Source: a phage
NCBI GenBank assembly: GCA_025611195.1
Contig: GCA_025611195.1_4718.2
Length of the DNA: 64,000 nucleotides
Reading direction: 5' to 3' (one strand)
Shown here: positions 1-64,000 of the stretch, piece by piece
How the letters are laid out: every line of letters begins with the position of its first letter
Numbering within the stretch: the stretch's first letter is position 1
The notes under the pieces: generated by a model
Database searches by the model: none
Told to the model about the DNA's origin: nothing
What the model saw: only the letters and a program-made list of their open reading frames with translations
Program-made: the position numbers and the translations under genes

Positions 1-699
1 AAAGAACAAGATGCCGATTTCCAGCAGTACCCCGTTCTTTTCCAGACTGAGATTCTCCACATCCAGGCAAAACGCAGGTTTCTCTACCGCTGAAAAATCA
101 AAATATTCTTCGAGGCGCGGCGTTGGTTCGGCGGCGAAAAACGTCTCATGAATGAACTGGGCGAATGTCTTATTCTCTGCTACTAAGTCAATACCCAATT
201 TACTTAGCAGAGGTATAATTGCACGGTCGTTGTACTCCATTACCACCAACTCTTGGCTTTTGATAGAACGACCAATTGAGTAAAAAAGATGAACGATATC
301 TAACGGTTTGTACGGAGCCTCAAAAGTTGTTCCCTGGAACGACTCAGCCAGCGCCTTATGCGTTTCTTCACGATGATTCATCAGTTGGAAAATAGCACAG
401 CGCAGATAATGCCGTAATGTTATCTCGTGAAGGTGTGATGTATCTTCCTGAAATAACGTCATGAAACCGTGATATGTATAATACTCGCCTCTTTGAATTT
501 CTTCGAGGAGTTCTTTGTCCCCATTTATTTCCTCTGGTGTTATCGGTTCGATTTGATCATGGATAATATTGAGCAGGTCACTGCCGTGTACCTTAAACAG
601 TTTTTCAACGCTAAAATCGGGTAATGTCGCAATTGCTGCGTACATTAATGTTTCTGCGGGATTAAGTTCTTTATTGTCAATTGTGATGGTTAAAGCCAT
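1..699 (-). CDS. hypothetical protein, 3' end truncated at window edge
   Basis: Minus-strand frame open from ATG at 699 to position 1 (hand translation, no stops); GAGGTA RBS-like motif upstream; not in ORF track because no stop in window. Confidence 0.55.
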   Translation of the reverse strand, partial: MALTITIDNKELNPAETLMYAAIATLPDFSVEKLFKVHGSDLLNIIHDQIEPITPEEINGDKELLEEIQRGEYYTYHGFMTLFQEDTSHLHEITLRHYLRCAIFQLMNHREETHKALAESFQGTTFEAPYKPLDIVHLFYSIGRSIKSQELVVMEYNDRAIIPLLSKLGIDLVAENKTFAQFIHETFFAAEPTPRLEEYFDFSAVEKPAFCLDVENLSLEKNGVLLEIGILFF

Positions 700-724
700 T
701 TTATTATACCTCATCGAAATCAAA

Positions 725-1066
725 TTAGTTAAATTCAGGTTTATCAGCAGCCAGACCAAGTCCAGCCAGTATTACGTAATCATACCAAGCTTTTACTTTT
801 GCTTTCGCTTCATCTAAACTATCTGCGTTGATGTGCGGAAACTCATCGTTGACTGGGAAAGGTAAATCGCAGTCGTAGCTTGTATAGTCTTTCCAACCTT
901 TCCATTCGATAGTTAGAGAACCAAAAACGGTCTCAGCAACAACGTGGTTATAGCGACATTCTTCACATGGCGTACGCTCTTCCGACCAAACAAGCTCGTG
1001 CTGTGCTAAAAGTTGTTGTACGACCGATAATGGTTGCTCTTCATTAAGTTCGATACTGTCTATCAC
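725..1066 (-). CDS. hypothetical protein (113 aa)
   Basis: ORF track; 4-nt overlap with upstream gene, operon packing. Confidence 0.6.
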   Translation of the reverse strand: MIDSIELNEEQPLSVVQQLLAQHELVWSEERTPCEECRYNHVVAETVFGSLTIEWKGWKDYTSYDCDLPFPVNDEFPHINADSLDEAKAKVKAWYDYVILAGLGLAADKPEFN

Positions 1067-1659
1067 TGTATACCCTCCTTTTCCTTATCGTAATTACTAC
1101 ACATATTGACAAACGCAGTATTATCAGACAGCATGCTAACCATCTGACGGATTGCGTCCAACGGTTCAAGTTTAGGATTGATTGATTCACCGGTCAACGC
1201 GCTTATTGCTCGTGTGATCTCAGCCAAATCAACGTTCGGGTCTTTATCATCAATGATGAGCAGACTCTTCGCCGGTTTCTGACGACGTTTGATGATTAAC
1301 AAATACGTGACAAGGTTCTCACGCCAAGCGTCAGAATCCAGATTGCGTATCAGGGTTAACGCACGACGTTCTTCCGCCCATGATGGTTTCTCACGGATAA
1401 CGGGCATGTAAGATAATTGCTCAGCAAGCCCTTTCAAACTGACACGGTTGGTGCCACCAGGATGCTCACTAATCCGCAACATCTCGGTTAACAGACGGAC
1501 ATATGCGGTTGTTGTAGAAACACCCCGCAGCGGCAGGAACAAATTATGTCCCGGAACCCCATCATGACTCAGCGGTGCGATATACGCCATGAATTGACGG
1601 ATATCGTCATCGGTCTGTTCTCCAGCAACGAACTTAAACGCTTCACGTAGAACGCTCAC
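1063..1659 (-). CDS. hypothetical protein (198 aa)
   Basis: ORF track; overlapping start/stop with neighbours. Confidence 0.6.
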   Translation of the reverse strand: MSVLREAFKFVAGEQTDDDIRQFMAYIAPLSHDGVPGHNLFLPLRGVSTTTAYVRLLTEMLRISEHPGGTNRVSLKGLAEQLSYMPVIREKPSWAEERRALTLIRNLDSDAWRENLVTYLLIIKRRQKPAKSLLIIDDKDPNVDLAEITRAISALTGESINPKLEPLDAIRQMVSMLSDNTAFVNMCSNYDKEKEGIQ

Positions 1660-1945
1660 TACGAAGTCTCCTTAATGTTTCTTTTATATGCAATCTCTTC
1701 GGCAAGTACAGACGTTTGTACAGATCAACTAACAGATAACGCATAACGGAAGCAACCACCAGGTATTCGCCTTCAGCTTCCGAATAGCGTATCATGTTAA
1801 TCGGGTAATTCAAATAAGAATAAGAAAAGAGATCATCATTGGTGAGGCGATGATCTTCAAGATACTGACGAAACAATTCTGCTAAGGCATCGTACTCCAT
1901 TCCGTAGTAACACAACGATACCTGTCTTACCGACAGTCGTTTCAT
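1643..1945 (-). CDS. hypothetical protein (100 aa)
   Basis: ORF track; operon packing. Confidence 0.5.
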   Translation of the reverse strand: MKRLSVRQVSLCYYGMEYDALAELFRQYLEDHRLTNDDLFSYSYLNYPINMIRYSEAEGEYLVVASVMRYLLVDLYKRLYLPKRLHIKETLRRLRSERST

Positions 1946-2784
1946 GCTGAGTTACCTTTTAGTTTTCCGCGTATCATGTCAACAACGCGTGAGGGATCAG
2001 AAATAACATTAGCGATAAGATGATCGATAGGTAGGTCGAGAACGATTTTCTTCAGCTGGAAAGTCGTATCTTTACGACGCACGCCGTAGAACACACCATC
2101 TTTAAACACAACCTCGTACGAAATTGGTAGCTGACTGATAATCGTGTTAGCGTAATCACCCAACCACATCGACCCCGCCATCAAATGCGCACAAACCGCA
2201 TGACTAATACGCACATCTTTGTTCTTCTGGCTAACGTCTTTGATTTTCGACATGGTGACCAGAAGTTCACCGATCTTACTGAGCATATCGTCGTATACCC
2301 CAAAGAACTTAATCAGTTGTCGGGCACCTAACGATATATATGTTTCTCGCGGTAAGACACAACACACCTGCGGTAACGTCCCAACCCCATAGACACAACT
2401 GTGGGGTGACAATGGGAGCAAATCAGCAACCGCGTTCTTGATGTTGTTATACTCAACGATATCGTTGAACGGCGAAAGCCCTTTCGTAATCGGTTTATCA
2501 ATCGCCACATCAAACTCCGCGAACGTCCATGCTGCTTTACGGGGTTCCCCTTTCTTGTACGGTGGGGCCAGTATCGCAACAACACGAAGTCGATACTCAT
2601 GTGTATCGCGTAGCTTAAGTTGGATACCATCATCATCGCCTTCACGCACAAGTGAGTAGCGGCTCGCGCAACCATCACAGACCACCGTTGGTTCGTGTTG
2701 ACCGTATGCTGCAAGCATCGGTTTACTAAGATCTTTATCACAGTGTTTACAATGATGATCCTGTTCCTGATAACTGATTTTCAC
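1942..2784 (-). CDS. hypothetical protein with N-terminal Cys cluster (CxxC..CxxC)
   Basis: 280-aa ORF; N-terminal HHCKHCDK..VCDGC zinc-ribbon-like motif. Confidence 0.6.
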   Translation of the reverse strand: MKISYQEQDHHCKHCDKDLSKPMLAAYGQHEPTVVCDGCASRYSLVREGDDDGIQLKLRDTHEYRLRVVAILAPPYKKGEPRKAAWTFAEFDVAIDKPITKGLSPFNDIVEYNNIKNAVADLLPLSPHSCVYGVGTLPQVCCVLPRETYISLGARQLIKFFGVYDDMLSKIGELLVTMSKIKDVSQKNKDVRISHAVCAHLMAGSMWLGDYANTIISQLPISYEVVFKDGVFYGVRRKDTTFQLKKIVLDLPIDHLIANVISDPSRVVDMIRGKLKGNSA

Positions 2785-2799
2785 ATCAGGGCTCCTTTG

Positions 2800-3756
2800 T
2801 TAATGTAATACGCGATCTACTGGAATTGTCGACGCGTTGCTGGCGGACAGATTCGTTGCTTTACGATCAGGACTGAATCGACGAGCGTTCTCTTCATGGT
2901 AGTTAACCGGGTTATCCTGTTTCAGCAATTCTATTGCTTCATCAAACGCTAATTCCCTATAACCCTTTGGATATAGGAACAGGGGTTCGTCAATATCCAA
3001 CCCTTTAACAAACTCATGCGACAACCAAACGCTACCATCAGCACTGTAAAGAACAGGCTCAACATCATAATCCAAAACGTATTGATACCAGTAATTAAAC
3101 AGTTGGGCGATCCATCGATTACGTAATAAATAATCGATTACAACCGCACTACGCACGCTATGGCACCAGCCGATCTTACCGTCAACTCTCTGCAACAACG
3201 TACCGTCATTTGCTTGGTGGATGACAGCATTAAATAACCAGGCAAGATCGGTTGCGAAAAGTGCCGCTTCTTGAATATCGCTAATGTAGCGCACAGGTAT
3301 CGTCAGATGAGTGCGGTAATGCGCCATCGCTTCTTCGTAGTTGTCTCCTTCGATACAGAGAATACCATTTGACGACAGATGCCCCTGATTCAATGACTGA
3401 CTGATATAAAGATCAGCGATCGCGTTAATATGTTCGACGGTACCCAAGGTTAATTCAGACATAAAACGATCAACGTCAACGGACATCGATGTACCGGAAA
3501 TGAACGGATTGGCTGGGCGAGCCGTATTAGAGAAAATAATCGACCAGATCGCTTCGTGTTTTTCATCCGATGGGACAAACGAAATATGGCGTTCTGCACT
3601 ATTAGCATCAACAGATACTTCTACTGTTTTCAAGCAGCTAGTACAAACATAACACGTGTTCGGCAACGGCATATCCGAAAACATATCGTAACGAATTGTC
3701 GCAATTGAAATATCATGTCCGCAGTGAGGGCATGTGGTATCAATAAGTGTTCTCAT
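2800..3756 (-). CDS. hypothetical zinc-ribbon protein (318 aa)
   Basis: N-terminal CPHCGH and internal CYVCTSC cysteine pairs. Confidence 0.6.
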   Translation of the reverse strand: MRTLIDTTCPHCGHDISIATIRYDMFSDMPLPNTCYVCTSCLKTVEVSVDANSAERHISFVPSDEKHEAIWSIIFSNTARPANPFISGTSMSVDVDRFMSELTLGTVEHINAIADLYISQSLNQGHLSSNGILCIEGDNYEEAMAHYRTHLTIPVRYISDIQEAALFATDLAWLFNAVIHQANDGTLLQRVDGKIGWCHSVRSAVVIDYLLRNRWIAQLFNYWYQYVLDYDVEPVLYSADGSVWLSHEFVKGLDIDEPLFLYPKGYRELAFDEAIELLKQDNPVNYHEENARRFSPDRKATNLSASNASTIPVDRVLH

Positions 3757-3986
3757 TGTTGAATTCCTTTTGATAAGAATAACTGTATATCGGTAAACTG
3801 TTCTTTAGGAACATCGTCGGCAGCCGTTAGAACCTCAGGACCGTGTTCGTTGAGGTAAGCTTCTCGTTGAAGATGATAAAGTCGATTGGCTTCTTGGAAC
3901 TCAGTGTCCGTCATGTAAACCAACTTAAACTTCGAACGTTTATTCGGATTATATCTCTTATTACGTTTCTTTGGTTTCTTCGCCAT
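3753..3986 (-). CDS. small basic protein (78 aa), possible nucleic-acid binding
   Basis: Track ORF starts at a GTG; internal ATG at 3986 has a GAGG RBS; Lys/Arg-rich N-terminus MAKKPKKRNKRYNPNKRSK. Confidence 0.5.
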   Translation of the reverse strand: MAKKPKKRNKRYNPNKRSKFKLVYMTDTEFQEANRLYHLQREAYLNEHGPEVLTAADDVPKEQFTDIQLFLSKGIQQ

Positions 3987-4033
3987 AATAGCCTCGTGAA
4001 GGTGGATGGTACACCCATCCACCTTCCTCCATG

Positions 4034-4555
4034 TTAAAGTGCGTTCATTTCTTCAGGTGTGCGTACAGTGCGCGTGTTGGGATCGACCATTGCTGGTACG
4101 CCCGCAGGACATTTACGGACATCAATCCGCATCTCAGGCTCGATCGGACGAACGCGATACGTTTTACCGTCGTCGGTTAACACCGAAATGGTCAACGCTT
4201 GGTTCAATTCATTAACGAAGTTCACCAAACGCTGCTGCCCGCCTGCCGACCAGAAGTTGAGATCGGTTTCTCCGCTGAAATAACTGATTCCTTCGGCGGT
4301 CCCAATCGTGATTTTAACGATGCCCGGATAGTCACGAAGAAGGGGTGCCTGATAACCTTCATCTTCCGTATCCAATTTTACCCACGCGCCTCCCGTAGAC
4401 AAGCAGTTAACTTCCAAGGCGGTTGGCGCACTGACTTCTGCCGATGACCAGGTATACATCGTGCCTAGTTTAGCGTGTCCGGTTTCCAGCTCGCTGTAAT
4501 CCCAAGCGTGTGCTGATGCCGTAATAAAGAGGGCTGCAAGAAACAACTTTTTCAT
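4034..4555 (-). CDS. secreted/periplasmic protein with signal peptide
   Basis: N-terminus MKKLFLAALFITASAHA resembles a Sec signal peptide with AxA cleavage site. Confidence 0.55.
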   Translation of the reverse strand: MKKLFLAALFITASAHAWDYSELETGHAKLGTMYTWSSAEVSAPTALEVNCLSTGGAWVKLDTEDEGYQAPLLRDYPGIVKITIGTAEGISYFSGETDLNFWSAGGQQRLVNFVNELNQALTISVLTDDGKTYRVRPIEPEMRIDVRKCPAGVPAMVDPNTRTVRTPEEMNAL

Positions 4556-4610
4556 TCTTTTCGATTCCTATTAAAAGTGACCGATTTCTGTGGTCAGGAT
4601 TGCTAATACA

Positions 4611-5072
4611 TTAAATCTGGTTTTGTTTCCGTATTGCACGGTTACGTTTACGTTCTTGGTCTTTGACAGTACCAAGAAACTTCCTTAATTCTGACGGTTC
4701 GAGCGTACCCTCACGTACCACGCCGTTTTGTTCGATATGGTACGACCAATAACCAACTTCAGCTGTTAAAGATAACGTTGTTGGTTGCGCATCAGGCAAC
4801 GATCGGGGTGAGAAAATAAAGAGTAATTCAAAAGGCGTTTCTCGGCTGATGGTGGGACGGATACTAACGTCAAGCCCCTCCCATCGCTGCGGCTTAAATA
4901 TTCCTCCGGCGGCGACGATTGTCTCCGAGCGTTGGTCTACAAGCTCAGCTAATTCACGATCGTCATTGAAATAAATATCGTGAAGGATATCTGTGTCGAT
5001 AAAAAACCCGCGCTCCAAATCGTGACGAACAATTGAATTCTTCATTCTAACGCCTTTGTTGTTTGTTTTCAT
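4611..5072 (-). CDS. hypothetical protein (153 aa; start may be 5045)
   Basis: ORF track; alternative ATG at 5045 has better RBS spacing. Confidence 0.5.
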   Translation of the reverse strand: MKTNNKGVRMKNSIVRHDLERGFFIDTDILHDIYFNDDRELAELVDQRSETIVAAGGIFKPQRWEGLDVSIRPTISRETPFELLFIFSPRSLPDAQPTTLSLTAEVGYWSYHIEQNGVVREGTLEPSELRKFLGTVKDQERKRNRAIRKQNQI

Positions 5073-5119
5073 GTCCTATACGAACACGAAAAACCGTTAA
5101 TTTTTACCTTGATTGCGTG

Positions 5120-5395
5120 TTAAAATTCCACACCGCGACCGGTCATCGACGAAGGAACCGTGCGATAATAGAAGTAGATGTAATGGTCACGATGGCTAAA
5201 ATAGTTTTTGCAAGCATAGAACTCTCCAGATCCAATGAATGATTTAATACGTGTAACTTGAGGGTGTCGTTCGATTAGCGCTCGTAGGACGATTTCCATT
5301 TGGTGTGCGCTCAAGCCTGGTCGAGCTGCGACATGATAATGAAGCTCCTTAAGAAATCGTTTCCAGGGTTCGGGTTGTGTCGACGATCGAGACAT
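5120..5395 (-). CDS. hypothetical protein (91 aa)
   Basis: ATG at 5395 preceded by GGAG RBS; track start 5407 lies upstream. Confidence 0.45.
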   Translation of the reverse strand: MSRSSTQPEPWKRFLKELHYHVAARPGLSAHQMEIVLRALIERHPQVTRIKSFIGSGEFYACKNYFSHRDHYIYFYYRTVPSSMTGRGVEF

Positions 5396-5433
5396 CGTTA
5401 TCTCCATAGCAGGTACCGGTAACGCGGCATAAA

Positions 5434-5451
5434 CCCTCCCCGAAGGGAGGG
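5434..5451 (-). terminator. GC-rich stem-loop CCCTCCC-CGAA-GGGAGGG
   Basis: Perfect 7-bp inverted repeat between two minus-strand genes; no clear U-tract. Confidence 0.4.
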
Positions 5452-5461
5452 CGGTTAATGA

Positions 5462-6019
5462 TTACTCCATCCATACTTCTTCGTCGTAATGATTTTCTAT
5501 CGCATTACGCCAAAAACGTACGGTGTCCAAACTAATCGGTGCGTAAAAATGTTGGTCAACGCCTACATTAAGTCCGTTGGCCTTCGCTAACATACAGCGA
5601 TGAATATGCCCGAATAGATTGAAGTAGCCCGGGTTTCTTTCGCTGGGTTTATGGCATAGCCAGTAGGATTCGTCATTGCTAATCGGCAATACCAACGGAT
5701 GTTCATAAACAGCAGCAAACCCCATACCGAGCAGTTTATCACGCCACGCGTCGAAGCTTAATCCTGTCGCTTTGTATGCGTCTTCGTCCCAATTCCCCAT
5801 TACCAATTGAACCTGGATATCAGAACGAATGGCTTCCACGAACTCGAACTTACCCCAATCACCTAAATGCCACAACACACTGTTCTTTGGAAGATTGTTG
5901 ATGGCTTTCAGCATATGTTGGTTCATATCGGCGACGCTTGCGAACGGACGGCGTGAATACGTCCATGTACGCTCGCTATCGAAATGGGTATCCGATGTAA
6001 AGAAGATGGGTGGGGTCAT
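5462..6019 (-). CDS. calcineurin-like metallophosphoesterase
   Basis: Motifs FTSDTHFD, LGDWG, GNWDED, GHIHR match the D-x-H / GD / GN(H)D / GHxH metallophosphatase pattern. Confidence 0.6.
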   Translation of the reverse strand: MTPPIFFTSDTHFDSERTWTYSRRPFASVADMNQHMLKAINNLPKNSVLWHLGDWGKFEFVEAIRSDIQVQLVMGNWDEDAYKATGLSFDAWRDKLLGMGFAAVYEHPLVLPISNDESYWLCHKPSERNPGYFNLFGHIHRCMLAKANGLNVGVDQHFYAPISLDTVRFWRNAIENHYDEEVWME

Positions 6020-6498
6020 TGATCTAATTGCTCCAGAAATGCGCGACCCGATTTACTTGCTTTTAAATGCTGTTCTGCGGAAGTAAGCAGAAGATCGGTT
6101 GGTGTGAATGCAGCGCTACCTTTCCACGCCGTTTTCAGTTTACCCTTTTCGATACTGAACTGAATCAGTTGTTGGGTACCGAAGTTAAGCGTGTTCGTCG
6201 CGGCGCTAAATACACCACCCATCATGCTGTAACCAAAGACTTTCACATTTTCCGTGTAGAAGTCATTGTCGATCAATTTGTTCTGGAGCTCGAGTTGATC
6301 GGACGGCAGCAATCCCCCATCAAAGACACTTAAAATACCAGCCAGGCGATACATACTCACCTTCCCTGCAACGCCCACCACGTAATTGCCATACACGGTT
6401 TCTTCCAGTTTAGCAACAACGGTGCGATCGTCGGAGGTTTTCATCGAAACCTCAATACCATCACCAACTTCTGTCAACGTTAAATCAACGATACTCAT
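6016..6498 (-). CDS. hypothetical protein (160 aa)
   Basis: ORF track; 4-nt overlap with upstream gene. Confidence 0.55.
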   Translation of the reverse strand: MSIVDLTLTEVGDGIEVSMKTSDDRTVVAKLEETVYGNYVVGVAGKVSMYRLAGILSVFDGGLLPSDQLELQNKLIDNDFYTENVKVFGYSMMGGVFSAATNTLNFGTQQLIQFSIEKGKLKTAWKGSAAFTPTDLLLTSAEQHLKASKSGRAFLEQLDQ

Positions 6499-6520
6499 TC
6501 ATCATTCTCCGCTTTCATGT

Positions 6521-7207
6521 TTAACACATGATTTCACCATGTTTCTTTTCAACATACGTATAAACATCATCCAAATAAGCAATGAGTTTATCCCGATTTG
6601 CACAAAGCGATTTAATCACCGCAATCTCTTTCATATAAAGCTGCTGACCTAACGCCGGATAAGTAATCCAAGCATAGCCGTCAGGCGCAAATTTAGAAAT
6701 AAGATAATCGGCGGTTTCCTGTAGTGCGAACTCTTTACTCATCTGACCGTAACGATGTTCGATTGCACGGATACCAAAACGTTCGCTATCCAGACGACCC
6801 ATATCCGCCAAACGAAGCACCTGAGAAGCAACCGAGCTACGTGGACCGGAGTATGAGGCGCGGTGTTCAGCAATAAGTACACGTATCTCCTCGATGTCTT
6901 CTGGTGTGAAAATATGTTGCTCGTTACGAAGCAGGATAACCGATGCACGAATACCTCCGATAAGGTGGTGGTACGTTCTGTTTTCGTGGCATGCAATATC
7001 ATGCATAAAAGCGGCAGTTAATAGACGACGACGTTCCGTGGGTCTGATGATGCCAACCACATCGGCAAGTTCATTTGCCAATTCGACAACAGCAAGCACG
7101 TGTTCTTCTTGATGAGCAAGATCATTTTTACGAATATTATCAATTACTTCAGTGCGTGTTTCCTGAGATAAGAAATTTAGACAATCCAACGAATATAAAG
7201 ATTTCAT
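6521..7207 (-). CDS. HD-domain phosphohydrolase candidate
   Basis: AAFMHDIACHE contains an H..HD signature; first gene after promoter motif at 7261-7280. Confidence 0.45.
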   Translation of the reverse strand: MKSLYSLDCLNFLSQETRTEVIDNIRKNDLAHQEEHVLAVVELANELADVVGIIRPTERRRLLTAAFMHDIACHENRTYHHLIGGIRASVILLRNEQHIFTPEDIEEIRVLIAEHRASYSGPRSSVASQVLRLADMGRLDSERFGIRAIEHRYGQMSKEFALQETADYLISKFAPDGYAWITYPALGQQLYMKEIAVIKSLCANRDKLIAYLDDVYTYVEKKHGEIMC

Positions 7208-7260
7208 CGCACGTACCTCTTTGAATCGGTAGATAGATTAATAGATATTGATTACTCACG

Positions 7261-7280
7261 TAAGTAATATAGCCGTGAAA
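7261..7280 (-). promoter_or_regulatory. promoter-like motif, minus-strand TTTCACGGCTATATTACTTA
   Basis: 20-mer identical to 30572-30591; TATATTAC core 57 nt upstream of the HD-domain operon start; hairpin immediately downstream. Confidence 0.5.
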
Positions 7281-7360
7281 GGATTTGTGTTGGTCCGTTT
7301 CGATGCCCATCGTATTTTATGGATTGTCGAATGACGTCATTTTTAAGGGACATCCCCGAC

Positions 7361-7389
7361 CTCCTCCCCACACCTTTCCTGGGGAGGAG
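7361..7389 (+). terminator. stem-loop CTCCTCCCCA/TGGGGAGGAG followed by TTTTAT
   Basis: 10-bp inverted repeat with plus-strand U-rich tail in the helicase leader. Confidence 0.4.
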
Positions 7390-7423
7390 TTTTATCATAC
7401 TTTCTATTAATTCGAGCGCGATT

Positions 7424-9505
7424 ATGTTGGATAGAATCAATCGTTTAATGAACCGAATGACGGTTAAAAATCAGAGTAACAATACCGTGCATATCGGGGG
7501 TATCGATGCGTGGCGTCTTTCAGATGACATTCAGCGTATATGGGGTACCTCCCGATTTATGAAACACATGTTTCGTAATTTCTCTTCTAGTGGACTCAGT
7601 CTCCACAACTTTTACCTTCCCGATTTCGTTTATATTCTCGAAACGATCATCGAAGCAAAGAATACCCGTAGTAACAAACGCATGCTGAAACACCTTATCG
7701 AGATACTACTGCAGGAAACATGGTTGCAAAATACCACCATCGAGCAGCCTGCAATCCTCGATAAAGCACGCATGAACAAAATGCTAACGCTCTCTTTGTT
7801 CGATTATCAAGATGAGTTCATCGACATCTATAACCGTAATGTACCTAAGTATCGACTGAAAGGATACGTGTGTGCGATGGGTGCTGGTGCTGGTAAAACG
7901 ATCACAGCATTGGCATTAAGCGCCGCAATGAACGTCGATGTATTTGTGGTCTGCTGCCCTAAGAACACCATGCGTTCAGCATGGCAATCCGATGTAAACA
8001 AAGCCATCGTTGATCCTGCAACAGAAACCGCGTTCTGGTCGGATACAATGCCACCATCACAGCTGCAGAAAAGCGATAAATACTATTTTTTACATTACGA
8101 ATCGATGGGCTTATTAAACGATGTGATGATCAAGCATAAACGCACAGCGAAGCGCGTTCTTATTGTTGTTGACGAAAGCCATAACTTCAACGACAAGAAC
8201 AGCCAACGTTCCCAGCGACTGGTTGATCTTGTACAGACAATGCGTCAAACCATGAATGCGGATGTGCACGTCTTGTTTATGTCGGGTACGCCTGTTAAAC
8301 AGATGGGTTCTGAGATGATCCCATGTTTAGGTTGTATCGATCCGATGTTCCAAGGACAGGTGGTCGATAGCTTCAAAGCAATTTACGGTTTAACCAGCAG
8401 CCGTGCTAACGATATCCTCAGACATCGTCTTGGGTTCATGATGCATGTCGTACCTAAAGAGGCTTACCGTAAAACCCGTCCGGAAGTTCAGGACGTTTAC
8501 GTGAAGCTCCCTAACGGTAGCGATTATACCATCTCGAGCATTCGTGACGACATGGCGATATTTGTACGCGATCGGGCGAAGTATTACAAGGATAACTGGG
8601 GACATTACCGAAAGATTTTTGATGATGCCTTGGACTACTATCGTAAGACTATTCGTACCGACGGAGAACGTAAAGAGCTATCTCGATACGAATCGATTGT
8701 TGCGCGTTTCCAGAAAGGTTACGATCCCGTCAGAGACAAAGAAGATGCGATGTTCTGCAACGCGTTTGAAAAACGTTCCATCATGCCAGTTCTTCCTTCT
8801 GATTTAAGGGTTGCTTTCAAAGACGCCAAGAGCGTCATCAAGTACGTTGGGTTGAAAATTCAGGGTGAAGCGTTGGCGCGTGTTCTGGGCGCAGCGCGCA
8901 TTCGGTGTCATGTCGACATGGTGGAATACATCGACTTCGAAGAGTACATCAATAACGCCGAAGCCAAAGTGTTGATCTTCACATCGTACGTTCAGGTGGT
9001 TGAACGCGTCGATAACATGCTTCGTGATGCGGGCTTCTTACCGGAACCCATTTACGGGAAGACCAACAAAAACATCAACCAAATACTTGCCCGTCTACGC
9101 GACGATCCTGACAGCGGTCCCGCTATCGCAACATTTGATAGCTTAGCTGAAGGGGTTCCGATGCTGATGTGTAATGTGGGTCTTTTCCTGAACAACCCGT
9201 GGCGCTCATCCGATGAAATCCAAGCCATCAGCCGTCTCGATCGTGTAGGGCAAACGCAACCTGTTCGGATTTATCGTTTCATGTTAGATACAGGAAGCGA
9301 AGGTAACGTTTCTACACGTAGCCACGAAATCATGGAGTTAAGTCGGCAGCTTGTTGAAGAAATCACGGGCGTCAAATACGTGGTGAACAAGCAAGATGAT
9401 GTTAACTTGCAGGAAACGTTAGCGATGGAAGGATACGATCAATACGTTACCGTAAACACCTCGGAATACGATATTAAACCACGACCTGCGTTCTTGGAAT
9501 GGTAA
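7424..9505 (+). CDS. SF2 helicase (Snf2/DExH-like)
   Basis: Walker A GAGAGKT, DExH box VVDESHN, motif III SGTP, motif VI QAISRLDRVGQ; ATG at 7424 lies downstream of hairpin 7361-7389 (track start 7319 would include the hairpin). Confidence 0.7.
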   Translation: MLDRINRLMNRMTVKNQSNNTVHIGGIDAWRLSDDIQRIWGTSRFMKHMFRNFSSSGLSLHNFYLPDFVYILETIIEAKNTRSNKRMLKHLIEILLQETWLQNTTIEQPAILDKARMNKMLTLSLFDYQDEFIDIYNRNVPKYRLKGYVCAMGAGAGKTITALALSAAMNVDVFVVCCPKNTMRSAWQSDVNKAIVDPATETAFWSDTMPPSQLQKSDKYYFLHYESMGLLNDVMIKHKRTAKRVLIVVDESHNFNDKNSQRSQRLVDLVQTMRQTMNADVHVLFMSGTPVKQMGSEMIPCLGCIDPMFQGQVVDSFKAIYGLTSSRANDILRHRLGFMMHVVPKEAYRKTRPEVQDVYVKLPNGSDYTISSIRDDMAIFVRDRAKYYKDNWGHYRKIFDDALDYYRKTIRTDGERKELSRYESIVARFQKGYDPVRDKEDAMFCNAFEKRSIMPVLPSDLRVAFKDAKSVIKYVGLKIQGEALARVLGAARIRCHVDMVEYIDFEEYINNAEAKVLIFTSYVQVVERVDNMLRDAGFLPEPIYGKTNKNINQILARLRDDPDSGPAIATFDSLAEGVPMLMCNVGLFLNNPWRSSDEIQAISRLDRVGQTQPVRIYRFMLDTGSEGNVSTRSHEIMELSRQLVEEITGVKYVVNKQDDVNLQETLAMEGYDQYVTVNTSEYDIKPRPAFLEW

Positions 9506-9511
9506 TTAAGA

Positions 9512-9538
9512 AGCTCTGCCTGATGTCAGGCAGAGCTT
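9512..9538 (+). terminator. intrinsic terminator after helicase gene
   Basis: AGCTCTGCC-TGATGTC-AGGCAGAGCT followed by TTTAT. Confidence 0.55.
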
Positions 9539-9604
9539 TATGCTGCGTTCGCTGCAAAATCGTATGACGTATATGCGTTGTACTTATTAAATAGGACTGA
9601 ATAC

Positions 9605-11056
9605 ATGAAACTCAAACAAAGCTGGAAAGACGAACTTCTTGCGTTAGTAAATAGCAAAAACAGTTTACAGCTGACATTAGACGACGTAAAATTTGAACTA
9701 ACTGAACCGGTAAGCGAAGTGCCCGGAACGGTTACTGTCACGATCAAACCGAACGATGATAGCCGTTACTTTAACGAGCAGTCTCTGACCTACGTTCGTC
9801 GAGACATCGCTAAAAACTTCACCGGGATCCCGTTACGGGTTATCGTTAAAAATGATACCGCCGTAAAGGATATCATCAACACGATCGCTGAACGTTACGG
9901 ATTGGTATTTGACACAACCGTCGACTTCCTCGAATCCGAGCTGAATAAACAAATTACGTTCGCAGACACCGGTATTAAAGACATCACGGTTCCGGTTGCA
10001 AACACGTCTTATGTTTGGGCTGGTAATCTTCAGTTCAACATTGCTAACGATACGTTAAGCTTGATTACGATCATCAAGAAAACCGATCTTACGAATCTGG
10101 TTTATCTGGATGGTGTTGAAGCTGATACAACGGGATCGTTACTATTAGCAACGACCTCGGTTATCGACGAAAACGGAAATACCGAAACAACTGAAGGTGT
10201 CCTTGACGCCGCGCACTTCCAGAATGTCCTGAACGTCATGGTTCGTTATGGTGATATTACCAACGAACAAATGCAACAAGCAATGCAGACAATTAACCAA
10301 AGCGAAGACGTTCGTAGAGTAGAGGTGAGATCATACGGTGACGCCGAATTACTGGTAACCACCAAGAAAGATTGGGCTATCGGTAGCCTTAAGGGTGCTA
10401 TGGCTGTTGGACGCGCTTCACCTAAACCGATCCAATACGTTCTTAAAACAAAAGGCGGCAGCATTATATTATCATTAAATGGTTGGACAAATGTTTCCAT
10501 CGATTGGGGTGATGGGAATAAGACGACGGAGGACTCAGTCGATAATGAATATCGGCACAATTATACGGACACTACAGAACGTACGATCGTCGCTACGGGT
10601 ACCCCTACCAACGTTGAAGATACAGAGGTACAGCAAAGCTTCACCGGTGGTAACATTACAGAAATCGTTGACTGGAACAACGGATTACCTAAGGCCCCAT
10701 CATTACTTGCGGCGAACAGTTTAACTAAGGTTCCTAATTATATCCCGGCATACTGGACATCGTTAGAAGGTATGTTTACGAGATGTAGCGTTATTAACGA
10801 CGTGAACATCACCAAATGGAACACCCGCAACATTACTTCAATGAAGGACCTCTTCTACGGTTGCGCTGCGTTCAACCAACCGATCGGTTCGTGGGATGTT
10901 TCGTCTGTTAAGAATATCGACAATATGTTGTCTGGATGCTTCGCGTTCAATCAGGATCTGAGTGGTTGGACATTCCCGGCAGGCACTTCACACATTAACT
11001 ACGACGCCATGACCGCCGTGTGGAGTACTGAACACAAACCACACTTCACCGAGTAA
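9605..11056 (+). CDS. protein with C-terminal DUF285/BspA-like repeats
   Basis: Track start is TTG at 9578; ATG at 9605 has AGGA RBS; C-terminus carries repeated FxxCxxFNQ(P/D)(I/L)xxW units. Confidence 0.55.
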   Translation: MKLKQSWKDELLALVNSKNSLQLTLDDVKFELTEPVSEVPGTVTVTIKPNDDSRYFNEQSLTYVRRDIAKNFTGIPLRVIVKNDTAVKDIINTIAERYGLVFDTTVDFLESELNKQITFADTGIKDITVPVANTSYVWAGNLQFNIANDTLSLITIIKKTDLTNLVYLDGVEADTTGSLLLATTSVIDENGNTETTEGVLDAAHFQNVLNVMVRYGDITNEQMQQAMQTINQSEDVRRVEVRSYGDAELLVTTKKDWAIGSLKGAMAVGRASPKPIQYVLKTKGGSIILSLNGWTNVSIDWGDGNKTTEDSVDNEYRHNYTDTTERTIVATGTPTNVEDTEVQQSFTGGNITEIVDWNNGLPKAPSLLAANSLTKVPNYIPAYWTSLEGMFTRCSVINDVNITKWNTRNITSMKDLFYGCAAFNQPIGSWDVSSVKNIDNMLSGCFAFNQDLSGWTFPAGTSHINYDAMTAVWSTEHKPHFTE

Positions 11057-11073
11057 AAAAAATAGTTAGCATA

Positions 11074-11106
11074 TCTTCCTCCCTACCCATAACGGGCGGG
11101 GAGGAA
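11074..11106. terminator. stem-loop between convergent genes (CTTCCTCCC/GGGAGGAAG)
   Basis: 9-bp inverted repeat between the ends of 9605-11056 (+) and 11125-11463 (-). Confidence 0.5.
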
Positions 11107-11124
11107 GGTTTATGTGGCTATGAC

Positions 11125-11463
11125 TTAGAACCAGAGTTCTTTCATGAGGTAGGCTTCCATATCGTAGATAAGCCACTCGTCAGGAATTTCTAAAGGATCG
11201 TCTTCGGTTAAGGTCAGCATGTGCAGGGCGAACGCACGCTTAATATCGTTCAGCAGTTTCTCGTCGTCGTAACCTTCAGGTAACTTACGGTCTACCAGTT
11301 GGGTTTGTTTATAGACAGCACAGAACGCTTCTGGGCTGTGTTTGTCCATCGGAAATTGTTCAGCAGCCTGAACCATCGTCAACGTCCAGCTTACAACATT
11401 GTAGCGCTCACCGTTAATTTCACTGAACTGATCATCGATTAAACAGATTTGTTGTACGTTCAT
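11125..11463 (-). CDS. hypothetical protein (112 aa)
   Basis: ORF track; 4-nt overlap with upstream gene. Confidence 0.55.
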   Translation of the reverse strand: MNVQQICLIDDQFSEINGERYNVVSWTLTMVQAAEQFPMDKHSPEAFCAVYKQTQLVDRKLPEGYDDEKLLNDIKRAFALHMLTLTEDDPLEIPDEWLIYDMEAYLMKELWF

Positions 11464-12353
11464 TCATTTTCTCCATTCTTATCTTGGTCGCAATCACACT
11501 CTTCGACGTCTTTCTTACTTAAACGCAAGACACCAAGTGCGGCATGCTTGAGTTCTTGCAACGCGCTTTTCAGCTGACCTTCTTCATCGAAATCAAAATA
11601 CTTCTCGTTGTAGCTTAATGCTGGAATCATATTTACGAGAGGCTCGATGGCAGGCATCAACATTTCAATAACAACCTTAGGATCAACAAAGCGTTCAAAC
11701 CCTTCAGGAAGTTTGCTCGCCACAACCTTATCGTTCTTGATGAAGAATTTGTTCTTGAATAAATCGTCAAGAATAGCGTTCTCTTCATCCGTACGTTTTG
11801 CGTGAGGACGATCGATCATCTGCACAAACACATCACTCAACGCTTCAGGCAGGGTCGGATTTTCACGAAGAGAAGTTCCAGCCGGAATTTCAATATCGAT
11901 CTTTGCCCACTCAACAACCTGGTGATCTCGTGTGTAGATAACATCGACTTCCCACGCCAGGCCGTCCGGACTTTCCACAGTGTAACGTGTTTTCGCTTGA
12001 CCTTCCGGAGCCATACGCTCAATGGCATCAAACATCTCGACTGGGATTTCGACTTCGCTTTCCGTTGCATCGCCTGGACCACGATACACCTTCGTGGTCA
12101 TGATGTATTTCGGTTCTTCGTTATCGATCTGTATCGCACGTGCGCGTACCTGACCTTTCACACCACCAACGGCCGTGTTATCAAACAACCATTGATGTTG
12201 CACCATATGTTCGATTTTTGATGCGACTTGACGAAGACGTTCAACACCGTCCTCAGCCAGTTTACCAAAGAAGACCAGCTCACGTTCCTGCTGTGTCTCA
12301 CCACTTAACATCATTAAATTGGCGATTTGTTTCACGCCTCTTACTTTTGACAT
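11460..12353 (-). CDS. hypothetical protein (297 aa)
   Basis: ORF track. Confidence 0.6.
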   Translation of the reverse strand: MSKVRGVKQIANLMMLSGETQQERELVFFGKLAEDGVERLRQVASKIEHMVQHQWLFDNTAVGGVKGQVRARAIQIDNEEPKYIMTTKVYRGPGDATESEVEIPVEMFDAIERMAPEGQAKTRYTVESPDGLAWEVDVIYTRDHQVVEWAKIDIEIPAGTSLRENPTLPEALSDVFVQMIDRPHAKRTDEENAILDDLFKNKFFIKNDKVVASKLPEGFERFVDPKVVIEMLMPAIEPLVNMIPALSYNEKYFDFDEEGQLKSALQELKHAALGVLRLSKKDVEECDCDQDKNGENE

Positions 12354-12368
12354 ACATGCTCCGGTTAT

Positions 12369-12390
12369 AAGGGCCTGCTTCGAGGCCCTT
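12369..12390. terminator. stem-loop AAGGGCCT/AGGCCCTT with plus-strand TTTTTT tail
   Basis: 8-bp inverted repeat between two minus-strand genes; U-tract on plus strand only. Confidence 0.4.
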
Positions 12391-12422
12391 CATTGATTTT
12401 TTGATTCCACCAAACGCTATCG

Positions 12423-13997
12423 TTACAATTCAAAATCTTCATCGATAACGCGCTGGGTAAGCACTTTGTCGCTGAAGAACTCCACCTTGCGCTGATGGTA
12501 TTTACGATGCGCTTCGATAGAAGTACATACCAGATACCAGAAGGTTGGCGTCATTCCTTCAAACTTCCCTTTCAGCTGACGCAGTCGCCCCAACACCTGA
12601 ATGTTACCGGTTCGTGACCCCATCGCTAACGTCATGAACGCCATCACCAAGTCAGGAAGGTCGATACCCGTACCTGCCGATTTCACCGTCGTAACGCTAA
12701 TATCGTTATCCAACAAGACCATGAAATCTTCTTCAGCCGTATAAGGACCGATCTCTAACTCAGGAATACGTTCACTAAGGTAATGCGACAACGACTTACA
12801 CATATCGACGGTTGCACAATACACCAGCATCTTCATACCTTCCTGATACTGGTTCATGAAACCTTTGATGATAACCGTATAGATGAAGTTAAAATACGCG
12901 AGTTTGAGTTGCTTGTTCTTCATGATAGACTGTTCGAATATCGTGTGAGAATAAGAACCCCCAAACCCTTTATATCTGACTTTATCTGTACTGCGTAGTC
13001 GATACGTCACGGCATTTACCGCAATGTATTTCTTGTATTCGCCTTTCGCATAACGGGCTTCTTTCGGATACATCAAATACAACATCCGCTCGATGAACGG
13101 ATCATCGGACACCGCCGTTGCTGACAGATAGATGATTTCCGGAATACTAGCGTAACACTTGACCTTAAACAAGAAATGCAATGCTTCATGGCACTCGTCA
13201 TGAATCAGAAGGCCTATGCCGGTCTTTTCCCAAAACTCAGCGGGATGGAAGGCATATGGCGCAACGCAGTTATTCTTCTCGTAGTCCGCAATATAACGTT
13301 GGAACATGTTCAAGGAGAACAATGCGATTTTGAAGTCGAGTTCGCCTTGTTCAACCAAGGTTTGAAACTCCAACATACTGTAACGAGGAATGTCAGGATG
13401 CGGTGGATCCTCCTTAGCGTTCCCGCGTATCTCGATAACATCCCCTGGTTCCATCCCGAAGAAGTTCAGTAGTGAGCTTCGCCAACCTGGCATGTATCTC
13501 GGCGACAGAATGATACCCGTCCGCACACCGCGTCGGAAGGTAATCTCCTGCGACATGGCCGTTTTTCCCGACCCCGTTTGAGCGGTGTTTAGGCTCATTC
13601 TGAAGGGGGTATCCTTACCCCCGTCCATGTACTCCAACCATTCTTGCTGATCTTCACGCCATGGGAACTTCCATTTCTTTACGAACTCCACTTCTTTACC
13701 TGGTGCCGGATCGTGGTAAACGATTTCCAACCACTCTTTTCGTATCCCTCGGGAAAAGATAAAATCCAAAAACGATTTCAACTGTTCGCGGAGTAAGTAT
13801 ACCTCACTATAATCGCTTCTTGCCGCGGCATACGTGTTTATGGTATCGGTAACCATTCTCCGTGTACGAGGGTCGCGCCGTTTCCTCAGATGCAAACAAC
13901 GGTCTCGAAGGTAATGGCCGATAAGATGGGCAAATCGAAGTCCGTATCCGCTCAGCCTCATGCCGTGCGAGAAGACATCGATACGAGCTAACTTCAT
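12423..13997 (-). CDS. SF2 DEAH-box helicase
   Basis: Walker A AQTGSGKT, DEAH-like box LIHDECHE, motif V TVKSAGTGIDLP, motif VI QVLGRLRQ. Confidence 0.65.
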   Translation of the reverse strand: MKLARIDVFSHGMRLSGYGLRFAHLIGHYLRDRCLHLRKRRDPRTRRMVTDTINTYAAARSDYSEVYLLREQLKSFLDFIFSRGIRKEWLEIVYHDPAPGKEVEFVKKWKFPWREDQQEWLEYMDGGKDTPFRMSLNTAQTGSGKTAMSQEITFRRGVRTGIILSPRYMPGWRSSLLNFFGMEPGDVIEIRGNAKEDPPHPDIPRYSMLEFQTLVEQGELDFKIALFSLNMFQRYIADYEKNNCVAPYAFHPAEFWEKTGIGLLIHDECHEALHFLFKVKCYASIPEIIYLSATAVSDDPFIERMLYLMYPKEARYAKGEYKKYIAVNAVTYRLRSTDKVRYKGFGGSYSHTIFEQSIMKNKQLKLAYFNFIYTVIIKGFMNQYQEGMKMLVYCATVDMCKSLSHYLSERIPELEIGPYTAEEDFMVLLDNDISVTTVKSAGTGIDLPDLVMAFMTLAMGSRTGNIQVLGRLRQLKGKFEGMTPTFWYLVCTSIEAHRKYHQRKVEFFSDKVLTQRVIDEDFEL

Positions 13998-16000
13998 AAC
14001 GTGAATACATCCTCCGGTTTAGGTTCTTTGCGCGGTAAAAGCATGTAGTCGATCGGATGATCCGGCTTCATGGTTGGGATATAACTGTTCGGGTTTTGGA
14101 ACGCATCCAGTTGCTCTTGGTGAGCGAACTTCATACTCAAGGAGCGCATGTTCATGTTCTTCTTGAAGGTGCTGAAGTATCGTGTTGTTCCCTGTTTCGG
14201 CATGCGATAATCTTTCGTGTGTGGCGAACGAATCATGCTGGCGTAGAGAATAACATCGAGATGCGAAAGGTTCATTCGCAGACGCTGTGCGCACAAGCGA
14301 TGCCAATAGTACAGCACGTTTGCAACTTCTTCCGGTGTTGCTTCGTCTTCCGAGAGGAACCCGGCACTGAAAGAACCTTTCCCGAATTTGAACTCACGTT
14401 CGATTTCTTTTGCGTATTCCATCATGTTTTTGTGGATTAACGGCATCTGGAATAACGTACGTGAATTGTCCCAATGTTTCAAGTCGAAAATCACAATCCC
14501 GTCAGACGTCACTTCCCAGCTATGGCGTTTAAGATAACGGATAAACGCTTTACTCGGTACAACAGGACGTCCGCAGAAATCGAAATTGACTTTGAGCTTA
14601 CGATAGCTTTCATCTTTCCTGTCGTAAATCTCCATATCGCAAAGCGTCATGTTAAACAGACGCTGTGGTATCAGCGAACTGATTTCTTCCGCTTCGGCTA
14701 CATCGTACAACATGTTCGCAAGACCTAACTTCATCTTAATCAGCACGTGTTTACCTTTCAGCTCACGTGCGAGTTTGATGTCGTTCATGTTCTGGCTGTA
14801 ACGAAGGATATGTTGATATTCCGGTGGGATTGGTGCTGTAGAGACCGTTGACGAACCGTCGTGGTGTTTGGTAGAAAGAATGTTCTGCGTTACCTGTTGC
14901 GAGCAGGTACGCGCTGCGCCATCGCCGACATTATCGGTTAATGCGAAGTTATGACTTAATTCACCATAACACGTTGTGCATACCCCAGCAGGATCGGGAT
15001 GATGACAATAGTTAACGGAGCGCATACGCACTGTGGTGCCGATCAATTCTTTCATATGTGGTTGTATCGCTACCAACGAACCGTCATCACGAATAATGAA
15101 TCGGCCGTGGAAGCCACGCAGGTCGGTCTCATCACGGATTGGCATCGGGATGGTCTCTCTACTACCACAATCACCAGGATGTAGTCGTTGCACAACCGCT
15201 GTCGCTATCTGAAGTTCACGACCGAAATATTCAGACTTTTTAATCTGCTCTTTGTTGAACAGCAACGATTTCGCCGCAGAACGACTTTCTTTCAAGCTGT
15301 CGGGAAGAGAGATCAAACCTGACGCGTACGACCGCATTACTGGATCACGGAATATCTCGGAGTTAATATCGGTCAAGAATCCACGCATCCCAATACACTG
15401 CAGCACCTGCCCAATCGAAACGTGTTCGGTTCTTACCGCACGTGCAATAGGGTTTGCATGTAATGTTTTATCGGTGCTCAGTACCTTTGTCAGTTTCTTG
15501 TATGCGCTTTCGATACCTTCGCGGGTGGGTTCCGCTTCAGCGATGATTTTCTTAACTTCGGGGTGTACGGTAATCTGATAAAAATCATCCGCACAAATAG
15601 TTGTTACGTATTCCTCCAACGCATACGTAAAGAAGTTATACACGTTGTTAAACATATCGAACAGTGCTTTCCAGAGAACCTCACGATTCTCTTGTGGGTA
15701 AGCATACATGCATTGACGATACGCTGCGCTTTGCAACGCTACCGATGAACCCGCTGTAAACTTACGTTTATCAACCAGGTTCTCTTTTGTCAATGGTGTC
15801 TCAGGATACATGCGATGTACAGACCAGTGCATGTAACTAAAGAAAATGCGTCGCGCACGTAATTCATGAACGCCATCGTCCATCTCGATATATACACGGT
15901 CATTAGGCTGTGCCCACTCGAATACCTCATCAACCGGCCAGTGCATAAGCTCGCGTGCCCTCACACGACGTTTCGTGGTGGTCGTCTGTGTTGTAGTCAT
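13994..16000 (-). CDS. multisubunit RNA polymerase beta-prime, C-terminal subunit
   Basis: RSVNYCHHPDPAGVCTTCYGELS..AARTCSQQVTQNILSTKHH aligns by eye to E. coli beta-prime VRSVVTCDTDFGVCAHCYG..AAQSIGEPGTQLTMRTFH. Confidence 0.55.
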   Translation of the reverse strand: MTTTQTTTTKRRVRARELMHWPVDEVFEWAQPNDRVYIEMDDGVHELRARRIFFSYMHWSVHRMYPETPLTKENLVDKRKFTAGSSVALQSAAYRQCMYAYPQENREVLWKALFDMFNNVYNFFTYALEEYVTTICADDFYQITVHPEVKKIIAEAEPTREGIESAYKKLTKVLSTDKTLHANPIARAVRTEHVSIGQVLQCIGMRGFLTDINSEIFRDPVMRSYASGLISLPDSLKESRSAAKSLLFNKEQIKKSEYFGRELQIATAVVQRLHPGDCGSRETIPMPIRDETDLRGFHGRFIIRDDGSLVAIQPHMKELIGTTVRMRSVNYCHHPDPAGVCTTCYGELSHNFALTDNVGDGAARTCSQQVTQNILSTKHHDGSSTVSTAPIPPEYQHILRYSQNMNDIKLARELKGKHVLIKMKLGLANMLYDVAEAEEISSLIPQRLFNMTLCDMEIYDRKDESYRKLKVNFDFCGRPVVPSKAFIRYLKRHSWEVTSDGIVIFDLKHWDNSRTLFQMPLIHKNMMEYAKEIEREFKFGKGSFSAGFLSEDEATPEEVANVLYYWHRLCAQRLRMNLSHLDVILYASMIRSPHTKDYRMPKQGTTRYFSTFKKNMNMRSLSMKFAHQEQLDAFQNPNSYIPTMKPDHPIDYMLLPRKEPKPEDVFTL

Positions 16001-16145
16001 TATTGCTTTCCGATTTAAATGGTTTTATCATACGGTTTACCAAATCCGTTGGACTTTACTATCGTTGTGATAGCATCGGGAATCCCTTCCCTTAGGTTAT
16101 GTAGGTGTTAATATATCTCCACTGCTGTCGTAAAGGTCAGCAGCA

Positions 16146-16631
16146 TTATCCAGCTTCCTGTTGTATAGCGTATGGATCCATAGCGTCTGACATATTCGCA
16201 AAAACGGTGAGAATAAACCCCTTTATCTGTCTCACCTCGGTTACACGAAGCCCTTTATCATTACGGTATACGTTTTCTTCACCAACCAACTTCGGCCTGA
16301 TAGCATAAACCCCATCAACAAACGGGAATGTCGGATACGGATAAATACCGATACGAATGATGTTTGGATGATCGCCTAGAAGGTCACGCCCAAATGTATC
16401 TACTCTACCGTAAACCGTTCCATCCACACCCTCCACTTCAATGAGATCATTTCGAATATCCTGAAATAGCTGCTCTAATGTGTCGGCGGGGTACGTATAT
16501 GCGACACCTAACGCTGGGTCCTCAATGGTTTTGACACTGAATCCGTTAAGCCAAACAATCTGTTCATCCGCCCATGTTTCTTCATATACCGTTAATCCAT
16601 CGCCGTATATGTTGGCGCGTGCTATCTCCAT
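16146..16631 (-). CDS. hypothetical protein (161 aa)
   Basis: ORF track. Confidence 0.55.
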   Translation of the reverse strand: MEIARANIYGDGLTVYEETWADEQIVWLNGFSVKTIEDPALGVAYTYPADTLEQLFQDIRNDLIEVEGVDGTVYGRVDTFGRDLLGDHPNIIRIGIYPYPTFPFVDGVYAIRPKLVGEENVYRNDKGLRVTEVRQIKGFILTVFANMSDAMDPYAIQQEAG

Positions 16632-16744
16632 AATCTCATTTCCTCTTATACGTTCGGATAGATGACATGTTGGATATACGTTGCCTTTGCATATATTGCT
16701 TTATTTCCGTCAGAAATAACGGAAAATAAAAACAACGACATAGT

Positions 16745-16775
16745 TCCCTCCCACCTCCACATGGGAGAGGGAGGG
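16745..16775 (-). terminator. GC-rich stem-loop (CCCTCCC/GGGAGGG)
   Basis: Inverted repeat in the 16632-16788 intergenic region. Confidence 0.4.
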
Positions 16776-16788
16776 CTATTCGTGTTTA

Positions 16789-17154
16789 TTACTCTATGCT
16801 GTCTTCTTCAACACAATCCTCTTCGGAACCGTCGAACGTTTTCTGCACCGCAGTGGTATCCCAGTTGGCAGCGTAATCAGCCATCGCTTCGCGCAACGCT
16901 TCTTCACCAGCATCGCCAGCCAGATCAAGCACAACCAAACCTTGCGCGACGTTTTGAGCGACAGTATCAATAACGGTTGCATCTTCTTCAAAACTACGTA
17001 CCGGTTCAATGGTGCCTACATCAACAGCATAGTTCGTGGTCGCTGTAAGCACGGCGACTTGTAGTGCATCGCTATTATCATCATCATGCAGTGCTGCTTC
17101 AATACCGATTGGACGGGCCAGTTCTTGCAGTGTTAATTTGCGAATTAAGTTCAT
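16789..17154 (-). CDS. small acidic protein, paralog family member 1
   Basis: LTLQELAR and VVLDLAGD motifs shared with the two adjacent small genes. Confidence 0.55.
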   Translation of the reverse strand: MNLIRKLTLQELARPIGIEAALHDDDNSDALQVAVLTATTNYAVDVGTIEPVRSFEEDATVIDTVAQNVAQGLVVLDLAGDAGEEALREAMADYAANWDTTAVQKTFDGSEEDCVEEDSIE

Positions 17155-17177
17155 TATGTTTTTTCCTCAGGTGAATG

Positions 17178-17528
17178 TTAGCAATCGTTTAAAACTTTTT
17201 CGATACGATGGTTGACGAGTTCATTGAACGACTCTTCAACTTGTTCGATAATTTCATCAACGTCGATATCTAATTGTTGGGGTTGGATAACATGCTCTTT
17301 CATGGTTTCTAACCAGTATTCGGCTTTAACCATAACGTTAGCTACTTGTTCGACCTGGCTGCGTATGTCGACGATCTGGCAGTCAGGATTTTTAATATCG
17401 ATGATGTGTCCGTGCTGATTGATAAAGCCTAGTTTATTCGACGCCTTTACCGCATCGCGGGCAAGTTCTTGCAAGATTAAATTATTTACGTAGTTCACTG
17501 CTACGGAACGATTTTCTTTATCACTCAT
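17178..17528 (-). CDS. small acidic protein, paralog family member 2
   Basis: ATG at 17528 with GAGGA RBS; the longer track ORF would read through hairpin 17607-17635; LILQELAR motif. Confidence 0.5.
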   Translation of the reverse strand: MSDKENRSVAVNYVNNLILQELARDAVKASNKLGFINQHGHIIDIKNPDCQIVDIRSQVEQVANVMVKAEYWLETMKEHVIQPQQLDIDVDEIIEQVEESFNELVNHRIEKVLNDC

Positions 17529-17606
17529 ACCAGGGATCCTCTTTAAGTCTTCACATTCTAGTGTTAAGCAGTTAAAATAAACCGTCCCTTTAATCAGCAT
17601 AAACAT

Positions 17607-17635
17607 CCTCCTCCTACCATGCGGGCAGGAGGAGG
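17607..17635 (-). terminator. stem-loop CCTCCTCCT/AGGAGGAGG
   Basis: 9-bp inverted repeat after the stop of 17647-18060. Confidence 0.45.
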
Positions 17636-17646
17636 CGTAATATGCA

Positions 17647-18060
17647 TCAGAAAGGTGTGCGATTCTTATATTCGAATAATGTCTGAAGGACACATCGTGT
17701 TAACGAGTTTTGTAATTCGATACGTCCTTGTTCTCCGAACAGATCCAACACCATCATCCCTTTTGCTGTTTTCTCTGCCACTTCTTCACAAATCTGTAAA
17801 TTGTACATGTCGTCATTGCCGAGTTCCTTTCGACCGATCGAACTGACACGCATCAACTCACCTTTACTATCGCGAACATCGGAGAATGCATCATAGACCG
17901 CATCGATGTTCGCAGAACGCGTCAAACCCTCCGCTTCGCGCCACTCTCGATATGTACCATCAAGCGTTTGTTCCTCGCCCGAGGTTGTTGATTCGCTGTT
18001 GGTGGTTGGGCGAATTAAATGGGGTGTTATCATCGCGATCACGCTGTCGTAATGGTCCAT
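17647..18060 (-). CDS. small acidic protein, paralog family member 3
   Basis: MMVLDLFGEQG and NLQICEEVAEK motifs resemble the neighbours. Confidence 0.5.
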   Translation of the reverse strand: MDHYDSVIAMITPHLIRPTTNSESTTSGEEQTLDGTYREWREAEGLTRSANIDAVYDAFSDVRDSKGELMRVSSIGRKELGNDDMYNLQICEEVAEKTAKGMMVLDLFGEQGRIELQNSLTRCVLQTLFEYKNRTPF

Positions 18061-18071
18061 CGTTTACCTCG

Positions 18072-20240
18072 TTAGCTTTCGCAGTCATCTGCGTCGATGA
18101 TTTGTCCGCCAGCAACGTTCAGTTGATGATACAGAATCCTCAACGCACGGTTGCCACCAATGGGATACTTCTCGAAGTTGGTCGCAATAGGAATCGCTGA
18201 CGGCTTATCGGTCGCATAGATGCTTTCAGTGATGCTATCCACCTGTTTTGGATTGTTCGCATAGTCCATAAAGACGCTCGCAAACCATCCGCCAGCGAAG
18301 GCGGTAACTTCGCGATGTTCAGATTCGCCACAGTAACGAGTCGGTTGCTCTTTACCGGGAGAACTGTATTTATCGCTATTACTGAGTTTCGACGGTAATC
18401 CATGCGCTTGCAATTTAGGGATACCCACAGCCGACCAATCGTTCGCCGTCTTCTCCAACATCATGATGTACGTGTCACCGATCGCAATATCGTTCTTGGT
18501 TGTCCGCCACTGTCCAGAACGCCCGCGGTACCGTACAGGACCTTTCTTCAACGGGAACTCACGAATCAGATTCTCCATACGTTCTGAACCTGCTGCGATA
18601 CTGTCCGTCGGGATATAAACTTCCGTACCGTGGCGCTGTACGTACCGTAAATGATCCCATTTATCCTCATTCGTGATACAGTATTTTTCAACAACCTGTT
18701 CCACGAACTCAGGACTGACGATATAGTAATAGCGCATCAGTGTGTTCCAGGCGGTCTCCAGATCGCCTGCATCCATCACTGGTTTCAGTTCACGCATGAT
18801 CTGATCACCAACGCCGTTGATGTATGGCGCATTAACACGACTTAAACTCATCCTTTTAATTACCGTGCTATCGTCAAACATAAAGTCCGCAACGTTACCC
18901 CATTGGTCAACCGGCATTTCATCGTCTTCCATGATGTCGGTTACGACGAATTTATCGCCTGCCATACCGGTGAATTTAAACCCGATGCCTGGAACAACGT
19001 CATACGTGTATGTGATGGTCACACGCCAATCATCAAGATTCTCTTTACGGTAATCGCGGGTCGGTAACACATGGCGTAGCTGTCCGTTAGGATTGCGGAT
19101 ATCAATACCGTGTTCAGCGTCAGCCAGGTTCAACCACCACATCACCGTTTGATGATGACGTATCGGCGTACCAACGCGTTCACGTTCGTACTTACGAACA
19201 GCATCCTGAATTCGGGTGTAAAGCAAACCGATTGCGTTCTCGTATTTCAGGAATTGACGATACGGAGGACGCATCTTCTCTTCCATCATAATCGCGCGCT
19301 CGCGGGCTTGACGTCCAGAACGACGATGTCGATCGCTGACAACATCGATATCCGTTACACGCGCATTCGGTTCAGCGTAAGTGAGATCATCGTAAACATA
19401 ATCCACACGCTGAAGATTACACGTCATCATGTCAACAACGCTGAGGATAGGATCTATTTCGCGTGTTGCTGCAAGTAACCCATCCTTACGAATACGCTCA
19501 CCGTTCTCGGGTATCGCTTGATATACCTCATCATCGCCGTAGAGATTAATTGGATATCGTGATTTACCTGATGTGATCGTTCGCTTCTCAATGCCGGTAC
19601 TGGTGAAATGCTTCAATACACCACGACGGGCAACGCCACCATCTTCAATACACTGGTAGAAGCTACCGAAACACACCTTGCAATCGCGACCGTAACCCCA
19701 CTCACGTGTTTCTTGATTGATCGCTGGGCTTTCCATCAAACGAGAATATCGCGGTACGATCTGGCCTCGACGAAGGGAATGGAACAAGTTGGTTGGTCGA
19801 AAACGGAAACCGTACTGCTGATGCATGATGTGATGCTCAGGCACTTCAAGCAAGCGTAGCTCGTGACGGTTACCATCCTCTTGGTTTTCGTACAGCACGT
19901 AATGCATCGTGTTTGTTTTGATGCTGTTTGCTGTATGTCCTGGTTGAAACCGTGGAATGATATCTATGATGCGAGATTCAACTGGAAACTCTACTGACCA
20001 AGTGTTCTGTCCGTACTGGTATTCAATCCCCGTCGTTAGTCGGGACGGCTTCGCATCTTTGATAACCAACGCTTGGCTAAGATGTCCACCAAACATCGCA
20101 GCGCGCTGTGCTGAGTTATAATGCAATAGCCCGTTAAGTCCAGTCCCTACGCCAGTATACTCCTGTTTAATGGGAATGATTTTACCTTCAGCGATTGCCT
20201 GCTTCACAGATTCATAAAGAGGTTTTTCTTTATAATGCAT
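18072..20240 (-). CDS. multisubunit RNA polymerase beta, C-terminal portion
   Basis: TGMAGDKF..EMPVDQWGNVADFMFDD..IKRMSLSRV resembles beta GRHGNKGV..DMPYDENGTPVDIVLNP..PSRMNIGQ; YIMMLEK resembles YMYMLKL; ATG at 20240 has AGGAAG RBS. Confidence 0.6.
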   Translation of the reverse strand: MHYKEKPLYESVKQAIAEGKIIPIKQEYTGVGTGLNGLLHYNSAQRAAMFGGHLSQALVIKDAKPSRLTTGIEYQYGQNTWSVEFPVESRIIDIIPRFQPGHTANSIKTNTMHYVLYENQEDGNRHELRLLEVPEHHIMHQQYGFRFRPTNLFHSLRRGQIVPRYSRLMESPAINQETREWGYGRDCKVCFGSFYQCIEDGGVARRGVLKHFTSTGIEKRTITSGKSRYPINLYGDDEVYQAIPENGERIRKDGLLAATREIDPILSVVDMMTCNLQRVDYVYDDLTYAEPNARVTDIDVVSDRHRRSGRQARERAIMMEEKMRPPYRQFLKYENAIGLLYTRIQDAVRKYERERVGTPIRHHQTVMWWLNLADAEHGIDIRNPNGQLRHVLPTRDYRKENLDDWRVTITYTYDVVPGIGFKFTGMAGDKFVVTDIMEDDEMPVDQWGNVADFMFDDSTVIKRMSLSRVNAPYINGVGDQIMRELKPVMDAGDLETAWNTLMRYYYIVSPEFVEQVVEKYCITNEDKWDHLRYVQRHGTEVYIPTDSIAAGSERMENLIREFPLKKGPVRYRGRSGQWRTTKNDIAIGDTYIMMLEKTANDWSAVGIPKLQAHGLPSKLSNSDKYSSPGKEQPTRYCGESEHREVTAFAGGWFASVFMDYANNPKQVDSITESIYATDKPSAIPIATNFEKYPIGGNRALRILYHQLNVAGGQIIDADDCES

Positions 20241-20271
20241 AGGACTTCCTATTATCGAATTGAGGTACGTC

Positions 20272-20625
20272 ATGTCTAACACGCCCCTGAACGACTTTCT
20301 TAAGACAAACCCCGATGACCTCATCCACGATCTTGATTTCAGGAACGTTGTTGAGATGCATCTGGAATATTTCAAAAATGCCGGACTGGTCTCTACGATA
20401 GACATACCACCCGAACGCGCCTACGAATTCGATGGTAACTTTTATGGATTGTGTCGTGTTCTGCTCGGCGAGGGCAGTGAATCAATGCACTGGATCACCA
20501 TGAGACTCAATGGTTATCGCGACCCTACGGAATACACGGCCGATGTTCTAACCATGAAGATTGTCGATACAAGCGCAATCAACACATTAAAACAGCAGTA
20601 CCGCACAATCCACTACAGCGCTTAA
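20272..20625 (+). CDS. hypothetical protein (117 aa)
   Basis: Track start is TTG at 20260; ATG at 20272 has GAGGTA RBS; diverges head-to-head from the beta gene. Confidence 0.5.
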   Translation: MSNTPLNDFLKTNPDDLIHDLDFRNVVEMHLEYFKNAGLVSTIDIPPERAYEFDGNFYGLCRVLLGEGSESMHWITMRLNGYRDPTEYTADVLTMKIVDTSAINTLKQQYRTIHYSA

Positions 20626-20630
20626 GATAA

Positions 20631-20659
20631 CCCTCCCACAGCGTAAAGCGTAGGGAGGG
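20631..20659. terminator. stem-loop between convergent genes (CCCTCCC/GGGAGGG)
   Basis: Between the ends of 20272-20625 (+) and 20691-21971 (-). Confidence 0.5.
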
Positions 20660-20690
20660 CATTTATGCCGTCGTTCGTTGGCTTAGCACA

Positions 20691-21971
20691 TCAGAAACGA
20701 TTTACAGTACGTCCTGTCCACGCACTCAGGATGTTGTTACGTTCCATCTCAGCCCGACGACGTAAACCGTTTGGCGACTGCGGTGCTGGCGGCATCCCCC
20801 ACCCAGCAGGCTGCATACCCATACCAGGCCAAGCGGTATTATTGAACATCGTGCCGTTACGTTCCGCGACACGATTCATCAACGCATCAAACGTGCTATT
20901 ACCTGCCGGTTGGTTACCACCACTTTCCCACTGATTAGGTTGAACAGGTGCGGTTTTACCTAACAGGTTATCAATCACGTTACTTGTTGCAGCAGGACGC
21001 GGTTGCATACCTTCATGTGCAGCTGCTGATGGATTTGGCTTAACCGTCGGCTGCGGACGACTGTTCAGCGTTACACCCATGTTGTATTTCGCTGGTGGAA
21101 TCTGACCACGATGTTGGGTAATCGGCTCAAAATCCTCGACCCAGGTAACATCGCAATAACCGTTCTCTTTACCGTCGTACTTATCACCAAACAGTTTGAT
21201 GAGATTGTTCAGCGGTTCCATCAGCTTCGCGAAGCTGTGGATAAGACAATCGAAATAGGGAGCATGAGGATCGCTTGACCCAGCATTATACGTTTCACTT
21301 ACTTCACCGGAGTGAGGGATAACGTACTCAACCAGGTTTCTCAGCATGTTAAGATCTTTCTTGGAAATCTCAACACCACACCAGTACGTTTTCTTATCTT
21401 TCGTGCTGATGTGTTCCTCTTCCATGAACGGGAAAGTAACTACCGCAACACGGGTCATCTTCTTACCCATGTAGGTTGCGCCGGTACGACGAAGATAAAT
21501 TTTAGACAGCGTATACGGTGTGTCGCGTTTCAACCAAACGGTAACCAGTTTGCCCAGGGTCGTTAATGTTTTATCGCTGGCGTCCGCAAGGATGTTGAAG
21601 AACTCTTTTTGCTTCGGTCCGAAACGTTTTGCTTCTTTAGGGTTGATTGCGGTTTCAACCATCCAAATCAGCATAGAACACAGCGTGGCGTTAAAACGAA
21701 CAACCATCGCGCGACGCAGGAACTGAAGTACTTCCGATTCGCCGTTCATCACGTCTTCACTTAACGGATGGAACAACACGCGTTCAGCTAACTGGTTTCC
21801 GGTACGAACTTCGGGAACCGGCATCAGCAACGGCATGCTTTCCACGGTAGCGGCAACTGCAACAACTTTACCATCCCCATCCGTAAAACGATATTCTAAT
21901 TCGTGGGCATCATTCTCAAAATAGTTAACGCTTTGCAGCGCTTTGCGATAAGCTTCAATAAGCTTCGACAT
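20691..21971 (-). CDS. hypothetical protein with G/P/Q/N-rich C-terminal tail (426 aa)
   Basis: ORF track; low-complexity C-terminus. Confidence 0.6.
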   Translation of the reverse strand: MSKLIEAYRKALQSVNYFENDAHELEYRFTDGDGKVVAVAATVESMPLLMPVPEVRTGNQLAERVLFHPLSEDVMNGESEVLQFLRRAMVVRFNATLCSMLIWMVETAINPKEAKRFGPKQKEFFNILADASDKTLTTLGKLVTVWLKRDTPYTLSKIYLRRTGATYMGKKMTRVAVVTFPFMEEEHISTKDKKTYWCGVEISKKDLNMLRNLVEYVIPHSGEVSETYNAGSSDPHAPYFDCLIHSFAKLMEPLNNLIKLFGDKYDGKENGYCDVTWVEDFEPITQHRGQIPPAKYNMGVTLNSRPQPTVKPNPSAAAHEGMQPRPAATSNVIDNLLGKTAPVQPNQWESGGNQPAGNSTFDALMNRVAERNGTMFNNTAWPGMGMQPAGWGMPPAPQSPNGLRRRAEMERNNILSAWTGRTVNRF

Positions 21972-21999
21972 ATTACGTTTCCTTTTCTTTTACGTCAAC

Positions 22000-22020
22000 G
22001 GTCCCCCACAACAGGGGACC
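22000..22020 (-). terminator. stem-loop GGTCCCC/GGGGACC
   Basis: 7-bp inverted repeat between two minus-strand genes. Confidence 0.4.
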
Positions 22021-22026
22021 TATGGA

Positions 22027-23613
22027 TTAGAAGTTGCCTTTGGTAGTTACCGCATCCACCAGGTTAAACAAATCAACACTCAGCTTGTAAACCTCCTGCT
22101 GGCTACGGTTGAGCAGTGGGCTGTACGCGGACGGGTTGATGTTCGGCATGGTGTACGGAATCGGTGAAGAGCCGTCAACGCTGATCTTGAACTGGCTGTC
22201 CAGGAACAGGTTGATTGCGCCACTCACCATAACCGCGTTCGGGTTGTTACCCAACATGGAGGGCAGGATATTGGTAATCATGTCAGAGCGCATCTGTTCA
22301 GCAGCGCGGTTACAATCATACCCTTTAATGAACGGTACAGCGTCAGTAACCGCAACCGCCCATTGCCCAGGCATGATACCTAGTTCTGGATGGCCGTGGT
22401 TATCAGCAATGAAACGGAACGATTCCAACATGCGATACGTCATCGCAGCAGGCATCATCGCAGCAAGCGACGAACAGTACAATGTTGGGTAATCGATAAC
22501 GTCCCAGCTCTGGCTATCGGTCGGCATCCAGCCAAACTCAGTGGTTGCTGATGTACCGCGACGAGCTTCCACATACGGGAATAACGTTAATACGTCACGG
22601 ATATGTTCGCCGAACATCCGTTTCATGTCTACCCAACTCATGCTACCGCTGAAGGCGAATCCCTCATCACGCATGATCGCACCGAATACCGGATGTGCAA
22701 CCAACGGTTCTTCACGAACAGCTTGAGCTGCTTCTACGTAAATATCCTCATTCTCTGCGCTACCTGGATGAGACCCGCTTTCGTACGTCTGACGAATAGC
22801 CCCGACGTTATCGAAGGCTTTTCTTAGATAGATGGTTGGGATGTTCGTATCAGCACTCGCTGGTTTGATTTTCTCCGTTGCGAAACACATTGCTGCTTCC
22901 ACACCACGAAAAACCGGTTCCGGTTGCGATTGATAGGAAGAGCGATGGACCACATCAGCGTAGGCTGGATCGAACTGCTGCATCACGTTCTGCATGGCTG
23001 GGTCCATGAACTGGTTATCAAAACCACCATTGCCTACCCAACGTGCTGTCGACGCATAAGTCAGCGTATCCTGAACACGAGTACTGAACTGAACATCACG
23101 ATTAACAGGGTCGTATGCGCCAGTCAAAAGGTTCGTTGCGTCCATCGGGGTCGCGCGAACGATTTGCTTACCGAACATATCCGTTGTGGTTGTTTCGGTT
23201 ACCTGGATTACATTCGTGAAGAAGAACACCAGTTCGTTCGGTAGATCGATAGAACGCGTTGTAAACGCATCGAGGCTTACCGAATGGTCGGTGTATCCAG
23301 AAATGTAATGGACGCGCTTGGTTCCTGGTGCAAGGGCCAAGGATTCTTCCACAGCCATCATGAAATGGAAACGACGTGTGCCCCAACCATTCGCAATCTC
23401 CGAAACCCCCTCAGGTTCTGCAGACTGCTGTAACAAACCGGTTGCAAGCTTATTGATTGCTGATGGGGTTGTTGCCGTACCGAACTTCGTCGTGTTAATA
23501 AAGTCTTCGATGCTACGCATGCTATCTGCATGGAATCGTAGTGGACGACGTTGTACGTTGTTGTACGGTGCGGTTTCAACCATCAGTATTTCACGAACAT
23601 TCATCGGGATCAT
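22027..23613 (-). CDS. hypothetical protein (528 aa)
   Basis: Long ORF, 2-nt gap to upstream gene. Confidence 0.6.
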   Translation of the reverse strand: MIPMNVREILMVETAPYNNVQRRPLRFHADSMRSIEDFINTTKFGTATTPSAINKLATGLLQQSAEPEGVSEIANGWGTRRFHFMMAVEESLALAPGTKRVHYISGYTDHSVSLDAFTTRSIDLPNELVFFFTNVIQVTETTTTDMFGKQIVRATPMDATNLLTGAYDPVNRDVQFSTRVQDTLTYASTARWVGNGGFDNQFMDPAMQNVMQQFDPAYADVVHRSSYQSQPEPVFRGVEAAMCFATEKIKPASADTNIPTIYLRKAFDNVGAIRQTYESGSHPGSAENEDIYVEAAQAVREEPLVAHPVFGAIMRDEGFAFSGSMSWVDMKRMFGEHIRDVLTLFPYVEARRGTSATTEFGWMPTDSQSWDVIDYPTLYCSSLAAMMPAAMTYRMLESFRFIADNHGHPELGIMPGQWAVAVTDAVPFIKGYDCNRAAEQMRSDMITNILPSMLGNNPNAVMVSGAINLFLDSQFKISVDGSSPIPYTMPNINPSAYSPLLNRSQQEVYKLSVDLFNLVDAVTTKGNF

Positions 23614-23614
23614 T

Positions 23615-25201
23615 TTATTTTTTTCCTCTTAAATTTACTACATGTTCATTTAATCGAACAACTAATTGCACAAGCTGCTGACGGATATCTGCTGGACAAA
23701 GCATCAATCCTTTACGATCAGCTGGGACTTTCTCAAGGATTTCCGGACCTGCTGCGGAAACATCCCAATCCCATTCACAAAACGCATCAGCCACCATGTT
23801 AATACCGACAACCGGTAAAGTTGTACGTTCATCTTCATACATGGCATGCGGATACAATTTATTGACGGTAATGACCTCCTGTGGTTTTAACTGATGGATA
23901 ATCTGGTAAACGTCGTCGCGTTTAACCTGGATACCTACGGTCAGCGCAGCCAGTTGAGGAAAACCCCAATGGTCTAATAAACACGCTGCGATCGCTAACG
24001 CTTTTGCCTGATGTACGGCTTCAATCGGTGATAGACTTCTCGCTGGAAGATGGCTATCAAGCAACCATTGTGCCAATGCTCGGCATCCACGGTTGATTGG
24101 TTTTAACTCAACGCTGTCATCATGTTTAGCGTAGGTGTATCCGTCGTAACGTTTTGCGATACGCGCATACATGTCTTCAACTTTACCGTAAGGTGCCGTT
24201 TCATCGATGTCGTGCAGCACCCGTTCCATCTGGGTAAGATACGCGATGTCGAGAATGAGTACGCGCGGTGAACGTTTATCTTTCACCATCAACGCATCGA
24301 TCACGCCTTGGCTATCTTCGTCTTGCGCGTTCCCTCGCGGGGTTTTCTCGCGAATCGGTCCGCTGAAACGTCGTTCCGTACAAAGGTTATTCACATAGCT
24401 AAAGATCAACGTTACCAGGTGCGTACAACTTACCAACACCCCATCTTTAACGACAGGCTGTACGGCTTGGTCCAAATCGCGTACTGCGAGACGGCGAACG
24501 ATGGCTTGTGAACGCAACCAACCGGGTACTTTCTCCGTCGACATGTAATCCACTGTCATCGACAGCGTGATCTTTTTATCACCTGTCTGCGCACGGATAT
24601 AATCTTCCAGTCGGTCGTAAGCAGCGATATCATGAATGCGTGTTTTATACATTAACGACATAGCTACTTCTTCTTTACGTACCGTCCCGTACGTTTTCCC
24701 TGCGTCAATCAGAAACTCCGCCCAAATCGGCACCATCAGACGGACGTAGATCGCTAACGCCGTTAACTCAACGTAATCATTTCGTAAATAGGTTTTCTCG
24801 GGTATATCATCCTCACCTAATGTTGTTTTCATGTCCGGCGGTAATTTTACCCAACCTGGGGTATTACACAACGCCAGAATCTCTTCATACACAACCGGTT
24901 TGTAAATTTCACCAACAGCGCGGCTCAACTCCTCCATTTGTTGTTGTGGAGCAATGTAGTTATCCATCGCTTCACGTGCTTTAACGAACCCTTCGAAGAT
25001 GTCGTCGATTCGACGTGGGTTCTTTTGTTCTATCCAGGCGAGATACTTGTTAATCTCCCGCATCTGATTGCTAGCCATATCCCCATCAATCTTGATGTAA
25101 CCCTGGCCTGAAAATTCCACGGTACGTCCGTCACGATGTTTGATGAGATAGTGATCCAGCTTTTCTTTGCCTTGCGTCGTAATGACGGGCACTATGTGCA
25201 T
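23615..25201 (-). CDS. hypothetical protein (528 aa)
   Basis: Long ORF preceded by promoter-like motif at 25294-25313. Confidence 0.6.
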   Translation of the reverse strand: MHIVPVITTQGKEKLDHYLIKHRDGRTVEFSGQGYIKIDGDMASNQMREINKYLAWIEQKNPRRIDDIFEGFVKAREAMDNYIAPQQQMEELSRAVGEIYKPVVYEEILALCNTPGWVKLPPDMKTTLGEDDIPEKTYLRNDYVELTALAIYVRLMVPIWAEFLIDAGKTYGTVRKEEVAMSLMYKTRIHDIAAYDRLEDYIRAQTGDKKITLSMTVDYMSTEKVPGWLRSQAIVRRLAVRDLDQAVQPVVKDGVLVSCTHLVTLIFSYVNNLCTERRFSGPIREKTPRGNAQDEDSQGVIDALMVKDKRSPRVLILDIAYLTQMERVLHDIDETAPYGKVEDMYARIAKRYDGYTYAKHDDSVELKPINRGCRALAQWLLDSHLPARSLSPIEAVHQAKALAIAACLLDHWGFPQLAALTVGIQVKRDDVYQIIHQLKPQEVITVNKLYPHAMYEDERTTLPVVGINMVADAFCEWDWDVSAAGPEILEKVPADRKGLMLCPADIRQQLVQLVVRLNEHVVNLRGKK

Positions 25202-25293
25202 AACAACCTCTTTTCGCGGTTCCCTGTTAAAACGTCTTCGGCGACGTCTACCACAAAGGTAACATTTATGTCGCCTCTATGACTTTGTTCATA

Positions 25294-25313
25294 GAGGTAA
25301 TATAAGCGTGAAT
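25294..25313 (-). promoter_or_regulatory. promoter-like motif, minus-strand ATTCACGCTTATATTACCTC
   Basis: Same consensus; about 95 nt upstream of gene start 25201; abuts hairpin 25274-25297. Confidence 0.45.
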
Positions 25314-25443
25314 AATTTTGGATTCCGGCTGAGTTATCGCTCAGCATGCAAGGCATCCCGCCGAAGCGAGACACCTTGCACTAACGGAAGATATTCGCGT
25401 TACCTTCTGAGTCTTCGATTCAGAATGCGAAGCTGAAGCATTA

Positions 25444-26232
25444 TTAGAACGCTAAGCCATCAAAGGCTACCGACGGATCATCGTCGTCATTTGCGCTTGG
25501 TGCATCCCAACGGGTATCTGGGGCTGCTGGAGCCGAACGCGATGCGTTAGAGTTACCGTTGTACTGGCCGTTACCAGCATTACGGTTACCGCCGCCGTTA
25601 TTGTTGTTACGATTATAGCTATTATTGCCATTGCTTACGCTACGGCTTTCACCATCGAAATTGGTCGCGAGGATGCTTGGCAACACCGCACGATGAATAC
25701 GTACGAATTCCAGCGCGCAAAGCGGTGAAACAACCCCGATCTGTAAAGGTTGTCCAGACTCATCAACCAAAGAGTGGAAACGTGGCGGCTTGAATACGAA
25801 CTGGATGTTCGGTTTTTGGTACGCAGTTACGGCGATATATACCGAACCATCATCATTCTTACCAACCCATGTTGTACTTTCGGTAATCTGTTTCTTCTTA
25901 CCTGGGTTATTGCGATCATCAATAACCTTTTCGTTCTTCATCGCAAAGCGTTGACCTGGTTTACCCTTAGCAACCTGCTCGAGGATCGCAAGCAGGTTAT
26001 AGAACGCATATGAACTCATGCGTGCCCAAATGCTTTCAGCGCGACCCTGCTGGTCCTTACGACCTGTATAAACCGTGATACGCGGTTGATTCTTAGCAAC
26101 GCTAATTTTCAATGAGGGGACTGAATTGCCGCCCTCAACTTTTTCGTCCGCCCACAGTTTCCAGTTGTTGTCGTCGTAAGCCGTAGGAATAATGTTTCCT
26201 TGTGGTTTACTGCCCGAATTCCAATTGCTCAT
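25444..26232 (-). CDS. SSB-like protein candidate
   Basis: C-terminal N/G-rich low-complexity linker followed by acidic tip DDDDPSVAFDGLAF, the architecture of SSB tails. Confidence 0.3.
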   Translation of the reverse strand: MSNWNSGSKPQGNIIPTAYDDNNWKLWADEKVEGGNSVPSLKISVAKNQPRITVYTGRKDQQGRAESIWARMSSYAFYNLLAILEQVAKGKPGQRFAMKNEKVIDDRNNPGKKKQITESTTWVGKNDDGSVYIAVTAYQKPNIQFVFKPPRFHSLVDESGQPLQIGVVSPLCALEFVRIHRAVLPSILATNFDGESRSVSNGNNSYNRNNNNGGGNRNAGNGQYNGNSNASRSAPAAPDTRWDAPSANDDDDPSVAFDGLAF

Positions 26233-26305
26233 TTTCAGCCTCGTTACGTAGTGTGAATCAATTTCTGGTTCAGATGATAGTTAATATTAGTTAAAAATTA
26301 CAGCC

Positions 26306-27103
26306 TCAGCGGAACATGTCCAACAGAAAACGTTTTGCGAAGGGGTCGCGTAACTGGTTGACGCCAAAGCGTGTACGGTCTTCCGTTGTTAACGGATTCC
26401 ACTGACTCTGTTTCGCAAGATCTAACAGCATCCTTTTTATTTTCACCGGCCCGCTGTTAAACTGTACGGCTTGGTCGCCGAACGTTCCCAATGTCATCTT
26501 TGTAAATGGGAGGTTCGCAACCTCTGGACGATCTCCACCAGTAAGTTTGGTCGACCACTGATGTTTTCGTTTCAAAGTTCCGGTATGACTCTCTACCAAA
26601 ATAAGTTCACCAAAACCGGTTCTTGCCAACAAGTCAGAAACATAGTGCGTAGTGATATACGACGTTTTGGTTATCGTGGGTAATTTACAATCCATCGATT
26701 CGATATTGGGGAGTCGATCTACAGACGCCATCAACCCACGATAAAGTGTGGCGAGTCCTTTTTGTTTTTCGGTGTGTGGCTCCTTGTGTATAGCGTGCGG
26801 ATAAACACGCTTTATTGACGCATAGGTTGGCGCATATATCCGCAAACGAATATGGGGAACGAGTTCATTCACCAACTGCCTTAGCTGCAGCAACTCGTTT
26901 TGAAAATCCCCCGTTATCATCGATAATGGTAATTTATGCTGTTCGACGTCTTCAAAGCTTTCAACAAAATTGCGCGCTAAAGTACGCAGGTTGAACAACC
27001 AATCCATCGGCGTTTCTGGCTGTTGCTGCACGGCTGATAATGTTGCTGACGTCCCCACCGATAAAGGATAATCACCTAACGTGCGGGCGTACATATCGCT
27101 CAT
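26306..27103 (-). CDS. hypothetical protein (265 aa)
   Basis: ATG at 27103 with AAGGAG RBS; track start 27139 would overlap the upstream gene. Confidence 0.55.
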   Translation of the reverse strand: MSDMYARTLGDYPLSVGTSATLSAVQQQPETPMDWLFNLRTLARNFVESFEDVEQHKLPLSMITGDFQNELLQLRQLVNELVPHIRLRIYAPTYASIKRVYPHAIHKEPHTEKQKGLATLYRGLMASVDRLPNIESMDCKLPTITKTSYITTHYVSDLLARTGFGELILVESHTGTLKRKHQWSTKLTGGDRPEVANLPFTKMTLGTFGDQAVQFNSGPVKIKRMLLDLAKQSQWNPLTTEDRTRFGVNQLRDPFAKRFLLDMFR

Positions 27104-27122
27104 ACCCCACAACTCCTTCTTA

Positions 27123-28265
27123 TCATGGCAACGTATCAAGCCAAGCAGAAACCTTTAAGGCATCAACGTTCGGGTATTTATTACGGATGCGTTCGACCAG
27201 CAAACGCTTAACGTTGTCCTTTGTCAAGTCCCCGCCTTTCTCGATAACGTTATTGACAAAACTGTTCTTTAATAACGACTGGTTGTTCTTGGCGTCCGTT
27301 TTAATTGTCCAGATAAAACCTGGATACAAAGAAGGGATAGAACGAAACGTTTTCGCTGCGTCGTCTTCCTTATCACAACGTATTCGGATGTGATCGCCCT
27401 TCTTCAATGAAGCCAATTCCCGTTCCAATACACGAATGATTTCATCTCCAACAAGACCGTGCAGTTTTATCGTCTTGTAGACATCTGCTTTCTTGTTCTC
27501 AACAAATTCCCATTGGTCGTTAAACGATTCTGTTAACGTATAACGGAGGTACCCCTTTGGACCTTCTTCGCCATGCGACAAGCGACCGAACGAACCGCCA
27601 ACCATGATACGTCCTTTCTGGGATTGTAAGTGGATATGCCCACTCACGACCCACCCTTGGGTCTTCTCTACCATTGCGTTATACGCATCGCTGCTATGAA
27701 CACATGTCGCTTTTAACGCTTCTGGTGGAAGCTGATATTCAAACGCGCCGTGCATCAGAATGAAGTCCGGCGATCCCTTCTCATCAATAAGTCGGTTCAC
27801 AGCCGACAACGTCACATCCGGATCGTGGCTGTAGTTATCTGGAAGATAGAGCACTTTTAAACCAAAGTCTTCATCAACCATGCAGAGATCATCGTAATAA
27901 CGAACTTTCGCTCCTATCTCCATGACCTCGTTCTGTTCAACGAACCACTGGCTTTGCTTCTGGTCATGTAAATTGGTACCTTCAAGAAAGATCAACGTAA
28001 TATCGTGTTTTCTCGCATACCGTAACAACCAGGTACCCCAGGCACGAACAGCAACCACGTCACTCGTTACAAATGTCGTAATACGATCGAAGACATCACC
28101 ACTGAATGTAATCACGTCAAGCAGCGCAGGATCTTCTTTTGTGATATAATAACGTAGCTGGCTAATCAGATTCACTGTCGGTGTTTGACGATGGATAAAG
28201 TGAATATCCGACAAGTTGATTCCTCGTAATACCCCAGGCGTTTTATTTCGACTGAAGTCTCGCAT
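27123..28265 (-). CDS. Mre11/SbcD-like nuclease (calcineurin-like phosphoesterase)
   Basis: Ordered motifs NLSDIHF, SGDVFD, EGTNLHD, MHGAFE, SGHIH match metallophosphoesterase motifs I-V. Confidence 0.55.
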   Translation of the reverse strand: MRDFSRNKTPGVLRGINLSDIHFIHRQTPTVNLISQLRYYITKEDPALLDVITFSGDVFDRITTFVTSDVVAVRAWGTWLLRYARKHDITLIFLEGTNLHDQKQSQWFVEQNEVMEIGAKVRYYDDLCMVDEDFGLKVLYLPDNYSHDPDVTLSAVNRLIDEKGSPDFILMHGAFEYQLPPEALKATCVHSSDAYNAMVEKTQGWVVSGHIHLQSQKGRIMVGGSFGRLSHGEEGPKGYLRYTLTESFNDQWEFVENKKADVYKTIKLHGLVGDEIIRVLERELASLKKGDHIRIRCDKEDDAAKTFRSIPSLYPGFIWTIKTDAKNNQSLLKNSFVNNVIEKGGDLTKDNVKRLLVERIRNKYPNVDALKVSAWLDTLP

Positions 28266-29047
28266 CAGAATTCCTCTAAGTTACTGCTGCTAATAGCCCC
28301 CGTCGTAGACGACACGTTTTTACTGCTCGCCGACGCTGTTGTTGAAGAAGTTCTGGCTAGATTCAATCCGTTTAATAACCCACGCTCTTTTACCGTACGA
28401 CGCGAACCATCACGAACGTCGTAAAGGGGTACGTTATAATGGTCAAAAATCCGAAGCCATTGCACGTAATCAGCAACAACATGGTCTTTGCTTTCATTCG
28501 GAGCAAAGCGATCAAGCTGATGGTCAACGTAAGCTTTAGCGCTTTCAGGATTGAAGTTATACTGTCGACGTGCTTTATCCACCATCGCGAGGAAACACGT
28601 GTTGGGGTCACGATTGATGTATGAACGCGTCCGGATAAAGATAGCCGGTACCGTAAACAGAACCTTGTTGTTATTCCCGTCAGTGACAATATTAACGGCA
28701 CGATGTGGTTGACCTGCTATCTTACACCAATCGTGAACAATGGTACTGTTACTCAGCATCTCCGCGTATTCAGGATCCTGAGAAAACATACCCGCGAACG
28801 GATACAAGAAATGTTTAACAAACAGCGATTCGGGCAGGATGTTGGGACGCGTCATCTCCTGTAAACCTTTTCGTAGAAGCTCGCTGTTGTCTACCAGCTC
28901 CTGCCACATGTCCGGTCGTGTTTTCGGGATGGACGGATCCTGAGCGCGACGAATGCGTTCTTCCTCATTTACAACCACTACCCCAGCCGGATACCCCAAT
29001 AAATCCGTTCCTTCGCTAACGTTGCTGTTAGTTTGGCGCGCCTTCAT
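28265..29047 (-). CDS. hypothetical protein with Ser/Thr-rich C-terminus (260 aa)
   Basis: ORF track. Confidence 0.55.
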   Translation of the reverse strand: MKARQTNSNVSEGTDLLGYPAGVVVVNEEERIRRAQDPSIPKTRPDMWQELVDNSELLRKGLQEMTRPNILPESLFVKHFLYPFAGMFSQDPEYAEMLSNSTIVHDWCKIAGQPHRAVNIVTDGNNNKVLFTVPAIFIRTRSYINRDPNTCFLAMVDKARRQYNFNPESAKAYVDHQLDRFAPNESKDHVVADYVQWLRIFDHYNVPLYDVRDGSRRTVKERGLLNGLNLARTSSTTASASSKNVSSTTGAISSSNLEEF

Positions 29048-29435
29048 TTACTTCCTCCTGCCACTTGACAAAATTACCACGCTCGGATCGCAGAACACCA
29101 CCCAGATCGTACGATATACCTTTCTCTGTGACAATCCCACCAATCTGGAGATCGACACGTTCCGTCGTCGGATCGATATACTTGACACGGACTTTCAATT
29201 CCACACGATCGTAATAACGCATTAAATAATCATACAACATCCGGTATGTCGCATCTTCCAATTTGGGTGCGCTATACTGCGATGTTGCAATGAGGTACGG
29301 TAGTGAAACGATGGAACCTTGATAGCAATACGACTGGGAATAATTCGATATTGCGAAATTGGTCATTAACCCATCCAGCTTTTTTCCCGACGCGGTTAAA
29401 AAGCTCGACAGCCCAGGTAACGGATTCGATGCCAT
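29028..29435 (-). CDS. hypothetical protein (135 aa)
   Basis: ORF track. Confidence 0.55.
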   Translation of the reverse strand: MASNPLPGLSSFLTASGKKLDGLMTNFAISNYSQSYCYQGSIVSLPYLIATSQYSAPKLEDATYRMLYDYLMRYYDRVELKVRVKYIDPTTERVDLQIGGIVTEKGISYDLGGVLRSERGNFVKWQEEVNEGAPN

Positions 29436-29448
29436 GAGGAACTCCTCT

Positions 29449-29898
29449 TTAAGCGTAATTCATTCCAACCAATCTATCGTAGTTAGGCATATGCCCTAAC
29501 TTCAGTTCGACAGGCACGGATACATTGGTACGCGGTGCGTAAAATGTTCGCGTATGCATATCGATATACCCACAGTCCAAATAAACAATATCAGACAACT
29601 CTGCCGGATGTTTAGGTGTGGGAATCTTTAGTCGATTATAACACTCAAGCTGCCACCAGGCATGAAAAAAGTTATTGTAGGCGTACGATTTACTGTTGGC
29701 AACTTTAAGTCCGTAGACAACCCATAACGTCGCCATGAAGTTGGTTGCGTTAATTCGCATCGGTTGTTCATTATTGAGCATGTGCGTGTAGGTAAACAGC
29801 GGTGTGTTACCATCGCCGAAACGTCCGACCAGGGTATTGTTCGTACGTTCGACCTCAAAGGAAAAATGCTGGCTGCTATTGCCATCAAAATGGATCAT
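29449..29898 (-). CDS. hypothetical protein (149 aa)
   Basis: ORF track. Confidence 0.55.
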   Translation of the reverse strand: MIHFDGNSSQHFSFEVERTNNTLVGRFGDGNTPLFTYTHMLNNEQPMRINATNFMATLWVVYGLKVANSKSYAYNNFFHAWWQLECYNRLKIPTPKHPAELSDIVYLDCGYIDMHTRTFYAPRTNVSVPVELKLGHMPNYDRLVGMNYA

Positions 29899-29973
29899 TC
29901 TGTTCTCCTCAAGCTTTTCATTTCATAGAGTGGTGGAAATTCGTAGAAAGTTACAAAAATAAAAAGAATGGGT

Positions 29974-30004
29974 AGTCCCTCCCCACCCGAAGGTAGGGAG
30001 GGAC
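29974..30004 (-). terminator. stem-loop GTCCCTCCC/GGGAGGGAC
   Basis: 9-bp inverted repeat after the stop of 30016-30480. Confidence 0.45.
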
Positions 30005-30015
30005 CACAGATGTAT

Positions 30016-30480
30016 TTAAACCAATGCCGCGATAACGTCGTTAACATTACGACCGCGCAACTCTGCCGCCAAACGAATAACTTCATCCAGGGAACGGTTT
30101 GTACGAATCTTAGCTACTTTCCAATTTTCAGGATACTGTTCGAAGTTAAGTAACCAAGTCATTACCTTTGCTTGTTCCACACCGTTGAGTTTGATTGTCG
30201 TGCGCGGATTGGCTTTGAACCACTTCTTGCTCAGCTGTGCCATACGGCGAACAGGGTAAGCGTAAGCGCGAGTCCAATCTTTGGACAGATTGTCGAGTAA
30301 CTCACGGTAGCTGCTATCGTAGTCTTTGTTGATACGACGTAATAACCAGTTGGCGGTCATCTGATAGAGTTTATCATCTTCACGTAACCGCATCCCTGCT
30401 ACTGCTAAATAAACGATAAGACCTGCACCCATGATGAGAGACAGGATAAACAGAACTTGGGTTTCTTGTGCTAAAGTCAT
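30016..30480 (-). CDS. membrane protein with one N-terminal transmembrane helix
   Basis: Hydrophobic stretch VLFILSLIMGAGLIVYLAVAG; first gene after promoter motif 30572-30591. Confidence 0.55.
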   Translation of the reverse strand: MTLAQETQVLFILSLIMGAGLIVYLAVAGMRLREDDKLYQMTANWLLRRINKDYDSSYRELLDNLSKDWTRAYAYPVRRMAQLSKKWFKANPRTTIKLNGVEQAKVMTWLLNFEQYPENWKVAKIRTNRSLDEVIRLAAELRGRNVNDVIAALV

Positions 30481-30571
30481 TTTTACTATCCTCGGATTTC
30501 GTTAGGATTTGATTTCCAATATAAGGACAATGTGATATGCCTTATACAGTCGATTGATGTTGTACATCACT

Positions 30572-30591
30572 TAAGTAATATAGCCGTGAAA
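30572..30591 (-). promoter_or_regulatory. promoter-like motif, minus-strand TTTCACGGCTATATTACTTA
   Basis: Identical 20-mer; 92 nt upstream of membrane-protein gene start 30480. Confidence 0.5.
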
Positions 30592-30600
30592 AATGTTGGA

Positions 30601-31416
30601 TTAACGTGTTCTCCTATCACGATGCGTATACGACTGAAGACCGATGTCCATATGCGGTAACGTCAGCGTCTGCCAGATCTGTCGTGCGTAGCGATCGAGT
30701 GTATGGTCGTCAGTAACACAATCGACTGGTTCGATGAGGTGAGTCGTATACTGGCTTTTCTCGGAGAAAGGTTCGATGTTAGCGGTGTCCCCTAATCCGC
30801 TTTTCACCGTGAAGACGAGACGGGTAATTATCATCGCCTTATGCTGCTGTTCATTATAGCGAAGGCTACGATATACAGCATAGCTCCCCCCTTTTAGGCT
30901 TCGGGTATAACGAAGGTCGGAGGTCGTCTCGGAAATCTGATACAACATCCAATCCAACGTATCACGCCAGTACGCATCATCCACATCAGGAACCGTGATG
31001 CCATAACGCGTAGGCAGCAGTTCTAAAAGCAGTTTATAAAGTCCACGACGCAGACCATGCTCTTCTGTTTCAGACAAACCGTTTCCAACGTAACGTGAGA
31101 TACGCGTACGTAAATACGTACGGATGAACATATTTGTCATCAGTGATTTCGCGCTACTACTGTTATCCTCAAAGCGATCAACACTGAAACTCGTTTCAAT
31201 CAGCTGCCCATTAAAGTACAATGCGGCAACATACATCGCATTACTGCTATCTCGTTCAATGTTTAAACGCCCGCAGATATTGGCTGCGTCGTTCATGGTA
31301 AATTCTAACTTATCGTGTTCGATACGGTAAATAATATCCTCTTGGGTTGCTAAGCTCGCAATGCGACGATAACCCGGAGAAGTGCGTTTTACACCCATGA
31401 TTGTCCTCGTTTTCAA
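30601..31416 (-). CDS. hypothetical protein (271 aa)
   Basis: ORF track. Confidence 0.55.
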   Translation of the reverse strand: MKTRTIMGVKRTSPGYRRIASLATQEDIIYRIEHDKLEFTMNDAANICGRLNIERDSSNAMYVAALYFNGQLIETSFSVDRFEDNSSSAKSLMTNMFIRTYLRTRISRYVGNGLSETEEHGLRRGLYKLLLELLPTRYGITVPDVDDAYWRDTLDWMLYQISETTSDLRYTRSLKGGSYAVYRSLRYNEQQHKAMIITRLVFTVKSGLGDTANIEPFSEKSQYTTHLIEPVDCVTDDHTLDRYARQIWQTLTLPHMDIGLQSYTHRDRRTR

Positions 31417-31438
31417 TTTAAGATTGCGTGCGGCATAG

Positions 31439-31465
31439 ACCCTCCCCGCCTTATGCAGGGAGGGT
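31439..31465 (-). terminator. stem-loop ACCCTCCCC/GGGAGGGT
   Basis: Inverted repeat between 31480-32118 and 30601-31416. Confidence 0.4.
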
Positions 31466-31479
31466 AGCCATTAAATGGA

Positions 31480-32118
31480 TTAACCTAATTTACCACCGGC
31501 GATATTGGTGAAATCTTCGCCATCAGGAACTTGCAGTAGAATACGTGCCATGTCCCAGTTGGTTAATGTGATTGCTTTATCATCGATACTCAGTTCTGGT
31601 AGGTCGAGTTCATGATCATCAAACTCGTAGGAAATACTCCACGTTTCATCTGTTTTAGGATCTGTCATCAATACACCGTCTGTCACACGCATGTAGTCCG
31701 GATGCAGTTCATTACTGAACGTACTGAACGGATCGGTGTAACATTCAGCATACCCTTCGATCTGCTGACGCTGTGCCTTCGTACGTAATTCAGGGCATGC
31801 CATAATCAGTTGTCGAGATATGCCGTTTGCAGCACGGAAGTCTTCCACGGTGTTACATGGCATAACCACATCGTCATGGAAGATGTTCTCCGATTGTCTC
31901 AACAGCGTCTTACGGAGTTCAGCATAGTTTATCTGATTGAACGCATCGAACGTTGCTAACGATTCAGCGTAAAAATGCTTTACGTGTTCGCTTGCGCCGC
32001 CGAGGCTATTCATCAACTTGTGACCATACTCCATGAAGCTTTTATCGAGACCGGAGGACATTTCTCCGAACCTCAGTGCACGATAACTGTCTCGTCCACC
32101 TGTAAATATTTGCGCCAT
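31480..32118 (-). CDS. hypothetical protein (212 aa)
   Basis: ATG preceded by AAAGGAGGA RBS. Confidence 0.6.
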   Translation of the reverse strand: MAQIFTGGRDSYRALRFGEMSSGLDKSFMEYGHKLMNSLGGASEHVKHFYAESLATFDAFNQINYAELRKTLLRQSENIFHDDVVMPCNTVEDFRAANGISRQLIMACPELRTKAQRQQIEGYAECYTDPFSTFSNELHPDYMRVTDGVLMTDPKTDETWSISYEFDDHELDLPELSIDDKAITLTNWDMARILLQVPDGEDFTNIAGGKLG

Positions 32119-32133
32119 TACAGGCGTCCTCCT

Positions 32134-34723
32134 TTAGCAATGGTTGTTAGTTGCTTCTATTTCATCAAGATACGGTTCTACGTCATCGCCCTCCACGAAT
32201 TCGTTGAACCAACAGTCAATGGTAGAAATAACCGGTGACTGGTGTTCACATTTCTTAGATACCTTAAAAGGTACGTTATTATCCATCATACCGAGTTCGG
32301 GTCGAAAACGCCCGAAATGTTTCGCAGTCCAAATGTCTGGGACGATATGGTTGTTCATCGTGGTGTTCAGCATGAGTCGCTACCTCATACCCGCAGCTTT
32401 ACCTGCAGCTTCCGGTGTTACCGGAATGTCCAGAATACATCTTATCCATATTCCAAATGGAACGTAGGACTTCCGCGCTGGATCTCGCTTGAGACCACGT
32501 ATTCGTTGAACGTTCTCCTGAACGGAGCTTCGCTGCTGATCGAACATTGTCGTGTACGGTAGGCATCCCCGAAGGGATTGTCATTGAAGCCGCGTACATC
32601 CGCTACCTTGTTTCTACCTTATCGGTTCCTCTTACGAGGCGTAGCGGCCTTAGCCCTTCCCAGCAATTCACGGAATCCAAGCTCTTCCTTTCGGAAGGCA
32701 GGGCCTATGATTAAGCATCCCCGTCGCTGTTATCGACTATATCTTCATCCTCGTTGCGAGGAGTCTCCCGTTTGGGTCTGTGTTTAACAGAGCCTACTCT
32801 ACTCAACATCGCGTCTTTCGATAGTCTGTGAGCACACATCTTAACGAACATTCGTGGATTCCTAAACAGGTGAACGTTCTTGTTGAGATGCTTCGCTGCG
32901 GATTATTCCCGTCCTACCTCTTTTACCGTACCCAGTTCATTACGCTGGCCCTCATCTATGTCACCATGATGAGTTGGTGTGTAGTCCGATTACAGAAACT
33001 TCCCGTCAATTAGAGAGTTTTAACTACGTTCCTGTTACCAGAAACCAGATCCCGACGGTATCAATAAATCAACGTAAGTTATTGATTTAATTGAAAAACT
33101 GAAATCTGCATTATCTAAATCTTCAGTATGGTTCGCTACTCCATACCCGTACCTCATGTACTGCTTACGTCTTTCACGTAAGGATAGACTATATCTTTCA
33201 CCCTCAGCATTATCTGGTCGGGGCTCCCATTTCGGCGGTCAGATGACCGGTGGTTTCCCACGCCGCTTGGCCCTAACGCCCGTAAGCGATAGTCGTTGAG
33301 CACATCTCCGTTCTGGAGACTTCGCTGCGGATTCCCCAATCCTTGCCGCTTTTACCGTACCTGAATGATTAGTTCAGCCCCACGCTCTGTTCCCAGGCAT
33401 GGTTGGTGGACGAGGCTCTAAGTAGGTTCCCGCATTAGAGAGTTCCTCGTAACAACATTTCTGCGTTACTGGGCCTAACGACCCTTTCAAGATCATCACG
33501 CTTAACCCGATGGTGTTATCCTGCGGATCGCGTTTAACCTTGGTGATTTCAAGACATTGGTTACTGCTTCGGTCAAGTGATGGGTTTCGAACAAAGCCGC
33601 ACACAATCCCATCGAACGGTGTATCAGCAATAAGCTCATCATGCAGCTCGCTCATCATCGGATGATAATTACGGACATGTTCCGCAACGAACGCACGTGC
33701 TGCTCTCGGTGAATAACCGCGATGGAATAACTTGGATTGGATATGTTCTTTATTGGTTAAAGTAAATGGTGCGTATGGGAAATGCAGATGATAATAACGA
33801 TGGTTCGCTGTTATCGAACTGATTACGGTACGCGTGGTGAATGGATGTAATGTACCTAATATGTTTTTACGCGTGATACCTTTCTTCTTACCGATGAACT
33901 CATCGAAAATCGCCGCGTGGTATTGCAGCAGCTTCAATTGCACTTTCGCCATCCAGTTTTCTTTCTTTCTGGCGCTCAAAGGTGTTGTTGGATGATAGAT
34001 ACTATTCAGTGTACCAATAGCATCGATCGCACCTTCCATTTTGCTATCTGCATAACGGCCGGTCGGTGTATTTTCGATAACGAACATCATGGCCGCAGGA
34101 AAGCTGATATACTGACTGAAGAACTTATCACGATGGATACGGATGAATTCTCGTAGCGTGTCAACTTTCTCTGTGTTCTTCGGTCCACGTAATGTGGGTC
34201 CTTTATACAAGATCTCCATGATGCGATCGAAGTTCTGTATAAAGCTATTTACACCACGCCGTATCCCGAATACATCAAATTGCTGCTCCAGATAGTTCTT
34301 GAGTTCAATGGGTCGTTTTACATTTGGACGGTAACTGGCATCAATGAGCCACGTCATCGTTTCGAAGCTTTTGATATTCAACTCGCTTGCCAGCACGAGA
34401 TGGACCAACGGGTTAATGAACGCATCGATTCCTTCAGGGACACGCGCCCAGACCGTCGAACGAATCTCCTGTTCTGCTGGGTAGGTTACAACCGTTTTAC
34501 AGTTTGGACACACCGTGCCGAGCAACTCACCGCGATTGTAGAAACCACAACCACATTGTGGCGTGATATCCAACGTATCGCTGGAGTAAACACGGGTGAT
34601 AAAACTGTTTAATTTCTTCTTCTCTTCGACGACTTTTGTATCGTAATCGTTCAACAAAATCGGCGTAAAGGGAAGTTCTGCGAGCTGTCTATCGAAACTC
34701 ACGATATCGAGCATGATGGCCAT
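32134..34723 (-). CDS. multisubunit RNA polymerase beta-prime, N-terminal subunit; proposed 4 exons (34723-33490, 33120-33102, 32726-32714, 32367-32134) split by three group I introns
   Basis: Exon 1 has the Zn-finger (CGCG..CPNC) and RNPSLDRSSNQCLEI (cf NRAPTLHRLGIQAFEP); micro-exons encode LDNADF and DGDA; last exon NTTMNNHIVP (cf QMAVHVP); exon lengths 1234+19+13+234 = 1500 nt keep frame; unspliced ORF ends in intron read-through. Confidence 0.5.
32368..32713 (-). other. group I intron C (ORF-less, about 346 nt)
   Basis: P AATTGCTGGGAAGGG with Q ATCAGCAGCGAAG (compensatory GCTG/CAGC), R CAACGAATACG with S AAGATGTATTC (compensatory P7 change); 3' tail homologous to intron A. Confidence 0.45.
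32727..33101 (-). other. group I intron B (ORF-less, about 375 nt; 3' domain unusually short)
   Basis: P AATTGACGGGAAG, Q AATCCGCAGCGAAG, R GTGCTCACAGACTATCG, S GAAGATATAGTCGATAAC; only about 8 nt between S and the proposed 3' splice G. Confidence 0.4.
33121..33489 (-). other. group I intron A (ORF-less, about 369 nt)
   Basis: Minus-strand elements P AATGCGGGAACC, Q GAATCCGCAGCGAAGTC, R GTGCTCAACGACTATCGC, S AAAGATATAGTCTATCC in correct order; possible P1 pairing exon GAUCU with GGGUC; boundaries approximate. Confidence 0.5.
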
Positions 34724-34765
34724 GGGACATCTCCTACAAATGAAAAAGAACGTTAGGACGTATAA

Positions 34766-34789
34766 GGGAGGGAGGTTGCCCTCCCTCCC
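34766..34789 (-). terminator. stem-loop GGGAGGGAGG/CCTCCCTCCC between chimallin candidate and beta-prime N gene
   Basis: 10-bp perfect inverted repeat; may set expression ratio between the two genes. Confidence 0.45.
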
Positions 34790-34815
34790 GTCAGATTACA
34801 TCGAACGTTCTTCCA

Positions 34816-36711
34816 TTAGAACAGGTTGAATGCTCCACCCATGTTGTTACCACCAACATTCGGACGATCGCTACGTGCATAGATGTTGCCGGAGATGTTA
34901 CCCAGACCACGAGCACGTGCTGCTGTGTTACCACGAACGGCGGTACCTGCCAGATGCTGGATGTTCTCAGGACGGATGGTGAAGCCAGCTTCGGCAGCCG
35001 CTTCAATCAATGCCGCAAGCGCATTCGGTTCGAAATCGTAACGCATTGCCCAACCGGTTTGTTCCCAGCTACCAGACAGAACGCGATCGATGATTTCGTG
35101 ACGAGCAACAACACGCTGAGACATCGACATATCGGTACGGTCGAAGCTGTCTTCCCAAGCTTCTACGGTATCCGGGTTAGTGATGTTCATCATGTACAGA
35201 TCGTCCATATCACGAATATCGTGACGGTTACCGTCCTGGTGGTTGTAGTGACCCAGCGGGATACGGTTACCAGTAGCGTAGACTAACGGTTGGCCGTATT
35301 GATATTTCTTGCTGAAGCAACCCAGGGTGGTATCATCGAATGCACGATAGAGTGCTTTATAGCCTTCGGAGATTTCTTGAACTTTACCGTCAACGTTGCC
35401 CGTAAAGATCTTCTCAGCTGCAGGGATCATACGCAGCAACCAGCTATATTCGCCTTCTTCCGGTACGTCGATAGAAATCAGCAGAGACGGATACAGTACC
35501 TGTTGCAGGAACTTGTAAATCTGCTCGTTGGTTTGAGTAGACAGATCCAGCGGTGCAGTAACTTCCGGATCCAGTACCATCGCCAGAGCACCCGGGTTAT
35601 GCGGACCAATACCACGAGCAGCGTTGCTGATTAAAGACTGCGCCCACGCCATACCGCTGTTCAGCGTAGCGATGGTACCAATCAGACCCAGCACAAACGT
35701 GTTCGGAGTGAACGCATCCAGCTCCAGCGGGTAGGCGCTGGTCATCACGTAACGCGGTTGGTACTGTACAGTCGGCGGTACCGGATAACCGTTAACCAGA
35801 ACAGGACCTTGGTTGAAGGTCGGGTTCTGCGGGCTGTAGGTCAGGTCAATGTAACCAGTGGTTGCGACCAGGCGCTGTTGACTATCGTAATCGCTCATCG
35901 CTTGACGGATACGGTTAGAGATAGTTACAGTGATGTCAGAACGCACTGGGTTACCGACGATATCGCTGTCCTGCATACCGCTGGTGTTGTACTGAACGCT
36001 GCTGATCGGCTGATCGCTTGCCATCATGCCCAGGTTGAACTGCGGCAGACCCAGTTTATCGCCGAGACGGATTTCGATCGCGGTTTGGATTGCGTTATCT
36101 GCAGCAGACAGCAGGGTGGTTGCCAGATGCGCAGATTCAGCAGTGATTTCATTGGTCACCACAGCCAGACCGGCGATACGAACAGTACCGTTAGCCTTAC
36201 CGCCAATAGCCGCATACATTGCCGCCATGACTTCGTTGATGAACGTGCCGTTCAGGTTATCAACCCAGGTACGCGGTACCAGAATGTTACCATGCGGACC
36301 TTGTTCTTCACGACGCGGCAGCGGAGCCAAACCGGCAACCAGCGGAAGCACATAACCGAAGAAGTGGTTATGGTCACCAACTTTTGCACCGCTCATAACA
36401 ACCAGGGTCGGATACGGTACACTGTACTGGTTAGGATCGACGGTCACCATGATGAAGTCGTCTTTGAACCCTTTATCTTCCAGTTCTTTCTCCATCAGAC
36501 GACGGAGATTCAGTACCTGCTCGGAGCCAGTATTACGGCTAATACGACGGCTCAGTGTACGGTTGATCGTACGCATCGTATGAGTTACTTTAGGCTGGCC
36601 AGCAAAATCTGCAGCGGTTTCCAGCGCCTCATCAGCACGTTGTGCGGTGCGGGTTTCAGCTGCACGAATTTCTACATTATCGTTACCGTTATTACGTACG
36701 TCTAAGCCCAT
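34816..36711 (-). CDS. chimallin (phage nucleus shell protein) candidate
   Basis: 631 aa, the size recalled for known chimallins; directly upstream of the beta-prime N gene as recalled for phiKZ gp54-gp55; strong preferred-codon bias; first gene after promoter motif 36781-36800; no sequence comparison possible. Confidence 0.4.
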   Translation of the reverse strand: MGLDVRNNGNDNVEIRAAETRTAQRADEALETAADFAGQPKVTHTMRTINRTLSRRISRNTGSEQVLNLRRLMEKELEDKGFKDDFIMVTVDPNQYSVPYPTLVVMSGAKVGDHNHFFGYVLPLVAGLAPLPRREEQGPHGNILVPRTWVDNLNGTFINEVMAAMYAAIGGKANGTVRIAGLAVVTNEITAESAHLATTLLSAADNAIQTAIEIRLGDKLGLPQFNLGMMASDQPISSVQYNTSGMQDSDIVGNPVRSDITVTISNRIRQAMSDYDSQQRLVATTGYIDLTYSPQNPTFNQGPVLVNGYPVPPTVQYQPRYVMTSAYPLELDAFTPNTFVLGLIGTIATLNSGMAWAQSLISNAARGIGPHNPGALAMVLDPEVTAPLDLSTQTNEQIYKFLQQVLYPSLLISIDVPEEGEYSWLLRMIPAAEKIFTGNVDGKVQEISEGYKALYRAFDDTTLGCFSKKYQYGQPLVYATGNRIPLGHYNHQDGNRHDIRDMDDLYMMNITNPDTVEAWEDSFDRTDMSMSQRVVARHEIIDRVLSGSWEQTGWAMRYDFEPNALAALIEAAAEAGFTIRPENIQHLAGTAVRGNTAARARGLGNISGNIYARSDRPNVGGNNMGGAFNLF

Positions 36712-36780
36712 TTGGGATTCCTCTTTTCTTAAACTTTATTAAATGACGTCATTGAATCAGCTTCTACTCGCTCATTCACC

Positions 36781-36800
36781 TAGGTAATATAACCCTGAAA
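36781..36800 (-). promoter_or_regulatory. promoter-like motif, minus-strand TTTCAGGGTTATATTACCTA
   Basis: Same consensus; 70 nt upstream of the chimallin candidate start. Confidence 0.5.
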
Positions 36801-36965
36801 TTTTTTTCAATATTGGTGTAACCACATTGAACGATATAAACCCCTAGGCGAACGCTGCCGAGAAGCAACATTCTTTCTACATATAATCAGGATATGTCTG
36901 TAAACTTTTACTTCTCTTATTGAGAGTAATGTCATATCCGTTTACCATCTTCTTACGGAGTTCGT

Positions 36966-38060
36966 ATGTTTCGTGTTTTAAATAACCTCCCGCGAACATC
37001 ATCGGGTGTGCAACCCGTCCCTCAGAAAGACTATCTAATACGCGAAGTTCAAAGAAACCTACAGACAATCCAGAACCACTATCAGGGTTTTACCTTCGCG
37101 GTTCAGAGCGATCACATCCTTGCGTTGCTGCTCGCACAGCTCCCTATGAGATACGACATCTCAGTACAAACTTACTACGACATGATTCTCGATCTCACTC
37201 CAGAATTGGGTAATCGTGTTAAGTTGACAACATCAAGATACGCGGGTAAGTTATTCGACGGTGCTTTCTATCCAGGATTGCATGAAGCTATTATCGCAAC
37301 CGGTGAAAGTCGTCTTATTTCACGTGACGTTCTTGACAACTGGCGTAATTGGTCACCAGTTAGAATCGTGACGCACCCATACGCAAATCTTCGTTACATT
37401 CCTCTTCACCAAAAGCAGGTTGAGGAAGGACGAGGTTTTGCGGTCATTATGGTTGATGTACCATTATTAGCACTACAGTATCGAATGTGGTCTTTGGTCA
37501 TGGGTCATAACGTCGACGGTAAATGGGTGGTTAAAGAGCCGGTTACAAGCTTCCTTGCGAGTTTTCCGTTGGTTAACGCATTATACTCACACAACGATAT
37601 TGTTATACGTAACCGTTGTTTGTGGGTGTCTCCGGCTAAGAATCCACTCAAATCACCAATTTACGTTAACGACCTTGATAACGTATTCGACCAAGTCGTT
37701 CTGTCCGTACAGCATCATTTATTACGAAGAAGACGAAGCTACACCGACATGCTTAAACAGATACCGAGTTTATACGGAGATCAGTACCAAGCGACCCGAA
37801 TGGGCTACACTGTCGATCTTCGACAAACGCGATGGGCAAGAGATCTGGGTTGTCTGTCATTATGGCAACAACTCGTCACATTGCAAAACGTATCCGAAAG
37901 CGTCGGGTTCAGCAGCCAAATCGATAACGACCTGTACCGTGCTGCCGACCGGAGTCTAAAAGAAGGTAACTGGGAATCTTCTCCGTTACCTGGCGATTTA
38001 AGACGTGAAGTTATTGCACAGGTTGCCGACCTCTTAAAAATTCTTCCTGCTGGTGCATAA
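36966..38060 (+). CDS. hypothetical protein (364 aa)
   Basis: ORF track, ATG start; convergent hairpin 38080-38111 downstream. Confidence 0.6.
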   Translation: MFRVLNNLPRTSSGVQPVPQKDYLIREVQRNLQTIQNHYQGFTFAVQSDHILALLLAQLPMRYDISVQTYYDMILDLTPELGNRVKLTTSRYAGKLFDGAFYPGLHEAIIATGESRLISRDVLDNWRNWSPVRIVTHPYANLRYIPLHQKQVEEGRGFAVIMVDVPLLALQYRMWSLVMGHNVDGKWVVKEPVTSFLASFPLVNALYSHNDIVIRNRCLWVSPAKNPLKSPIYVNDLDNVFDQVVLSVQHHLLRRRRSYTDMLKQIPSLYGDQYQATRMGYTVDLRQTRWARDLGCLSLWQQLVTLQNVSESVGFSSQIDNDLYRAADRSLKEGNWESSPLPGDLRREVIAQVADLLKILPAGA

Positions 38061-38079
38061 CCACCTCCTTCTTTCCACG

Positions 38080-38111
38080 CATCCTCCCAACCCGTAAGGG
38101 AAGGGAGGATG
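38080..38111. terminator. stem-loop between convergent genes (CATCCTCCC/GGGAGGATG)
   Basis: 9-bp inverted repeat between 36966-38060 (+) and 38127-40280 (-). Confidence 0.5.
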
Positions 38112-38126
38112 GGGTGGTGGGTTATG

Positions 38127-40280
38127 TTATTCTGCAGTTTCTTGCTTCGGTAAATAACTTGCTGCGATGTCTTGGGCCAACAATGTATTGTTTTTATTCG
38201 AGATGAAAATACCGTAACTTTCCATTAACGCATAATACGAACGAACGAGCGTAGAGATCAGTCGACGAATATCCATACCTTGAATAAAGATATCAGGAAG
38301 CCCGGAGGCTTCGATCACTGGTAATGGTATCGTTAAGTTGCTTATCGTTTTCTTATCGTTACGTACAATCCAATCACGGAAACGTTGTTGTAACCCTTTA
38401 TCCTCCCAGGAATCAATCCAATCATTAAGAAGCGTTTTGTTCTTCGTCGCCAACGGTACACGAACCCCAACATAAGGTGGTTCGGGGCAATGGCCGTACG
38501 ATTGAGCAAACACTTCTTCCCACATATCGTAAGACTGTTTCGTTACCGCAACATGTGGTTTCACTTTAACACGTGTTAAGAAATCCGGATCGCCACGTTT
38601 CATTGATTCAACGATTTCGTTCTCTAGTGAGATAATATCGTCAAGAACCAATCGAATGCTGATCTTCTCATTACGTAACAGCTTATCCATTATACCACAC
38701 ATCATGCGTTCAACACGTTGGACGATTATTTTTGGTGCTGACGCATCACGCATAACAGGACCTTTCAACTCCAGCTTCGGTGGGTTGATGGGAACCCCTT
38801 CACGCATGGTCATGTATCCGTAATAGTTTTTACCCATCGAGGTTAACGACAGAATTAAGAACATATATTCGTTCTTCATTTCCATTACGTACATATGCTC
38901 TTTCGCTACACCGATATTACCAGAACACATCGCCATCAGATGAACCGTAATCTGCGTAACCAGATAGATAAGCGTGTTTGCTAAGCGCGTCGAAATCGGA
39001 TTGATCTCCATATTTCCAAATCGCCACTGAACCCACTCCTGGCAGGTAAACACCGTCGAGTCGGTATCAGACAACACACCCACTTCACGGATTGCTGACG
39101 GAAAAGCATAAACACCAGCCGGTTGGTTCTCGGTACGCCAGAACGCCTTAATTAAATCAGCGTAGCTTTGGATGCGTTGCAACATTAATTTTGTCGTTGC
39201 TGCAGTAAGACGATAACCAAGTTCATTTCCTTTTTCTAGCGCTACGTAAATCGCTTCCCCGTTCAAGAACTCCGTGCATTGTGCTGTAATCCAAGCGACC
39301 GTGTTGTTATCCATGGAAGCAATAATGGCTTTAGCCTCTTCCATCGTTTCAACAGGCTCGGATGCCAGTTCACATAACGAGTCAAGAAAATCTCGAACAA
39401 ATTCAGGATTAAGCTCACGTAACGAGTACAGGTTATTGCTGTACATGTAGCAGGCGCGTTCCAACGGCGTTAAACCGGTAATTAGCTCCCGGATGGTCAG
39501 TTCTTTCTCTGGGTCGAAAATATATCGATGCAAGCATTTCGATACGTTAGCCCAAACCTCTTCCGGTGTAGGGTAATGCAGTTTGTATTTTACCATTACC
39601 TGCTCAATGGCTTTACGATCGCTGTTACGGACAATGCTCACAATGTTTTCAATTGCGATATCGCAATCGTAATAATGGAAATTACCCGCAAGGAAGCGTT
39701 CGTTGTTCGCATTGGCTGAACCTGAAGCACAGCGACATGTTGTCGTTAAACTTGGATGCGCGATCGGATTATAAAAAGGGTTAAACTTGGATGCCTGTGT
39801 TCCTGATAAACTGTTGTTGTCTAACTTGGTGTTGGTTTGTCGTTTATCGTGTAACTCAGCTTCGTCTTTACGTCCATGGGCTTGCGCTATCGACATTTGT
39901 TTCTTTTGTTTCTTACGCAACTTACCGTTTTCAACCGCAAAGTCGCTTAGCACACTGGAACGTGTTTCACGCGGATAACAGTTAGCCCATACCGGCGTGA
40001 TAATTAAATTATTTTCTTTAATATCATTGAAGTATTGGCTGAACTTGATGACTTCTTTTTCTCGGTTTCCTTCAGTACGCTGTGTTAGTACAAGGCAGTC
40101 GGGATCAACCATCCCGTATTTTCCACCAGGACTAACCGTATCAAGAACAAACTGCAACGCTTCCCGCTGAGAAATCCCACGCATGCGCATTAAGAACAGG
40201 GTATAATCCTGTACCGCTTCTTTGGTCATATCCAACGTACGACCATATCCGTTTTCATCGTAAAAGAACGGATTTTCCAT
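38127..40280 (-). CDS. large hypothetical protein (717 aa); weak candidate RNAP beta N-terminal portion
   Basis: YGHCPEPPYVG loosely resembles beta YGRVCPIETPEGPNIG; also contains SDTDS; assignment speculative. Confidence 0.6.
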   Translation of the reverse strand: MENPFFYDENGYGRTLDMTKEAVQDYTLFLMRMRGISQREALQFVLDTVSPGGKYGMVDPDCLVLTQRTEGNREKEVIKFSQYFNDIKENNLIITPVWANCYPRETRSSVLSDFAVENGKLRKKQKKQMSIAQAHGRKDEAELHDKRQTNTKLDNNSLSGTQASKFNPFYNPIAHPSLTTTCRCASGSANANNERFLAGNFHYYDCDIAIENIVSIVRNSDRKAIEQVMVKYKLHYPTPEEVWANVSKCLHRYIFDPEKELTIRELITGLTPLERACYMYSNNLYSLRELNPEFVRDFLDSLCELASEPVETMEEAKAIIASMDNNTVAWITAQCTEFLNGEAIYVALEKGNELGYRLTAATTKLMLQRIQSYADLIKAFWRTENQPAGVYAFPSAIREVGVLSDTDSTVFTCQEWVQWRFGNMEINPISTRLANTLIYLVTQITVHLMAMCSGNIGVAKEHMYVMEMKNEYMFLILSLTSMGKNYYGYMTMREGVPINPPKLELKGPVMRDASAPKIIVQRVERMMCGIMDKLLRNEKISIRLVLDDIISLENEIVESMKRGDPDFLTRVKVKPHVAVTKQSYDMWEEVFAQSYGHCPEPPYVGVRVPLATKNKTLLNDWIDSWEDKGLQQRFRDWIVRNDKKTISNLTIPLPVIEASGLPDIFIQGMDIRRLISTLVRSYYALMESYGIFISNKNNTLLAQDIAASYLPKQETAE

Positions 40281-40347
40281 AAATCCTCCAAAAGTTATTT
40301 AGTCTGTCTACATCATCTCGTATATCTGTTAAAAAAGAAGGACGGCA

Positions 40348-40371
40348 TAAAAAGAACCGATCCAGCCGAAG
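40348..40371 (-). terminator. intrinsic terminator-like hairpin with minus-strand U-tract
   Basis: Minus strand CCGATCTGGCTTCGGCTGGATCGG followed by TTCTTTTTAT, downstream of 40577-40990. Confidence 0.5.
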
Positions 40372-40576
40372 CCAGATCGGTTTAAAGGATAATAACTGAC
40401 AGAAAGATATCGATGATGTTCGTGAAACAAGATCTTCTCTCGTGTACAATGATGCCAGATCAGAGGGAGGTTGTAACACGAGAGGTGGTTCGCCAAAGAA
40501 GGAATAAAAACACGAACCTATCTTATTTCACTGATGGCACTAACCACTCAAAATATATAGTACTGTATGTAAAAGT

Positions 40577-40990
40577 TTACTGATTAATCAAGTCGTTAGC
40601 AACAATCTTGGTGTAACCTGCCTGATTAAGAATTTGATTAATTTTTGTCATGTCGGTTGCATCCTCGATAACGATGCTGGGTTTATAGATCAGCGTCTTG
40701 GTAACAACGATTGTACTCTCCTTAATCCAAGGAATCCCTAAAATTACATACTCGCCATCAGCTGTGATGACCTCGACGTAATTGTACTTCGTCGGATCGT
40801 TCGGTACACTCGACGGGAGCCGGGAATAAATCTGTTGGTGAATGGCGTCCACATCACGGCCGTTACGTACAGCGGTACGATAATTGTACACCGCGCTAAT
40901 TTCTACTCCGTTGAAGTTAACCCCAAGTTCTGGGGCGTACACATCAAAACTCACAACAGAGCCAATCTTTTCTAAATCAGAAGCTGGCAT
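40577..40990 (-). CDS. hypothetical protein (137 aa)
   Basis: ORF track; followed by terminator hairpin 40348-40371. Confidence 0.55.
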   Translation of the reverse strand: MPASDLEKIGSVVSFDVYAPELGVNFNGVEISAVYNYRTAVRNGRDVDAIHQQIYSRLPSSVPNDPTKYNYVEVITADGEYVILGIPWIKESTIVVTKTLIYKPSIVIEDATDMTKINQILNQAGYTKIVANDLINQ

Positions 40991-41001
40991 AATAGCATCC
41001 T

Positions 41002-41523
41002 TTATTTAAAAATGTATTCATACCCGAAAGTCGTCGCCGACCAGACCCGGATAGATGATAGTGTTCCACCACGATAAAACGTTTTTGTGAACTCCATATC
41101 CTGGACAACACGATAATAAACACGTCCGATAATACGCACGATAAGATATCGTGATAACGATCTCTCCTCGCAGTACTCATCGATAAAGTCATCGTCGATA
41201 TCTGATAAGACAACGTCTGCGATTTCTTGCAGTAGATTCCTCATCAGCATCTGCCTTCCTTCGGTACCCCACCCAGACAAACAGTAGTCGTCTTCTGCTT
41301 GACTATAGATGTCGTTAACCGCCTGTTCGAGCAGTTGCTCAAGATAGTAGTCATCGCGCTTTATAACGTGGCGACGGCGCTCAGAGGCGTATTTTTCCAT
41401 CCTGTGTTTCTCTTGTTCGGCGTATGTATTAACGACGCCACAGTCTTTTCTGGATCGTCCCACAATGCGCGACGAAAACTGGATACTACCATAACGGTAG
41501 GATAGATTTGTACGACCTCCCAC
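41002..41523 (-). CDS. hypothetical protein (start uncertain, possibly 41400)
   Basis: ORF track; overlaps upstream ORF by about 160 nt unless an internal start is used. Confidence 0.4.
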   Translation of the reverse strand: MGGRTNLSYRYGSIQFSSRIVGRSRKDCGVVNTYAEQEKHRMEKYASERRRHVIKRDDYYLEQLLEQAVNDIYSQAEDDYCLSGWGTEGRQMLMRNLLQEIADVVLSDIDDDFIDEYCEERSLSRYLIVRIIGRVYYRVVQDMEFTKTFYRGGTLSSIRVWSATTFGYEYIFK

Positions 41524-41849
41524 CCGTAACGATGTGTGTTAGTCGTACGTCCGACATTGAACAGACATAACTGATTTAAGAAACAGAGCTGTATCTTTGT
41601 AAACAACACTGTGTCTTCACGTTTAACGTATCCGAGGATATAGGCATTCTCGAACGCCTCGCGTGACAAGACGGGGCGATTAAGGTACCGCAACGCTAAT
41701 ACCAGCAACGTTGTTATACGCAACGGATCTTCTGGGTCATTCATGGTGCTCAGCTCTGCTTGTAACCAGTCGGGGATAGTAACCGTCAGACGATAGGTAT
41801 CTGTTCCACGATCAACCACATTCAACGTTGAAAAAGGCAACATATCCAT
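41361..41849 (-). CDS. hypothetical protein (162 aa)
   Basis: ORF track; part of a chain of overlapping minus-strand ORFs. Confidence 0.45.
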   Translation of the reverse strand: MDMLPFSTLNVVDRGTDTYRLTVTIPDWLQAELSTMNDPEDPLRITTLLVLALRYLNRPVLSREAFENAYILGYVKREDTVLFTKIQLCFLNQLCLFNVGRTTNTHRYGWEVVQIYPTVMVVSSFRRALWDDPEKTVASLIHTPNKRNTGWKNTPLSAVATL

Positions 41850-42387
41850 GAATTCCTTCTATCTCGAGGTTGTTCTCGCAGGTCTTGGGTAATAACCCAC
41901 TGGCCGTTAACATCTGTGTCATCGAGTAATCAAAGCACGGAAATATAAGGTTAACGGTTTCCTGGATCGCGTCAACATAACTATAAATGGCTTCATAATA
42001 CTCACCATCATGATCTACGCTAACCAGTTCCTGACACAGTTCTTCGCTTATCATTTCATATACCGGCGGATACCACGATTGAAATGGTCGCTGCATACGT
42101 AACGACCAGTACTCGTACGTCGTATACTGAAGCACGTCATAAGCCGATACGTTAATGCGGTCGAAGAAAGCATACTTGTCCATATGCTGATACAACATCG
42201 CCAGTACGGTTTCCAAGCACACCGATATCCGCACGCCACCATCTTTCCCGTTAAGAAAATTAGGTTTCTGCCGATAACGCACAAATGCCGACGGCTTTGA
42301 TTGTATTATTCCACCACCAACCATAACGTCATACTCGTATCTAACGTAAAATTGAAATGCCACCAATCTTCTACACGTGGGATCCAC
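41812..42387 (-). CDS. hypothetical protein (start possibly 42324)
   Basis: ORF track; part of overlapping chain. Confidence 0.45.
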   Translation of the reverse strand: MDPTCRRLVAFQFYVRYEYDVMVGGGIIQSKPSAFVRYRQKPNFLNGKDGGVRISVCLETVLAMLYQHMDKYAFFDRINVSAYDVLQYTTYEYWSLRMQRPFQSWYPPVYEMISEELCQELVSVDHDGEYYEAIYSYVDAIQETVNLIFPCFDYSMTQMLTASGLLPKTCENNLEIEGIHGYVAFFNVECG

Positions 42388-42791
42388 GTACGAAGAATCT
42401 GGTTAACTTCGCTTCGCATCACCGATAAACGACAACGAAAGTCGAACTTCTCATCATGACCGTAGTCTTCATGCATGAAAACTTCGTCCAAAACGAACTC
42501 AAGTTGCGTGTCTACATCACGACCGGAGATATTTCGTTTGTACAGATACAGTTCAATCGTGTCATAAAGCAACGTATGAATATCATAATTTCCGTTCGGC
42601 GAGAAATAAGGTAATCGCTCATCGAACATCGAAAACAGATATTCACTGTAGTTTAATAACGGGATGATGTACCGACGTCCGGTCTGTGGTGTGCGAATAT
42701 GTATCGAAACCTGACTTGGACGCGGAATAGCCGACGGCTTAGAATCGTCTCTCTGAAATTGCTCTAAAGATCGCAACAAAGGTGGCCGCAT
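42306..42791 (-). CDS. hypothetical protein (161 aa)
   Basis: ATG start confirmed at 42791; overlaps upstream ORF by 53 nt. Confidence 0.45.
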   Translation of the reverse strand: MRPPLLRSLEQFQRDDSKPSAIPRPSQVSIHIRTPQTGRRYIIPLLNYSEYLFSMFDERLPYFSPNGNYDIHTLLYDTIELYLYKRNISGRDVDTQLEFVLDEVFMHEDYGHDEKFDFRCRLSVMRSEVNQILRTWIPRVEDWWHFNFTLDTSMTLWLVVE

Positions 42792-43368
42792 TGTAACTCT
42801 CCAACGCCCAATTGTAAGGCCCTTCTAACATGTGTTCCCATACGTGAATAAACTCACTACCGAAGACAGGCTCCAGCGCCATGGTGAGATTCGTAAGTTC
42901 TGACGCGGCCGCATGGTAAGCATCAACGTGTCTTTCCATTGACGGATCGTCTTCATTGAAAATACGTTCTGTGTCGCCAGCCCGTTCAATAAGTTCGGTA
43001 ATGAGATCTGTCCATGTTTCGTGGCACGTCATCATTTCCTGTTCTCGACTTAGTATTCCGATGTCTGCGTGTACGCTGGACTCGAACCGGTCGAAAAGGA
43101 CCCGAAGAACATGCACCTTGTCGATGTATCTCACCGTTATCCAAGAAAGCGGTTGCCATCGACTCAGCGTCCATCCGGTACTCGGGAACCCCAAACTCAT
43201 ATAGTACGGGTTGCACGGGACCGAAGACGGAGCGACGCTGTTTAAATCGTTCCTTAATGGCAATGCCCTGTTTAATGTAAATGGGTTCATTGGCGAGTCG
43301 TTTCGCTTTTTGTTTTGCGTGAGCCAATCGAAGTTCTTCCAATTGCCCAAGCCATTCAAATTGTTCAT
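42739..43368 (-). CDS. hypothetical protein (start uncertain)
   Basis: ORF track; N-terminal 126 codons overlap the preceding ORF in another frame. Confidence 0.4.
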   Translation of the reverse strand: MNNLNGLGNWKNFDWLTQNKKRNDSPMNPFTLNRALPLRNDLNSVAPSSVPCNPYYMSLGFPSTGWTLSRWQPLSWITVRYIDKVHVLRVLFDRFESSVHADIGILSREQEMMTCHETWTDLITELIERAGDTERIFNEDDPSMERHVDAYHAAASELTNLTMALEPVFGSEFIHVWEHMLEGPYNWALESYNAATFVAIFRAISERRF

Positions 43369-43963
43369 CTGTTAGCTCCTGGGGACGTTCAACAATCGCG
43401 CCAGACGGGCAGACATTGATCGTGATGTTAATTGATGGCATCGCCATCACTTGAGGGTTGCTATTACGTACGCGGACAACATGTTCGGTTGCTGATTTAC
43501 GATCAACGCAATACTCTGTTTCTTGGAACTCAAATGCTTTTAACGGCGTTGGTTTTGTTTGACGTTTCTTAACACGACCAAGATCAACAATATAGGCATA
43601 ATCACAAACACGTTCTATTCCGTAAATACGGTTATCCGACCAGTTCTTACCAAACAGCTTGTTGTGATGATAAGACAAATATTCGGTTACCATACCCTGA
43701 ACAACATCGAAGTCTTCTCGAAAATCAGGTTGATACCAAATCGGACCGAGAATATCTGCGAACGATTCATGACGATATCGAGGATCATGTCGAGTCCAGG
43801 GCATTCTCTGATTAAGATCGAAATCCACCAACAATTCCGTTAATTGCAGTTTTTCCTTCGGAGAAAGCTGGCGTTGATGATGCAAACTCAAGCAATCGAT
43901 AAGTGGTAATGAAACCCACGATGCTAATGTGTACAAATCGATCCTGGCTAGTCTCTTGGTCAT
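42986..43963 (-). CDS. hypothetical protein (325 aa)
   Basis: ORF track; Arg-rich C-terminal 40 aa looks atypical, possible frameshift into next ORF. Confidence 0.45.
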   Translation of the reverse strand: MTKRLARIDLYTLASWVSLPLIDCLSLHHQRQLSPKEKLQLTELLVDFDLNQRMPWTRHDPRYRHESFADILGPIWYQPDFREDFDVVQGMVTEYLSYHHNKLFGKNWSDNRIYGIERVCDYAYIVDLGRVKKRQTKPTPLKAFEFQETEYCVDRKSATEHVVRVRNSNPQVMAMPSINITINVCPSGAIVERPQELTDEQFEWLGQLEELRLAHAKQKAKRLANEPIYIKQGIAIKERFKQRRSVFGPVQPVLYEFGVPEYRMDAESMATAFLDNGEIHRQGACSSGPFRPVRVQRTRRHRNTKSRTGNDDVPRNMDRSHYRTY

Positions 43964-44054
43964 ACTCTTTTCCTAAGTCCCCATTGTTTATACACACGAT
44001 ATCTGGGAATAGTTAAAATATACGGCGTAAAACGAAATAGGAGAGTTTCTGGCA

Positions 44055-44375
44055 TCATTTTCTCCCTCTTCGAATACCACCGATACCTCTTCGATCCAAG
44101 ACGTCCCAAGCACGCTTTATTTCCTCCTCCGTCGCTCTGGTATCTGGAGGAACAACCATAACACAATCGTGCAACGGCCAATGCGCGGGTCTGGGGTCAG
44201 CGAACAGATTATCCCATTCAAGCGTCCATTCTTTCTTTGAACGATTATAGTAGAGCGTAAGATACGTGTTGGTATATGCTGGGTAACCACGCATAACTTC
44301 AATATTCTTACGATCCTGGCGTTCCTGATTCCAGTCGTTAAATCGTTTTCTTATTTTATCCCACCACTCTCCCAT
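44055..44375 (-). CDS. hypothetical protein (106 aa)
   Basis: ATG at 44375 with AGGAGAAA RBS; the longer track ORF would read across hairpin 44398-44419. Confidence 0.5.
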   Translation of the reverse strand: MGEWWDKIRKRFNDWNQERQDRKNIEVMRGYPAYTNTYLTLYYNRSKKEWTLEWDNLFADPRPAHWPLHDCVMVVPPDTRATEEEIKRAWDVLDRRGIGGIRRGRK

Positions 44376-44397
44376 GCTTTCTCCTACGCGGCATAAA

Positions 44398-44419
44398 AGC
44401 CTGCCCCGAAGGACAGGCT
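44398..44419 (-). terminator. stem-loop AGCCTG/CAGGCT
   Basis: Inverted repeat between the zinc-ribbon gene and 44055-44375. Confidence 0.4.
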
Positions 44420-44428
44420 CGATAGAAC

Positions 44429-44629
44429 TTAATAACCATCCAATTTCAATGAAGGATGGTTGACGATATGTGCGTGTTTTGCTGGGTCGTATGGCTGATA
44501 TGGAAAATAGCCATGCCACTGACGACCTTGGCATTTCGTACACAAGAACCGACCATCGCCACGCTGATTCTCGTAAGCGAGTTCAGTACTATCAACATGA
44601 CCGCAACGTTCGCAGATAAACAGCGACAT
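44429..44629 (-). CDS. small zinc-ribbon protein (66 aa)
   Basis: CERCGH..CTKCQG two CxxC pairs. Confidence 0.5.
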   Translation of the reverse strand: MSLFICERCGHVDSTELAYENQRGDGRFLCTKCQGRQWHGYFPYQPYDPAKHAHIVNHPSLKLDGY

Positions 44630-44666
44630 AGCGCATCTCCATTCACTTGAACTTTTTGGTTCGGTG

Positions 44667-45647
44667 TTAGAAAAGCAAGAAACCGCTGTTCTTCGCTTCC
44701 GCTACAGTTTCGTCACCAACTTTCGGTGCCTGTTGACGCGCGTTACGATGTTCGATGTAACGTTTCGCTTCGTCAGCGATTTGTTTGATAATACCCCCTA
44801 AACGATCGGTACTTAAAACAAACGACGTCGCTTCACGAATCGGGCTGCTTTCAGGCACAAAACCATCACAGCTGTAAATAGCGTTAACACCCATGACTTT
44901 AGTCGCGTCTTTCGGATAAAGCGTACAGAAAGCAATAGGACTATCGTTCTCTTTCGTCCAATCGTATCCCATGAACGTATTCAGTTCGGTGATCGTTGGT
45001 TCCAAACCGGTAACACGCGGATGGTTTAAGAAGTTTTCCAGGTCGGCGCTGTCAAGACGACGGTTCTCGCCAGAAAACAGAACACAAAGCTGGCTAATAA
45101 CAACCTGCACGTCCAGGTTGACATCCTGCTCCGATTTCCCATTTTCGCCATTCATGTGATAGCTAACAATCACCGGACGTTTCAATCCTTCTGCAGCTGC
45201 CATCAGTCCTTTAAAGGTACGATCGGCGTTGATCGTTTGACGCTCATCATCGAACGAGGCAACGATGCAACACACCACACGTTCACCGCGTTCCAGCAGG
45301 TTAGCAACCAGCGCAGGACCTGCAACAGAACCTGAACCACCGCTCAGACTAAAGACCACGATATTAAATTTACCTGGTGTATGCTTATTCAGAATACCTG
45401 GGATTTGTGAACAGATCAGTTCAGCGTTCTCATCACGCTTCTTACCAGAACCGTCTAACTCACGACCCGCCGCATCTTTAAAGATGTAGATATGATCGTC
45501 GTCCAGTGCGCTATCGCGTAGGTTAGCCCGGCTGGTATCAACATACGTCATGCTGTGTAATCCTTTCGCGACTTCGCCTTCAAACGCTGAGCCGATTTCG
45601 CCACCACAACCACCAACAGCCCAAATATGTACTTGGTTCTCTTGCAT
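44667..45647 (-). CDS. phuZ: tubulin/FtsZ-like GTPase (PhuZ-like)
   Basis: N-terminal IWAVGGCGGEIG glycine loop and SLSGGSGSVAGP (cf tubulin/FtsZ GGGTGSG signature); AGGAG RBS. Confidence 0.55.
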   Translation of the reverse strand: MQENQVHIWAVGGCGGEIGSAFEGEVAKGLHSMTYVDTSRANLRDSALDDDHIYIFKDAAGRELDGSGKKRDENAELICSQIPGILNKHTPGKFNIVVFSLSGGSGSVAGPALVANLLERGERVVCCIVASFDDERQTINADRTFKGLMAAAEGLKRPVIVSYHMNGENGKSEQDVNLDVQVVISQLCVLFSGENRRLDSADLENFLNHPRVTGLEPTITELNTFMGYDWTKENDSPIAFCTLYPKDATKVMGVNAIYSCDGFVPESSPIREATSFVLSTDRLGGIIKQIADEAKRYIEHRNARQQAPKVGDETVAEAKNSGFLLF

Positions 45648-45711
45648 GTGAACTCCTAATTTAATATGTATTTAACGTACAATGAATCTTTCTTTGCTAA
45701 AGGGGTGACCC

Positions 45712-46554
45712 ATGGGTGCTATTGACCACAGTGTAGATCGTATCTGTCGTACAATACCGGCAGATATCCTACAGTATTGCTATATCGATCGTTACGACTG
45801 GCGTAATCGCTATCCTCGTTCCGTAGAAGACATCATTACCGATTGGGTAATCCGTAAACGGGTTATCGGCGACATCGATATCTACGGGGGACTACAAACC
45901 GTTATTCCCCTTGATGATGCAGGTGTCACTATCGAAGAAGTCACCATTAACTGTTATGTTTTCCACATTCCGTTGGAAGCCACGCAGGGGCGTTATATCA
46001 CGTCCGCATTATCCATTATTTCAGGGAGCGTGAACAACTACGGAATAAACTATAACGGGCAATGGGGTGCTTTCAACCAAACCCAGTTTCAACGTCAGCT
46101 TTGTGGATGGAACCCCGCAAGCAACGCGTTACAGCAAGGGATGAACGCTTTCGGTCCTATGAACGTTCTTAGTACAGCTAACGTTGATATCATCGCCCCT
46201 AACACCATCATGGTGAACAACGTCACGCCTGTACAATTTCCCCTGAGTCTACGTTGTTTCCTTGCCCACGATCCGGAACTTACTAACCTCAGCATGGAGG
46301 TTTGGAACGACTTCTACAAACTCTGTTTATATGCCACGCAAAGTGACATCTACAACAGAACCGTTATCCGTCTCGATAGAGGTGTTACAGCACAAGGACA
46401 AGAAGTCGGTGCATTCAAGGAATACATCGATCGCTTTGCTGATGCTGAAAACACATATCAGGAATTCCTGAACGAAACGTGGGCAGGCGTTGCTGCGTGG
46501 AACGATCCGCAAACTAAACGTCGCGCCATTCGACTACAAACCGGCTACTTCTGA
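45712..46554 (+). CDS. hypothetical protein (280 aa)
   Basis: ATG with AAAGGGG RBS; hairpin 46566-46592 downstream. Confidence 0.6.
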   Translation: MGAIDHSVDRICRTIPADILQYCYIDRYDWRNRYPRSVEDIITDWVIRKRVIGDIDIYGGLQTVIPLDDAGVTIEEVTINCYVFHIPLEATQGRYITSALSIISGSVNNYGINYNGQWGAFNQTQFQRQLCGWNPASNALQQGMNAFGPMNVLSTANVDIIAPNTIMVNNVTPVQFPLSLRCFLAHDPELTNLSMEVWNDFYKLCLYATQSDIYNRTVIRLDRGVTAQGQEVGAFKEYIDRFADAENTYQEFLNETWAGVAAWNDPQTKRRAIRLQTGYF

Positions 46555-47081
46555 TTAACGACAGCTTCCTCCCTCGGTGTTTTCGAGGGAGGTATTTGCC
46601 GTTTGAACACTTTCAACACGTTCGCAAAATCAGCGGCAATAATACAGGCCGAGGTTGATAGCTTATTGCTGAAAATGAGATCGTCCGGTAAACAATCGAA
46701 CTGAATACCATATTGCGTCTTTGTCTCATCAACGATCAGTGACGGTGTCGATCCTGTCTTCGCAATATCGGTGATGTACAAACGTAAAAATAATTCACCA
46801 TCTTCGCTATCGATAAAACGATAAGCGTTACCGGAAAACGCAGCATACGGCGTAACGATAAATTGAACACGATCGTCGGTCGGGTGGATTTGTAACCAAC
46901 GTGCGATATCACCGTTACTCACATTTTGCATACGTAACACCGTGAATGCGAACAGTGTATCGTGATGCTTGGAATAATGCAGCACATACGCCGCATCTTT
47001 CTTTCTGTGAATCCCTTCAATGTATTCTATTGTCGTGTAGCCTGATTTATATAGCTTTACTTGCGGTTTATCACTCATCAT
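46545..47081 (-). CDS. hypothetical protein (178 aa)
   Basis: ATGATGA start/stop overlap with upstream gene at 47078-47081. Confidence 0.5.
   Translation of the reverse strand: MMSDKPQVKLYKSGYTTIEYIEGIHRKKDAAYVLHYSKHHDTLFAFTVLRMQNVSNGDIARWLQIHPTDDRVQFIVTPYAAFSGNAYRFIDSEDGELFLRLYITDIAKTGSTPSLIVDETKTQYGIQFDCLPDDLIFSNKLSTSACIIAADFANVLKVFKRQIPPSKTPREEAVVNQK
46566..46592. terminator. stem-loop CCTCCCTCG/CGAGGGAGG
   Basis: 9-bp inverted repeat at the convergent junction of 45712-46554 (+) and 46545-47081 (-). Confidence 0.45.
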
Positions 47082-47377
47082 AACAACCCTTCCCGTTTCA
47101 TCGCGGCACGCATGCTTGCGTAAAGCGCATTCTTCATTGCCCCTGGACGCAACGGATAACAAATCTCATACCGACGTCCTTGTTTTACAGCAATTTTCCT
47201 TCCGTTCAAAAACAGTGTACCATTATCCAGCAGCAACTCACCTTGTAGTACCATGAGTCCTGCTTTAACATGACATCCTTCTTCTTTAGTTAAGACCTTA
47301 TAGCCGTGTTTATCCAATAACCACAATTCGTAGATACCATGCGCAGCCTTCGGCATTACTTTCTTCTTCGTCGTCAT
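47078..47377 (-). CDS. hypothetical protein (99 aa)
   Basis: ORF track. Confidence 0.5.
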   Translation of the reverse strand: MTTKKKVMPKAAHGIYELWLLDKHGYKVLTKEEGCHVKAGLMVLQGELLLDNGTLFLNGRKIAVKQGRRYEICYPLRPGAMKNALYASMRAAMKREGLL

Positions 47378-47389
47378 GGAAGATCCTCC

Positions 47390-47764
47390 TTAAACTCCTT
47401 GTCGGATCATCACCAACCGGAGCATGTTGTATTCCAATGTAGCGCTTTCTAATTCGAATTCATATCGATACCAGAAATTCGGCTCTAATTGACCTACAAC
47501 ACATTTACGAACGTCTGTCTGCACCTTCCTCGACAATCCCTGTAATAGTTGCGTTATCTCCGGCTTGAAGTAATACGCCAAACCTAACTGGTCAGAGTAA
47601 AACAGGCCACAATCAAAGATGGCCTGTAAAATAACATATTCAACCATCAGGTGACGCGCATCAGGTTCAGGGAATGGCGAACGTAACGCGAGGTCTAACA
47701 CATCGACGATTGGGCCGACATAAATGGCGGCACGGTACTCACGAATAACGCTGATGTTATCCAT
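47390..47764 (-). CDS. hypothetical protein (124 aa)
   Basis: ORF track. Confidence 0.55.
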   Translation of the reverse strand: MDNISVIREYRAAIYVGPIVDVLDLALRSPFPEPDARHLMVEYVILQAIFDCGLFYSDQLGLAYYFKPEITQLLQGLSRKVQTDVRKCVVGQLEPNFWYRYEFELESATLEYNMLRLVMIRQGV

Positions 47765-47777
47765 GATAACCTATTCG

Positions 47778-48602
47778 TTAACTATCGCTTTCTGATGTAT
47801 CAACGTAGTTGAAAATACGATCCCGTAAACACTCGTAACGAGGCAATGCGCTAAGAATGATCATCTTCAGCTGCATCGCGATCGATACACGTTCTTCATC
47901 CGACGCGTCGTCTCCCCATTTACCTGGCTTAACCTGAATAGGTTCATGCGGATCCTGCGGAAATATGAAACTTAACAGCAGATAATCCGTACGGAACTCC
48001 CACACTTCTCGACCGTCGTTATCGGTTTCTTTACGCAGCGTGAAGAGTTGACGTTCGGTGGTTGGATCCAACATCAGCGGTCGACCACGAACAATCTCCA
48101 GTTTACGTGGGCTGACGAACGTCGTACGTTCAGGAAGGTATTTTTCAACATCATCTGTATCCAACAAGAACAAAATGATATCGTCGAAATACTTCGGTGC
48201 GTACGTGTGTATCGGTTCGCCATCGCTATACGAAGAGATCTCTTGGAGTATTGGCGTCTTAGACGAAAAGTTCTGGCATGAACCACGGGTGATCGGTAAT
48301 GTGTCCCACTGATGTTCTGTAGACAATTCGACAGGCACCAACGGATAATCATCGATGAAAACCACGCACGTTGTGTTGACGGGTATTCTTCCGTCATTGC
48401 CGGGTTCAAAAACCAAACGTATTTTACCGGTAATCAGCGCCATCTCATCCGGCATTAAATGGCCTGCTGACCGAGCGAGTCTGAAACCGCTCGCCTGTTT
48501 ATAAGGTTCGGGTTTATAGCCACGGACAATAAGAGAGATATCCGCAAGTTCAACGCTCACGAATGCATCTTTGGTGTCTTCATTGTTCGTCGTTAACGTC
48601 AT
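47778..48602 (-). CDS. hypothetical protein (274 aa)
   Basis: ORF track. Confidence 0.55.
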   Translation of the reverse strand: MTLTTNNEDTKDAFVSVELADISLIVRGYKPEPYKQASGFRLARSAGHLMPDEMALITGKIRLVFEPGNDGRIPVNTTCVVFIDDYPLVPVELSTEHQWDTLPITRGSCQNFSSKTPILQEISSYSDGEPIHTYAPKYFDDIILFLLDTDDVEKYLPERTTFVSPRKLEIVRGRPLMLDPTTERQLFTLRKETDNDGREVWEFRTDYLLLSFIFPQDPHEPIQVKPGKWGDDASDEERVSIAMQLKMIILSALPRYECLRDRIFNYVDTSESDS

Positions 48603-49617
48603 TGTTCATTTTCTCCGTTACAACAAATCGTTCAAGTTCACGTAATAAACGCTCTTTTAAAGCAGGATCAACTTCCGGAGCATGTTTATCGCGATACCAT
48701 TCTGTCCCGTTGTATTGCAGGCTAACATGCCATGTTCCTAACGGGCTTTCCTCCGCAGCGGCGATGAAATTCTTAACGCCGGTTTTGGTAGGATACTCCA
48801 TGATAGGAACAGCCTGCTTCGGATCCATTACGGTAAGATCCTGGAAGTTATAGTCCAGGAGCGTTAACGCGCGTTTGTCGCGTAGCAGTAATCCGCAATC
48901 CAAGATAGTGAAATCGATACCCCAAAATTGTAGCTTACCGCCTGTACTGATAGGAATATGACCACGATAAACCGCGAGATAGATCTCCCCCTTATCGGTT
49001 TCTTTATTGTACCCGGCAATGAATGCTGCGGTAATTAACGGCTGATCGCCTTTCGCAAAGAAAACAGGATGTGTACGATAAAGCCAATCATTACGGATTA
49101 AATCCGATACCTGGCCTAAACGTGCCGTGGGCACCATTGTCGATCCTAAGTCACTATTACTAACTTCGAATTGGTAATATTCAAACAGAACACCGTCGAC
49201 TTCTTCTTTAGCGTATGGCTCACGAGCCGGATTAGCGAGTAAGTAACGTAACTTGCTATCGATTTCGGCTACGCGTTCCTCATGGGTATCCATACGACTA
49301 GCGACGACGAAAGCAGCCAGATTACGTACGCTAAGGAACACGTCGTCTTTCTCTTGGTCACTTAGTCCTTCTTCATCCGCTAACGTTGTCCAATGCAGTG
49401 GTCCCTCCACCATCTTTAACCATTTGTCTTCACGCTCTGGGTAAACAAAGGGCTTGTGTACAGGAACGCTGGTATGCTGTACACGCAATAGTAACGAACA
49501 AGGGGATTGCGTTATCAACTCCCGCGGTACTATACCACTCGTGACAGCGATGACGTGACGATTAAGAACAAGAGAAGCTGAATAAGTGATATTATCTAAT
49601 CCTGGTAATTGATCCAT
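48580..49617 (-). CDS. hypothetical protein (345 aa)
   Basis: ORF track; AAGGA RBS; 300-bp AT-rich leader upstream. Confidence 0.6.
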   Translation of the reverse strand: MDQLPGLDNITYSASLVLNRHVIAVTSGIVPRELITQSPCSLLLRVQHTSVPVHKPFVYPEREDKWLKMVEGPLHWTTLADEEGLSDQEKDDVFLSVRNLAAFVVASRMDTHEERVAEIDSKLRYLLANPAREPYAKEEVDGVLFEYYQFEVSNSDLGSTMVPTARLGQVSDLIRNDWLYRTHPVFFAKGDQPLITAAFIAGYNKETDKGEIYLAVYRGHIPISTGGKLQFWGIDFTILDCGLLLRDKRALTLLDYNFQDLTVMDPKQAVPIMEYPTKTGVKNFIAAAEESPLGTWHVSLQYNGTEWYRDKHAPEVDPALKERLLRELERFVVTEKMNNDVNDEQ

Positions 49618-49872
49618 GATAGAAATCCTTAGTATGTTTGATATGTTGTTTAATTGACATATTAAGTTTAAAAGAGGTTATGTTTTACGTATTGTTAATA
49701 ACGTATTCTTATCTCTATTAAGCTATGTTCTATCTAAAGATAGTAAACAGATATAATGCTCCCCACCTCCCCATTCTCCCAAGTAATACTGGCCTACCGG
49801 CCCTCTCCTTTTTAAGGGAGAGAGTAAGCATTCAGTATTGCTCAAATGAATAAGCAAAACAGTATAAACTTA

Positions 49873-49896
49873 CCGTCTCGAGACAACTCGAGACGG
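49873..49896 (-). terminator. intrinsic terminator-like hairpin CCGTCTCGAG/CTCGAGACGG
   Basis: 10-bp perfect inverted repeat; minus strand followed by TAAGTTTATACTGTTTTG. Confidence 0.5.
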
Positions 49897-49922
49897 CGTA
49901 GTGTCTGTTTATCTCTTTTATG

Positions 49923-50276
49923 CTAACAACCTATTTCTGCATAAACCTTTAACGATTCGAATACATCTCCCTTCTTTATCATCGTCTTGTACAAACGTGA
50001 TTGAGCAATGATCTTTATCCATTGTTGCGGATCGTGTAAATTCACATTTTCAAAACGGGGTGGGGTATTATCTCCGTCGAGTCGGATATACCCTAAGAGC
50101 AATCCTTCATGGTGTCCTCGACGGATTTCGATATGTGGTTTGAGGGAGGTATGATTGTCTGGTGGATACCAGCTTACGGTGTAATAATGGTTTCCTGAAA
50201 CAACGATTTCGTGAACGGTTTTTGTTTCATCGTCAATGATCGCGTTTACGCTGGGGATCATTAATTTTTGAAGCAT
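49923..50276 (-). CDS. hypothetical protein (117 aa)
   Basis: ATG at 50276 with GGAGGT RBS; track start 50360 would overlap upstream gene by 100 nt. Confidence 0.5.
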   Translation of the reverse strand: MLQKLMIPSVNAIIDDETKTVHEIVVSGNHYYTVSWYPPDNHTSLKPHIEIRRGHHEGLLLGYIRLDGDNTPPRFENVNLHDPQQWIKIIAQSRLYKTMIKKGDVFESLKVYAEIGC

Positions 50277-50860
50277 GGGACATAAACCTCCATCAACATC
50301 GCATAAAGCGCACCAAGCCCATGCAGGACTCGGTCGGGTGCAAAGGTTGGTGTGTAACATACTTGTTCGGTTGGTGCTTGTTGACGTAAGTCTAACGGAT
50401 CTCCGTTGATAAGCATCTGCAGGAGATCAACATCATCTTGCAATGTATCCTCATCGATGTATGCATCAACAAAAAGCAATCGGTGTAACTGTTCCGGTTT
50501 AATCGAAATACCTACAACCATGCAGTTGTTGTAGGTGGCGTTGTCCAGAAAGAAGTGAATGACGCCCGCTTGTGGATCGCCGTTGTAATGCAGCCATCGC
50601 GTAAAGCCAGCCGACATCATCCACAGTGGATTGTGTTGTAGCGCACTGACGACACGGGTCTCGAATTCCAAACCAAACTTCTGGAAGATTGCGCCCATCT
50701 GGAAACGATCTTCATCGAGACGGTAACGGAATATACAAGCATCCGATCCCGTTGAGTTGTCGTACACCGAAAGATACCCGCGATGGATTTCCACGGTAAC
50801 ATTGTTGTCGTCAAGCGTGGCGCTCGCAACGCCGTTAGAAAAGGTTGGAACAAAGCTCAT
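50261..50860 (-). CDS. hypothetical protein (199 aa)
   Basis: ORF track. Confidence 0.55.
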   Translation of the reverse strand: MSFVPTFSNGVASATLDDNNVTVEIHRGYLSVYDNSTGSDACIFRYRLDEDRFQMGAIFQKFGLEFETRVVSALQHNPLWMMSAGFTRWLHYNGDPQAGVIHFFLDNATYNNCMVVGISIKPEQLHRLLFVDAYIDEDTLQDDVDLLQMLINGDPLDLRQQAPTEQVCYTPTFAPDRVLHGLGALYAMLMEVYVPCFKN

Positions 50861-51381
50861 CTTGTAATCCTTAATTTACCTGAATGAATTATCGTTGATG
50901 GGTCCACGACGCGACCGTATTTCGCATTACGTAGTACACGATGCCCAAAGAAGTCAGCGGTTTCCAAAACAACTGTATAACAACCAAGCTGATGTTGGTG
51001 TCCCCAAAACCGTTCAATGGGAATCCAGCATGGCGTCATGCCTTTGTGTCGCCAATCCGTAACACAGCCGAATTCAGCAAACTGTTCAGTAAACCACTCA
51101 TCAATGTCGGTATCCGTAAAGAGAAACACGTGGTTTTTAACCAGATAAGCGAACCCTGGATAAAAAAGCTGAGGGTCATCTGGGTCACGTAGATAAACAC
51201 GAAGTTTGTCTAGTGTGCCCTCGATAACGATTGTATCGGGTAATCCTGGTGGTGTGAACCGAAGTTGGAAGTTATCCTCGTTTGCCGAGGCGTTAACCAA
51301 ATACCCCAATTGAAGGGGTCGATGCAATTCGAAAAGGTTGAACGTTAATGCATATTCGATATACTCTAATCCTATATTCAT
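50857..51381 (-). CDS. hypothetical protein (174 aa)
   Basis: Track start is TTG at 51408; ATG at 51381 chosen. Confidence 0.5.
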   Translation of the reverse strand: MNIGLEYIEYALTFNLFELHRPLQLGYLVNASANEDNFQLRFTPPGLPDTIVIEGTLDKLRVYLRDPDDPQLFYPGFAYLVKNHVFLFTDTDIDEWFTEQFAEFGCVTDWRHKGMTPCWIPIERFWGHQHQLGCYTVVLETADFFGHRVLRNAKYGRVVDPSTIIHSGKLRITR

Positions 51382-51513
51382 GTCTGACCTATGTGGTATG
51401 GATGACAACGCTTTGCCTTCCGCGAGTGTAATCAGGAAGGTAATGTAGGTTTATTTTAATCTCCATTTCGCGATGATATGACAGTCTTTATTACGTTTAC
51501 CATCTGAGGGAGC

Positions 51514-52758
51514 ATGCTCATGTCTTCTATTTTACAGGTGTTTAATGCGCATGCGGAAGGCATTGACATCGACGAGTATTTTGTTAATCAGGTTATCCGT
51601 TACGCGACACGCTTCCGCACGCAAGACCAAGAACACATGCGTTTTTTCGGTGGGGTTCTGTTAGGCGTGCAGAAAATCCGATTCACAACAAGACATAACG
51701 ATATGTGGTTTTCCGACGTCTTGATGATGGATGAAGAAAGCTTACGACGCGATTTGAGTAAACTGCCCTTTTACAATACGCAGACCAACCGTGTTGCCTC
51801 AAACGCATTTAACCTAAGTTGCTGCTGGTTGCTTTATGCGATTTTCCATAGCAAACAAATCAAAAAAGAAAAGGTTCGTGAGGCCGGGATGCTTGCTGCA
51901 ATGCAAGTCCTTCATTATAAATTCATTTGCGGTCTGGTAGCGCGGCGTTATCCTTATAACGCCGATCCGGCTATCGCCATTAAGGCGTACGATGAGTTAA
52001 CGCTCAAATCAGGTATCAAACGCATGAATAGCTGGAATGAGTACATTGACGAACGCTGTAATGCCATCATTGCGCGTAATAGTACACATTTCAGTCGTTG
52101 GTCAACCCTGGAACCAGATAGTGTCGCCGAACGTTTTGTACGTGATGTGAATACCGGAATTCGTAAAGTTATCAACCGTATCACCGATACGTACTACGCG
52201 ATGTACGAAGAAGGTAAGAAGATCGGCACGTCCTCTCAAACTGTAGAATTAGACGACGGCCTCGCTGTCCGCGATATTAAACGCAACGAAACCACGTATC
52301 GTCAATATCTGTTCGAAATCGCTTATGACCGAACAAGTTTCGTTAAACGTGAACTCATGGTCGTCATCCTCGACGTGCATCATACTACCAATCTCCTATC
52401 CCTTGAGCGAGCGTTAAGTTATATCAGCGCTAACGTAGAGCGGCCAACAAAAGACGGAAAGCAGGTCTCTCAGATGTTGCGGCTTGTAATGGAACATGCT
52501 ATCGAGTATATCATCTTGAATAAGGTCGATATGCGCGATCTTACGTTCTTATTCTACATGCGTAACGTGTATACGTCTAACCGTACCAGCAACCCGAAAC
52601 TGTTAGAACTGCGTAAACTTGGCTCTGAAGTCATTAAGAAAGCAACCAACGCGAGAAACGACGCTGAAGCTGCAGCGACACGCACAGGTGTCTTTCTGTA
52701 TATCCTGCTTCGGGTGTTTAGTCGCAACTATTACGTTCGTCGCGCGATGTCTCGCTAA
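51514..52758 (+). CDS. hypothetical protein (414 aa)
   Basis: ATG with GAGGGAG RBS. Confidence 0.6.
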   Translation: MLMSSILQVFNAHAEGIDIDEYFVNQVIRYATRFRTQDQEHMRFFGGVLLGVQKIRFTTRHNDMWFSDVLMMDEESLRRDLSKLPFYNTQTNRVASNAFNLSCCWLLYAIFHSKQIKKEKVREAGMLAAMQVLHYKFICGLVARRYPYNADPAIAIKAYDELTLKSGIKRMNSWNEYIDERCNAIIARNSTHFSRWSTLEPDSVAERFVRDVNTGIRKVINRITDTYYAMYEEGKKIGTSSQTVELDDGLAVRDIKRNETTYRQYLFEIAYDRTSFVKRELMVVILDVHHTTNLLSLERALSYISANVERPTKDGKQVSQMLRLVMEHAIEYIILNKVDMRDLTFLFYMRNVYTSNRTSNPKLLELRKLGSEVIKKATNARNDAEAAATRTGVFLYILLRVFSRNYYVRRAMSR

Positions 52759-52910
52759 CAATGTAACAGTAAAACTTTACTGATGTTGGTTATTATTTGA
52801 AGCATAGGGCTTCACCCAGGAGTACCATCCCTGTAAGTCGTTTGTCCTCTCCTGGTTAACTGTCGTTCTCTCACAGTGCTCGACAGACCAAAAATGCTCA
52901 AGCCTCATAG

Positions 52911-52939
52911 CCTCCTCTGGGAATGGAACCCAGAGGAGG
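52911..52939. terminator. stem-loop CCTCCTCTGGG/CCCAGAGGAGG
   Basis: 11-bp perfect inverted repeat between 51514-52758 (+) and 52952-53260 (-); plus strand followed by a T-rich run. Confidence 0.5.
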
Positions 52940-52951
52940 ACTATGTTTGCT

Positions 52952-53260
52952 TTAAAATTCAATGCGACCCTTAGTTGTAAACAATACACCTCTTTGCCAA
53001 CAGAAAAGATCCTCCGATTGAGCGCAAACACGAATACCCGCATCGAATAGATGTTTTGTTCTGGCGCTTAAACAATCTGGATCTTCTACATACAACAGAA
53101 GACGTTGGCATTTATTTTGAATGCGCTCGACAAGGATGTTCTTATCGCTTAAAATAAAATGCGCGTTATCTGTTAAGTTATCGTCGGTTTCCAGCTGCCC
53201 GACAAGTTTGATTAAAATACGTAATTGCTCAAGTGTGTCATGATCAAATGAATCGCCCAT
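52952..53260 (-). CDS. hypothetical protein (102 aa)
   Basis: ATG at 53260 with GAGGTA RBS. Confidence 0.45.
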   Translation of the reverse strand: MGDSFDHDTLEQLRILIKLVGQLETDDNLTDNAHFILSDKNILVERIQNKCQRLLLYVEDPDCLSARTKHLFDAGIRVCAQSEDLFCWQRGVLFTTKGRIEF

Positions 53261-53304
53261 GGCGTACCTCAACGTTATACGTCGTTAGTATTATAATACG
53301 TTAT

Positions 53305-53334
53305 AGTCTCCCCGCCGGTATTAACGGGGAGTCT
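53305..53334 (-). terminator. stem-loop after terminase gene (CTCCCCG/CGGGGAG)
   Basis: Inverted repeat just after the terminase stop at 53346. Confidence 0.45.
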
Positions 53335-53345
53335 GCGGACTACTC

Positions 53346-55577
53346 TTAGAAAAAACCCCCTGGTCTGTATTGGCCCATCGTCATCCACGCGTTACGAGAA
53401 ATATTCCGTTCGTTCGAAGAGCGACTTATTTGACGATACGTATTCGCTCGTTCCTCCCTTGCTTTCGTAATCATTGCGTCGATAGAGACAGACGCTGAAT
53501 CCTCCCCACGTATTTTTCCTTTATAGGTAAGAAGCTCCGCCTCCAACCGATCCAAGATAAGGCCATTGGTTTCGGTCTTAAGCAGCTCATAGATTTCAGC
53601 AACGCGTTGACGTAGCTTCGCCTGCTGTTGGTTAAGATAAGCTTCATACGGATCTATTTCACCCGTCACAGATGCCGGTAAACGACTCATGACTTTAAGC
53701 GGATCGATACCGTAATGAATCTGTTTCTTAGCGCGCTTGATAAACCACATCGCTAACATCCATGCGAACGTCATGTCATCGTGCATTCCATCCTGGTGGT
53801 CGACACGCCCATCTTTGATAACCAACCCAAGAATCTCGGAACACAGCATCTTATCGCGTAACTGCCCGCGGGTTTCTACGATACCTTCCATCAAGATGTC
53901 GGAATACAACTCCATGCGTTTGCGTGCATCCGTCGTGAAGCCCAAATGCCGTTTACGCTGAGCGTACCAACTTTCATCACGCATGCTCAACGGCAGTTTC
54001 AGGTCTTCGAACATTGCTGGATTATCGGCATGTCTGTCCACAATCGTGTTGTATACACGTTTGAATACGTCGATGCCTGCTTGCCGCAAGAACTCTTCAA
54101 TTGCGTCTAACAACATGATCGCACTGCTCTTACGTTCGGGAATCAACGTAACGTTCTTATAACGCATCATGAAGTTGGCCATCCAACGAGCAAAAGAAAG
54201 CAGACTCAGTTTATTAAAACGTCCTGTCGCAACAACTTCTGCTGTTTCCACATCCACCATCACCAAACCGATCGCGTCACGACCAATCGCGTCACTGGTA
54301 TCTAAACCAGCAACCACCTTATTGTTCTGCATGTATGTCTCGATTTGACCTCGAGGTATATACCAGTTAATGCAGTAGCCTTCAGGTGAGATCTCGATAT
54401 GGTCGATTTCACGTTGTCCTGCCATGATCATCTCAACCATCTCAGCGGTTAACGGGCTTTCTGCTGAACCGTTGGTCCAAATGTTCATGTAGTCACGGTC
54501 TTTCTGAAGTTTATCACCTTCCGTTTCGTTCATGGTTTTTGCTAACCATTCGTCACTGAATCCCAATTGAGCATGGTTCCATTGTGCCCCGATCCTGACG
54601 GTCGCTTTGCTGAGCTCGCATGGTACGTTGTTCAATACCGTCTGATGCAGATGCTTTTCGTTACGGCAGTCAAAGAAACTTTCAGAAAACGGCGCGGAAC
54701 GCATGAAAACTTCATAAGCCCATTTACCCTCGCGTTTATCCAATTCACCTGCTGTTGTCGTATAGATGATACTTGTCAGGTCGCCGTTGCTTAATGCTTC
54801 ATCGCGTGCTGCACCCATCGCACCGATACCAGCAGGGACAATGATTTCGATGTATTTCGTAAACGCGGTTTCGTCGCTATGGAATATCGGGGTTGTTAGA
54901 CCACGACCGATGTTTGTTGCTTGTTTCTTATCCGAACGTGGAATCTTTACCGATAACTTGTTCTTGAAACGCGTGTAGGTTACGTTCTCTTTGTTCGATG
55001 AATCACGGCTATCCAGCGTCCAGAGATACGCAGGCAGTAGATCGCGTATACTACGCACATCTTCTACTGTTTTCGTACGGGCGTCACCGTCTTTTGTTAA
55101 CTGAATAACCTCGGTGTTTCGACTACGAACATAGGTTAGATAGCAGAACAATCCTAACATGGTCATGGATTTACCCGTCTGACGTATCTGTATCTGATAC
55201 CAGTTCGTTCGGGTAAATATTCCCCAGAGCATCGGAATGTTACCGCGGTTAGCACGGAACGAGATCTTGTTATCACCCGCTTTAGCCGGAACACGCATCA
55301 CTTCACGGAAGAAGTACCACGGATTAAGATAGCATTCCGCACTGATCATCTGAATCTGTTCTGACGTCAAATTCGGTGCGTGGGGGTCAACACCGATTAA
55401 TCTTGGGTTTAATAACGCCATGAAAAACGCAGAGTTTCGGACACCGAATTCACGACGATACAAGATCGCTAAATCACGCCAACTTGTGTTTGTTGTTTCC
55501 CAGTGTGGAACAGCTTGAGGAAAATAATCCCAATCTTCCTCAAACAAGATGATTTTCTTCGGATCGACAATCGACAT
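53346..55577 (-). CDS. terL: terminase large subunit
   Basis: Walker A-like QIRQTGKSMTM; nuclease-domain motifs VVAGLDTSDAIGRDAIGLVMVDVE and DGMHDDMTFAWMLAMW. Confidence 0.65.
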   Translation of the reverse strand: MSIVDPKKIILFEEDWDYFPQAVPHWETTNTSWRDLAILYRREFGVRNSAFFMALLNPRLIGVDPHAPNLTSEQIQMISAECYLNPWYFFREVMRVPAKAGDNKISFRANRGNIPMLWGIFTRTNWYQIQIRQTGKSMTMLGLFCYLTYVRSRNTEVIQLTKDGDARTKTVEDVRSIRDLLPAYLWTLDSRDSSNKENVTYTRFKNKLSVKIPRSDKKQATNIGRGLTTPIFHSDETAFTKYIEIIVPAGIGAMGAARDEALSNGDLTSIIYTTTAGELDKREGKWAYEVFMRSAPFSESFFDCRNEKHLHQTVLNNVPCELSKATVRIGAQWNHAQLGFSDEWLAKTMNETEGDKLQKDRDYMNIWTNGSAESPLTAEMVEMIMAGQREIDHIEISPEGYCINWYIPRGQIETYMQNNKVVAGLDTSDAIGRDAIGLVMVDVETAEVVATGRFNKLSLLSFARWMANFMMRYKNVTLIPERKSSAIMLLDAIEEFLRQAGIDVFKRVYNTIVDRHADNPAMFEDLKLPLSMRDESWYAQRKRHLGFTTDARKRMELYSDILMEGIVETRGQLRDKMLCSEILGLVIKDGRVDHQDGMHDDMTFAWMLAMWFIKRAKKQIHYGIDPLKVMSRLPASVTGEIDPYEAYLNQQQAKLRQRVAEIYELLKTETNGLILDRLEAELLTYKGKIRGEDSASVSIDAMITKAREERANTYRQISRSSNERNISRNAWMTMGQYRPGGFF

Positions 55578-55589
55578 ATAAACTCCTCC

Positions 55590-55616
55590 GATGGAGGGTG
55601 CCGAGCACCCTCCATC
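55590..55616 (-). terminator. stem-loop GATGGAGGGTG/CCCTCCATC
   Basis: Inverted repeat between 55628-57367 and the terminase start. Confidence 0.4.
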
Positions 55617-55627
55617 GTTGTATTACC

Positions 55628-57367
55628 TTATGCGACTTTACTAATAACGACTGCGGTGATACCAAGATGTAGGTCAACGCCATTCTGTACTTTAATCCAG
55701 CGGATATACAGGTTAGCGTTATCCTGTCCCGTACCACCTGGGACGTTATTGTTCTTATTCCATTGTGAGATTTCGAAACGTTTCTGCACGTTAGGACCAA
55801 CCATGATTTCAAAATGGGTCGGTTCTGGCGCTTTCGATTCCGTCTTCTCAAGATAGAGTGGATGCGTCGCGTAGTAAAGCTGGTTCAACCATTCACCCAG
55901 ATCTGAGTGTTTGTTCGTCAAGTCAACATACGCGTTACCAGCAACATCATAAGTAAACAACGCTTTCGTGTTACGGCCATACACGTCCGTTGTCGTCGGC
56001 GTTGTTTGCGAGCTGAACGTTACTGTCCAGTAATCACCGGATGTTGCCGAACCTGCTTGCAGCAACGTCATTCGAATAGTCTGCGTATGACGTACGCGCT
56101 TGTAAACGGTAGGATCGACTTCATCTAACCAGATGTTGTACGCAAATTCCTGAGGTTGTCCGTATTTCTTCGGATTAAACTCGGGACTGTTCAGTGCCAA
56201 TTGTACTTTATCGGTTACGTTGTAGTATCGCTCACGGTCAACGTTGTACAACCAGAATACCAGCTCATACCCCACCGCATCAGATACCCATTGCGGATAG
56301 CAGAACAGTTTAACACTGTATGCCCCTTTCGCTTCTTTAGAAACAACGGTATAAGGGACACTAATATGTTTCACTGCACCAGGTAACGCGTAGGATGTGT
56401 CCTCATCGTCGTCCAGGTAGTAGTGTAACGCCAGCGGATGTTTGCTGTTGATGACCTGGGACGTGAAGACGTTAAGACCATCCAATACAACCTTGTTACC
56501 AGTAACCGGCCAGTGTTTAATGGAGCCGTCACTGTAGGTGACTTCAGCCTGAAGGTCAACGGAGTCCAGGTTGACGTTGATCGGCAACTCAAGCAGTTTG
56601 GTATCGCTGCTGCTCAGCCACGTTGACTTCAGTCGTACCCCGTCTTCCAGAATATATTTAATACCCTGGTCTGGAGTGCGTACGTAGTCAGTGATACGAA
56701 CGATCATGCGCTTCATGGATAGCGGCTGCGGACCGTCACCATAACCTACTACCATCACCTGCTCAAAATCTTCGACGGGCTTAATGCAGTAACCTTCGCG
56801 GGGTGCCCAGATGGCTTTGTTCGTTCCGTCTTTGTAAGCGATAAGCTGACACGGAATGAAGTCACTGATCTTATTTCCGCTGTTGTCATACATCGCACTG
56901 ATGATTTCGCCTTTGGCGCTAATATCAGAACCACGGAACACCGCGATACGTCGAATATCCGAACCATGTAGATGGAAACGACGATCGATATTCATCGTAG
57001 CTGGGATCGTGTTCGTATTAATCAATACACGCCACGTGTCGTACGACCACGTCGGATCGATACCTTCAAAGGTTGTCGTCCCATCGCCCTGACCGTCGAA
57101 CGGAGCAGATAATTGACCAATGAGTTTAAGGGTACTTAGTTTAGTGCGATCATCTACAGCGATAACACGGTATACCGCATTCGTATCCCAGTCTTCAACC
57201 TTATCATCCACGTTGGGAACATAAAGTTTCCAGTCTTCTTCAACGCCATTATAGATCTCTTTATACGCATAGGTGGTATAGCGTCTGTCGAGATCCTGAA
57301 TAGCGAGTTTATCCGGATGCTGTTGTGCGTAAAGCACCGGATTGGTAATTTCTCTTCCCATTATCAC
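55628..57367 (-). CDS. hypothetical protein, possible virion/morphogenesis protein (579 aa)
   Basis: Large ORF in the same operon as the terminase. Confidence 0.55.
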   Translation of the reverse strand: MIMGREITNPVLYAQQHPDKLAIQDLDRRYTTYAYKEIYNGVEEDWKLYVPNVDDKVEDWDTNAVYRVIAVDDRTKLSTLKLIGQLSAPFDGQGDGTTTFEGIDPTWSYDTWRVLINTNTIPATMNIDRRFHLHGSDIRRIAVFRGSDISAKGEIISAMYDNSGNKISDFIPCQLIAYKDGTNKAIWAPREGYCIKPVEDFEQVMVVGYGDGPQPLSMKRMIVRITDYVRTPDQGIKYILEDGVRLKSTWLSSSDTKLLELPINVNLDSVDLQAEVTYSDGSIKHWPVTGNKVVLDGLNVFTSQVINSKHPLALHYYLDDDEDTSYALPGAVKHISVPYTVVSKEAKGAYSVKLFCYPQWVSDAVGYELVFWLYNVDRERYYNVTDKVQLALNSPEFNPKKYGQPQEFAYNIWLDEVDPTVYKRVRHTQTIRMTLLQAGSATSGDYWTVTFSSQTTPTTTDVYGRNTKALFTYDVAGNAYVDLTNKHSDLGEWLNQLYYATHPLYLEKTESKAPEPTHFEIMVGPNVQKRFEISQWNKNNNVPGGTGQDNANLYIRWIKVQNGVDLHLGITAVVISKVA

Positions 57368-59958
57368 TCACCTTTGATTGTGTAAAACTTCGTGAAGTCC
57401 ACGCGATCTTTCAAGAACTCACGACTGACACGTTCTAAGAACCGCAGTTGTTTAACCGTAACTTCGAGCGGCGTCCAACTGTCGTGTGGATGAATAGAAA
57501 CCATCCGCCAATCGTATTTACGTAACGCAGGATCATAGTCATAGAACCATTTATACGGCTCCATGAAATCCATCAGTTTAACGTCCTGCATATCAGGATC
57601 GGGATCGATAACACCGTTGATGAGATCGTACGTTACAGCCATCAGCGTTGGACTGATAAGCTGGTATTTGTTCTCAATCGTTACCGGCGTATCATACTTC
57701 ACACGAGGGAAATACAAGGACATATAGTCTTCAACGCGCTTATCGGTTTCAAGACTTTTGTCGCGTAGATAATACGTGTCTGTGTTCACGAGACCACGGA
57801 TAGGGGCAATAACACGGTAAATCGCGTAAGGCACCCCGTCGTTGACTTTGATGTCGGTCGGGTATTGCGTGTCCTCTGCGGTAACCACTTCACTACGATC
57901 GTAAATACGTCCACCAACCACAACACGAACAACATGGTCATCACGAACATTGAACACGTCGTCGTAAGAAAGCTGTCCATGCATCGTCCAACCAGTATCG
58001 TAAACAGCTTCACCGGTTAAGTCCGCGCGCGGAAAACCGGTGCATCTCACGGTAACCGTGTGTGTGTTCCCTTCACTGAAATAACGTTTCGCGTTGATCA
58101 CGATCGTTGGCCATTTTACGATATAATCGATATCACGCACCAAGCTGTAGCTTTTGGTTGCTCGCTCGTCACCTAACCACACTTCGATTTGACCAGGTTC
58201 GAAAGGCAGCGGGTATTCAACATCGATACCTGTGGTAACATCCAACCATACGGTGTGGTTACGATGTTGTATTGTGGTCTTATACGCTAAGAAGTAGGTG
58301 TCGAACAACACTAAACCGGTTTGCTTTCTTCCATCCAACGACCATTTTATTACCCCGTTCTCTTCCGTTACCACAGAAGCATCGTCGGTAACATCCTTCC
58401 ATGTGTTCGCAACAGGTTGTCCGTTACGAAGGTTTACGCTATAGCAACGGTAACTCGCCCATTCGCGGATTGGGACGTCGGCAACACCCATCACGTAATC
58501 GAGCGTTCTTCCACCAACACCCGATCGACCCTCAACATAGGACGTGGTTTCATATTGCGGATAAAAAAGTCGACCAGCGGGATGTTGCGTGATACCCAAT
58601 AACAGGCCGTTACTGTCGTACTCGAAGAACGTCGCGTTTGCACGCAATCCCCATGGTACTTCAGCCGCAGGTGTGCCCATTTTGTCAGTAACGCGTTGGG
58701 GGCTGTCTGCAACCAGTTTCGCCATCGCGTTATACCCGTAAGCAGAGGTCACCATGTCGATCGTGATATTGCTTTCCTTATTACGCATGATACGCGTATA
58801 GTCACTGGCTTCAAGCGTACGTGCAAAGAACTCAGGTATATTGGCGTTCTGTTCCAACATCGCACCGACGATAACGTCGTCTGGAAGTTTATACAATTCG
58901 TGGATGCGGTTATGTTCAAAGGTTAAACACGTTTTCAAACCGCTATCACGGACAACCACTTCCAGGGTTAAATCACGAAGCGAATCCGCACCATCAATTC
59001 GTTCAACGAAGTAGCTGACATAATCGACAGGAATCCCATAATCACGATGTGTGAGCATGCGGATACTGTTTTCCTGGTTGGTGTGGTAATAACGTCCTTT
59101 TCCGTTAGGGCCTTTCACGTAGATATCAACGTCATCGCGATATTGGATTTTAGTATCCACTTCATCTTTCGGTGGATGAATAAGATACTTCACTTTTTTA
59201 TCCAGATCGCTGTTGTACGTTTTAAGATCTTCTACACGGAAGCTATATCGATGTACAACCGTACCGTCATAGACGACTTGAATGCTATCACCGATCTTAA
59301 AACTTGACGGTGGGATGTCATCAACCGCTTCACCATTGATGCTGCAATGCGTCCAACCGATTCCGGTTTCCTGGATCTTTTTACGCCATGCGTATAGCTG
59401 ACGTTGCCACTGCAGAACCTGTGTTGAGCTGGTTACAATCCCCCCAAGGACATGCACTTCGCGTCCCGTCGGTTTCGTGTATGATGGATAACCTTCCGCG
59501 AAGTCAGCATTGAGATAGGTGCGCCAGTAATAATCACCAACGCCAAGGTCAGCGATATTCGGTTGGTCGAGCACACAGACCAGCATCGTTTCGTTTTCCA
59601 GATTACCCGTCCACGTTAATGTCAACGGGAATTCTTTACCGTCCTCGGTATAGATATTGTAATACGATCCCTTCACTTCGCAGAACTTGCTGAGTTCTCG
59701 CCACCACAACCGCCCAGCCCCGACATTAAAATCCTCGCCCATATGTCGTCCGATAACAAACACATGGAACGTATTCGTGTCGTCAGGAAGATTGAATGTA
59801 CGATGCCAAGCTGTAAAGTTTTTTACGGCACCGGTCTTTCCGGTAATACGACGCATCTTGATACGATGCTGGTTGTCCATTAATGGACGACAGTTCACAT
59901 TCAGCGCAGCATGATTTATCAAGTATTGCGCTGTAGGATTAGAAGCGTTCAACACCAC
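57364..59958 (-). CDS. hypothetical large protein, possible virion structural protein (864 aa)
   Basis: Large ORF upstream of the terminase in the same operon. Confidence 0.55.
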   Translation of the reverse strand: MVLNASNPTAQYLINHAALNVNCRPLMDNQHRIKMRRITGKTGAVKNFTAWHRTFNLPDDTNTFHVFVIGRHMGEDFNVGAGRLWWRELSKFCEVKGSYYNIYTEDGKEFPLTLTWTGNLENETMLVCVLDQPNIADLGVGDYYWRTYLNADFAEGYPSYTKPTGREVHVLGGIVTSSTQVLQWQRQLYAWRKKIQETGIGWTHCSINGEAVDDIPPSSFKIGDSIQVVYDGTVVHRYSFRVEDLKTYNSDLDKKVKYLIHPPKDEVDTKIQYRDDVDIYVKGPNGKGRYYHTNQENSIRMLTHRDYGIPVDYVSYFVERIDGADSLRDLTLEVVVRDSGLKTCLTFEHNRIHELYKLPDDVIVGAMLEQNANIPEFFARTLEASDYTRIMRNKESNITIDMVTSAYGYNAMAKLVADSPQRVTDKMGTPAAEVPWGLRANATFFEYDSNGLLLGITQHPAGRLFYPQYETTSYVEGRSGVGGRTLDYVMGVADVPIREWASYRCYSVNLRNGQPVANTWKDVTDDASVVTEENGVIKWSLDGRKQTGLVLFDTYFLAYKTTIQHRNHTVWLDVTTGIDVEYPLPFEPGQIEVWLGDERATKSYSLVRDIDYIVKWPTIVINAKRYFSEGNTHTVTVRCTGFPRADLTGEAVYDTGWTMHGQLSYDDVFNVRDDHVVRVVVGGRIYDRSEVVTAEDTQYPTDIKVNDGVPYAIYRVIAPIRGLVNTDTYYLRDKSLETDKRVEDYMSLYFPRVKYDTPVTIENKYQLISPTLMAVTYDLINGVIDPDPDMQDVKLMDFMEPYKWFYDYDPALRKYDWRMVSIHPHDSWTPLEVTVKQLRFLERVSREFLKDRVDFTKFYTIKGE

Positions 59959-60886
59959 GGCATGCCTCCAGGAGGTATTTCATGTTGGCTTGGAAATCAT
60001 TGACGTCACGCGCCATACGACGCTGATCCGCCATGAGACGAGCCAACACGGTATCACGGTAACCACGGTCGTGGTCGGCAGCGGAGCATAAAAGAATAAA
60101 TGTTGGCGGATGCTCTAAAGCAATCCCAGCAACTTCTTTACTATAACCCCCAACCCAGCTGTAAGCGGTGATTTCAAATAACAACGCTTGGGTTAACGTG
60201 TTCAAACGGGGACTAATATTACTTTCTTTTAATGCTGTTACGAAAGCTGCCATGTTAGGGATATAACCCAGGTTTTCGGTTGCGATACCGATGCTCGCAA
60301 AATCGTAACGAAGCGTTGTCTGGATGGTGCGCACCATAGTTAGTCTTTCATTATTTGTAAGGCTATCTTTAAACAAGCAAAGATAATACCATGCGGTTAT
60401 GATGGCAACATCGCGACGTTGTTGAAGATCCAGCCCTAAACGTTGTGTGATTTGTCCGCTAATCCAATCACAAAAGACACGCATCGGGATAGGGCCAAGA
60501 CGTTCAAAAGGACGTGTGCCCAAGGATTCCCATCCTACCTGAAGATACGCACGTGATTGAAGAAAGTTATATTCACGTTCGTTAACAACGGTAGTACGCG
60601 ATCCTGGGCGTGAGGTGTCTGTTGGGGTGCGTGCGTAAGCGCGCTGGTCGACAACAACGCGTCGTCCATCCATCACCGTTTTAATGACCAACGGATGACC
60701 GAAAGAAGGGATATCGTCCAACGTATTTTTGTTGCCGATGACTTCGAGAACGGGAGTGTTTACACCACTTTCTTCACCGGGTGCACTTAACAATCCGCCG
60801 ACGTAAGCAACTTCGATAGCGGTTCGGATACGGTCAATGCCTTTCAGTTTTGTTCCAACGGTTGTGTCGTAAGGAGAGATGAACAT
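59939..60886 (-). CDS. hypothetical protein (315 aa)
   Basis: ORF track; first gene of the terminase-containing operon. Confidence 0.55.
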   Translation of the reverse strand: MFISPYDTTVGTKLKGIDRIRTAIEVAYVGGLLSAPGEESGVNTPVLEVIGNKNTLDDIPSFGHPLVIKTVMDGRRVVVDQRAYARTPTDTSRPGSRTTVVNEREYNFLQSRAYLQVGWESLGTRPFERLGPIPMRVFCDWISGQITQRLGLDLQQRRDVAIITAWYYLCLFKDSLTNNERLTMVRTIQTTLRYDFASIGIATENLGYIPNMAAFVTALKESNISPRLNTLTQALLFEITAYSWVGGYSKEVAGIALEHPPTFILLCSAADHDRGYRDTVLARLMADQRRMARDVNDFQANMKYLLEACRGVERF

Positions 60887-61029
60887 ATGTAATTCCTTTA
60901 TTACGGCATATAAGAAAACGGGTTAAGCACACAGATTTACGCATAATTGTAATATTTTACGTTATGCCTATGACATTGTGTCACGTGTGCAATTATGTCA
61001 TACAATTTCCTTAAATTAAGGAGAGTTCC

Positions 61030-63102
61030 ATGAGGCTTAAGAATAGCACGCCTCGCGCGATTTTTACGGGCTTTAAAGAGGGTCTTACCACGGATCCGGT
61101 TACAGCCCCAGAGATCACGCCCATTCACCTCCCGTATGTATTCATTCAGGGTGGTCGTGGTAAAGAGGACACCTTGCTGTTAACAGGGGACGCCCTGTCT
61201 ACAGTTTACGGTGAAGATATGCTGAACTACCGCAGTAAGTACGCTTCTCCAGCAACATTGATTGCTCGTCAAGCTGCTTCTACGGGTAGCGCAATCTTCA
61301 CAAAACGTTTGGTTGCGCCGGATGCAACGGCAGCACGCCTCCGTATCGGTGTTGAAGTGGTCGCCGATAAACTGGTCGTTTACCAGCGTAATGCTGACGG
61401 GTCTTTCAAAAAGGACACTGACGGCAACAGAATCCCTGACGGCGATAAAACCGTTGATGGGTTGAAAATGCGTTGGGTTGTTAACCACGACAAAGATGCC
61501 GAAACGCCTAACGCTTTCGGTAAAGATGAAGTGGTTATCGGACAACTGACCGCAGCAGATGGTACCCAGAGCAACTACTATCCTGTTCTGGATGGATTGG
61601 TGAGCTGGCGTGGTGCTGACGGGGACAACATCGGCGTACGTCTGGAAGCACCGACCGCGCTGAGCAGCAACCCTACCCGTACCGATATCATCGAACGTAT
61701 CGGTGCTTTCCTGTACCGCATTCAGTTCGTGGAACGTAAGTCTTCACGTACTGCGCCGACGGTCATTCGTACGATCAGCGGTATGGAACAAGAAACCTTC
61801 GCGTTGCAGGAAGGTGTTATCCAGCCTGATGACGAAACCGATCTGTCCTTCGGTAAAGTAGTCGTTGATGCCTACGAGTATAATGAAACGGGCAACACCC
61901 CGATCTTTGCTCCGATGGATCAGATGCATCTTTATCAGAAGAACATCGACGAAATCGTCAAGAAGCTGTACGAATCTGAAAGCAAAGTTAACAACGATCT
62001 GTTAACCGACGTTGAATTCGTCGAAGGTCAGATGAACATCTTCACCGGTGTTGATTACAACGGTATTCCGTATCAAACCATCGAAGTTCTCGATGCAGAT
62101 CAGGGCGGCGCTATCTTCGACGGTACCAGCACCTTCTACGCGATTGAAGGTAGCGACGGCGACGTCAGCTGGGATACCTTCGATGCGTTAGCGAAGCAGC
62201 AGTTCGAATCGTTCGGCAACATGGGCGAAGATCTGGAAGACATGGCTTTCTATCCGTTCTCTATTGTGTATGACATTGGTTACAAAGTCGACACGAAGAA
62301 AGCGATGGCAAACGTCTTGTCTCTGCGTCCGGATGTCATGATCATTGCGTCAACCCATACCTGGAAGGGTGTGGAACTGAATGTCGATGAAGAAAGCTCC
62401 ATGGGCGCGATGCTGCGTAACTACTACCGCCTGCATCCAGAAAGCGTGCTTTACAATACCCCGGCCTGCCGTGCTGCGGTGTTCATGCAATACGGTGAAA
62501 GCATCGAAGCACCAAGCCTGGGTAAAGTTCCGTTGACGCTGGAAGTTGCTAATAAACTCGCAACTTACATGGGCGCTTCGGATGGTGTTATCCGTGGTAC
62601 CCGCATCGATAACAACCCTGGTAACGTTGTCACAACGATGCGTAAAATCAACAAGACGTATCGTAACGCAACGGTCCGCGATCGTGATTGGGAAAACGGC
62701 TTGAACTATGTTCAGACCTACAACCGTAATTCCAACTTCTTCCCGGCTTGGGGCACGATCTACAATAACGACCGTTCGGTATGGCGTTCGTTGATCAACG
62801 TGATCATCGGCTGCGATCTGACCCGTGTGTGCTATCGTCTCTGGGCAGAAACCACCGGTACTACAGGAATGGATGAAGCGCTGTTCCTGAAGCTGATGGG
62901 TGAACGCTTCCTGGAATACACCACGGGTCGTTACAACGATCACGTGACTGTTAAAGGACGTTTCTACCTGGATAAAGAAGACGGTTACAACGGCTTCAGC
63001 TATCACGGCGATATCAGCTTGATCGGCGATCCAGGTATGACCGTGGGTACGTTTACCATCACCGGGCTGCGTCGTAACACCGAAGCAGCAGAAGCGGCGT
63101 AA
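61030..63102 (+). CDS. candidate tail sheath protein (690 aa)
   Basis: Strong AAGGAGAG RBS; heavily biased preferred codons; size close to the 695 aa recalled for phiKZ sheath; abundant-protein gene directly downstream; no motif-level confirmation. Confidence 0.35.
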   Translation: MRLKNSTPRAIFTGFKEGLTTDPVTAPEITPIHLPYVFIQGGRGKEDTLLLTGDALSTVYGEDMLNYRSKYASPATLIARQAASTGSAIFTKRLVAPDATAARLRIGVEVVADKLVVYQRNADGSFKKDTDGNRIPDGDKTVDGLKMRWVVNHDKDAETPNAFGKDEVVIGQLTAADGTQSNYYPVLDGLVSWRGADGDNIGVRLEAPTALSSNPTRTDIIERIGAFLYRIQFVERKSSRTAPTVIRTISGMEQETFALQEGVIQPDDETDLSFGKVVVDAYEYNETGNTPIFAPMDQMHLYQKNIDEIVKKLYESESKVNNDLLTDVEFVEGQMNIFTGVDYNGIPYQTIEVLDADQGGAIFDGTSTFYAIEGSDGDVSWDTFDALAKQQFESFGNMGEDLEDMAFYPFSIVYDIGYKVDTKKAMANVLSLRPDVMIIASTHTWKGVELNVDEESSMGAMLRNYYRLHPESVLYNTPACRAAVFMQYGESIEAPSLGKVPLTLEVANKLATYMGASDGVIRGTRIDNNPGNVVTTMRKINKTYRNATVRDRDWENGLNYVQTYNRNSNFFPAWGTIYNNDRSVWRSLINVIIGCDLTRVCYRLWAETTGTTGMDEALFLKLMGERFLEYTTGRYNDHVTVKGRFYLDKEDGYNGFSYHGDISLIGDPGMTVGTFTITGLRRNTEAAEAA

Positions 63103-63117
63103 TGAGAGGAGTCCATA

Positions 63118-64000
63118 ATGCGTCCTGATAATACCCTACTCGGTGAACAGGGTGTTGGTGCTCTTAGCAACGCGGCTATGGTCGATATTCGTGCGGGTGC
63201 CCAAAACGGGTACATCAGCAATATCGGTACGTACGTTGCTAACGCCAACTACATTCCGAACCAAATGTTCTGTCTCCTGCTGGAGGCACCACGTGGTTTC
63301 AACTATCTACCTAACCCGGATGTACAGATTGGTTATCTGAAGGCGTTGGTAGAAGAGGTTGCGCATTCGATTACCGGTCTGCAACGTGGATTGGAAGTTG
63401 AATTCGTTAGCGTCCCGGTTTCTGGTTCCGGTGAAATCCAGGAAGAAGTCTCTGACGTTAAACGTCCTCGCTCTAACCCGACTTTCGGGATCTATGAGAA
63501 AGAAGGTCGTTCCGTTAGTTACTTCCTGGAACAATGGATCACGTATCTGTTGATGGATCCGGATGCCAAATATCCGATGTTGTCGTCTATCGTATCCACC
63601 GGTGGTCCAACCGACCTGCTGGCGGATTATCGTAGCGCAACAATGCTGTTCGTTGAGCCAGACCGTCAACACAAAAAAGTGGTTAACGCCTGGCTGTGCA
63701 CGAACATGATGCCTCACGGTACCGGTGACTGGACATCACGTCGTAACAAGAACGATGCGCCAAACGTGGTAGAATTGAGCATTCAGTTCACTGCGTTAAC
63801 ACAGACCAACTACGGCGTGCGTGCTTTTGCACAACGTCTGCTGGATAAGATGAACCTGCTTAAAGTGAACCCGGATTTCCGTCCGGCTTACCTGAGCGAC
63901 ATCGATCCAGCTGTGGCAGCGCAGAAGGTTGGCTACACCTTCGACTTTGATAACAGCGATACCTTTGAGGTACCGAATGCTTATCAAAACGTAACACCTC
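63118..64000 (+). CDS. abundant structural protein, 3'-truncated at window edge (possible tail tube)
   Basis: ATG at 63118 with GAGGAG RBS; open frame to window end (294 codons, hand-translated); strong codon bias. Confidence 0.45.
   Translation, partial: MRPDNTLLGEQGVGALSNAAMVDIRAGAQNGYISNIGTYVANANYIPNQMFCLLLEAPRGFNYLPNPDVQIGYLKALVEEVAHSITGLQRGLEVEFVSVPVSGSGEIQEEVSDVKRPRSNPTFGIYEKEGRSVSYFLEQWITYLLMDPDAKYPMLSSIVSTGGPTDLLADYRSATMLFVEPDRQHKKVVNAWLCTNMMPHGTGDWTSRRNKNDAPNVVELSIQFTALTQTNYGVRAFAQRLLDKMNLLKVNPDFRPAYLSDIDPAVAAQKVGYTFDFDNSDTFEVPNAYQNVTP

Follow-up and report, generated by a model that had tools for sequence, protein, structure and literature searches.

What protein ends in an SSB-like tail and yet starts with a folded domain too long for an SSB? 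This question is raised by one open reading frame on the minus strand of a 64,000-nucleotide stretch of phage DNA, referred to here as the window. [quoted passage not shown] The answer that we favour has several parts. The reading frame is identified by homology as chmC (also named imp6) of a Goslar-like nucleus-forming jumbo phage (Chimalliviridae), its product would form a tetramer of Whirly-type subunits with a tail built like that of SSB, and the tips of these tails would act by docking. We give this joint explanation a probability of about 0.88. Since chmC is a characterised core gene of nucleus-forming jumbo phages, the locus does not represent a new kind of system; the family-wide identity of the tip with that of SSB may bear on the way in which ChmC/Imp6, at the shell of the phage nucleus, connects the handling of RNA with the import of proteins and the replication of the genome.

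The open reading frame and its tail

The reading frame is complete, running for 262 codons from an ATG at 26232 to a stop at 25444-25446, and the plus-strand frame of the same interval has many stops. The protein ends in ...SANDDDDPSVAFDGLAF before the stop codon, so that the terminal sequence quoted in the initial annotation (...NASRSAPAAPDTRWDAPSANDDDDPSVAFDGLAF) agrees letter for letter. Its description of an N/G-rich low-complexity linker was likewise accurate: asparagine and glycine make up 44% of residues 199-246 (14 N and 7 G among the 48) vs 14% of residues 1-198. Residues 1-198 carry a net charge of +7, the final 16 residues one of -5. Of the 96 reading frames in the window that start with Met and have 80 aa or more, chmC is the only one that combines a tail free of basic residues, at least five acidic residues, and a hydrophobic last residue. 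The features of the locus are collected in Table 1.

Table 1. Features of the chmC locus, with positions in the window.
Feature	Position	Strand	Basis
SbcD-like nuclease, orthologue of phiKZ gp65 / PhiPA3 gp59	27123..28265	-	phrog_100, E 3e-41; phiKZ/PhiPA3 annotations
Conserved protein of unknown function, orthologue of PhiPA3 gp60 / phiKZ gp66	26306..27139	-	BLASTP 31% identity, E 2e-33; phrog_3229
chmC (imp6) coding sequence, 262 aa + stop	25444..26232	-	ORF, homology, pN/pS ~0.03
Residues 1-198, predicted Whirly/PUR-like nucleic-acid-binding domain	25639..26232	-	
Residues 199-246, disordered Asn/Gly-rich linker, SSB-linker-like in composition	25495..25638	-	44% N+G, pLDDT <50
Residues 247-262, acidic tip with hydrophobic end, ANDDDDPSVAFDGLAF	25447..25494	-	sequence, Goslar comparison
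nvRNAP (non-virion RNA polymerase) subunit, orthologue of PhiPA3 gp62 / phiKZ gp68	23615..25201	-	BLASTP 24% identity, E 6e-34
PicA/Imp1 nuclear-shell import factor, orthologue of PhiPA3 gp63 / phiKZ gp69	22027..23613	-	BLASTP 23% identity, full length, E 2e-23

Identity as ChmC/Imp6

The encoded protein shares 98.5% amino-acid identity, at equal length, with gp176 of Escherichia phage Goslar, from which it differs by four substitutions (V38I, S154A, R232S, and P235S), and the DNA is 95.3% identical to that of Goslar over 12 kb, which identifies the source of the window as a close relative of this phage. Between the two genes, 42 codon differences are synonymous and 4 are non-synonymous (pN/pS ~0.03), with 3 synonymous and 0 non-synonymous changes in the last 16 codons; this scarcity of non-synonymous changes, and their absence from the tip, points to purifying selection on the whole reading frame, tail included. 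More distant relatives are found by tblastn in PhiPA3 (061) and phiKZ (PHIKZ067), with 27-32% identity over residues 22-199 (E 5e-8 to 3e-11), and matches across the phiKZ-like jumbo phages, 201phi2-1 gp123 among them, show 27-34% identity over the same residues. Goslar gp176, PhiPA3 gp61, phiKZ gp67, and 201phi2-1 gp123 are thus assigned as orthologues. General-purpose databases say less about the protein. PHROGs places it in phrog_3284, a group of unknown function (E 1e-35), a Pfam search up to E 10 returned no match, the SSB family included, and a sequence search of the PDB returned no significant one.

The first three of these orthologues were named ChmC by Enustun et al. 2024 (PMC11077065), and phiKZ gp67 was named Imp6 in a later preprint (bioRxiv 10.1101/2024.03.27.586873). 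The window protein shares with the ChmC/Imp6 proteins of Chimalliviridae the Whirly-like domain, the N/G-rich linker, the acidic end, and the gene neighbourhood. The order of the genes matches that of phiKZ gp65-69 and PhiPA3 gp59-63, and this conserved order places the gene for PicA, the known physical partner of ChmC, two genes downstream of chmC. PhiPA3 gp63 and phiKZ gp69 are named as PicA in Table 1 of PMC12571901, and PhiPA3 gp62 and phiKZ gp68, the orthologues of the nvRNAP subunit encoded in between, are listed in the literature as 'sigma factor'.

A side observation concerns the host. The closest database cluster (P0001, 263 aa, 145 member sequences) is 98% identical to the window protein, carries the NCBI label of a hypothetical protein from Salmonella enterica serovar Schwarzengrund, and sits on a 241-kb contig. 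The presence of Goslar-like genomes inside Salmonella assemblies suggests a host range, or a carrier state, beyond E. coli.

Published roles of ChmC/Imp6

The gene is not new: it has been characterised by experiment in the same phage species. The functional data used here are those published for the PhiPA3, phiKZ, and Goslar proteins, the last of which is only four amino acids away from the window protein. ChmC has a Whirly/PUR fold as predicted by AlphaFold, and forms homotetramers by SEC-MALS (PMC11077065). The PhiPA3 protein binds a 22-mer ssRNA with a Kd of 58 nM and the same sequence as ssDNA with a Kd of 184 nM, so that the basic face of the protein binds ssDNA about three-fold more weakly than ssRNA, and binding is abolished in Kmut and Rmut, two multi-site mutants of basic residues (PMC11077065). 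In infected cells, ChmC is abundant, made early, located on or within the shell of the phage nucleus, and bound to phage mRNAs as detected by eCLIP (PMC11077065).

Its C-terminal 50-70 residues are disordered and comprise an N/G-rich part and an S/D/E-rich part, the latter taken by the authors as an 'electronegative cluster' (PMC11077065). Together with RNA, ChmC forms condensates, which are abolished upon deletion of the tail, even though the tail-deleted protein keeps its tetramers and its RNA binding (PMC11077065). Upon knockdown of Goslar gp176 with dCas13d, plaquing efficiency falls to about 4%, maturation of the nucleus is halted at small nuclei, phage protein levels go down, and mRNA builds up in the nucleus (PMC11077065). 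Rmut does not rescue this knockdown and gives a punctum without DNA, and the tail-deleted protein (deltaC) supports growth of the nucleus without rescuing the titre (PMC11077065). In phiKZ, an antisense screen scored gene 067 as important, knockdown of gp67 being deleterious. The phiKZ gp67 (Imp6) forms a stable complex with Imp1/PicA (gp69) at an estimated 2:1 ratio (bioRxiv 10.1101/2024.03.27.586873). In reviews, ChmC/Imp6 is presented as a factor that likely exports mRNA and has a share in import as well.

A predicted Whirly-like domain

The fold of the window protein was modelled with AlphaFold2 from an alignment of 81 sequences. Confidence is high for about residues 20-190 (pLDDT >90) and low for residues 197-252 (pLDDT <50), a division that agrees well with the folded part of about 190 aa followed by a tail in the initial annotation. 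The model has two repeats. The first consists of strands 40-46, 49-59, and 65-71 followed by a helix (74-89), and the second of strands 95-105, 113-125, 131-136, and 143-146 followed by a helix (165-190). This tandem beta-beta-beta(-beta)-alpha topology has no five-stranded barrel, and it shows the two repeats of beta-sheet plus helix that characterise the Whirly/PUR type. With the disordered, N/G-rich, and acidic tail that follows, the protein has the architecture of ChmC.

The top structural matches of the model are plant Whirly proteins, which are ssDNA binders, and no SSB or other OB-fold protein is found among the best 60 structural matches listed. Against viral models, Foldseek returned only uncharacterised jumbo-phage proteins, evidently orthologues. 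The likeness lies in the fold: the Pfam Whirly profile does not match the window protein, and sequence identity to plant Whirly proteins (PBF-2 p24/StWhy1, StWhy2), trypanosome MRP1/MRP2, and Pur-alpha is 9-11%. The ChmC repeats are three- to four-stranded, the topology being described as beta-beta-beta-alpha in PMC11077065. Residues R35, R44, and R63, mutated in the PhiPA3 Rmut, align with K42, R51, and R71 of the window protein, and the residues mutated in Kmut do not align with basic residues in it.

According to this model, in which an OB fold is absent and a Whirly-like one is predicted, the 'oversized' domain would be a different single-strand-binding fold. The domain is indeed longer than a single OB fold, as had been noticed, and the predicted fold is another one. 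Of the two properties on which the SSB reading had been made to depend, an OB fold is absent from the model and ssDNA binding has been shown for the PhiPA3 orthologue.

The C-terminal tip across the family

Two sets of tails were compared. The first comprised the best 120 of 359 homologues from a profile search. Aspartate stands at -5 in 80 of them and at -4 in 100, leucine or isoleucine at -3 in 92, proline at -2 in 102, and phenylalanine or tryptophan at -1 in 113. The second set came from a HMMER search of 1.84 billion cluster representatives, which found 1,328 members of the ChmC family (1,129 at E <= 1e-10); from the best 150 of these 1,328, 142 new and non-redundant representatives (50% identity) were taken. 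Their modal residues from -8 to -1 read D-F-D-D-D-I-P-F. The ending [ILMFVY]-P-[FWYLM] is present in 120 of the 142, with proline at -2 in 124 and F/W/M/Y at -1 in 134, and the stricter ending [DE][DE][ILMFV]P[FW] in 67, vs a chance expectation of ~1e-5, a rough estimate from typical residue frequencies. The terminus of E. coli SSB reads ...PPMDFDDDIPF (PDB 1eqq/4mz9), and its last eight residues are the consensus of the ChmC family, DFDDDIPF. The SSB-like tail recognised in the initial annotation is borne out more strongly than could be seen from one sequence, at the level of the family only. In SSB itself, the C-terminal hexapeptide is described in PMC5872125 as a conserved partner-binding motif, and the C-terminal peptide contacts at least 18 proteins as well as the OB fold of SSB (PMC7584906).

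Tips of named phages follow this pattern with slight changes and include GFDDEIPNF in PhiPA3, GFDDSIPDF in PA1C, AFDEDMPSF in phiKZ, DFADDLPF in RAY, AFDTDIPF in pEa_SNUABM_54, GSEDLPF in FLC9, and SFDTDVPM in AgentSmith. More diverged tips are found in 201phi2-1 and Viktualia (...SFDW), in a Vibrio phage (...STGW), and in the Goslar clade. These variants cluster by lineage: most members have I-P-F or L-P-F, one group has I-P-W, another L-L-F, phiKZ, PhiPA3, and PA1C have P-x-F, and 201phi2-1 and Viktualia have S-F-D-W. As a separate observation, gp286 of Erwinia phage pEa_SNUABM_54 (470 aa; L006 140-1552) has an extra N-terminal region of ~190 aa before the Whirly-like domain, as do the family members P0073 (480 aa), P0189 (466), P0258 (420), and P0235 (404), and the SSB-type tip is retained in the N-terminally extended gp286 and P0073.

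The family-wide identity of the ChmC tip with the SSB C-terminal peptide appears to be unreported in the searchable literature, and we regard it as a modest lead. The term SSB is never used in the ChmC paper (PMC11077065), and full-text searches of the searchable literature found no paper connecting the ChmC tail with SSB.

The resemblance is confined to the tip. When the tails of the 120 homologues were aligned locally to the E. coli SSB tail, the median z was 2.76 for the tails, 1.87 for the reversed tails, and 1.76 for the linkers without their tips. The order-specific SSB signal is thus carried by the tip only, and the likeness of the linkers, whose lengths vary and whose composition includes 32% G and 13% N, is compositional; homology of the linker to SSB was dropped because the linker alone scores no better than the reversed control. 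The window tail is collinear with that of E. coli SSB and shares with it the hexapeptide SAPAAP (score 60 vs 30.6 +/- 5.9 for shuffles, a value reached by 1 of 2000), an identity that is probably due to chance since Goslar has SASAAP.

Acquisition of the tail from a host ssb gene was rejected, as no match was obtained when the DNA that encodes the tail was compared by blastn with 5,426 E. coli genomes. A 24-column profile of the family tail gave 0 matches among all PDB sequences, a result that says little given so short a profile of low complexity. An NCBIfam scan of 10 family members gave three weak, non-significant tail-to-tail matches to NF004972 (E 0.16-4), suggestive at most, covering C-terminal positions 115-166 of the 166 in this full-length SSB model.

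The diverged tip of the Goslar clade

The window protein and Goslar share the tip DDDDPSVAFDGLAF, which differs from the family consensus DFDDDIPF, and two clade relatives at 63-64% identity carry the tip DDDDDDAAPAFQGLPL. In a MAFFT alignment, the DDDDP and the final F of the window protein align with the DDDIP-F of the family, with eight residues inserted between them. The tip then reads DDDD-PSV-AFDGLAF, with L-A-F in the place of the canonical I-P-F, A replacing P. We classify the acidic tip of the window protein as a form, particular to the Goslar clade, of the C-terminal peptide of SSB type that the family carries. Since it lacks the canonical I-P-F, docking of the SSB type may be weakened or retargeted in this clade. 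The same tip was considered as a sliding-clamp-binding motif, a candidate that was set aside because its pattern does not seem to fit the consensus for such motifs.

Proposed mechanism of the tail

In the mechanism that we propose, the four tips of a ChmC tetramer would be short docking motifs, as in SSB. The tips could bind back to neighbouring tetramers, on the basic face that holds nucleic acid, which would create multivalent contacts, condensates, and competition with nucleic acid. Alternatively or additionally, they could dock into pockets on partner proteins. The linker would provide reach and weak self-association. That the terminal hydrophobic-Pro-Phe is kept beside a freely varying linker leads us to infer docking into a pocket rather than a mere need for negative charge, and docking on ChmC's own basic face would explain the tail-dependent condensates as in E. 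coli SSB, whose condensation depends on the linker and on contacts between the C-terminal peptide and the OB fold (PMC7584906).

The second reading of the initial annotation, recruitment of partners through an SSB-like tail, is possible. In its favour, phiKZ Imp6 does bind Imp1/PicA directly; against it, C-terminally FLAG-tagged gp67 apparently still bound Imp1, in a preprint whose tag naming is inconsistent (bioRxiv 10.1101/2024.03.27.586873). The contact with Imp1 therefore probably needs no free C-terminus.

Bacterial SSB offers a close comparison. Like the ChmC orthologue it is a homotetramer that binds single-stranded nucleic acid, it has a Gly-rich linker of variable length, and both proteins form tail-dependent condensates (PMC7584906 for SSB, PMC11077065 for ChmC). 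Contrary to SSB, which has an OB fold, ChmC is Whirly/PUR-like and RNA-preferring, with a domain of no detectable sequence homology to that of SSB, and the DFDDDIPF tip of SSB is degenerate in the window protein.

Some phages have abundant SSBs with an acidic, aromatic-ended C-terminal tail that serves partner contacts and self-regulation, such as T7 gp2.5 and T4 gp32. These are OB-fold proteins with ssDNA as their ligand, and their tails are not known to be of the bacterial DDDIPF type.

A stronger version of the docking mechanism, which we put forward as a tentative idea, is that the ChmC tip is a working copy of the SSB tip, ChmC being a Whirly-fold analogue of SSB that plugs into the pockets that bind SSB tips. 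If true, ChmC could recruit host or phage enzymes able to bind the SSB tip, or import them via the PicA complex; it could be the missing single-strand-binding hub of the phage nucleus, and the diverged tip of the Goslar clade, which infects E. coli and Salmonella, would be a retargeted version. Docking on SSB-interacting proteins would give the phage nucleus a route to host or phage DNA-metabolism enzymes, and could account for the lack of a described classical SSB in such phages. If the tip docks only back onto ChmC, the formation of condensates would be explained as it is for E. coli SSB.

Alternative explanations

The alternative that survives best, which is the published view of the acidic segment, is that the tail drives phase separation by its low complexity and carries no more than an unspecific acidic cluster, its likeness to SSB having no docking function. 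The loss of condensates, and not of RNA binding, in deltaC agrees with such a tail, and this published deletion removes tip and linker together (PMC11077065). The linker similarity that is no better than its reversed-sequence control and the missing DNA-level trace of ssb in the E. coli genomes point in the same direction, and the tips of the Goslar clade, 201phi2-1, and the Vibrio phage depart from the consensus, from which it can be argued that the exact motif is dispensable. A generic acidic cluster does not, however, account for a proline at -2 in 124 and an F/W/M/Y at -1 in 134 of the 142 representatives next to a freely varying linker, nor for the strict ending in 67 of them at a chance of ~1e-5, and the same peptide is a specific docking motif in SSB (PMC7584906). 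We therefore treat the generic tail as possible and doubtful, and retain docking through the tip as part of the preferred reading.

A further alternative, that ChmC serves the phage nucleus as its functional SSB in replication or recombination, possibly besides its role with RNA, is unlikely in our judgement. On this view, a tetramer of Whirly fold would coat ssDNA and bring in enzymes of replication and repair through its SSB-type tip. It would fit a tetrameric orthologue with a Kd of 184 nM for ssDNA, which is among the most abundant early proteins, whose best structural matches, the plant Whirly proteins, bind ssDNA, and whose family tip is DFDDDIPF. The small nuclei upon knockdown, the punctum without DNA in Rmut, and the position of chmC near the gene of an SbcD-like nuclease would also suit a role in DNA metabolism. 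Moreover, group 2 jumbo phages typically have a classic OB-fold SSB, which is unlisted for the phiKZ group (PMC7824862), and the core-genome paper mentions no SSB, although the absence of another SSB then rests solely on the silence of papers. Against this role stand the three-fold preference for RNA and the binding of mRNA in cells, the accumulation of mRNA in the nucleus upon knockdown, the location of PhiPA3 ChmC on the shell and not throughout the DNA, and the non-canonical tip of the window protein.

Finally, the divergent OB-fold phage SSB of the initial annotation, for which the tail architecture and the ssDNA binding of the orthologue speak and nothing else, has practically no chance of being correct and was rejected, given a confident model with beta-beta-beta-alpha repeats of Whirly type, no five-stranded barrel, and no OB-fold protein among the best 60 structural matches listed, together with the negative Pfam SSB and PDB sequence searches.

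Other features of the window

The spacer between the chmC stop codon and the next gene (242 nt, 25202-25443, minus strand) is unusually long. Its predicted folding energy is -88.3 kcal/mol vs -61.3 +/- 4.2 kcal/mol for shuffled sequences (z = -6.4, with 0 of 200 shuffles as good), and it contains a 16-bp hairpin with a UUCG tetraloop. Over ~100 nt in its centre, the spacer is 100% identical to that of Goslar, where the chmC gene itself is 94% identical, and a 38-nt insertion that is not in Goslar makes its own 9-bp hairpin. The spacer may act as a terminator or as a site of RNA processing, or may give rise to a small RNA; it has no Rfam match, and Rfam and tRNA scans of the window found no RNA genes.

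The mechanical list of reading frames has a series with strong overlaps at 41002-43963 (minus strand), which was set aside, as Goslar annotates ordinary short adjacent genes there (gp237-243), which sit between the genes for DNA polymerase (gp244) and PhuZ (gp234). The overlaps arise from extended upstream start codons.

Follow-up and report, generated by a model that had tools for sequence, protein, structure and literature searches.

Group I introns in the RNA polymerase (RNAP) genes of jumbo phages were predicted for phiKZ in 2002, in gp56, gp72 and gp179, whereas a long-read transcriptome study saw no splicing of the predicted RNAP introns of this phage, which also counts against splicing in the DNA described here (PMC10914365). 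The phiKZ gp55/gp56 intron, a group I intron with an HNH gene, lies in the same gene as the introns reported below, that of the beta'-N subunit of the non-virion RNAP (nvRNAP), and in the same catalytic motif. In the phiKZ-like phage T2P, an intron is found between the N and the A of NADFDGD and matches the Rfam group I intron model RF00028 with 80 bits. A preliminary description of the present DNA had noted that phiKZ-like phages carry group I introns in RNAP genes, which agrees with both the 2002 prediction cited in PMC10914365 and this match in the same gene of a phiKZ-like genome. In PhiPA3, the I-HmuI-like HNH endonuclease gp210 belongs to a group I intron at conserved aspartates of an RNAP gene and confers a competitive advantage in co-infection (PMC11620839).

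Short exons between group I introns have been described in other systems. The orf142 gene of the Staphylococcus phage Twort is interrupted by three group I introns, has an internal exon of 23 nt and shows exon skipping, while a 34-nt exon between group I introns of the Coxiella 23S rRNA is spliced correctly; these are the shortest phage or bacterial cases cited in PMC10136302. In placozoan mitochondrial cox1, a single-base micro-exon between two group IB introns is spliced correctly (PMC5436844).

Here we analysed a stretch of phage DNA of 64,000 nucleotides (the window), a relative of Escherichia phage Goslar with 97% identity. A single beta'-N gene is very probably interrupted in it by three ORF-less group I introns in tandem, named A, B and C, all inside the NADFDGD motif and separated by two micro-exons, with splicing predicted from the sequence. 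Group I introns in phage RNAP genes are already known, but their density here is out of the ordinary, and literature searches did not find the arrangement described. The phiKZ-like intron is single, occupies another site and contains an annotated endonuclease-gene fragment, whereas the window has three, all ORF-less, which occupy three different sites spaced by 13 nt; the 3' tail of the phiKZ-like intron (GGGTATGGATTAACGACCCATACTGAACATAACG) shows homology to those of introns A and C. Unlike Twort, the window shows two consecutive 13-nt internal exons in the catalytic motif of an enzyme, and all three guide sequences differ. The placozoan and Coxiella cases are organellar or rRNA genes with one short exon each, in contrast to this polymorphic, recently mobile viral set, and the PhiPA3 case concerns the virion polymerase, another subunit and a single intron, whereas the introns of the window lack an endonuclease. 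The closest relative is the cultured phage Goslar (NC_048170, MK327938), which carries introns B and C. Its annotated Intron_gpI corresponds to intron B at the same site (97% identity), and its intron C is 99% identical to that of the window. Goslar differs by the lack of intron A and by the presence of P9 and an endonuclease gene in intron B; intron C and exon 3 are absent from the annotation of its records.

Identity of the interrupted gene

Judged by homology and gene order, the locus is the nvRNAP beta'-N gene, homologous to phiKZ gp55, of an E. coli jumbo phage. The nuclear-shell (chimallin) gene, recognised through the Goslar, PhiPA3 and Eowyn annotations, lies upstream on the same, minus strand (34816-36711), which identifies the region as the phiKZ gp54/gp55 block, and this synteny together with full-length homology assigns the gene to the phiKZ gp55 family. 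The predicted spliced product aligns without gaps to the phiKZ gp55 structure (PDB 7OGP_A, E 1e-74, residues 21-476) through LKGYNADFDGDAMNNHIVPD, and its Pfam PF00623 match extends across the splice junctions. The cysteine cluster (C57, C59, C72 and C75) and NADFDGD are invariant in the homologue alignment, and the same motif spacing is found in the uninterrupted homologues of PhiPA3, Eowyn, Xoo-sp14 and DT01. The 449-aa ORF from which the preliminary description started is present (33374-34723, minus strand); beta' homology stops at its codon 414, and the remaining 35 codons are read-through into intron A.

Exon-intron organisation and predicted spliced product

All exons and introns are on the minus strand. 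Exon 1 (33481-34723, 1243 nt) comprises 414 codons and the first base of a Tyr codon and ends with ...TTGAAAGGGT; Goslar, without intron A, is collinear to window position 33483 and then continues directly with TATAATGCC. It is followed by intron A (33115-33480, 366 nt) and by exon 2 (33102-33114), whose 13 nt (ATAATGCAGATTT) encode (Y)NADF and which is joined directly to the neighbouring exons in the related allele L013 (ATAATGCTGATTTCGACGG). Intron B (32727-33101, 375 nt), which has no P9, separates exon 2 from exon 3 (32714-32726), again of 13 nt (CGACGGGGATGCT), which encodes (F)DGDA and is contiguous with its neighbours in L013, L014 and L015. Intron C (32359-32713, 355 nt) precedes exon 4 (32134-32358, 225 nt including the stop), which starts with ATGAACAAC (MNNHIVPD...). 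Conservation begins exactly at its ATGAAC in L009, L013, L014, L015 and L016, and exon 4 aligns without gaps to uninterrupted homologues and to 7OGP_A. The 79-aa ORF at 32134-32373 consists of exon 4 and five intron-derived codons.

The predicted junctions are GGGT↓ATAATG, GATTT↓CGACGG and GATGCT↓ATGAAC, so that the three insertion points (Y↓NADF↓DGDA↓M) fall in a stretch of 26 coding bases in the catalytic Mg-binding motif. The predicted spliced coding sequence measures 1494 nt (497 aa), reads ...LKGYNADFDGDAMNNHIVPD with NADFDGD intact, and gives the peptide GYNADFDGDAMNNHIVPDIWTAK across the motif junctions. Natural intron-less alleles at each junction and the gapless alignment to 7OGP_A both point to precise excision that restores the frame. 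The preliminary description had correctly given the 13-nt exon 3 and the start of the 3' exon at ATGAAC (MNNHIVP), and the alignment to beta' that it proposed does recover NADFDGD, without gaps against 7OGP_A. Its exon 2 of 19 nt has to be shortened to 13 nt, since intron A ends in ...GATTTAG and not in ...CTGAAG, and its coding sequence of 1500 nt (499 aa, KGYLDNADF...) accordingly becomes one of 1494 nt (497 aa, KGYNADFDGDA).

Other splice sites were considered and rejected. A 3' splice site of intron A after CTGAAG adds the residues LD, which are missing from the Goslar empty site and from all homologues, and offers no P10. For intron C, 3' splice sites after TAG (32380) or ATG (32371) add 7 and 4 residues, respectively, in comparison with the homologues, lack P10, and are contradicted by the start of conservation at ATGAAC in L009, L013 and L014. 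A 5' splice site of intron C after GAT, with a P1 GGGAU/CCCUG, would remove the Ala codon, and the GAT is GAC in Goslar and L010.

Group I features of the three introns

RF00028 matches were obtained for intron B (32727-33093, 46.9 bits, E 2.7e-10), intron A (33165-33501, 29.6 bits, E 3.9e-5) and intron C (32471-32675, 16.7 bits, E 0.29, near noise), the E-values applying to a 2-kb search. The three group I introns proposed within 1.1 kb after the 449-aa ORF, and the three cmsearch matches expected for them, were thus found, but all scores are lower than the gathering score of 50 bits, at which none of the introns belongs to the family. A default Rfam scan of the whole window gave no match, and a permissive search recovered all three introns on the short stretch and only A and B at window scale. 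Weak snoRNA-like Rfam matches at 33622-33662 (E 1.9 and 8.4) were taken as chance. Minimum-free-energy z-scores were weak and uninformative (-1.5, -1.8 and -2.8).

The conserved core, with P3, P4, P6, P7 and P8 in canonical order and the P3/P7 pseudoknot, is present, and covariance-model alignments place P3-P8 in introns A and B. A U.G wobble at the 5' splice site is found in all three introns, the exception being the L009 relative of intron C, which has C instead of U at -1 and thus C:G. Each intron ends in a terminal omega-G (33115, 32727 and 32359) and forms a P10, of 5, 6 and 4 bp in A, B and C, respectively. None of the ORFs of at least 40 aa that overlap the three introns contains a Pfam domain above threshold, in particular no endonuclease, in agreement with the earlier view of the introns as ORF-less.

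In intron A, exon GGGU pairs with GCCC to form P1, which was recovered by RNAalifold, and P10 joins nucleotides 2-6 of exon 2 (UAAUG) to intron nucleotides 1-5 (CGUUA). The guide of intron B (33058-33046) consists of CCGUCG (33058-33053), which forms P10 as CGACGG/CCGUCG, followed by GGAUCUG (33052-33046), which forms P1. Its omega-G lies 8 nt past the 3' strand of P7, as the preliminary description had noticed in stating that almost no sequence separates P7 from the 3' splice site; this P9-less form is kept in six sequences. Intron C has a P1 of GCU↓UA with UAGGC, involving only three exon bases, and a P10 of exon 4 AUGA with UCAU (32710-32707). Its P7 pairs GAAUAC (32504-32499) with GUAUUC (32438-32433), and its P4 is UGCUGG/UCAGCA. 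A hairpin between P7 and P3' is taken to be of the P7.1/P7.2 type, subgroup IA. The 3' tail of intron C is homologous to those of intron A, of intron X of related alleles and of the phiKZ-like intron, and ends at an aligned G; in the window, this motif is found only at A and C.

Covariation was most extensive for the intron C family, in which a five-sequence alignment comprises 103 pairs, 98% paired, with 33 of the 103 compensatory. This was reached by none of 500 shuffles, and slid controls gave at most 2. P3, P4, P6, P7 and P8 are 95-100% paired, with three compensatory pairs in P7, and the P4 and P7 pairs of intron C reported earlier as covarying are present and covary in the relatives. The sequences available for introns A and B are 94-98% identical and provide few independent changes. 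For intron B, P1, P10 and the core are 100% paired in 7 sequences, and P1 of the window (CAGAUUU/GGAUCUG) differs from that of Goslar (CCGACUU/GAGUCGG) by two compensatory pairs and one wobble switch.

Natural alleles

Ten related sequences spanning the stretch were compared with the window, giving 11 alleles, and for each junction there is a natural allele that lacks the intron. Together with covariation, these alleles are stronger evidence than the RF00028 scores. Intron A is missing in Goslar, L009, L014 and L015, where GGN TAY AAY is read straight through; introns B and C are both missing in L013, L014 and L015, which read GAC GCG ATG AAC at the site of C. All 11 alleles encode YNADFDGDA, and 8 of the 9 codons vary, exclusively by synonymous changes. 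The informative alleles were found through an exon-4 pattern in metagenomes; a search of viral contigs with an exact degenerate pattern, designed for an allele entirely free of B and C, gave no match, and a DNA search for intron C relatives among phage records returned only Goslar.

The introns are polymorphic for presence and absence, with five allele types (A+B+C, B+C, A only, X only and X+C'), the three-intron layout also being found in five further sequences with 94-98% identity. Two of the five configurations carry endonucleases, and the four insertion sites lie within 26 nt. In L013, intron A contains an HNH ORF of 323 aa in the P1 loop, and in Goslar a 14-bp P9 stem of intron B surrounds an HNH/NUMOD1 ORF of 336 aa. 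Both are of the HNH_3 / I-HmuI NUMOD-like type and are homologous to each other (27% identity, E 2e-26). Exon flanks within 150 nt group by intron type and distant flanks do not; the near-flank identities fit co-conversion.

Proposed splicing and alternative explanations

According to established group I chemistry, each intron would form a separate ribozyme core and select its 5' splice site through pairing of the internal guide with the last bases of the exon before it, with U.G at the cleavage site. An external guanosine would cut each intron there, P10 would align the downstream exon, and the exons would be joined after the terminal G. Nucleotides 2-6 of exon 2 are used by P10 of intron A and nucleotides 7-13 by P1 of intron B, whereas nucleotides 1-6 of exon 3 are used by P10 of intron B and nucleotides 11-13 by P1 of intron C, in both cases without overlap. 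The 13-nt exons are tolerable because the splice-site helices tile them in this way, and the three different guide sequences should favour exon inclusion over exon skipping.

The core of the preliminary reading, a beta'-N gene split in NADFDGD by three ORF-less introns, is upheld by the covariance-model matches, the P1, P10 and omega-G anatomy, the covariation and the intron-less alleles. It is very improbable that only A and B are spliced and intron C is kept, yielding two polypeptides (one ending in ...NADFDGDA, the other starting at ATG 32373 or 32358) that assemble non-covalently. Such an arrangement would account for the TAA immediately after exon 3, the GAGG 8 nt upstream of ATG 32373, the ATG that opens exon 4 in every allele, the RF00028 score of only 16.7 bits and the short P1, and the RNAPs of phiKZ-like phages are already divided over several genes. 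However, the intron C family retains a complete group I fold, its 33 compensatory pairs falling in P1, P7 and P9.2 among other helices, for which a spacer that is not translated would have no use. A P10 with the first bases of exon 4 is seen in both the window and L009. Moreover, the GAGG lies inside the P9.2 hairpin, the L009 copy shares neither the MLNTT leader nor the stop that follows exon 3, and L013, L014, L015 and all distant homologues encode a continuous polypeptide here. The split of the catalytic motif in the DNA and the public Goslar annotation of a truncated CDS with a separate 'hypothetical protein' could also suggest a decaying pseudogene with intron-like relics, its function being supplied from elsewhere. 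This is hardly conceivable in view of the purely synonymous variation of the micro-exon region in 11 alleles, the helices maintained by compensatory changes, the repetition of the layout in five further sequences and the two introns of cultured Goslar. In addition, no other NADFDGD is encoded in the window. As phiKZ-like phages have a second, virion RNAP with its own beta' subunit, a further NADFDGD in another part of the genome would not reduce the present locus to a pseudogene.

The introns might be real but non-autonomous, one or more of them depending for splicing on a protein of the phage or the host, or on an adjacent intron being folded, in which case the order or efficiency of splicing could regulate the amount of active polymerase. 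The distance of 8 nt from P7 to the 3' splice site in intron B, where Goslar has a 14-bp P9, the weak P1 of intron C with its 3-nt exon pairing, the need for neighbouring ribozymes to fold within 13 nt of each other and the exon skipping known for the 23-nt Twort and 34-nt Coxiella exons (PMC10136302) speak for such a dependence. We consider it very improbable, as the sequence indicates no cofactor, the P9-less form is kept in six sequences, and distinct guides favour clean exon inclusion in engineered tandem introns (PMC10136302).

Mobility and significance

The three introns probably spread among co-circulating Goslar-like phages through endonuclease-driven homing and recombination, and the window's copies of A and B would either have lost their HNH genes or never have had any. 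We tentatively suggest, as a possibility that we do not favour, that the endonuclease-free three-intron allele serves as armour rather than only as passive selfish DNA, the three adjacent filled sites destroying recognition by the HNH endonucleases of co-infecting Goslar-like phages (introns A and B). The sole cost would then be three splicing reactions, in a gene stretch whose protein sequence cannot change; an arms race inside shared phage nuclei would have packed the motif, with the helices tiling the 13-nt exons as the packing limit.

With the predicted splicing, exons between group I introns would be as short as 13 nt in a virus, with most of their bases used by the splice-site helices. 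The alleles form a natural series in an E. coli phage amenable to laboratory culture, usable for studies of homing, co-conversion and exon skipping, and suited to the intron-as-weapon idea shown for PhiPA3 and phiKZ. The annotation of Goslar, a widely used model phage, can be corrected, in that its nvRNAP beta'-N gene would be interrupted by two introns flanking a 13-nt exon, and the last exon would be what is listed as a 79-aa 'hypothetical protein'. Elsewhere in the window, comparison with Goslar showed the small overlapping ORFs at 41-44 kb to be unremarkable short hypothetical genes.

Genomic context and predicted spliced product

Sequence comparison relates the window closely to Escherichia phage vB_EcoM_Goslar, which matches positions 31400-35000 at 97.3% identity, split in three pieces. 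The interrupted gene is the downstream neighbour of the nuclear-shell (chimallin) gene (34816-36711, minus strand). This is the position of the gp54/gp55 block in phiKZ, in agreement with the annotations of PhiPA3 and Eowyn, and the gene is therefore that of the N-terminal beta' subunit of the non-virion RNA polymerase (nvRNAP). When exon 1 (34723-33481), the 13-nt exon 2 (ATAATGCAGATTT, 33114-33102), exon 3 (32726-32714) and exon 4 (32358-32134), all on the minus strand, are joined, the predicted product measures 1494 nt or 497 amino acids. Pfam RNA_pol_Rpb1_2 matches its residues 371-428, spanning all three junctions. Aligned to the phiKZ gp55 chain 7OGP_A (E-value 1e-74), the predicted protein places LKGYNADFDGDAMNNHIVPDIWTAK over LKAPNADFDGDQLNLTLMPDVYLTK without a gap, and the catalytic motif that the preliminary description looked for in the spliced product was thus recovered as YNADFDGDA. 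The solved chain carries the name PHIKZ055 / PHIKZ056.1, which shows that two annotated pieces are joined in the phiKZ protein as well. Inside exon 1, at 33622-33662 on the minus strand, the archaeal C/D box snoRNA models sR24 and sR28 matched weakly (E-values 1.9 and 8.4), which was taken as chance.

Covariance-model matches

The whole window gave no match to Rfam at curated thresholds. A permissive search of 32000-34000 detected three minus-strand matches to Intron_gpI (RF00028), at 32727-33093 (46.9 bits, E-value 2.7e-10), 33165-33501 (29.6 bits, E-value 3.9e-5) and 32471-32675 (16.7 bits, E-value 0.29, core only). Three matches had indeed been anticipated, but all of them score below the gathering score of 50. 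By themselves, covariance models leave the group I identity of the elements unsettled, that of the third, intron C, least settled of all.

Allele types and empty sites

Relatives were gathered from viral contigs, in a protein-guided scan, and from metagenomes, in a single DNA-pattern scan. Ten further Goslar-like sequences (94-98% identity) were obtained, nine of which cover this region in full; L016, the tenth, is truncated upstream and was left untyped. The 11 typed alleles, including the window and Goslar, fall into five types. Introns A, B and C occur together in the window, L010, L011, L012, L017 and L018, whereas Goslar has intron B, with an endonuclease gene, and intron C. L013 has only intron A, whose P1 loop contains a 323-aa HNH gene. 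L014 and L015, and probably also L016, have only a fourth intron, X, inserted after AAY GCT, and L009 combines X with a diverged copy of C.

L013 reads ...AG/AT AAT GCT GAT TTC GAC GGG GAC GCG ATG AAC AAC CAT and L014 reads ...TG/GAC TTT GAC GGT GAC GCG ATG AAC AAC, both running uninterrupted across the predicted B and C junctions. With the empty sites of Goslar, L013 and L014, each of the six splice sites of the window thus has a natural counterpart in an allele that lacks the respective intron. YNADFDGDA is encoded by all 11 alleles once the introns are removed, and eight of its nine codons vary among them, always synonymously. In the Goslar record NC_048170, positions 167622-170910 are annotated as a truncated 423-aa beta' CDS, one Intron_gpI, an HNH gene and a 79-aa 'hypothetical protein'; neither intron C nor exon 3, of 13 nt, is annotated in the public Goslar records. 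The 79-aa ORF (window 32134-32373) corresponds to the last exon plus five intron codons.

Introns A and B

Apart from two places, Goslar is collinear with the window. Positions 33482-33115 are missing in Goslar, which reads AAA GGT TAT AAT GCC GAC TT (K G Y N A D F) there. This natural empty site places intron A at 33480-33115 on the minus strand, with the 3' end ...GATTTAG, and exon 2 is therefore 13 nt long and not 19 nt, as previously proposed. Within the P8 loop region, 12 nt (33204-33215, minus strand; AGATAATGCTGA) repeat the 3' splice site of intron A plus exon 2, in the form that the exon has in L013. This repeat could serve as a cryptic 3' splice site; since it is not conserved in L017, it is probably due to chance. 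Another part of intron A (33246-33333) shares 83% identity with an unannotated stretch, the first 150 nt of Escherichia phage Av-05. Intron regions that resemble it also occur in DNA polymerase genes of E. coli phages and in phages of Bacillus, Enterococcus and Vibrio.

Goslar exceeds the window by approximately 1066 nt close to the 3' end of intron B. The surplus consists of a fully paired 14-bp stem (UUACGUGCACCGAC / GUCGGUGCACGUAA) around a 336-aa HNH_3/NUMOD1 gene, and a CA stands in the window in place of the entire stem and ORF. This accounts for the near absence of sequence between P7 and the 3' splice site, which the preliminary description had correctly pointed out. In P1, the exon 2 end CAGAUUU pairs with GGAUCUG (33052-46), the U at -1 facing a G, and the adjoining CCGUCG (33058-53) forms P10 with CGACGG, the opening hexanucleotide of exon 3; a single continuous 13-nt guide is thus complementary to the ligated exons. 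In Goslar, whose genome is 97% identical to that of the window, exon CCGACUU faces guide GAGUCGG, with two compensatory double changes and one switch from wobble to Watson-Crick pairing. P1 and P10 are paired in all sequences of a seven-sequence alignment, and four pairs show compensatory change, a number equalled by no shuffle; among six slid controls, five gave 0 and one gave 2. Between a part of intron B (32871-32957) and the intron region in PhiPA3 gene 065, which encodes another nvRNAP subunit, identity is 77%.

Intron C and alternative explanations

Intron C is the weakest Rfam match, yet sequence comparison makes it the best supported candidate. Five sequences were aligned (C of the window, L010 and Goslar, and diverged C and X of L009), and unguided RNAalifold found P1, P2, P3, P4, P5, P6, the P7-P3' hairpin, P8, P9, P9.1 and P9.2. 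With P7 (GAAUAC/GUAUUC in C, GAUCAU/AUGAUC in X) added by hand, the structure has 103 pairs, 98% of them standard, with compensatory changes in 33; none of 500 shuffles reached this covariation, and slid controls gave at most 2. In P1, the exon contributes no more than its final three bases (GCU, with U.G), and two intron base pairs complete the helix. The 3' splice site was placed after 32359 on several grounds: the P10 pairing of exon 4 AUGA with UCAU, the onset of conservation exactly at ATGAAC in L009, L013, L014 and L015, and a spacing equal to that of uninterrupted homologues (DGDA + 7 residues + D). In addition, the 3' tail is homologous to those of introns A and X and of a phiKZ-like intron, a hairpin (GGGUAUGG...CCAUAC) being followed by 11-12 nt ending in G. 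A U.G wobble at the 5' splice site is near-universal in group I introns. The diverged C of L009 (5602-5630) follows GAT GCC, so that its -1 base is a C forming C:G with the guide, and the P1/P10 guide of this copy, CAUGGC, is complementary at every base to the joined exons GCC/AUG.

A TAA immediately after exon 3, a GAGG ahead of an in-frame ATG and the ATG opening exon 4 could be read as a split at the protein level at intron C. We regard this as very improbable: the support is superficial, a split would leave selection for the ribozyme fold unexplained, and neither the stop nor the leader is conserved in L009. Decay of the locus into a pseudogene is excluded by the exclusively synonymous variation, the recurrence of the three-intron layout in five further sequences and the viability of Goslar. 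Cofactor-dependent or regulated splicing is a less likely possibility, in which intron B, lacking P9, and intron C, with its short P1, would be the candidates for needing help.

Proposed splicing mechanism and known systems

For introns A, B and C, the sequence shows three separate ribozyme folds with distinct guides (GCCC, GGAUCUG and GGC, respectively), each with a U.G wobble at the 5' splice site and a G at the 3' end, and with P10 helices of 5, 6 and 4 bp. The splice-site helices tile both micro-exons without overlap, nucleotides 2-6 of exon 2 being used in P10 of A and 7-13 in P1 of B, and nucleotides 1-6 of exon 3 in P10 of B and 11-13 in P1 of C. From established group I chemistry, each intron would be excised independently by a two-step guanosine-initiated reaction. 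In engineered tandem introns, differing splice-site recognition elements promote exon inclusion (PMC10136302), which makes clean inclusion of both micro-exons plausible here. Caution for A, B and C comes from a long-read transcriptome study, in which splicing of the predicted phiKZ RNAP introns was not detected (PMC10914365).

Group I introns are known in the RNAP genes of these phages, including phiKZ gp56, gp72 and gp179 and PhiPA3 gp65-66 and gp210 (PMC10914365, PMC11077065, PMC11620839), and one intron of the Goslar locus is already annotated. Short exons are documented in Twort (three introns in one gene, 23-nt exon) and Coxiella (34 nt) (PMC10136302), and placozoan mitochondria have a 1-nt exon between group I introns (PMC5436844). 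Within the limits of the literature searched, we found no description of a polymerase catalytic motif with three introns inside 26 of its coding bases, of two consecutive 13-nt exons or of the five-type allelic series. A phiKZ-like genome has an 80-bit group I match in the same gene, with the intron between N and A of the motif, so that the 27 bases encoding YNADFDGDA hold five different insertion sites across the phage family.

Origin and spread of the introns

The HNH proteins of L013 intron A and Goslar intron B are homologous (27% identity, E-value 2e-26) and both I-HmuI-like. Their genes occupy different introns and different structural positions, in the P1 loop of A (L013 6995-7966, minus strand) and the P9 loop of B (Goslar record L001, 3349-4359, minus strand). 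We compared the 150 nt upstream of 33481 with the region 400-850 nt upstream in the window, Goslar, L009, L010, L012-L015 and L018. The near exon flank groups by the type of the adjacent intron, with 98-100% identity among A-bearing alleles, 98-99% among X-bearing alleles and 95-97% between the groups, whereas the far flank is not grouped in this way (for L014 and L015, identity is 99.3% near and 94.7% far). Although the counts are small, this looks like what co-conversion during homing would leave. Introns located 13 nt from an endonuclease-bearing intron would ride along in any conversion tract, which would provide a simple route of spread for ORF-less introns.

The 5' halves of X and C are 79% alike, and both introns follow GCU and use the guide GGC, which points to a derivation of one from the other through an 18-nt move within the motif. 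Intron X (L009 5252-5601; also in L014 and L015) sits 8 nt downstream of site A, after AAY GCT, and its 3' end resembles that of intron A; it looks like a chimera, or like a paralogue moved within the motif.

Follow-up and report, generated by a model that had tools for sequence, protein, structure and literature searches.

A chimallin gene (chmA) in a Goslar-like, nucleus-forming jumbo phage, with its putative expression signals and a predicted intron cluster in the adjoining polymerase gene

An open reading frame at 34816..36711 (minus strand) in a 64,000-nucleotide stretch of phage DNA, referred to here as the window, raises the question of whether its product is chimallin, the major shell protein of the phage nucleus, or a capsid protein. 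The open reading frame listing gives an uninterrupted ATG-to-TAA frame of 631 aa at this position, and the frame is genuine; its strand had been left unstated in the initial annotation. The initial annotation named chimallin as the candidate identity, stated that sequence-level confirmation was lacking, and gave a capsid protein as the alternative. Searches of Pfam, PHROGs and the PDB, together with an alignment to the corresponding gene of Escherichia phage vB_EcoM_Goslar, identify the gene almost certainly as chmA (chimallin) of a Goslar-like jumbo phage of E. coli/Salmonella, a member of the Chimalliviridae belonging to the genus Goslarvirus or to a sister lineage.

The only Pfam family matched by the 631-aa protein is PF25677, “Phikzvirus chimallin family” (Chimallin_Phikzvirus). 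The match, at 98.1 bits, lies above the curated cut-off of 27 bits and covers most of the protein, from residue 20 to residue 595 (profile positions 11-591 of 627). In PHROGs the match is to phrog_4795, “nuclear shell protein” (1.1e-54, residues 19-629). All four matches among solved structures are chimallins; the best is Goslar chimallin 7SQT_A (also 7SQU and 7SQV), with 1381 bits over residues 1-631, and 8FNE, PhiPA3 PhuN, follows at 4.2e-21. The three chimallins that the initial annotation put forward for comparison are each recovered. Goslar ChmA, gp246, which carries the RefSeq annotation “nuclear shell protein”, is identical at 609 of 631 residues (96.5%) in a full-length, gapless alignment; phiKZ gp54 shows 24% identity across 613 residues (E 3e-17); and 201phi2-1 gp105 is matched through its structure 7SQQ (9.3e-12). 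The confirmation missing from the initial annotation is thus supplied by a score above the Pfam threshold and by the full-length match to Goslar ChmA. A tblastn search with the protein finds matches in 106 phage records, nearly all of them from phiKZ-like jumbo phages (Pseudomonas, Erwinia, Ralstonia and others), and many of these matches are annotated as nuclear shell protein. Since the protein is 96.5% identical to a chimallin of solved structure, the first reading of the gene was right, and the gene is one that was already known. The sequence offers no evidence to the contrary.

The surroundings of the gene are those of a phage of the Chimalliviridae. In a nucleotide search of the phage collection, Goslar was the sole match. 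Positions 1..42898 of the window are collinear with Goslar 135524..179087 at 94.4% nucleotide identity, interrupted by only two indels of more than 100 nt; chmA taken with its flanks reaches 95.2% identity, and a stretch of 24 kb reaches 95.7%. A search of complete E. coli genomes and of a plasmid collection with positions 32000..36900 gave no match. On the same strand as chmA, and beginning 92 nt past its stop codon, lies the open reading frame of the nvRNAP beta-prime N gene (33374..34723, minus strand), which matches PHROG 2987 (2e-113) and has 31% identity to phiKZ gp55 (E 8e-67). On the other side, a gp52-like gene occupies the opposite strand (36966..38060, plus strand; E 2e-16 to phiKZ gp52), followed by a divergent family B DNA polymerase (38127..40280; PF20286, 4.5e-204). 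These three genes, the gp52-like gene, chmA and the beta-prime N gene, correspond one-to-one with phiKZ gp52 (likewise on the opposite strand), gp54 and gp55. The order in phiKZ is the same as in the window, and the gp54-gp55 order that the initial annotation had given is therefore confirmed. The PhuZ-like tubulin that it had noted is also present, at 44667..45647 (minus strand), where 322 of 326 residues (99%) are identical to those of Goslar PhuZ, gp234, and the window further contains a phiKZ-type sheath.

At a gapless identity of 96.5%, the protein can be taken to have the architecture of the solved Goslar chimallin, namely a two-domain core with the tail segments NTS, CTS1 and CTS2. In 201phi2-1 the segments involved in lattice assembly are NTS (residues 48-61), CTS1 (590-611) and CTS2 (622-631); NTS docks onto the neighbouring protomer inside the tetramer, and CTS1 and CTS2 connect tetramers flexibly to give flat square lattices and closed shells (PMC9365700). 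Chimallin tetramers and cubic assemblies of Goslar have been solved at high resolution, and the NTS and CTS1 contacts in Goslar are near-identical to those of 201phi2-1 (PMC9365700). Residues 1-75 and 622-631 of the window's protein are identical to those of Goslar gp246. With boundaries transferred by alignment from 201phi2-1 numbering, and hence approximate, NTS and CTS2 would be unchanged with respect to Goslar, M596T would fall in CTS1, and V621G would lie at the edge of CTS2.

Comparison of chmA with its Goslar counterpart gives 22 replacement codons and 69 synonymous ones, with dS of 0.19 and dN/dS of 0.11, and the gene is under clear purifying selection. In three core genes nearby the ratio against Goslar is nonetheless 4-14 times lower, at 0.026 (DNA polymerase), 0.024 (gp52-like gene) and 0.008 (exon 1 of beta-prime N). 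Fourteen of the 22 replacements fall into three clusters, at residues 76-90 (five), 436-445 (five) and 561-574 (four), and the other eight are scattered, including the two near the C-terminal tail segments mentioned above. The clusters might mark patches on the shell surface that co-evolve with partners, such as import and export factors or capsid-docking proteins, or that evade host factors, a reading which we consider doubtful. In its host-factor form, the factors concerned could be ones that recognise the shell, met by a phage that moves between E. coli and Salmonella in persistent infections. Clustered replacements are also expected from relaxed constraint on surface loops.

An early-promoter-like motif, TTTCAGGGTTATATTACCT, is located at 36782..36800 on the minus strand, the coding strand of chmA, ~70 nt before the ATG, and includes TATATTAC at 36784..36791. 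Counted with three mismatches allowed, the 19-nt motif has four copies in the window against 0.14 expected, a number that was reached in none of 100 shuffles, which bears out the promoter-like motif of the initial annotation. Each of the four copies lies on the minus strand, ~55-95 nt before the next minus-strand open reading frame. The bare 8-mer TATATTAC is not enriched in the window (four copies, 2.6 expected); it is the published core of phiKZ promoters, and a predicted promoter consensus, TTTCARR..TATATTAY....GTG, has been published for 201phi2-1, OBP and N1M2 (PMC7058600). The motif before chmA closely resembles the published predicted consensus of phiKZ, 201phi2-1, OBP and N1M2 and is identical in Goslar. 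Because of this resemblance to the phiKZ-type consensus, we infer that the virion polymerase uses it as an early promoter. A scan for sigma-70 promoters around chmA found sites no commoner than in shuffles, and a promoter of the host type is thus unsupported.

The upstream intergenic region as a whole is strongly conserved, with 252 of 254 positions identical to Goslar, compared with 94.5% identity in the gene itself; among 21 intergenic segments, which average 93.9% identity, it shares first place for conservation. A structured leader was considered as the reason for this conservation and dropped, because RNA folding finds no significant structure in the 5' UTR (z = -0.65). A Shine-Dalgarno sequence, AGAGGA, can be read directly at 36719..36724 (minus strand), 7 nt before the ATG. 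The codon usage of chmA is the most biased in the window: among 33 non-overlapping open reading frames of 200 aa or more, it has the lowest effective number of codons (Wright), 35.7, followed by the tail sheath (40.4) and PhuZ (43.4), with most of the others at 48-55. The strong preferred-codon bias ascribed to this 631-aa frame in the initial annotation therefore holds.

Directly after the stop codon, RNA folding places a strong hairpin followed by a U-rich tract at 34741..34813 (minus strand). Its core stem, GGGAGGGAGG / CCTCCCTCCC at 34766..34789, encloses a GCAA loop; the stem comprises 10 bp of G+C and is prolonged by an outer stem extension, and the U-rich tract lies at 34741..34750. The fold has an energy of -47.4 kcal/mol (z = -6.2), and none of 200 shuffles was as stable. 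The hairpin is identical in Goslar, and the downstream intergenic region is identical at 90 of 92 positions. Its form suggests a terminator or an element that stabilises the mRNA. A simple terminator scan around chmA found sites no commoner than in shuffles and missed the hairpin at 34741..34813, so that a role in termination is put forward only as a probable one. Taken with its flanks, chmA has the appearance of a highly expressed transcription unit that is complete in itself.

The first alternative to be weighed is that the 631-aa protein is the major capsid protein or another abundant structural protein of the virion. In favour of this, the gene is long and strongly codon-biased, and its product is therefore probably abundant. 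Chimallin peptides also occur in purified Goslar virion preparations, where gp246 was found by mass spectrometry; the authors attribute it to fragments of the phage nucleus that co-purify with the particles (bioRxiv 10.64898/2026.04.21.720040). Against this, Pfam and PHROGs each return the chimallin family only, with no capsid or virion family, and the best match among solved structures is a chimallin at 96.5% identity. In addition, the major capsid protein of Goslar is the product of a separate gene, gp41, and chimallin is absent from the 28 modelled structural proteins of Goslar (bioRxiv 10.64898/2026.04.21.720040). A capsid identity, which the initial annotation had kept as its alternative, is on these grounds excluded, and we give it next to no probability. 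The expectation, stated there too, that a chimallin should be missing from virions does not stand as worded: gp246 is detected in Goslar preparations, and absence from virions is consequently not a clean mark of a chimallin.

It may also be asked whether the gene, though a homologue of chmA, has lost or altered its function, as a decaying copy or a minor component of the shell. The 22 substitutions with respect to Goslar and the dN/dS of 0.11, raised above that of the three neighbouring core genes, are in its favour. That ratio still denotes clear purifying selection, however, and the frame is of full length, with neither indels nor stop codons. It combines the strongest codon bias in the window with a near-invariant promoter region and, the genomes being collinear, corresponds by position to Goslar gp246 as its orthologue. 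Moreover, it shares 96-99% identity with 15 other sequences, namely Goslar gp246 and 14 from its 90% cluster. A change of function is accordingly very improbable for the homologue in general, and a decayed or re-purposed paralogue in particular is very unlikely.

The adjoining beta-prime N gene deserves separate description, since both of the large indels between the window and Goslar fall within it: the window is without a 1065-nt Goslar segment that bears an HNH endonuclease open reading frame, and has an extra 368 nt. Three group I introns, with two micro-exons of 13 nt between them, appear to interrupt the gene within its catalytic NADFDGD motif. At the Rfam gathering threshold there is no match in the window or at the Goslar locus, and the group I introns emerge solely at the E-value threshold, with matches at 33165..33501 (29.6 bits, E 3e-5) and 32727..33093 (46.9 bits, E 2e-10) and a partial match at 32471..32675 (16.7 bits). 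Reading of the intron junctions yields a gene model in which exon 1 is predicted to end in ...LKG plus one T, followed by intron A (33480..33115), micro-exon ATAATGCAGATTT, intron B (33101..32727), micro-exon CGACGGGGATGCT, intron C (32713..32359) and the last exon (32358..32134). The exons would be joined as ...AAAGGGT / ATAATGCAGATTT / CGACGGGGATGCT / ATGAACAAC..., and the predicted spliced product, ...SVMILKGYNADFDGDAMNNHIVPD..., aligns without gaps to the intronless 201phi2-1 gp107, ...SVLCLKAPNADFDGDQLNMTLLPD...; many intronless homologues cover all the junctions as a single piece.

Goslar-like genomes with chimallins of 96.5% identity or more vary in their set of introns. One such genome from IMG/VR (L008) shares the window's set. 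Goslar has intron B with the HNH open reading frame, plus intron C, and a further IMG/VR genome (L007) carries a pair of C-type introns, inserted at partly different sites, with an 18-nt micro-exon between them. In phiKZ a single intron, with the HNH gene gp56, is found at another codon of the NADFDGD motif. A consensus fold of 90 pairs is common to the C-type introns, with compensatory change in 28 of the pairs, and the two C-type introns of L007 match RF00028 at 26-28 bits. Since the intron sets and sites differ among relatives, the catalytic NADFDGD loop of nvRNAP beta-prime is, as judged from the predicted junctions, an intron hot spot that is polymorphic among very close relatives. On the same gene model, the annotated Goslar coding sequences gp247 and gp185 are exon fragments.

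Published work on the relatives suggests how the gene would act. Its phiKZ-type early promoter would presumably be read by the injected virion RNA polymerase, and the Shine-Dalgarno sequence, the codon-biased coding sequence and the very stable 3' hairpin would complete the expression unit; early expression has been described for chimallin (bioRxiv 10.64898/2026.04.21.720040). Being nearly identical to Goslar ChmA, the protein would be expected to build a square lattice of tetramers by self-assembly. The closed chimallin shell would, by analogy, surround the replicating phage DNA and keep host nucleases out, and such exclusion would make it necessary to export mRNA and to import selected proteins. 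What is said here of self-assembly, of early expression and of protection is extrapolated from the studies of Goslar and 201phi2-1. For Goslar gp246, assembly of a closed shell around the phage DNA in infected cells has been demonstrated (PMC9365700; 10.1101/2023.09.22.559000). The nucleus of Goslar in infected E. coli has been labelled by GFP-ChmA, gp246 (10.1101/2023.09.22.559000), and a dRfxCas13d (CRISPRi-ART) knockdown study describes ChmA as essential (PMC10541120).

The protein itself is already in the databases. The exact 631-aa protein is found in NCBI as HCP6916053.1, labelled “hypothetical protein [Escherichia coli]” and encoded on a contig of 102,688 bp, and is in reality a phage chimallin. 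Its 90% cluster has 249 members; the named ones among those listed come from E. coli and Salmonella assemblies, many of them on contigs of ~235-241 kb. A study of persistent virulent phages reported 59 Goslar-like genomes in bacterial assemblies besides the single isolate Goslar; in 59 of these 60 genomes the chimallin exceeded 90% similarity to the Goslar protein (bioRxiv 10.1101/2024.12.31.630880). The gene, the protein, its structure, its role and the occurrence of Goslar-like phages in bacterial assemblies are thus already known and published, and nothing scientifically new on chimallin is added here. What is settled is the annotation: the window belongs to a Goslar-like, nucleus-forming jumbo phage. 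The list of variants may serve as a natural mutational scan, showing which positions of a structurally characterised shell protein tolerate change, and the very strong conservation of the regulatory flanks of chmA may likewise be useful.

Among the known systems, Goslar ChmA (gp246, YP_009820873; PDB 7SQT, 7SQU, 7SQV) stands closest to the window's protein. It likewise has 631 aa and occupies the orthologous genome position, and it differs by 22 substitutions, with 94.5% identity of the genes at the nucleotide level. The chimallin family PF25677 is common to PhiPA3 gp53 (PhuN/ChmA; 8FNE, 8FV5), 201phi2-1 gp105 (7SQQ) and phiKZ gp54. These proteins align from residues ~42-62 to ~600 at an identity of only ~24%, and their phages infect Pseudomonas, in contrast to the E. 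coli/Salmonella hosts of the Goslar-like phage. The phiKZ protein, at 626 aa, is close in size to that of Goslar, in line with the initial annotation's remark that 631 aa fits the characterised chimallins, and its gene is situated directly upstream of the nvRNAP beta-prime N gene, as in the window; a published figure legend gives a corresponding order for PhiPA3, with gp53 as ChmA and gp54 as an nvRNAP subunit. The Goslar-type chimallin is further distinguished by a CTS2 that is shorter than that of 201phi2-1 and makes a distinct set of contacts (PMC9365700).

The exact ChmA (phage-nucleus shell protein) sequence is found in HCP6916053.1, which is labelled “hypothetical protein [Escherichia coli]” and situated on a contig of 102,688 bp. 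The 90% cluster of this ChmA has 249 members; the named members that were read belong to E. coli and Salmonella assemblies, and many of them lie on contigs of ~235-241 kb. The presence of the cluster in these assemblies is in keeping with the “persistent virulent phage” phenomenon described in the literature. A search of complete E. coli genomes and a plasmid collection gave no match. On sequence identity, the phage is placed near the 95% species line, at about 94-96% to Escherichia phage Goslar.

The intergenic region of 254 nt (36712..36965) that separates chmA (34816..36711, minus strand) from the divergent gp52-like gene (36966..38060, plus strand) is identical to that of Goslar at 252 positions, and is jointly the most conserved among 21 intergenic segments compared between the window and Goslar. 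The synonymous divergence from Goslar in both flanking genes corresponds to a dS of 0.15-0.19. No significant RNA structure was found in the chmA leader. A 19-nt motif, TTTCASGSYTATATTACYT, is present in the window in four copies versus 0.14 expected, all on the minus strand (7262..7280, 25295..25313, 30573..30591, and 36782..36800), and a minus-strand ORF begins about 55-95 nt past every copy. The motif is similar to promoters that published work has predicted in phiKZ-like phages, so the four copies are probably early promoters for the virion RNA polymerase. Directly upstream of the copy at 25295..25313, a stretch of 32 nt (25263..25294) does not align to Goslar.

The immediate downstream neighbour of chmA is the nvRNAP beta-prime N gene. 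Between the two genes, a very stable hairpin (34741..34813, minus strand; z = -6.2) is formed by the stem GGGAGGGAGG/CCTCCCTCCC with a GCAA loop and is followed by a U-rich tract; it shows no difference from the hairpin of Goslar. This element may be a terminator or may stabilise the mRNA; a simple terminator scan made no call at this position.

The beta-prime N gene (32134..34723, minus strand) appears from its sequence to be interrupted within the codons that specify its catalytic motif, NADFDGD. The predicted interruptions, all on the minus strand, are three group I introns, namely A (33480..33115), B (33101..32727), and C (32713..32359), which are set apart by two micro-exons of 13 nt each. 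Once spliced, the gene would encode a product that gives a gapless alignment with the intronless gp107 of 201phi2-1. The 449-aa ORF at 33374..34723 includes 34 codons of read-through into predicted intron A; it and the ORF at 32134..32373 correspond to gp247 and gp185 of Goslar. Goslar gp247 (4753..6024 of locus L001), annotated as “RNA polymerase beta subunit”, ends in ...YNADFSFFN*, and gp185 (2736..2975 of L001; 79 aa) is annotated as “hypothetical protein”. The pair resembles the first exon and the last exon of a single gene, reading into intron sequence.

The intron set of beta-prime N varies between Goslar-like genomes despite a chimallin identity of at least 96.5%. Goslar carries intron B with an HNH ORF, and intron C. 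Of two IMG/VR genomes, L008 has the same intron set as the window; in L007 there are two introns of the C type, and their sites are partly different. In phiKZ, gp55 and gp56.1 likewise look like an exon pair of one gene, and the single intron of beta-prime N occupies a fourth site within the NADFDGD motif.

Follow-up and report, generated by a model that had tools for sequence, protein, structure and literature searches.

Six overlapping genes, probably a co-transcribed block, in a Goslar-like nucleus-forming jumbo phage

The window analysed here, a 64,000-nt stretch of phage DNA, shares about 95% DNA identity with Escherichia phage Goslar and carries on its minus strand six consecutive open reading frames, O1 to O6, flanked by the gene for the tubulin PhuZ on one side and by those for SH3DP and DNA polymerase on the other. 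They are the equivalents of Goslar_00198 to Goslar_00193 (GenBank MK327938) or HOV27_gp237 to gp242 (RefSeq NC_048170), where all six are annotated coding sequences described as 'hypothetical protein'. Frames are identical in Goslar and in the window, and the region of the block aligns to Goslar ungapped over 4.2 kb at 95.2% identity. The genes, their neighbors and a terminator-like hairpin are as follows, the maximal ORFs being those of the ORF list:

44055..44375, minus strand: upstream neighbor, ortholog of gp199/gp236, 106 aa
42986..43963, minus strand: O1, ortholog of Goslar_00198 / HOV27_gp237, from ATG 43963 with a AGGAAAAGAG ribosome-binding site (maximal ORF 42986-43963, 325 aa)
42739..43368, minus strand: O2 in its candidate long form, 209 aa from ATG 43368 (maximal ORF 42739-43368, 209 aa)
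42306..42791, minus strand: O3, Goslar_00196 / gp239, 161 aa, from ATG 42791 (SD GGAGAG), overlapping O2 by 53 nt (maximal ORF 42306-42791, 161 aa)
41812..42324, minus strand: O4, Goslar_00195 / gp240, 170 aa from the conserved ATG 42324, 19-nt overlap with O3 (maximal ORF 41812-42387, 191 aa)
41361..41843, minus strand: O5, Goslar_00194 / gp241, 160 aa from the conserved ATG 41843, 32-nt overlap with O4 (maximal ORF 41361-41849, 162 aa)
41002..41400, minus strand: O6, Goslar_00193 / gp242, 132 aa from ATG 41400, 40-nt overlap with O5 (maximal ORF 41002-41523, 173 aa)
40577..40990, minus strand: downstream neighbor, ortholog of gp192/gp243, 137 aa, Pfam SH3DP (PF20287, E = 1.3e-36)
40355..40382, minus strand: intrinsic-terminator-like hairpin, a 12-bp stem with a T run, closing the unit

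Read from O1 to O6 the frames are 0,+1,+2,+1,+2,+1, and the maximal ORFs overlap by 383, 53, 82, 38 and 163 nt, which confirms the chain of six minus-strand ORFs with long frame-shifted overlaps described in the earlier note. Of these lengths, the 53 nt of O2/O3 are real; the 82-nt and 163-nt values result from choosing the longest possible ORF (GTG 42387 and GTG 41523), and with conserved starts they shrink to 19 and 40 nt, while 38 nt becomes 32 nt. The 383-nt O1/O2 overlap may be real too. Given that the other same-strand annotated overlaps in 50 kb of Goslar measure just 1, 4, 17, 20 or 23 nt, the cluster is unusual for this genome.

Four start codons (ATG 42791, 42324, 41843 and 41400) are conserved, and relatives have lost the longer alternatives to mutation or block them with stop codons, so that the true overlaps at these junctions are 53, 19, 32 and 40 nt; all four are almost invariant. 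The start and Shine-Dalgarno (SD) sequence of O3 are invariant in six genomes and its overlap with O2 has one variable site in 50 nt. In the case of O4, the ATG annotated in Goslar (42306) reads ATA in the window and ATA, ATG, GTG, GTA or ACA among relatives; ATG 42324 is invariant among them, and the gene call for O4 in the relative L009 is likewise 170 aa. Goslar gp195/gp240 is the same gene as O4, but its start belongs 18 nt upstream, at the conserved ATG. The SD of O4 is weak in all lineages (-2.2 to -3.2 kcal/mol). An alternative O5 start slightly upstream, ATG 41849, is ACG in L009-L011, and the GTG 41523 form of O6 is excluded because L009 and L010 carry an in-frame TAA at 41418. The O5/O6 overlap has one variable site.

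Comparison of the window with seven other Goslar-group assemblies (n=8), up to 14% diverged, revealed no indels within 41002-43963 despite 80-417 substitutions each over 2,962 nt; indels between these assemblies are confined to intergenic DNA and gp199. All six ORFs are intact in 8/8 genomes, and the sole stop change is in L017, where O1 ends three codons earlier. Variable sites favor the third codon positions of one frame and the phase switches at every junction, the A3:B3:C3 counts being 80:29:15 for the O1-only part, 0:32:4 for O2, 9:4:50 for O3, 12:66:17 for O4, 14:6:64 for O5 and 4:35:7 for O6. In the four short overlaps the density of variable sites drops to 0.02, 0, 0.07 and 0.03, versus 0.13-0.21 in single-coded DNA, meaning that both frames are under purifying selection and synonymous change is suppressed, as in dual coding. 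The relaxed selection and the varying indels or stops of a pseudogene were not seen among the relatives. These comparisons show six genuine and distinct genes, each maintained by purifying selection, with doubly constrained overlaps.

This leaves next to no room for the idea that frameshift mutations broke one larger gene, or two, into the pieces O1 to O6, or that the frames are the product of assembly or sequencing indels, both of which the earlier note had raised. The successive frame changes, the long overlaps between maximal ORFs and the lack of any Pfam or PHROG family among the six could be read in that way, but eight independent assemblies from different samples share an identical frame layout with zero indels, every ORF has a strong third-position bias in its own frame, six separate ORFs are kept in two lineages at 22-44% protein identity, and no detectable homolog, fused or otherwise, occurs in INPHARED phages besides Goslar. 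An origin by tandem duplication was also considered and rejected, there being no paralogy among the six proteins.

The two deep lineages just mentioned, L013 and L014 (a small number, n=2), are metagenomic and were recovered by an exhaustive HMMER search with O1. Both have the gene order of the window (PhuZ, a Zn-ribbon gene, homologs O1h to O6h, SH3DP and DNA polymerase) with the six as separate ORFs, and their proteins are 22-44% identical to those of the window. O1 has two distant homologs, P0007 (334 aa) and P0008 (280 aa); O3 has homologs in L013 (44% identity) and L014 (36%), O4 in both, and O5 in L013, where the match to O6 is weak (E = 6e-4). The overlap architecture is retained in these diverged relatives: gene-caller overlaps reach 19-41 nt, the frame order of L013 is 0,1,2,1,2,1 as in the window, the O3/O4 and O4/O5 overlaps are 19-35 nt by gene calls in all three lineages, and the O2 frame is open and conserved across the 3' end of O1 in both L013 and L014. 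Alignment to related phage genomes, a check that the earlier note had proposed, thus found six separate ORFs in the relatives, and together with the four conserved ATG starts and the frame-specific variation it supports the note's option of real overlapping genes with internal starts. Beyond these loci, a tblastn search of INPHARED with the concatenate of the six proteins matched Goslar alone, scans of viral-contig and metagenome loci with PhuZ, O1 or an O1 alignment returned only Goslar-group genomes, and a word-indexed search with the concatenate gave no match. The block is specific to Goslar-like nucleus-forming jumbo phages (Chimalliviridae).

The O1/O2 junction requires separate consideration. 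As the earlier note had observed, the C-terminus of O1 is Arg-rich and atypical (10 Arg in the last 40 residues of the translation); this tail, residues ~283-325, is encoded over O2. An AlphaFold2 (AF2) model of O1 has pLDDT 70-90 at residues 1-130 and below 40 at 247-325, and the Arg-rich end is weakly constrained and predicted to be disordered. The overlapping frame is indeed protein-like; from 43111 downstream, 10/14 variable sites fall at O2-frame third positions. Against L013/L014 the +1 (O2) frame is conserved from ~43179, with a BLOSUM score of 44/72 versus 17/23 for the O1 frame, and both frames are conserved at 43179-43120. Two features are relevant here:

43376..43380, minus strand: AGGAG, resembling a Shine-Dalgarno sequence and placed 7 nt before ATG 43368, within the O1 codons for Gln-Glu
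43112..43179, minus strand: core dual-coding region in which the O1 and O2 frames are both constrained (variable-site density 0.074, compared to 0.208 for O1 only and 0.186 for O2 only)

In Goslar, O2 (Goslar_00197 / gp238) is annotated as 98 aa only, from the equivalent of ATG 43035. We consider it very improbable indeed that this short protein of 97-98 aa, starting at ATG 43035/43032, is the actual product, with ribosomes ending O1 at 42986 and sliding back ~45 nt, and with the upstream conservation of the +1 frame a side effect of O1. An ATG-ATG with AGGAA just upstream is present in 4/8 Goslar-group genomes, and the Met of the gene-called O2h of L013 aligns exactly there, 11 nt past the O1h stop. 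Nevertheless, the ATG-ATG is ACA-CTG in L009-L011 with O2 intact (in L017 it is ACG-ATG); 4/5 variable sites at 43111-43036 are O2-frame third positions; in the deep lineages the +1 frame outscores the O1 frame two- to threefold; and O2h of L014 has ~24 extra N-terminal residues homologous to the stretch upstream. By these comparisons O2 extends upstream of the annotated ATG, at least to the equivalents of 43116/43134, where GTG 43134 and GTG 43116 are further candidate starts; the predicted translation upstream of the annotated start includes VLFDR and FESSVHADIGILSR.

Judged from sequence signals, O2 most probably starts at the SD-equipped ATG 43368, although its exact start is something we infer. 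The SD before this ATG has a predicted duplex energy of -6.6 kcal/mol; when the first out-of-frame ATG within each Goslar gene is considered, only 4.8% attain this value. SD and ATG together sit in 12 consecutive invariant O1 third positions (43397-43364) in the 8 genomes. In three lineages the open +1 frame is headed by a stop-x-ATG after an SD of -6.6, -9.5 or -9.3 kcal/mol, comparable SD-ATG sites having background frequencies of 4.8% and 1.5%; the SD and ATG of L014 lie at a different position from those of the other lineages, and the independent SD sites are few (n=2). The predicted head of the long form includes NFDWLTQNK and NDSPMNPFTLNR. Several findings run against the long form: (i) codons 1-63 lack selection in their own frame, with a phase of 20:8:4 as in the O1-only region; (ii) this segment is not alignable between lineages; (iii) AF2 of the head segment gives pLDDT below 35; (iv) the openness of the +1 frame, given the O1 protein, is weakly unlikely at best (P = 0.15, 0.59, 0.32) and (v) a conserved motif of O1 (P-Q/E-E/D-L-T-D-E) has codons that give rise to both SD and ATG in L013 as well as in the window, so that these signals could be by-products. 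For the whole long form, AF2 from two sequences gave pLDDT 45.7, and RNA folding around the O2 SD was unremarkable (z = -0.6). A shorter O2 of ~143 aa would agree equally well with another observation: two lineages have an ATG at or beside 43170, and ahead of it O1 third positions are again invariant over a whole run (43214-43181). ATG 43170 itself is found in six relatives and is ACG in the window. The window and L006, both of which lack it, show 14 differences in O2, 11 of them synonymous, indicating that O2 is under purifying selection even where ATG 43170 is absent.

Programmed frameshifting, another of the explanations in the earlier note, is set aside for the block as a whole, given the conserved ATGs at four junctions and the lack of a conserved slippery site at O1/O2. 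Its remaining form, a programmed +1 shift near the end of O1, would leave O2 without a start of its own and yield an O1-O2 fusion of ~405 aa alongside an unshifted, Arg-tailed O1; the shift could take place at CCT-TTT-CGA (43099-43091) or somewhere within 43180-43120. We regard this as very unlikely. It is true that O2 alone of the six lacks a conserved ATG and SD near the point where its frame becomes constrained, the SDs of its candidate starts ranging from -3.0 to -5.7 kcal/mol among Goslar-group genomes and from +0.7 to -4.1 in L013/L014, that the frame relation from O1 to O2 is +1, that the junction region is unusually invariant and that in TTT-CGA/AGA, as read from the sequence, a slippery codon for Phe is followed by one that is rare for Arg (CGA or AGA). 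On the other hand, manual comparison of the nucleotide alignment over 43200-43090 in three lineages revealed no conserved homopolymeric or re-pairing +1 site; we relied on manual inspection as an automated +1 slippery-site filter was too permissive to inform. Furthermore, O2-frame constraint starts ~80 nt upstream of TTT-CGA, O1-frame conservation runs ~12 codons beyond the onset of O2-frame conservation, O1h of L014 ends in TAA-TAA with the gene-called O2h start downstream of that stop, an SD and ATG lie upstream in the O2 frame in all lineages, and no Rfam element was found. The homopolymeric codons along the O1 to O2 junction of the window (TTT_G, GGG_G, CCC_G, TTT_C) are absent at the aligned positions of L013/L014, and the two -1 junctions lack an X_XXY_YYZ heptamer, containing just the relaxed motifs GAAAAAT and CAATTTT. 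Downstream ORFs have initiation signals of their own, ATGs for O3 to O6 and a candidate SD and ATG for O2.

The transcriptional context is probably that of a single unit. The gp199/gp236 ortholog, which is not conserved in L013 or L014, is probably its first gene, and the gp192/gp243 ortholog, starting 11 nt past the O6 stop, is the final gene ahead of the terminator. No minus-strand terminator was found within the block on scanning from 44055 to 40577, whereas the hairpin at 40355..40382 scored as a strong one, and a terminator is annotated in Goslar at the equivalent position. Promoter-like matches were at chance level in a scan that did not include phage RNA polymerase promoters. In published Goslar RNA-seq data, gp237-gp243 have reads with counts of the same order, and upon ChmA knockdown their log2 fold change is +0.03 to +0.6, compared to -4 to -7 for late genes (10.1101/2023.09.20.558163); this places the block transcripts in a nucleus-independent (early) class. 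No Pfam match above cut-off and no PHROGs match with E below 0.1 was obtained for any of the six proteins, the Rfam scan yielded nothing relevant, and for O1 the best PDB sequence match had E = 0.12 and the best Foldseek match to the model E 0.76. Our guess is that the products are accessory proteins, early and not part of the virion, and that they may be subunits produced at a fixed ratio. The 'gp193' and 'gp196' of recent Goslar papers follow RefSeq numbering and denote a homolog of RecA and a subunit of the virion RNA polymerase, which lie outside this block; the 'gp193' that PMC9891218 describes as localized to the nucleus might be Goslar_00193, the ortholog of O6.

We favor, with considerable confidence, a model in which the locus is a co-transcribed block of six real genes whose layout is kept across distant relatives and in which O2 very probably starts inside O1. 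Translation of each gene would begin at a separate start codon, located inside the 3' end of the preceding gene, and proceed in a separate frame. At four boundaries, ribosomes translating or finishing the upstream gene would most likely serve the downstream ATG, which often has a weak ribosome-binding site; this translational coupling is suggested by the geometry and the weak SDs. At the O1/O2 boundary, initiation at 43368 would cause ~63 poorly constrained O2 codons to be read in the +1 frame inside O1, and the conserved, helical part of O2 (from ~43179) would be overprinted by the weakly constrained Arg-rich tail of O1. A stronger version, which we offer tentatively, holds that every lineage initiates O2 at an SD-ATG ~190-380 nt inside O1, the site of L014 having been replaced independently. 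O1/O2 would then be a PhiX174-style +1 pair maintained across deep divergence in a 237-kb jumbo phage, and the whole chain an obligatorily coupled module. If so, the disordered head of O2 and the basic tail of O1 might be expendable and serve mainly to tie together the expression of both early proteins.

Same-strand overprinted pairs are well known from small phages (PhiX174 D/E and A/B, lambda Rz/Rz1 and the MS2 lysis gene). As in those pairs, O2 is predicted to be read in the +1 frame from a start within O1, synonymous change is suppressed in the overlap and one frame looks odd or disordered, here the predicted Arg-rich tail of O1 and N/S/P-rich head of O2. Unlike them, the O1/O2 overlap is partial (tail over head) rather than fully nested, belongs to a chain over five boundaries and occurs in a 237 kb genome without obvious size pressure; the general concept of overprinting is that of PMC6195259. 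With regard to operon organization, O1-O6 resemble translationally coupled operons in being co-directional, in having no internal terminator and in their weak downstream SDs. Such operons typically have stop/start overlaps of the ATGA or TAATG type (1-4 nt), whereas starts in the block lie 19-53 nt, and possibly 383 nt, before the preceding stop. The genes known for programmed frameshifting include prfB (+1), dnaX (-1) and the phage tail-chaperone G/GT pair; the block shares with these the use of two successive frames and, for O2 as annotated, the lack of a robust conserved start, but it has no conserved slippery sequence or stimulator, its homologs are never fused and the O2 frame has an SD and ATG.

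Two start codons are corrected here in the reference of a model nucleus-forming phage, and this is relevant to the cloning or tagging of these early genes: gp197/gp238 is the same gene as O2, annotated as 98 aa but probably 209 aa from the equivalent of 43368 and so about twice as long, and gp240 extends 18 nt upstream. The block also shows that even in a phage with a very large genome, long out-of-frame overlaps can persist through extended evolution; genome compaction cannot be the reason there, and coupling of expression is suggested as the selective force. It further offers a test case in that single substitutions synonymous in O1, for example T43367C (ATG to ACG in O2; GAT to GAC in O1), can disable the candidate O2 start.

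The long chain of overlapping minus-strand ORFs described in the earlier note was reproduced: six maximal ORFs (O1 to O6, upstream to downstream) lie in frames 0, +1, +2, +1, +2 and +1 and overlap by 383, 53, 82, 38 and 163 nt. The region 40500-44700 aligns without gaps, at 95.2% identity, with a nucleus-forming jumbo phage, Escherichia phage vB_EcoM_Goslar, and O1-O6 match one-to-one Goslar_00198 to 00193 (GenBank), or HOV27_gp237 to gp242 (RefSeq), all annotated 'hypothetical protein'. With the Goslar database starts the overlaps in this block are 50, 53, 1, 32 and 40 nt. Given that all remaining same-strand overlaps in 50 kb of Goslar annotation are 1-23 nt, versus 38-383 nt between the maximal ORFs, the chain is real and uncommon for this genome. 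Its neighbors are:

44667-45647: PhuZ, flanking the block on the gp199 side
Between PhuZ and O1: a small Zn-ribbon ORF and gp199
40577-40990: SH3DP-domain protein (gp192 / HOV27_gp243 ortholog; Pfam PF20287, E = 1.3e-36), on the opposite flank from PhuZ
40382-40355: terminator-like hairpin, past the SH3DP gene
Same flank as the SH3DP gene and hairpin: DNA polymerase gene

Pfam describes SH3DP as an 'SH3 fold domain associated with phage DNA polymerases'; the supplement of a 2026 Goslar cryo-EM preprint places gp243 (YP_009820876.1) among the inner-baseplate proteins, with 24 copies modelled, and the Pfam name may reflect gene neighborhood, not function.

We compared the block with close relatives: two IMG/VR contigs (L006, L007), Goslar (L008), three Logan contigs (L009-L011, with an O1 protein at 85% identity) and a contig from ENA (L017). 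Searching exhaustively by HMMER with O1 as query returned two distant homologs, P0007 (32% identity) and P0008 (29%). The contigs that encode them, L013 and L014, represent two distant metagenomic lineages and carry PhuZ, the Zn-ribbon gene, an O1 homolog, five small ORFs, SH3DP and DNA polymerase; by BLASTP O2-O5 match syntenic ORFs in one or both, and O6 weakly matches that of L013. A 325-aa repetitive metagenomic protein (P0010) matched O1 nowhere but in residues 287-317 of the Arg-rich tail (five stretches), which looks like low complexity, not homology.

Sequencing indels and a decaying larger gene had both been proposed to explain the chain. Our reasoning for excluding sequencing error and pseudogenisation is that: (i) the eight Goslar-group genomes show no indel in 41002-43963 (80-417 substitutions over 2,962 nt), indels being confined to intergenic DNA and gp199; (ii) variable sites fall at third codon positions of a single frame at a time, with a clean switch at every junction; (iii) O1-O6 are intact in all eight genomes and (iv) their counterparts are also separate ORFs in lineages at 22-44% identity, with the same frame order in L013.

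Variable sites at third codon positions of the O1 frame, the O2/O4/O6 frame and the O3/O5 frame, in that order
O1: 80:29:15
O2: 0:32:4
O3: 9:4:50
O4: 12:66:17
O5: 14:6:64
O6: 4:35:7

Programmed frameshifting at the junctions, also suggested earlier, is very improbable. The canonical -1 heptamer is absent from both -1 junctions, a conserved re-pairing +1 site was not found from O1 to O2, O1-frame conservation persists beyond the onset of O2-frame conservation, fused homologs were never found and an Rfam search gave no match. A relaxed -1 slippery-like heptamer toward the O6 frame, G-AAA-AAT (41391-41397, in the O5 frame directly after the O6 start codon), is invariant, yet the site is doubly coded in any case and we found no evidence of its use. 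The remaining proposal, real overlapping genes with internal starts, is supported by conserved starts within preceding genes and by double-coded overlaps.

At the O1/O2 junction, where O2 is annotated to begin (ATG-ATG, 43035/43032), L009-L011 read ACA-CTG and L017 reads ACG-ATG. O2-frame third positions account for 10 of 14 variable sites across 43111-42989, including sequence upstream of that start, and the +1 frame across the 3' end of the O1 homolog is open and conserved in L013 and L014 (window, TGWTLSRWQPLSWITVRYIDKVHVLRVLFDRF; L014, TGILLNQWQPLCWVTVSYVNKLMVLRFMYEEA; L013, TAMVIRSFQAISWMTMKYVKPVNIIRLLLDRF). Over the first 20 codons of this stretch BLOSUM scores are 72 (L014) and 44 (L013) in the +1 frame versus 23 and 17 in that of O1. 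O2 therefore reaches at least ~43179, and the block varies least across 43179-43112 (variable-site density 0.074).

Near 43179, none of the candidate starts combines conservation with a good SD: SD energies are ~-3 kcal/mol for GTG 43134 and GTG 43116, and +0.7 to -4.1 kcal/mol for near candidates in L013/L014. The open +1 frame begins with stop-x-ATG in all three lineages, with a strong SD 7-8 nt upstream (-6.6, -9.5 and -9.3 kcal/mol); the L014 site is ~10 codons off from the others. Of the first out-of-frame ATGs within Goslar genes, only 4.8% reach -6.6 and 1.5% reach -9.3 kcal/mol. In the Goslar group this SD and ATG lie within 12 consecutive invariant O1 third positions. On these sequence grounds we favor ATG 43368 as the putative O2 start, giving 209 aa and a 383-nt overlap. 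Against this, an open +1 frame within O1 is only weakly improbable, and the first 63 codons of the long O2 are predicted to be disordered, could not be aligned between lineages and show no sign of own-frame selection (20:8:4, like O1-only sequence). A conserved O1 motif may also have given rise to the SD incidentally. A shorter O2 of ~143 aa is also in play, as a second invariant run of O1 third positions (43214-43181) immediately precedes ATG 43170. However, the window and L006 both have ACG at that codon, yet between these two genomes O2 is still under purifying selection (11 of 14 differences synonymous).

The Arg-rich O1 end had been called atypical and the overlapping frame protein-like, and both descriptions hold: the final 40 residues contain 10 Arg, AF2 pLDDT is <40, and the O2 frame is conserved. 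The O1 homolog of L014 stops (TAATAA) at the equivalent of ~43120, whereas the frame continues 35-45 codons further in L013 and the Goslar group. O1 of L017 (4001-4975 of a 249-kb contig) is three codons shorter (CGA to TGA, window equivalent 42995-42997), an early stop showing the extreme end to be dispensable. The 'RPVR-QR' common to O1 tails is the other-frame reading of conserved O2 residues 'DRF--SV'. The tail is thus a run-on across O2 under weak constraint.

Downstream, ATG 42791 (O3; GGAGAG upstream), ATG 42324 (O4), ATG 41843 (O5) and ATG 41400 (O6) are all invariant. An earlier O5 ATG (41849) is ACG in L009-L011, and L009/L010 carry a TAA at 41418 that shuts a longer O6. At the O4 start annotated in Goslar (ATG, 42306-42304), 18 nt downstream of ATG 42324, the window and L006 have ATA, L017 has ACA, L009/L011 have GTG and L010 has GTA. 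True overlaps from O2/O3 to O5/O6 are 53, 19, 32 and 40 nt, with 1, 0, 2 and 1 variable sites, as would be expected under double coding. SDs are weak at several of these starts (O4, -2.2 to -3.2 kcal/mol across all lineages, versus a genome median of -6.4), which would be compatible with translational coupling. The locus is of an ordinary biological type, overlapping phage genes with probable coupling, and is an unusually long, chained and deeply conserved example. It implies that two start codons in the reference annotation need correcting, those of O2 (gp238) and O4 (gp195/gp240).

The maximal gp199 ORF (44055-44543, 162 aa) shares 115 nt with gp200; since Goslar has an in-frame TGA at 44489, the real gene starts at ATG 44375 and encodes 106 aa. 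L006 has a 189-nt deletion within it (44131-44319). L013 and L014 lack a homolog at this position, and gp199 is thus a dispensable accessory gene. In the RefSeq annotation of Goslar, a group I intron ncRNA (169269-169645, which would correspond to ~33080-33456 of the window) lies beside an HNH endonuclease gene and abuts a gene for a fragment of RNA polymerase beta-prime.

Searches with the six proteins gave no sign of a known family or fold or of paralogy, and their accessions are not among the proteins listed in the available part of the virion mass-spectrometry supplement (10.64898/2026.04.21.720040). On knockdown of the nuclear shell protein (ChmA), gp237-gp243 RNA-seq reads are kept or slightly up (log2 fold change +0.03 to +0.6) and structural genes fall 4-7 log2 units (10.1101/2023.09.20.558163), which places the block in a nucleus-independent, early-type class. 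Numbering varies between papers because RefSeq Goslar locus tags skip from gp186 to gp247 before descending: 'gp193' is a late RecA homolog in 10.1101/2023.09.20.558163 (RefSeq numbers) and a nucleus-associated protein in a 2022 study with GenBank-style numbers (PMC9891218; ChmA gp189, PhuZ gp201). If the latter is Goslar_00193, the O6 ortholog would localise to the phage nucleus.
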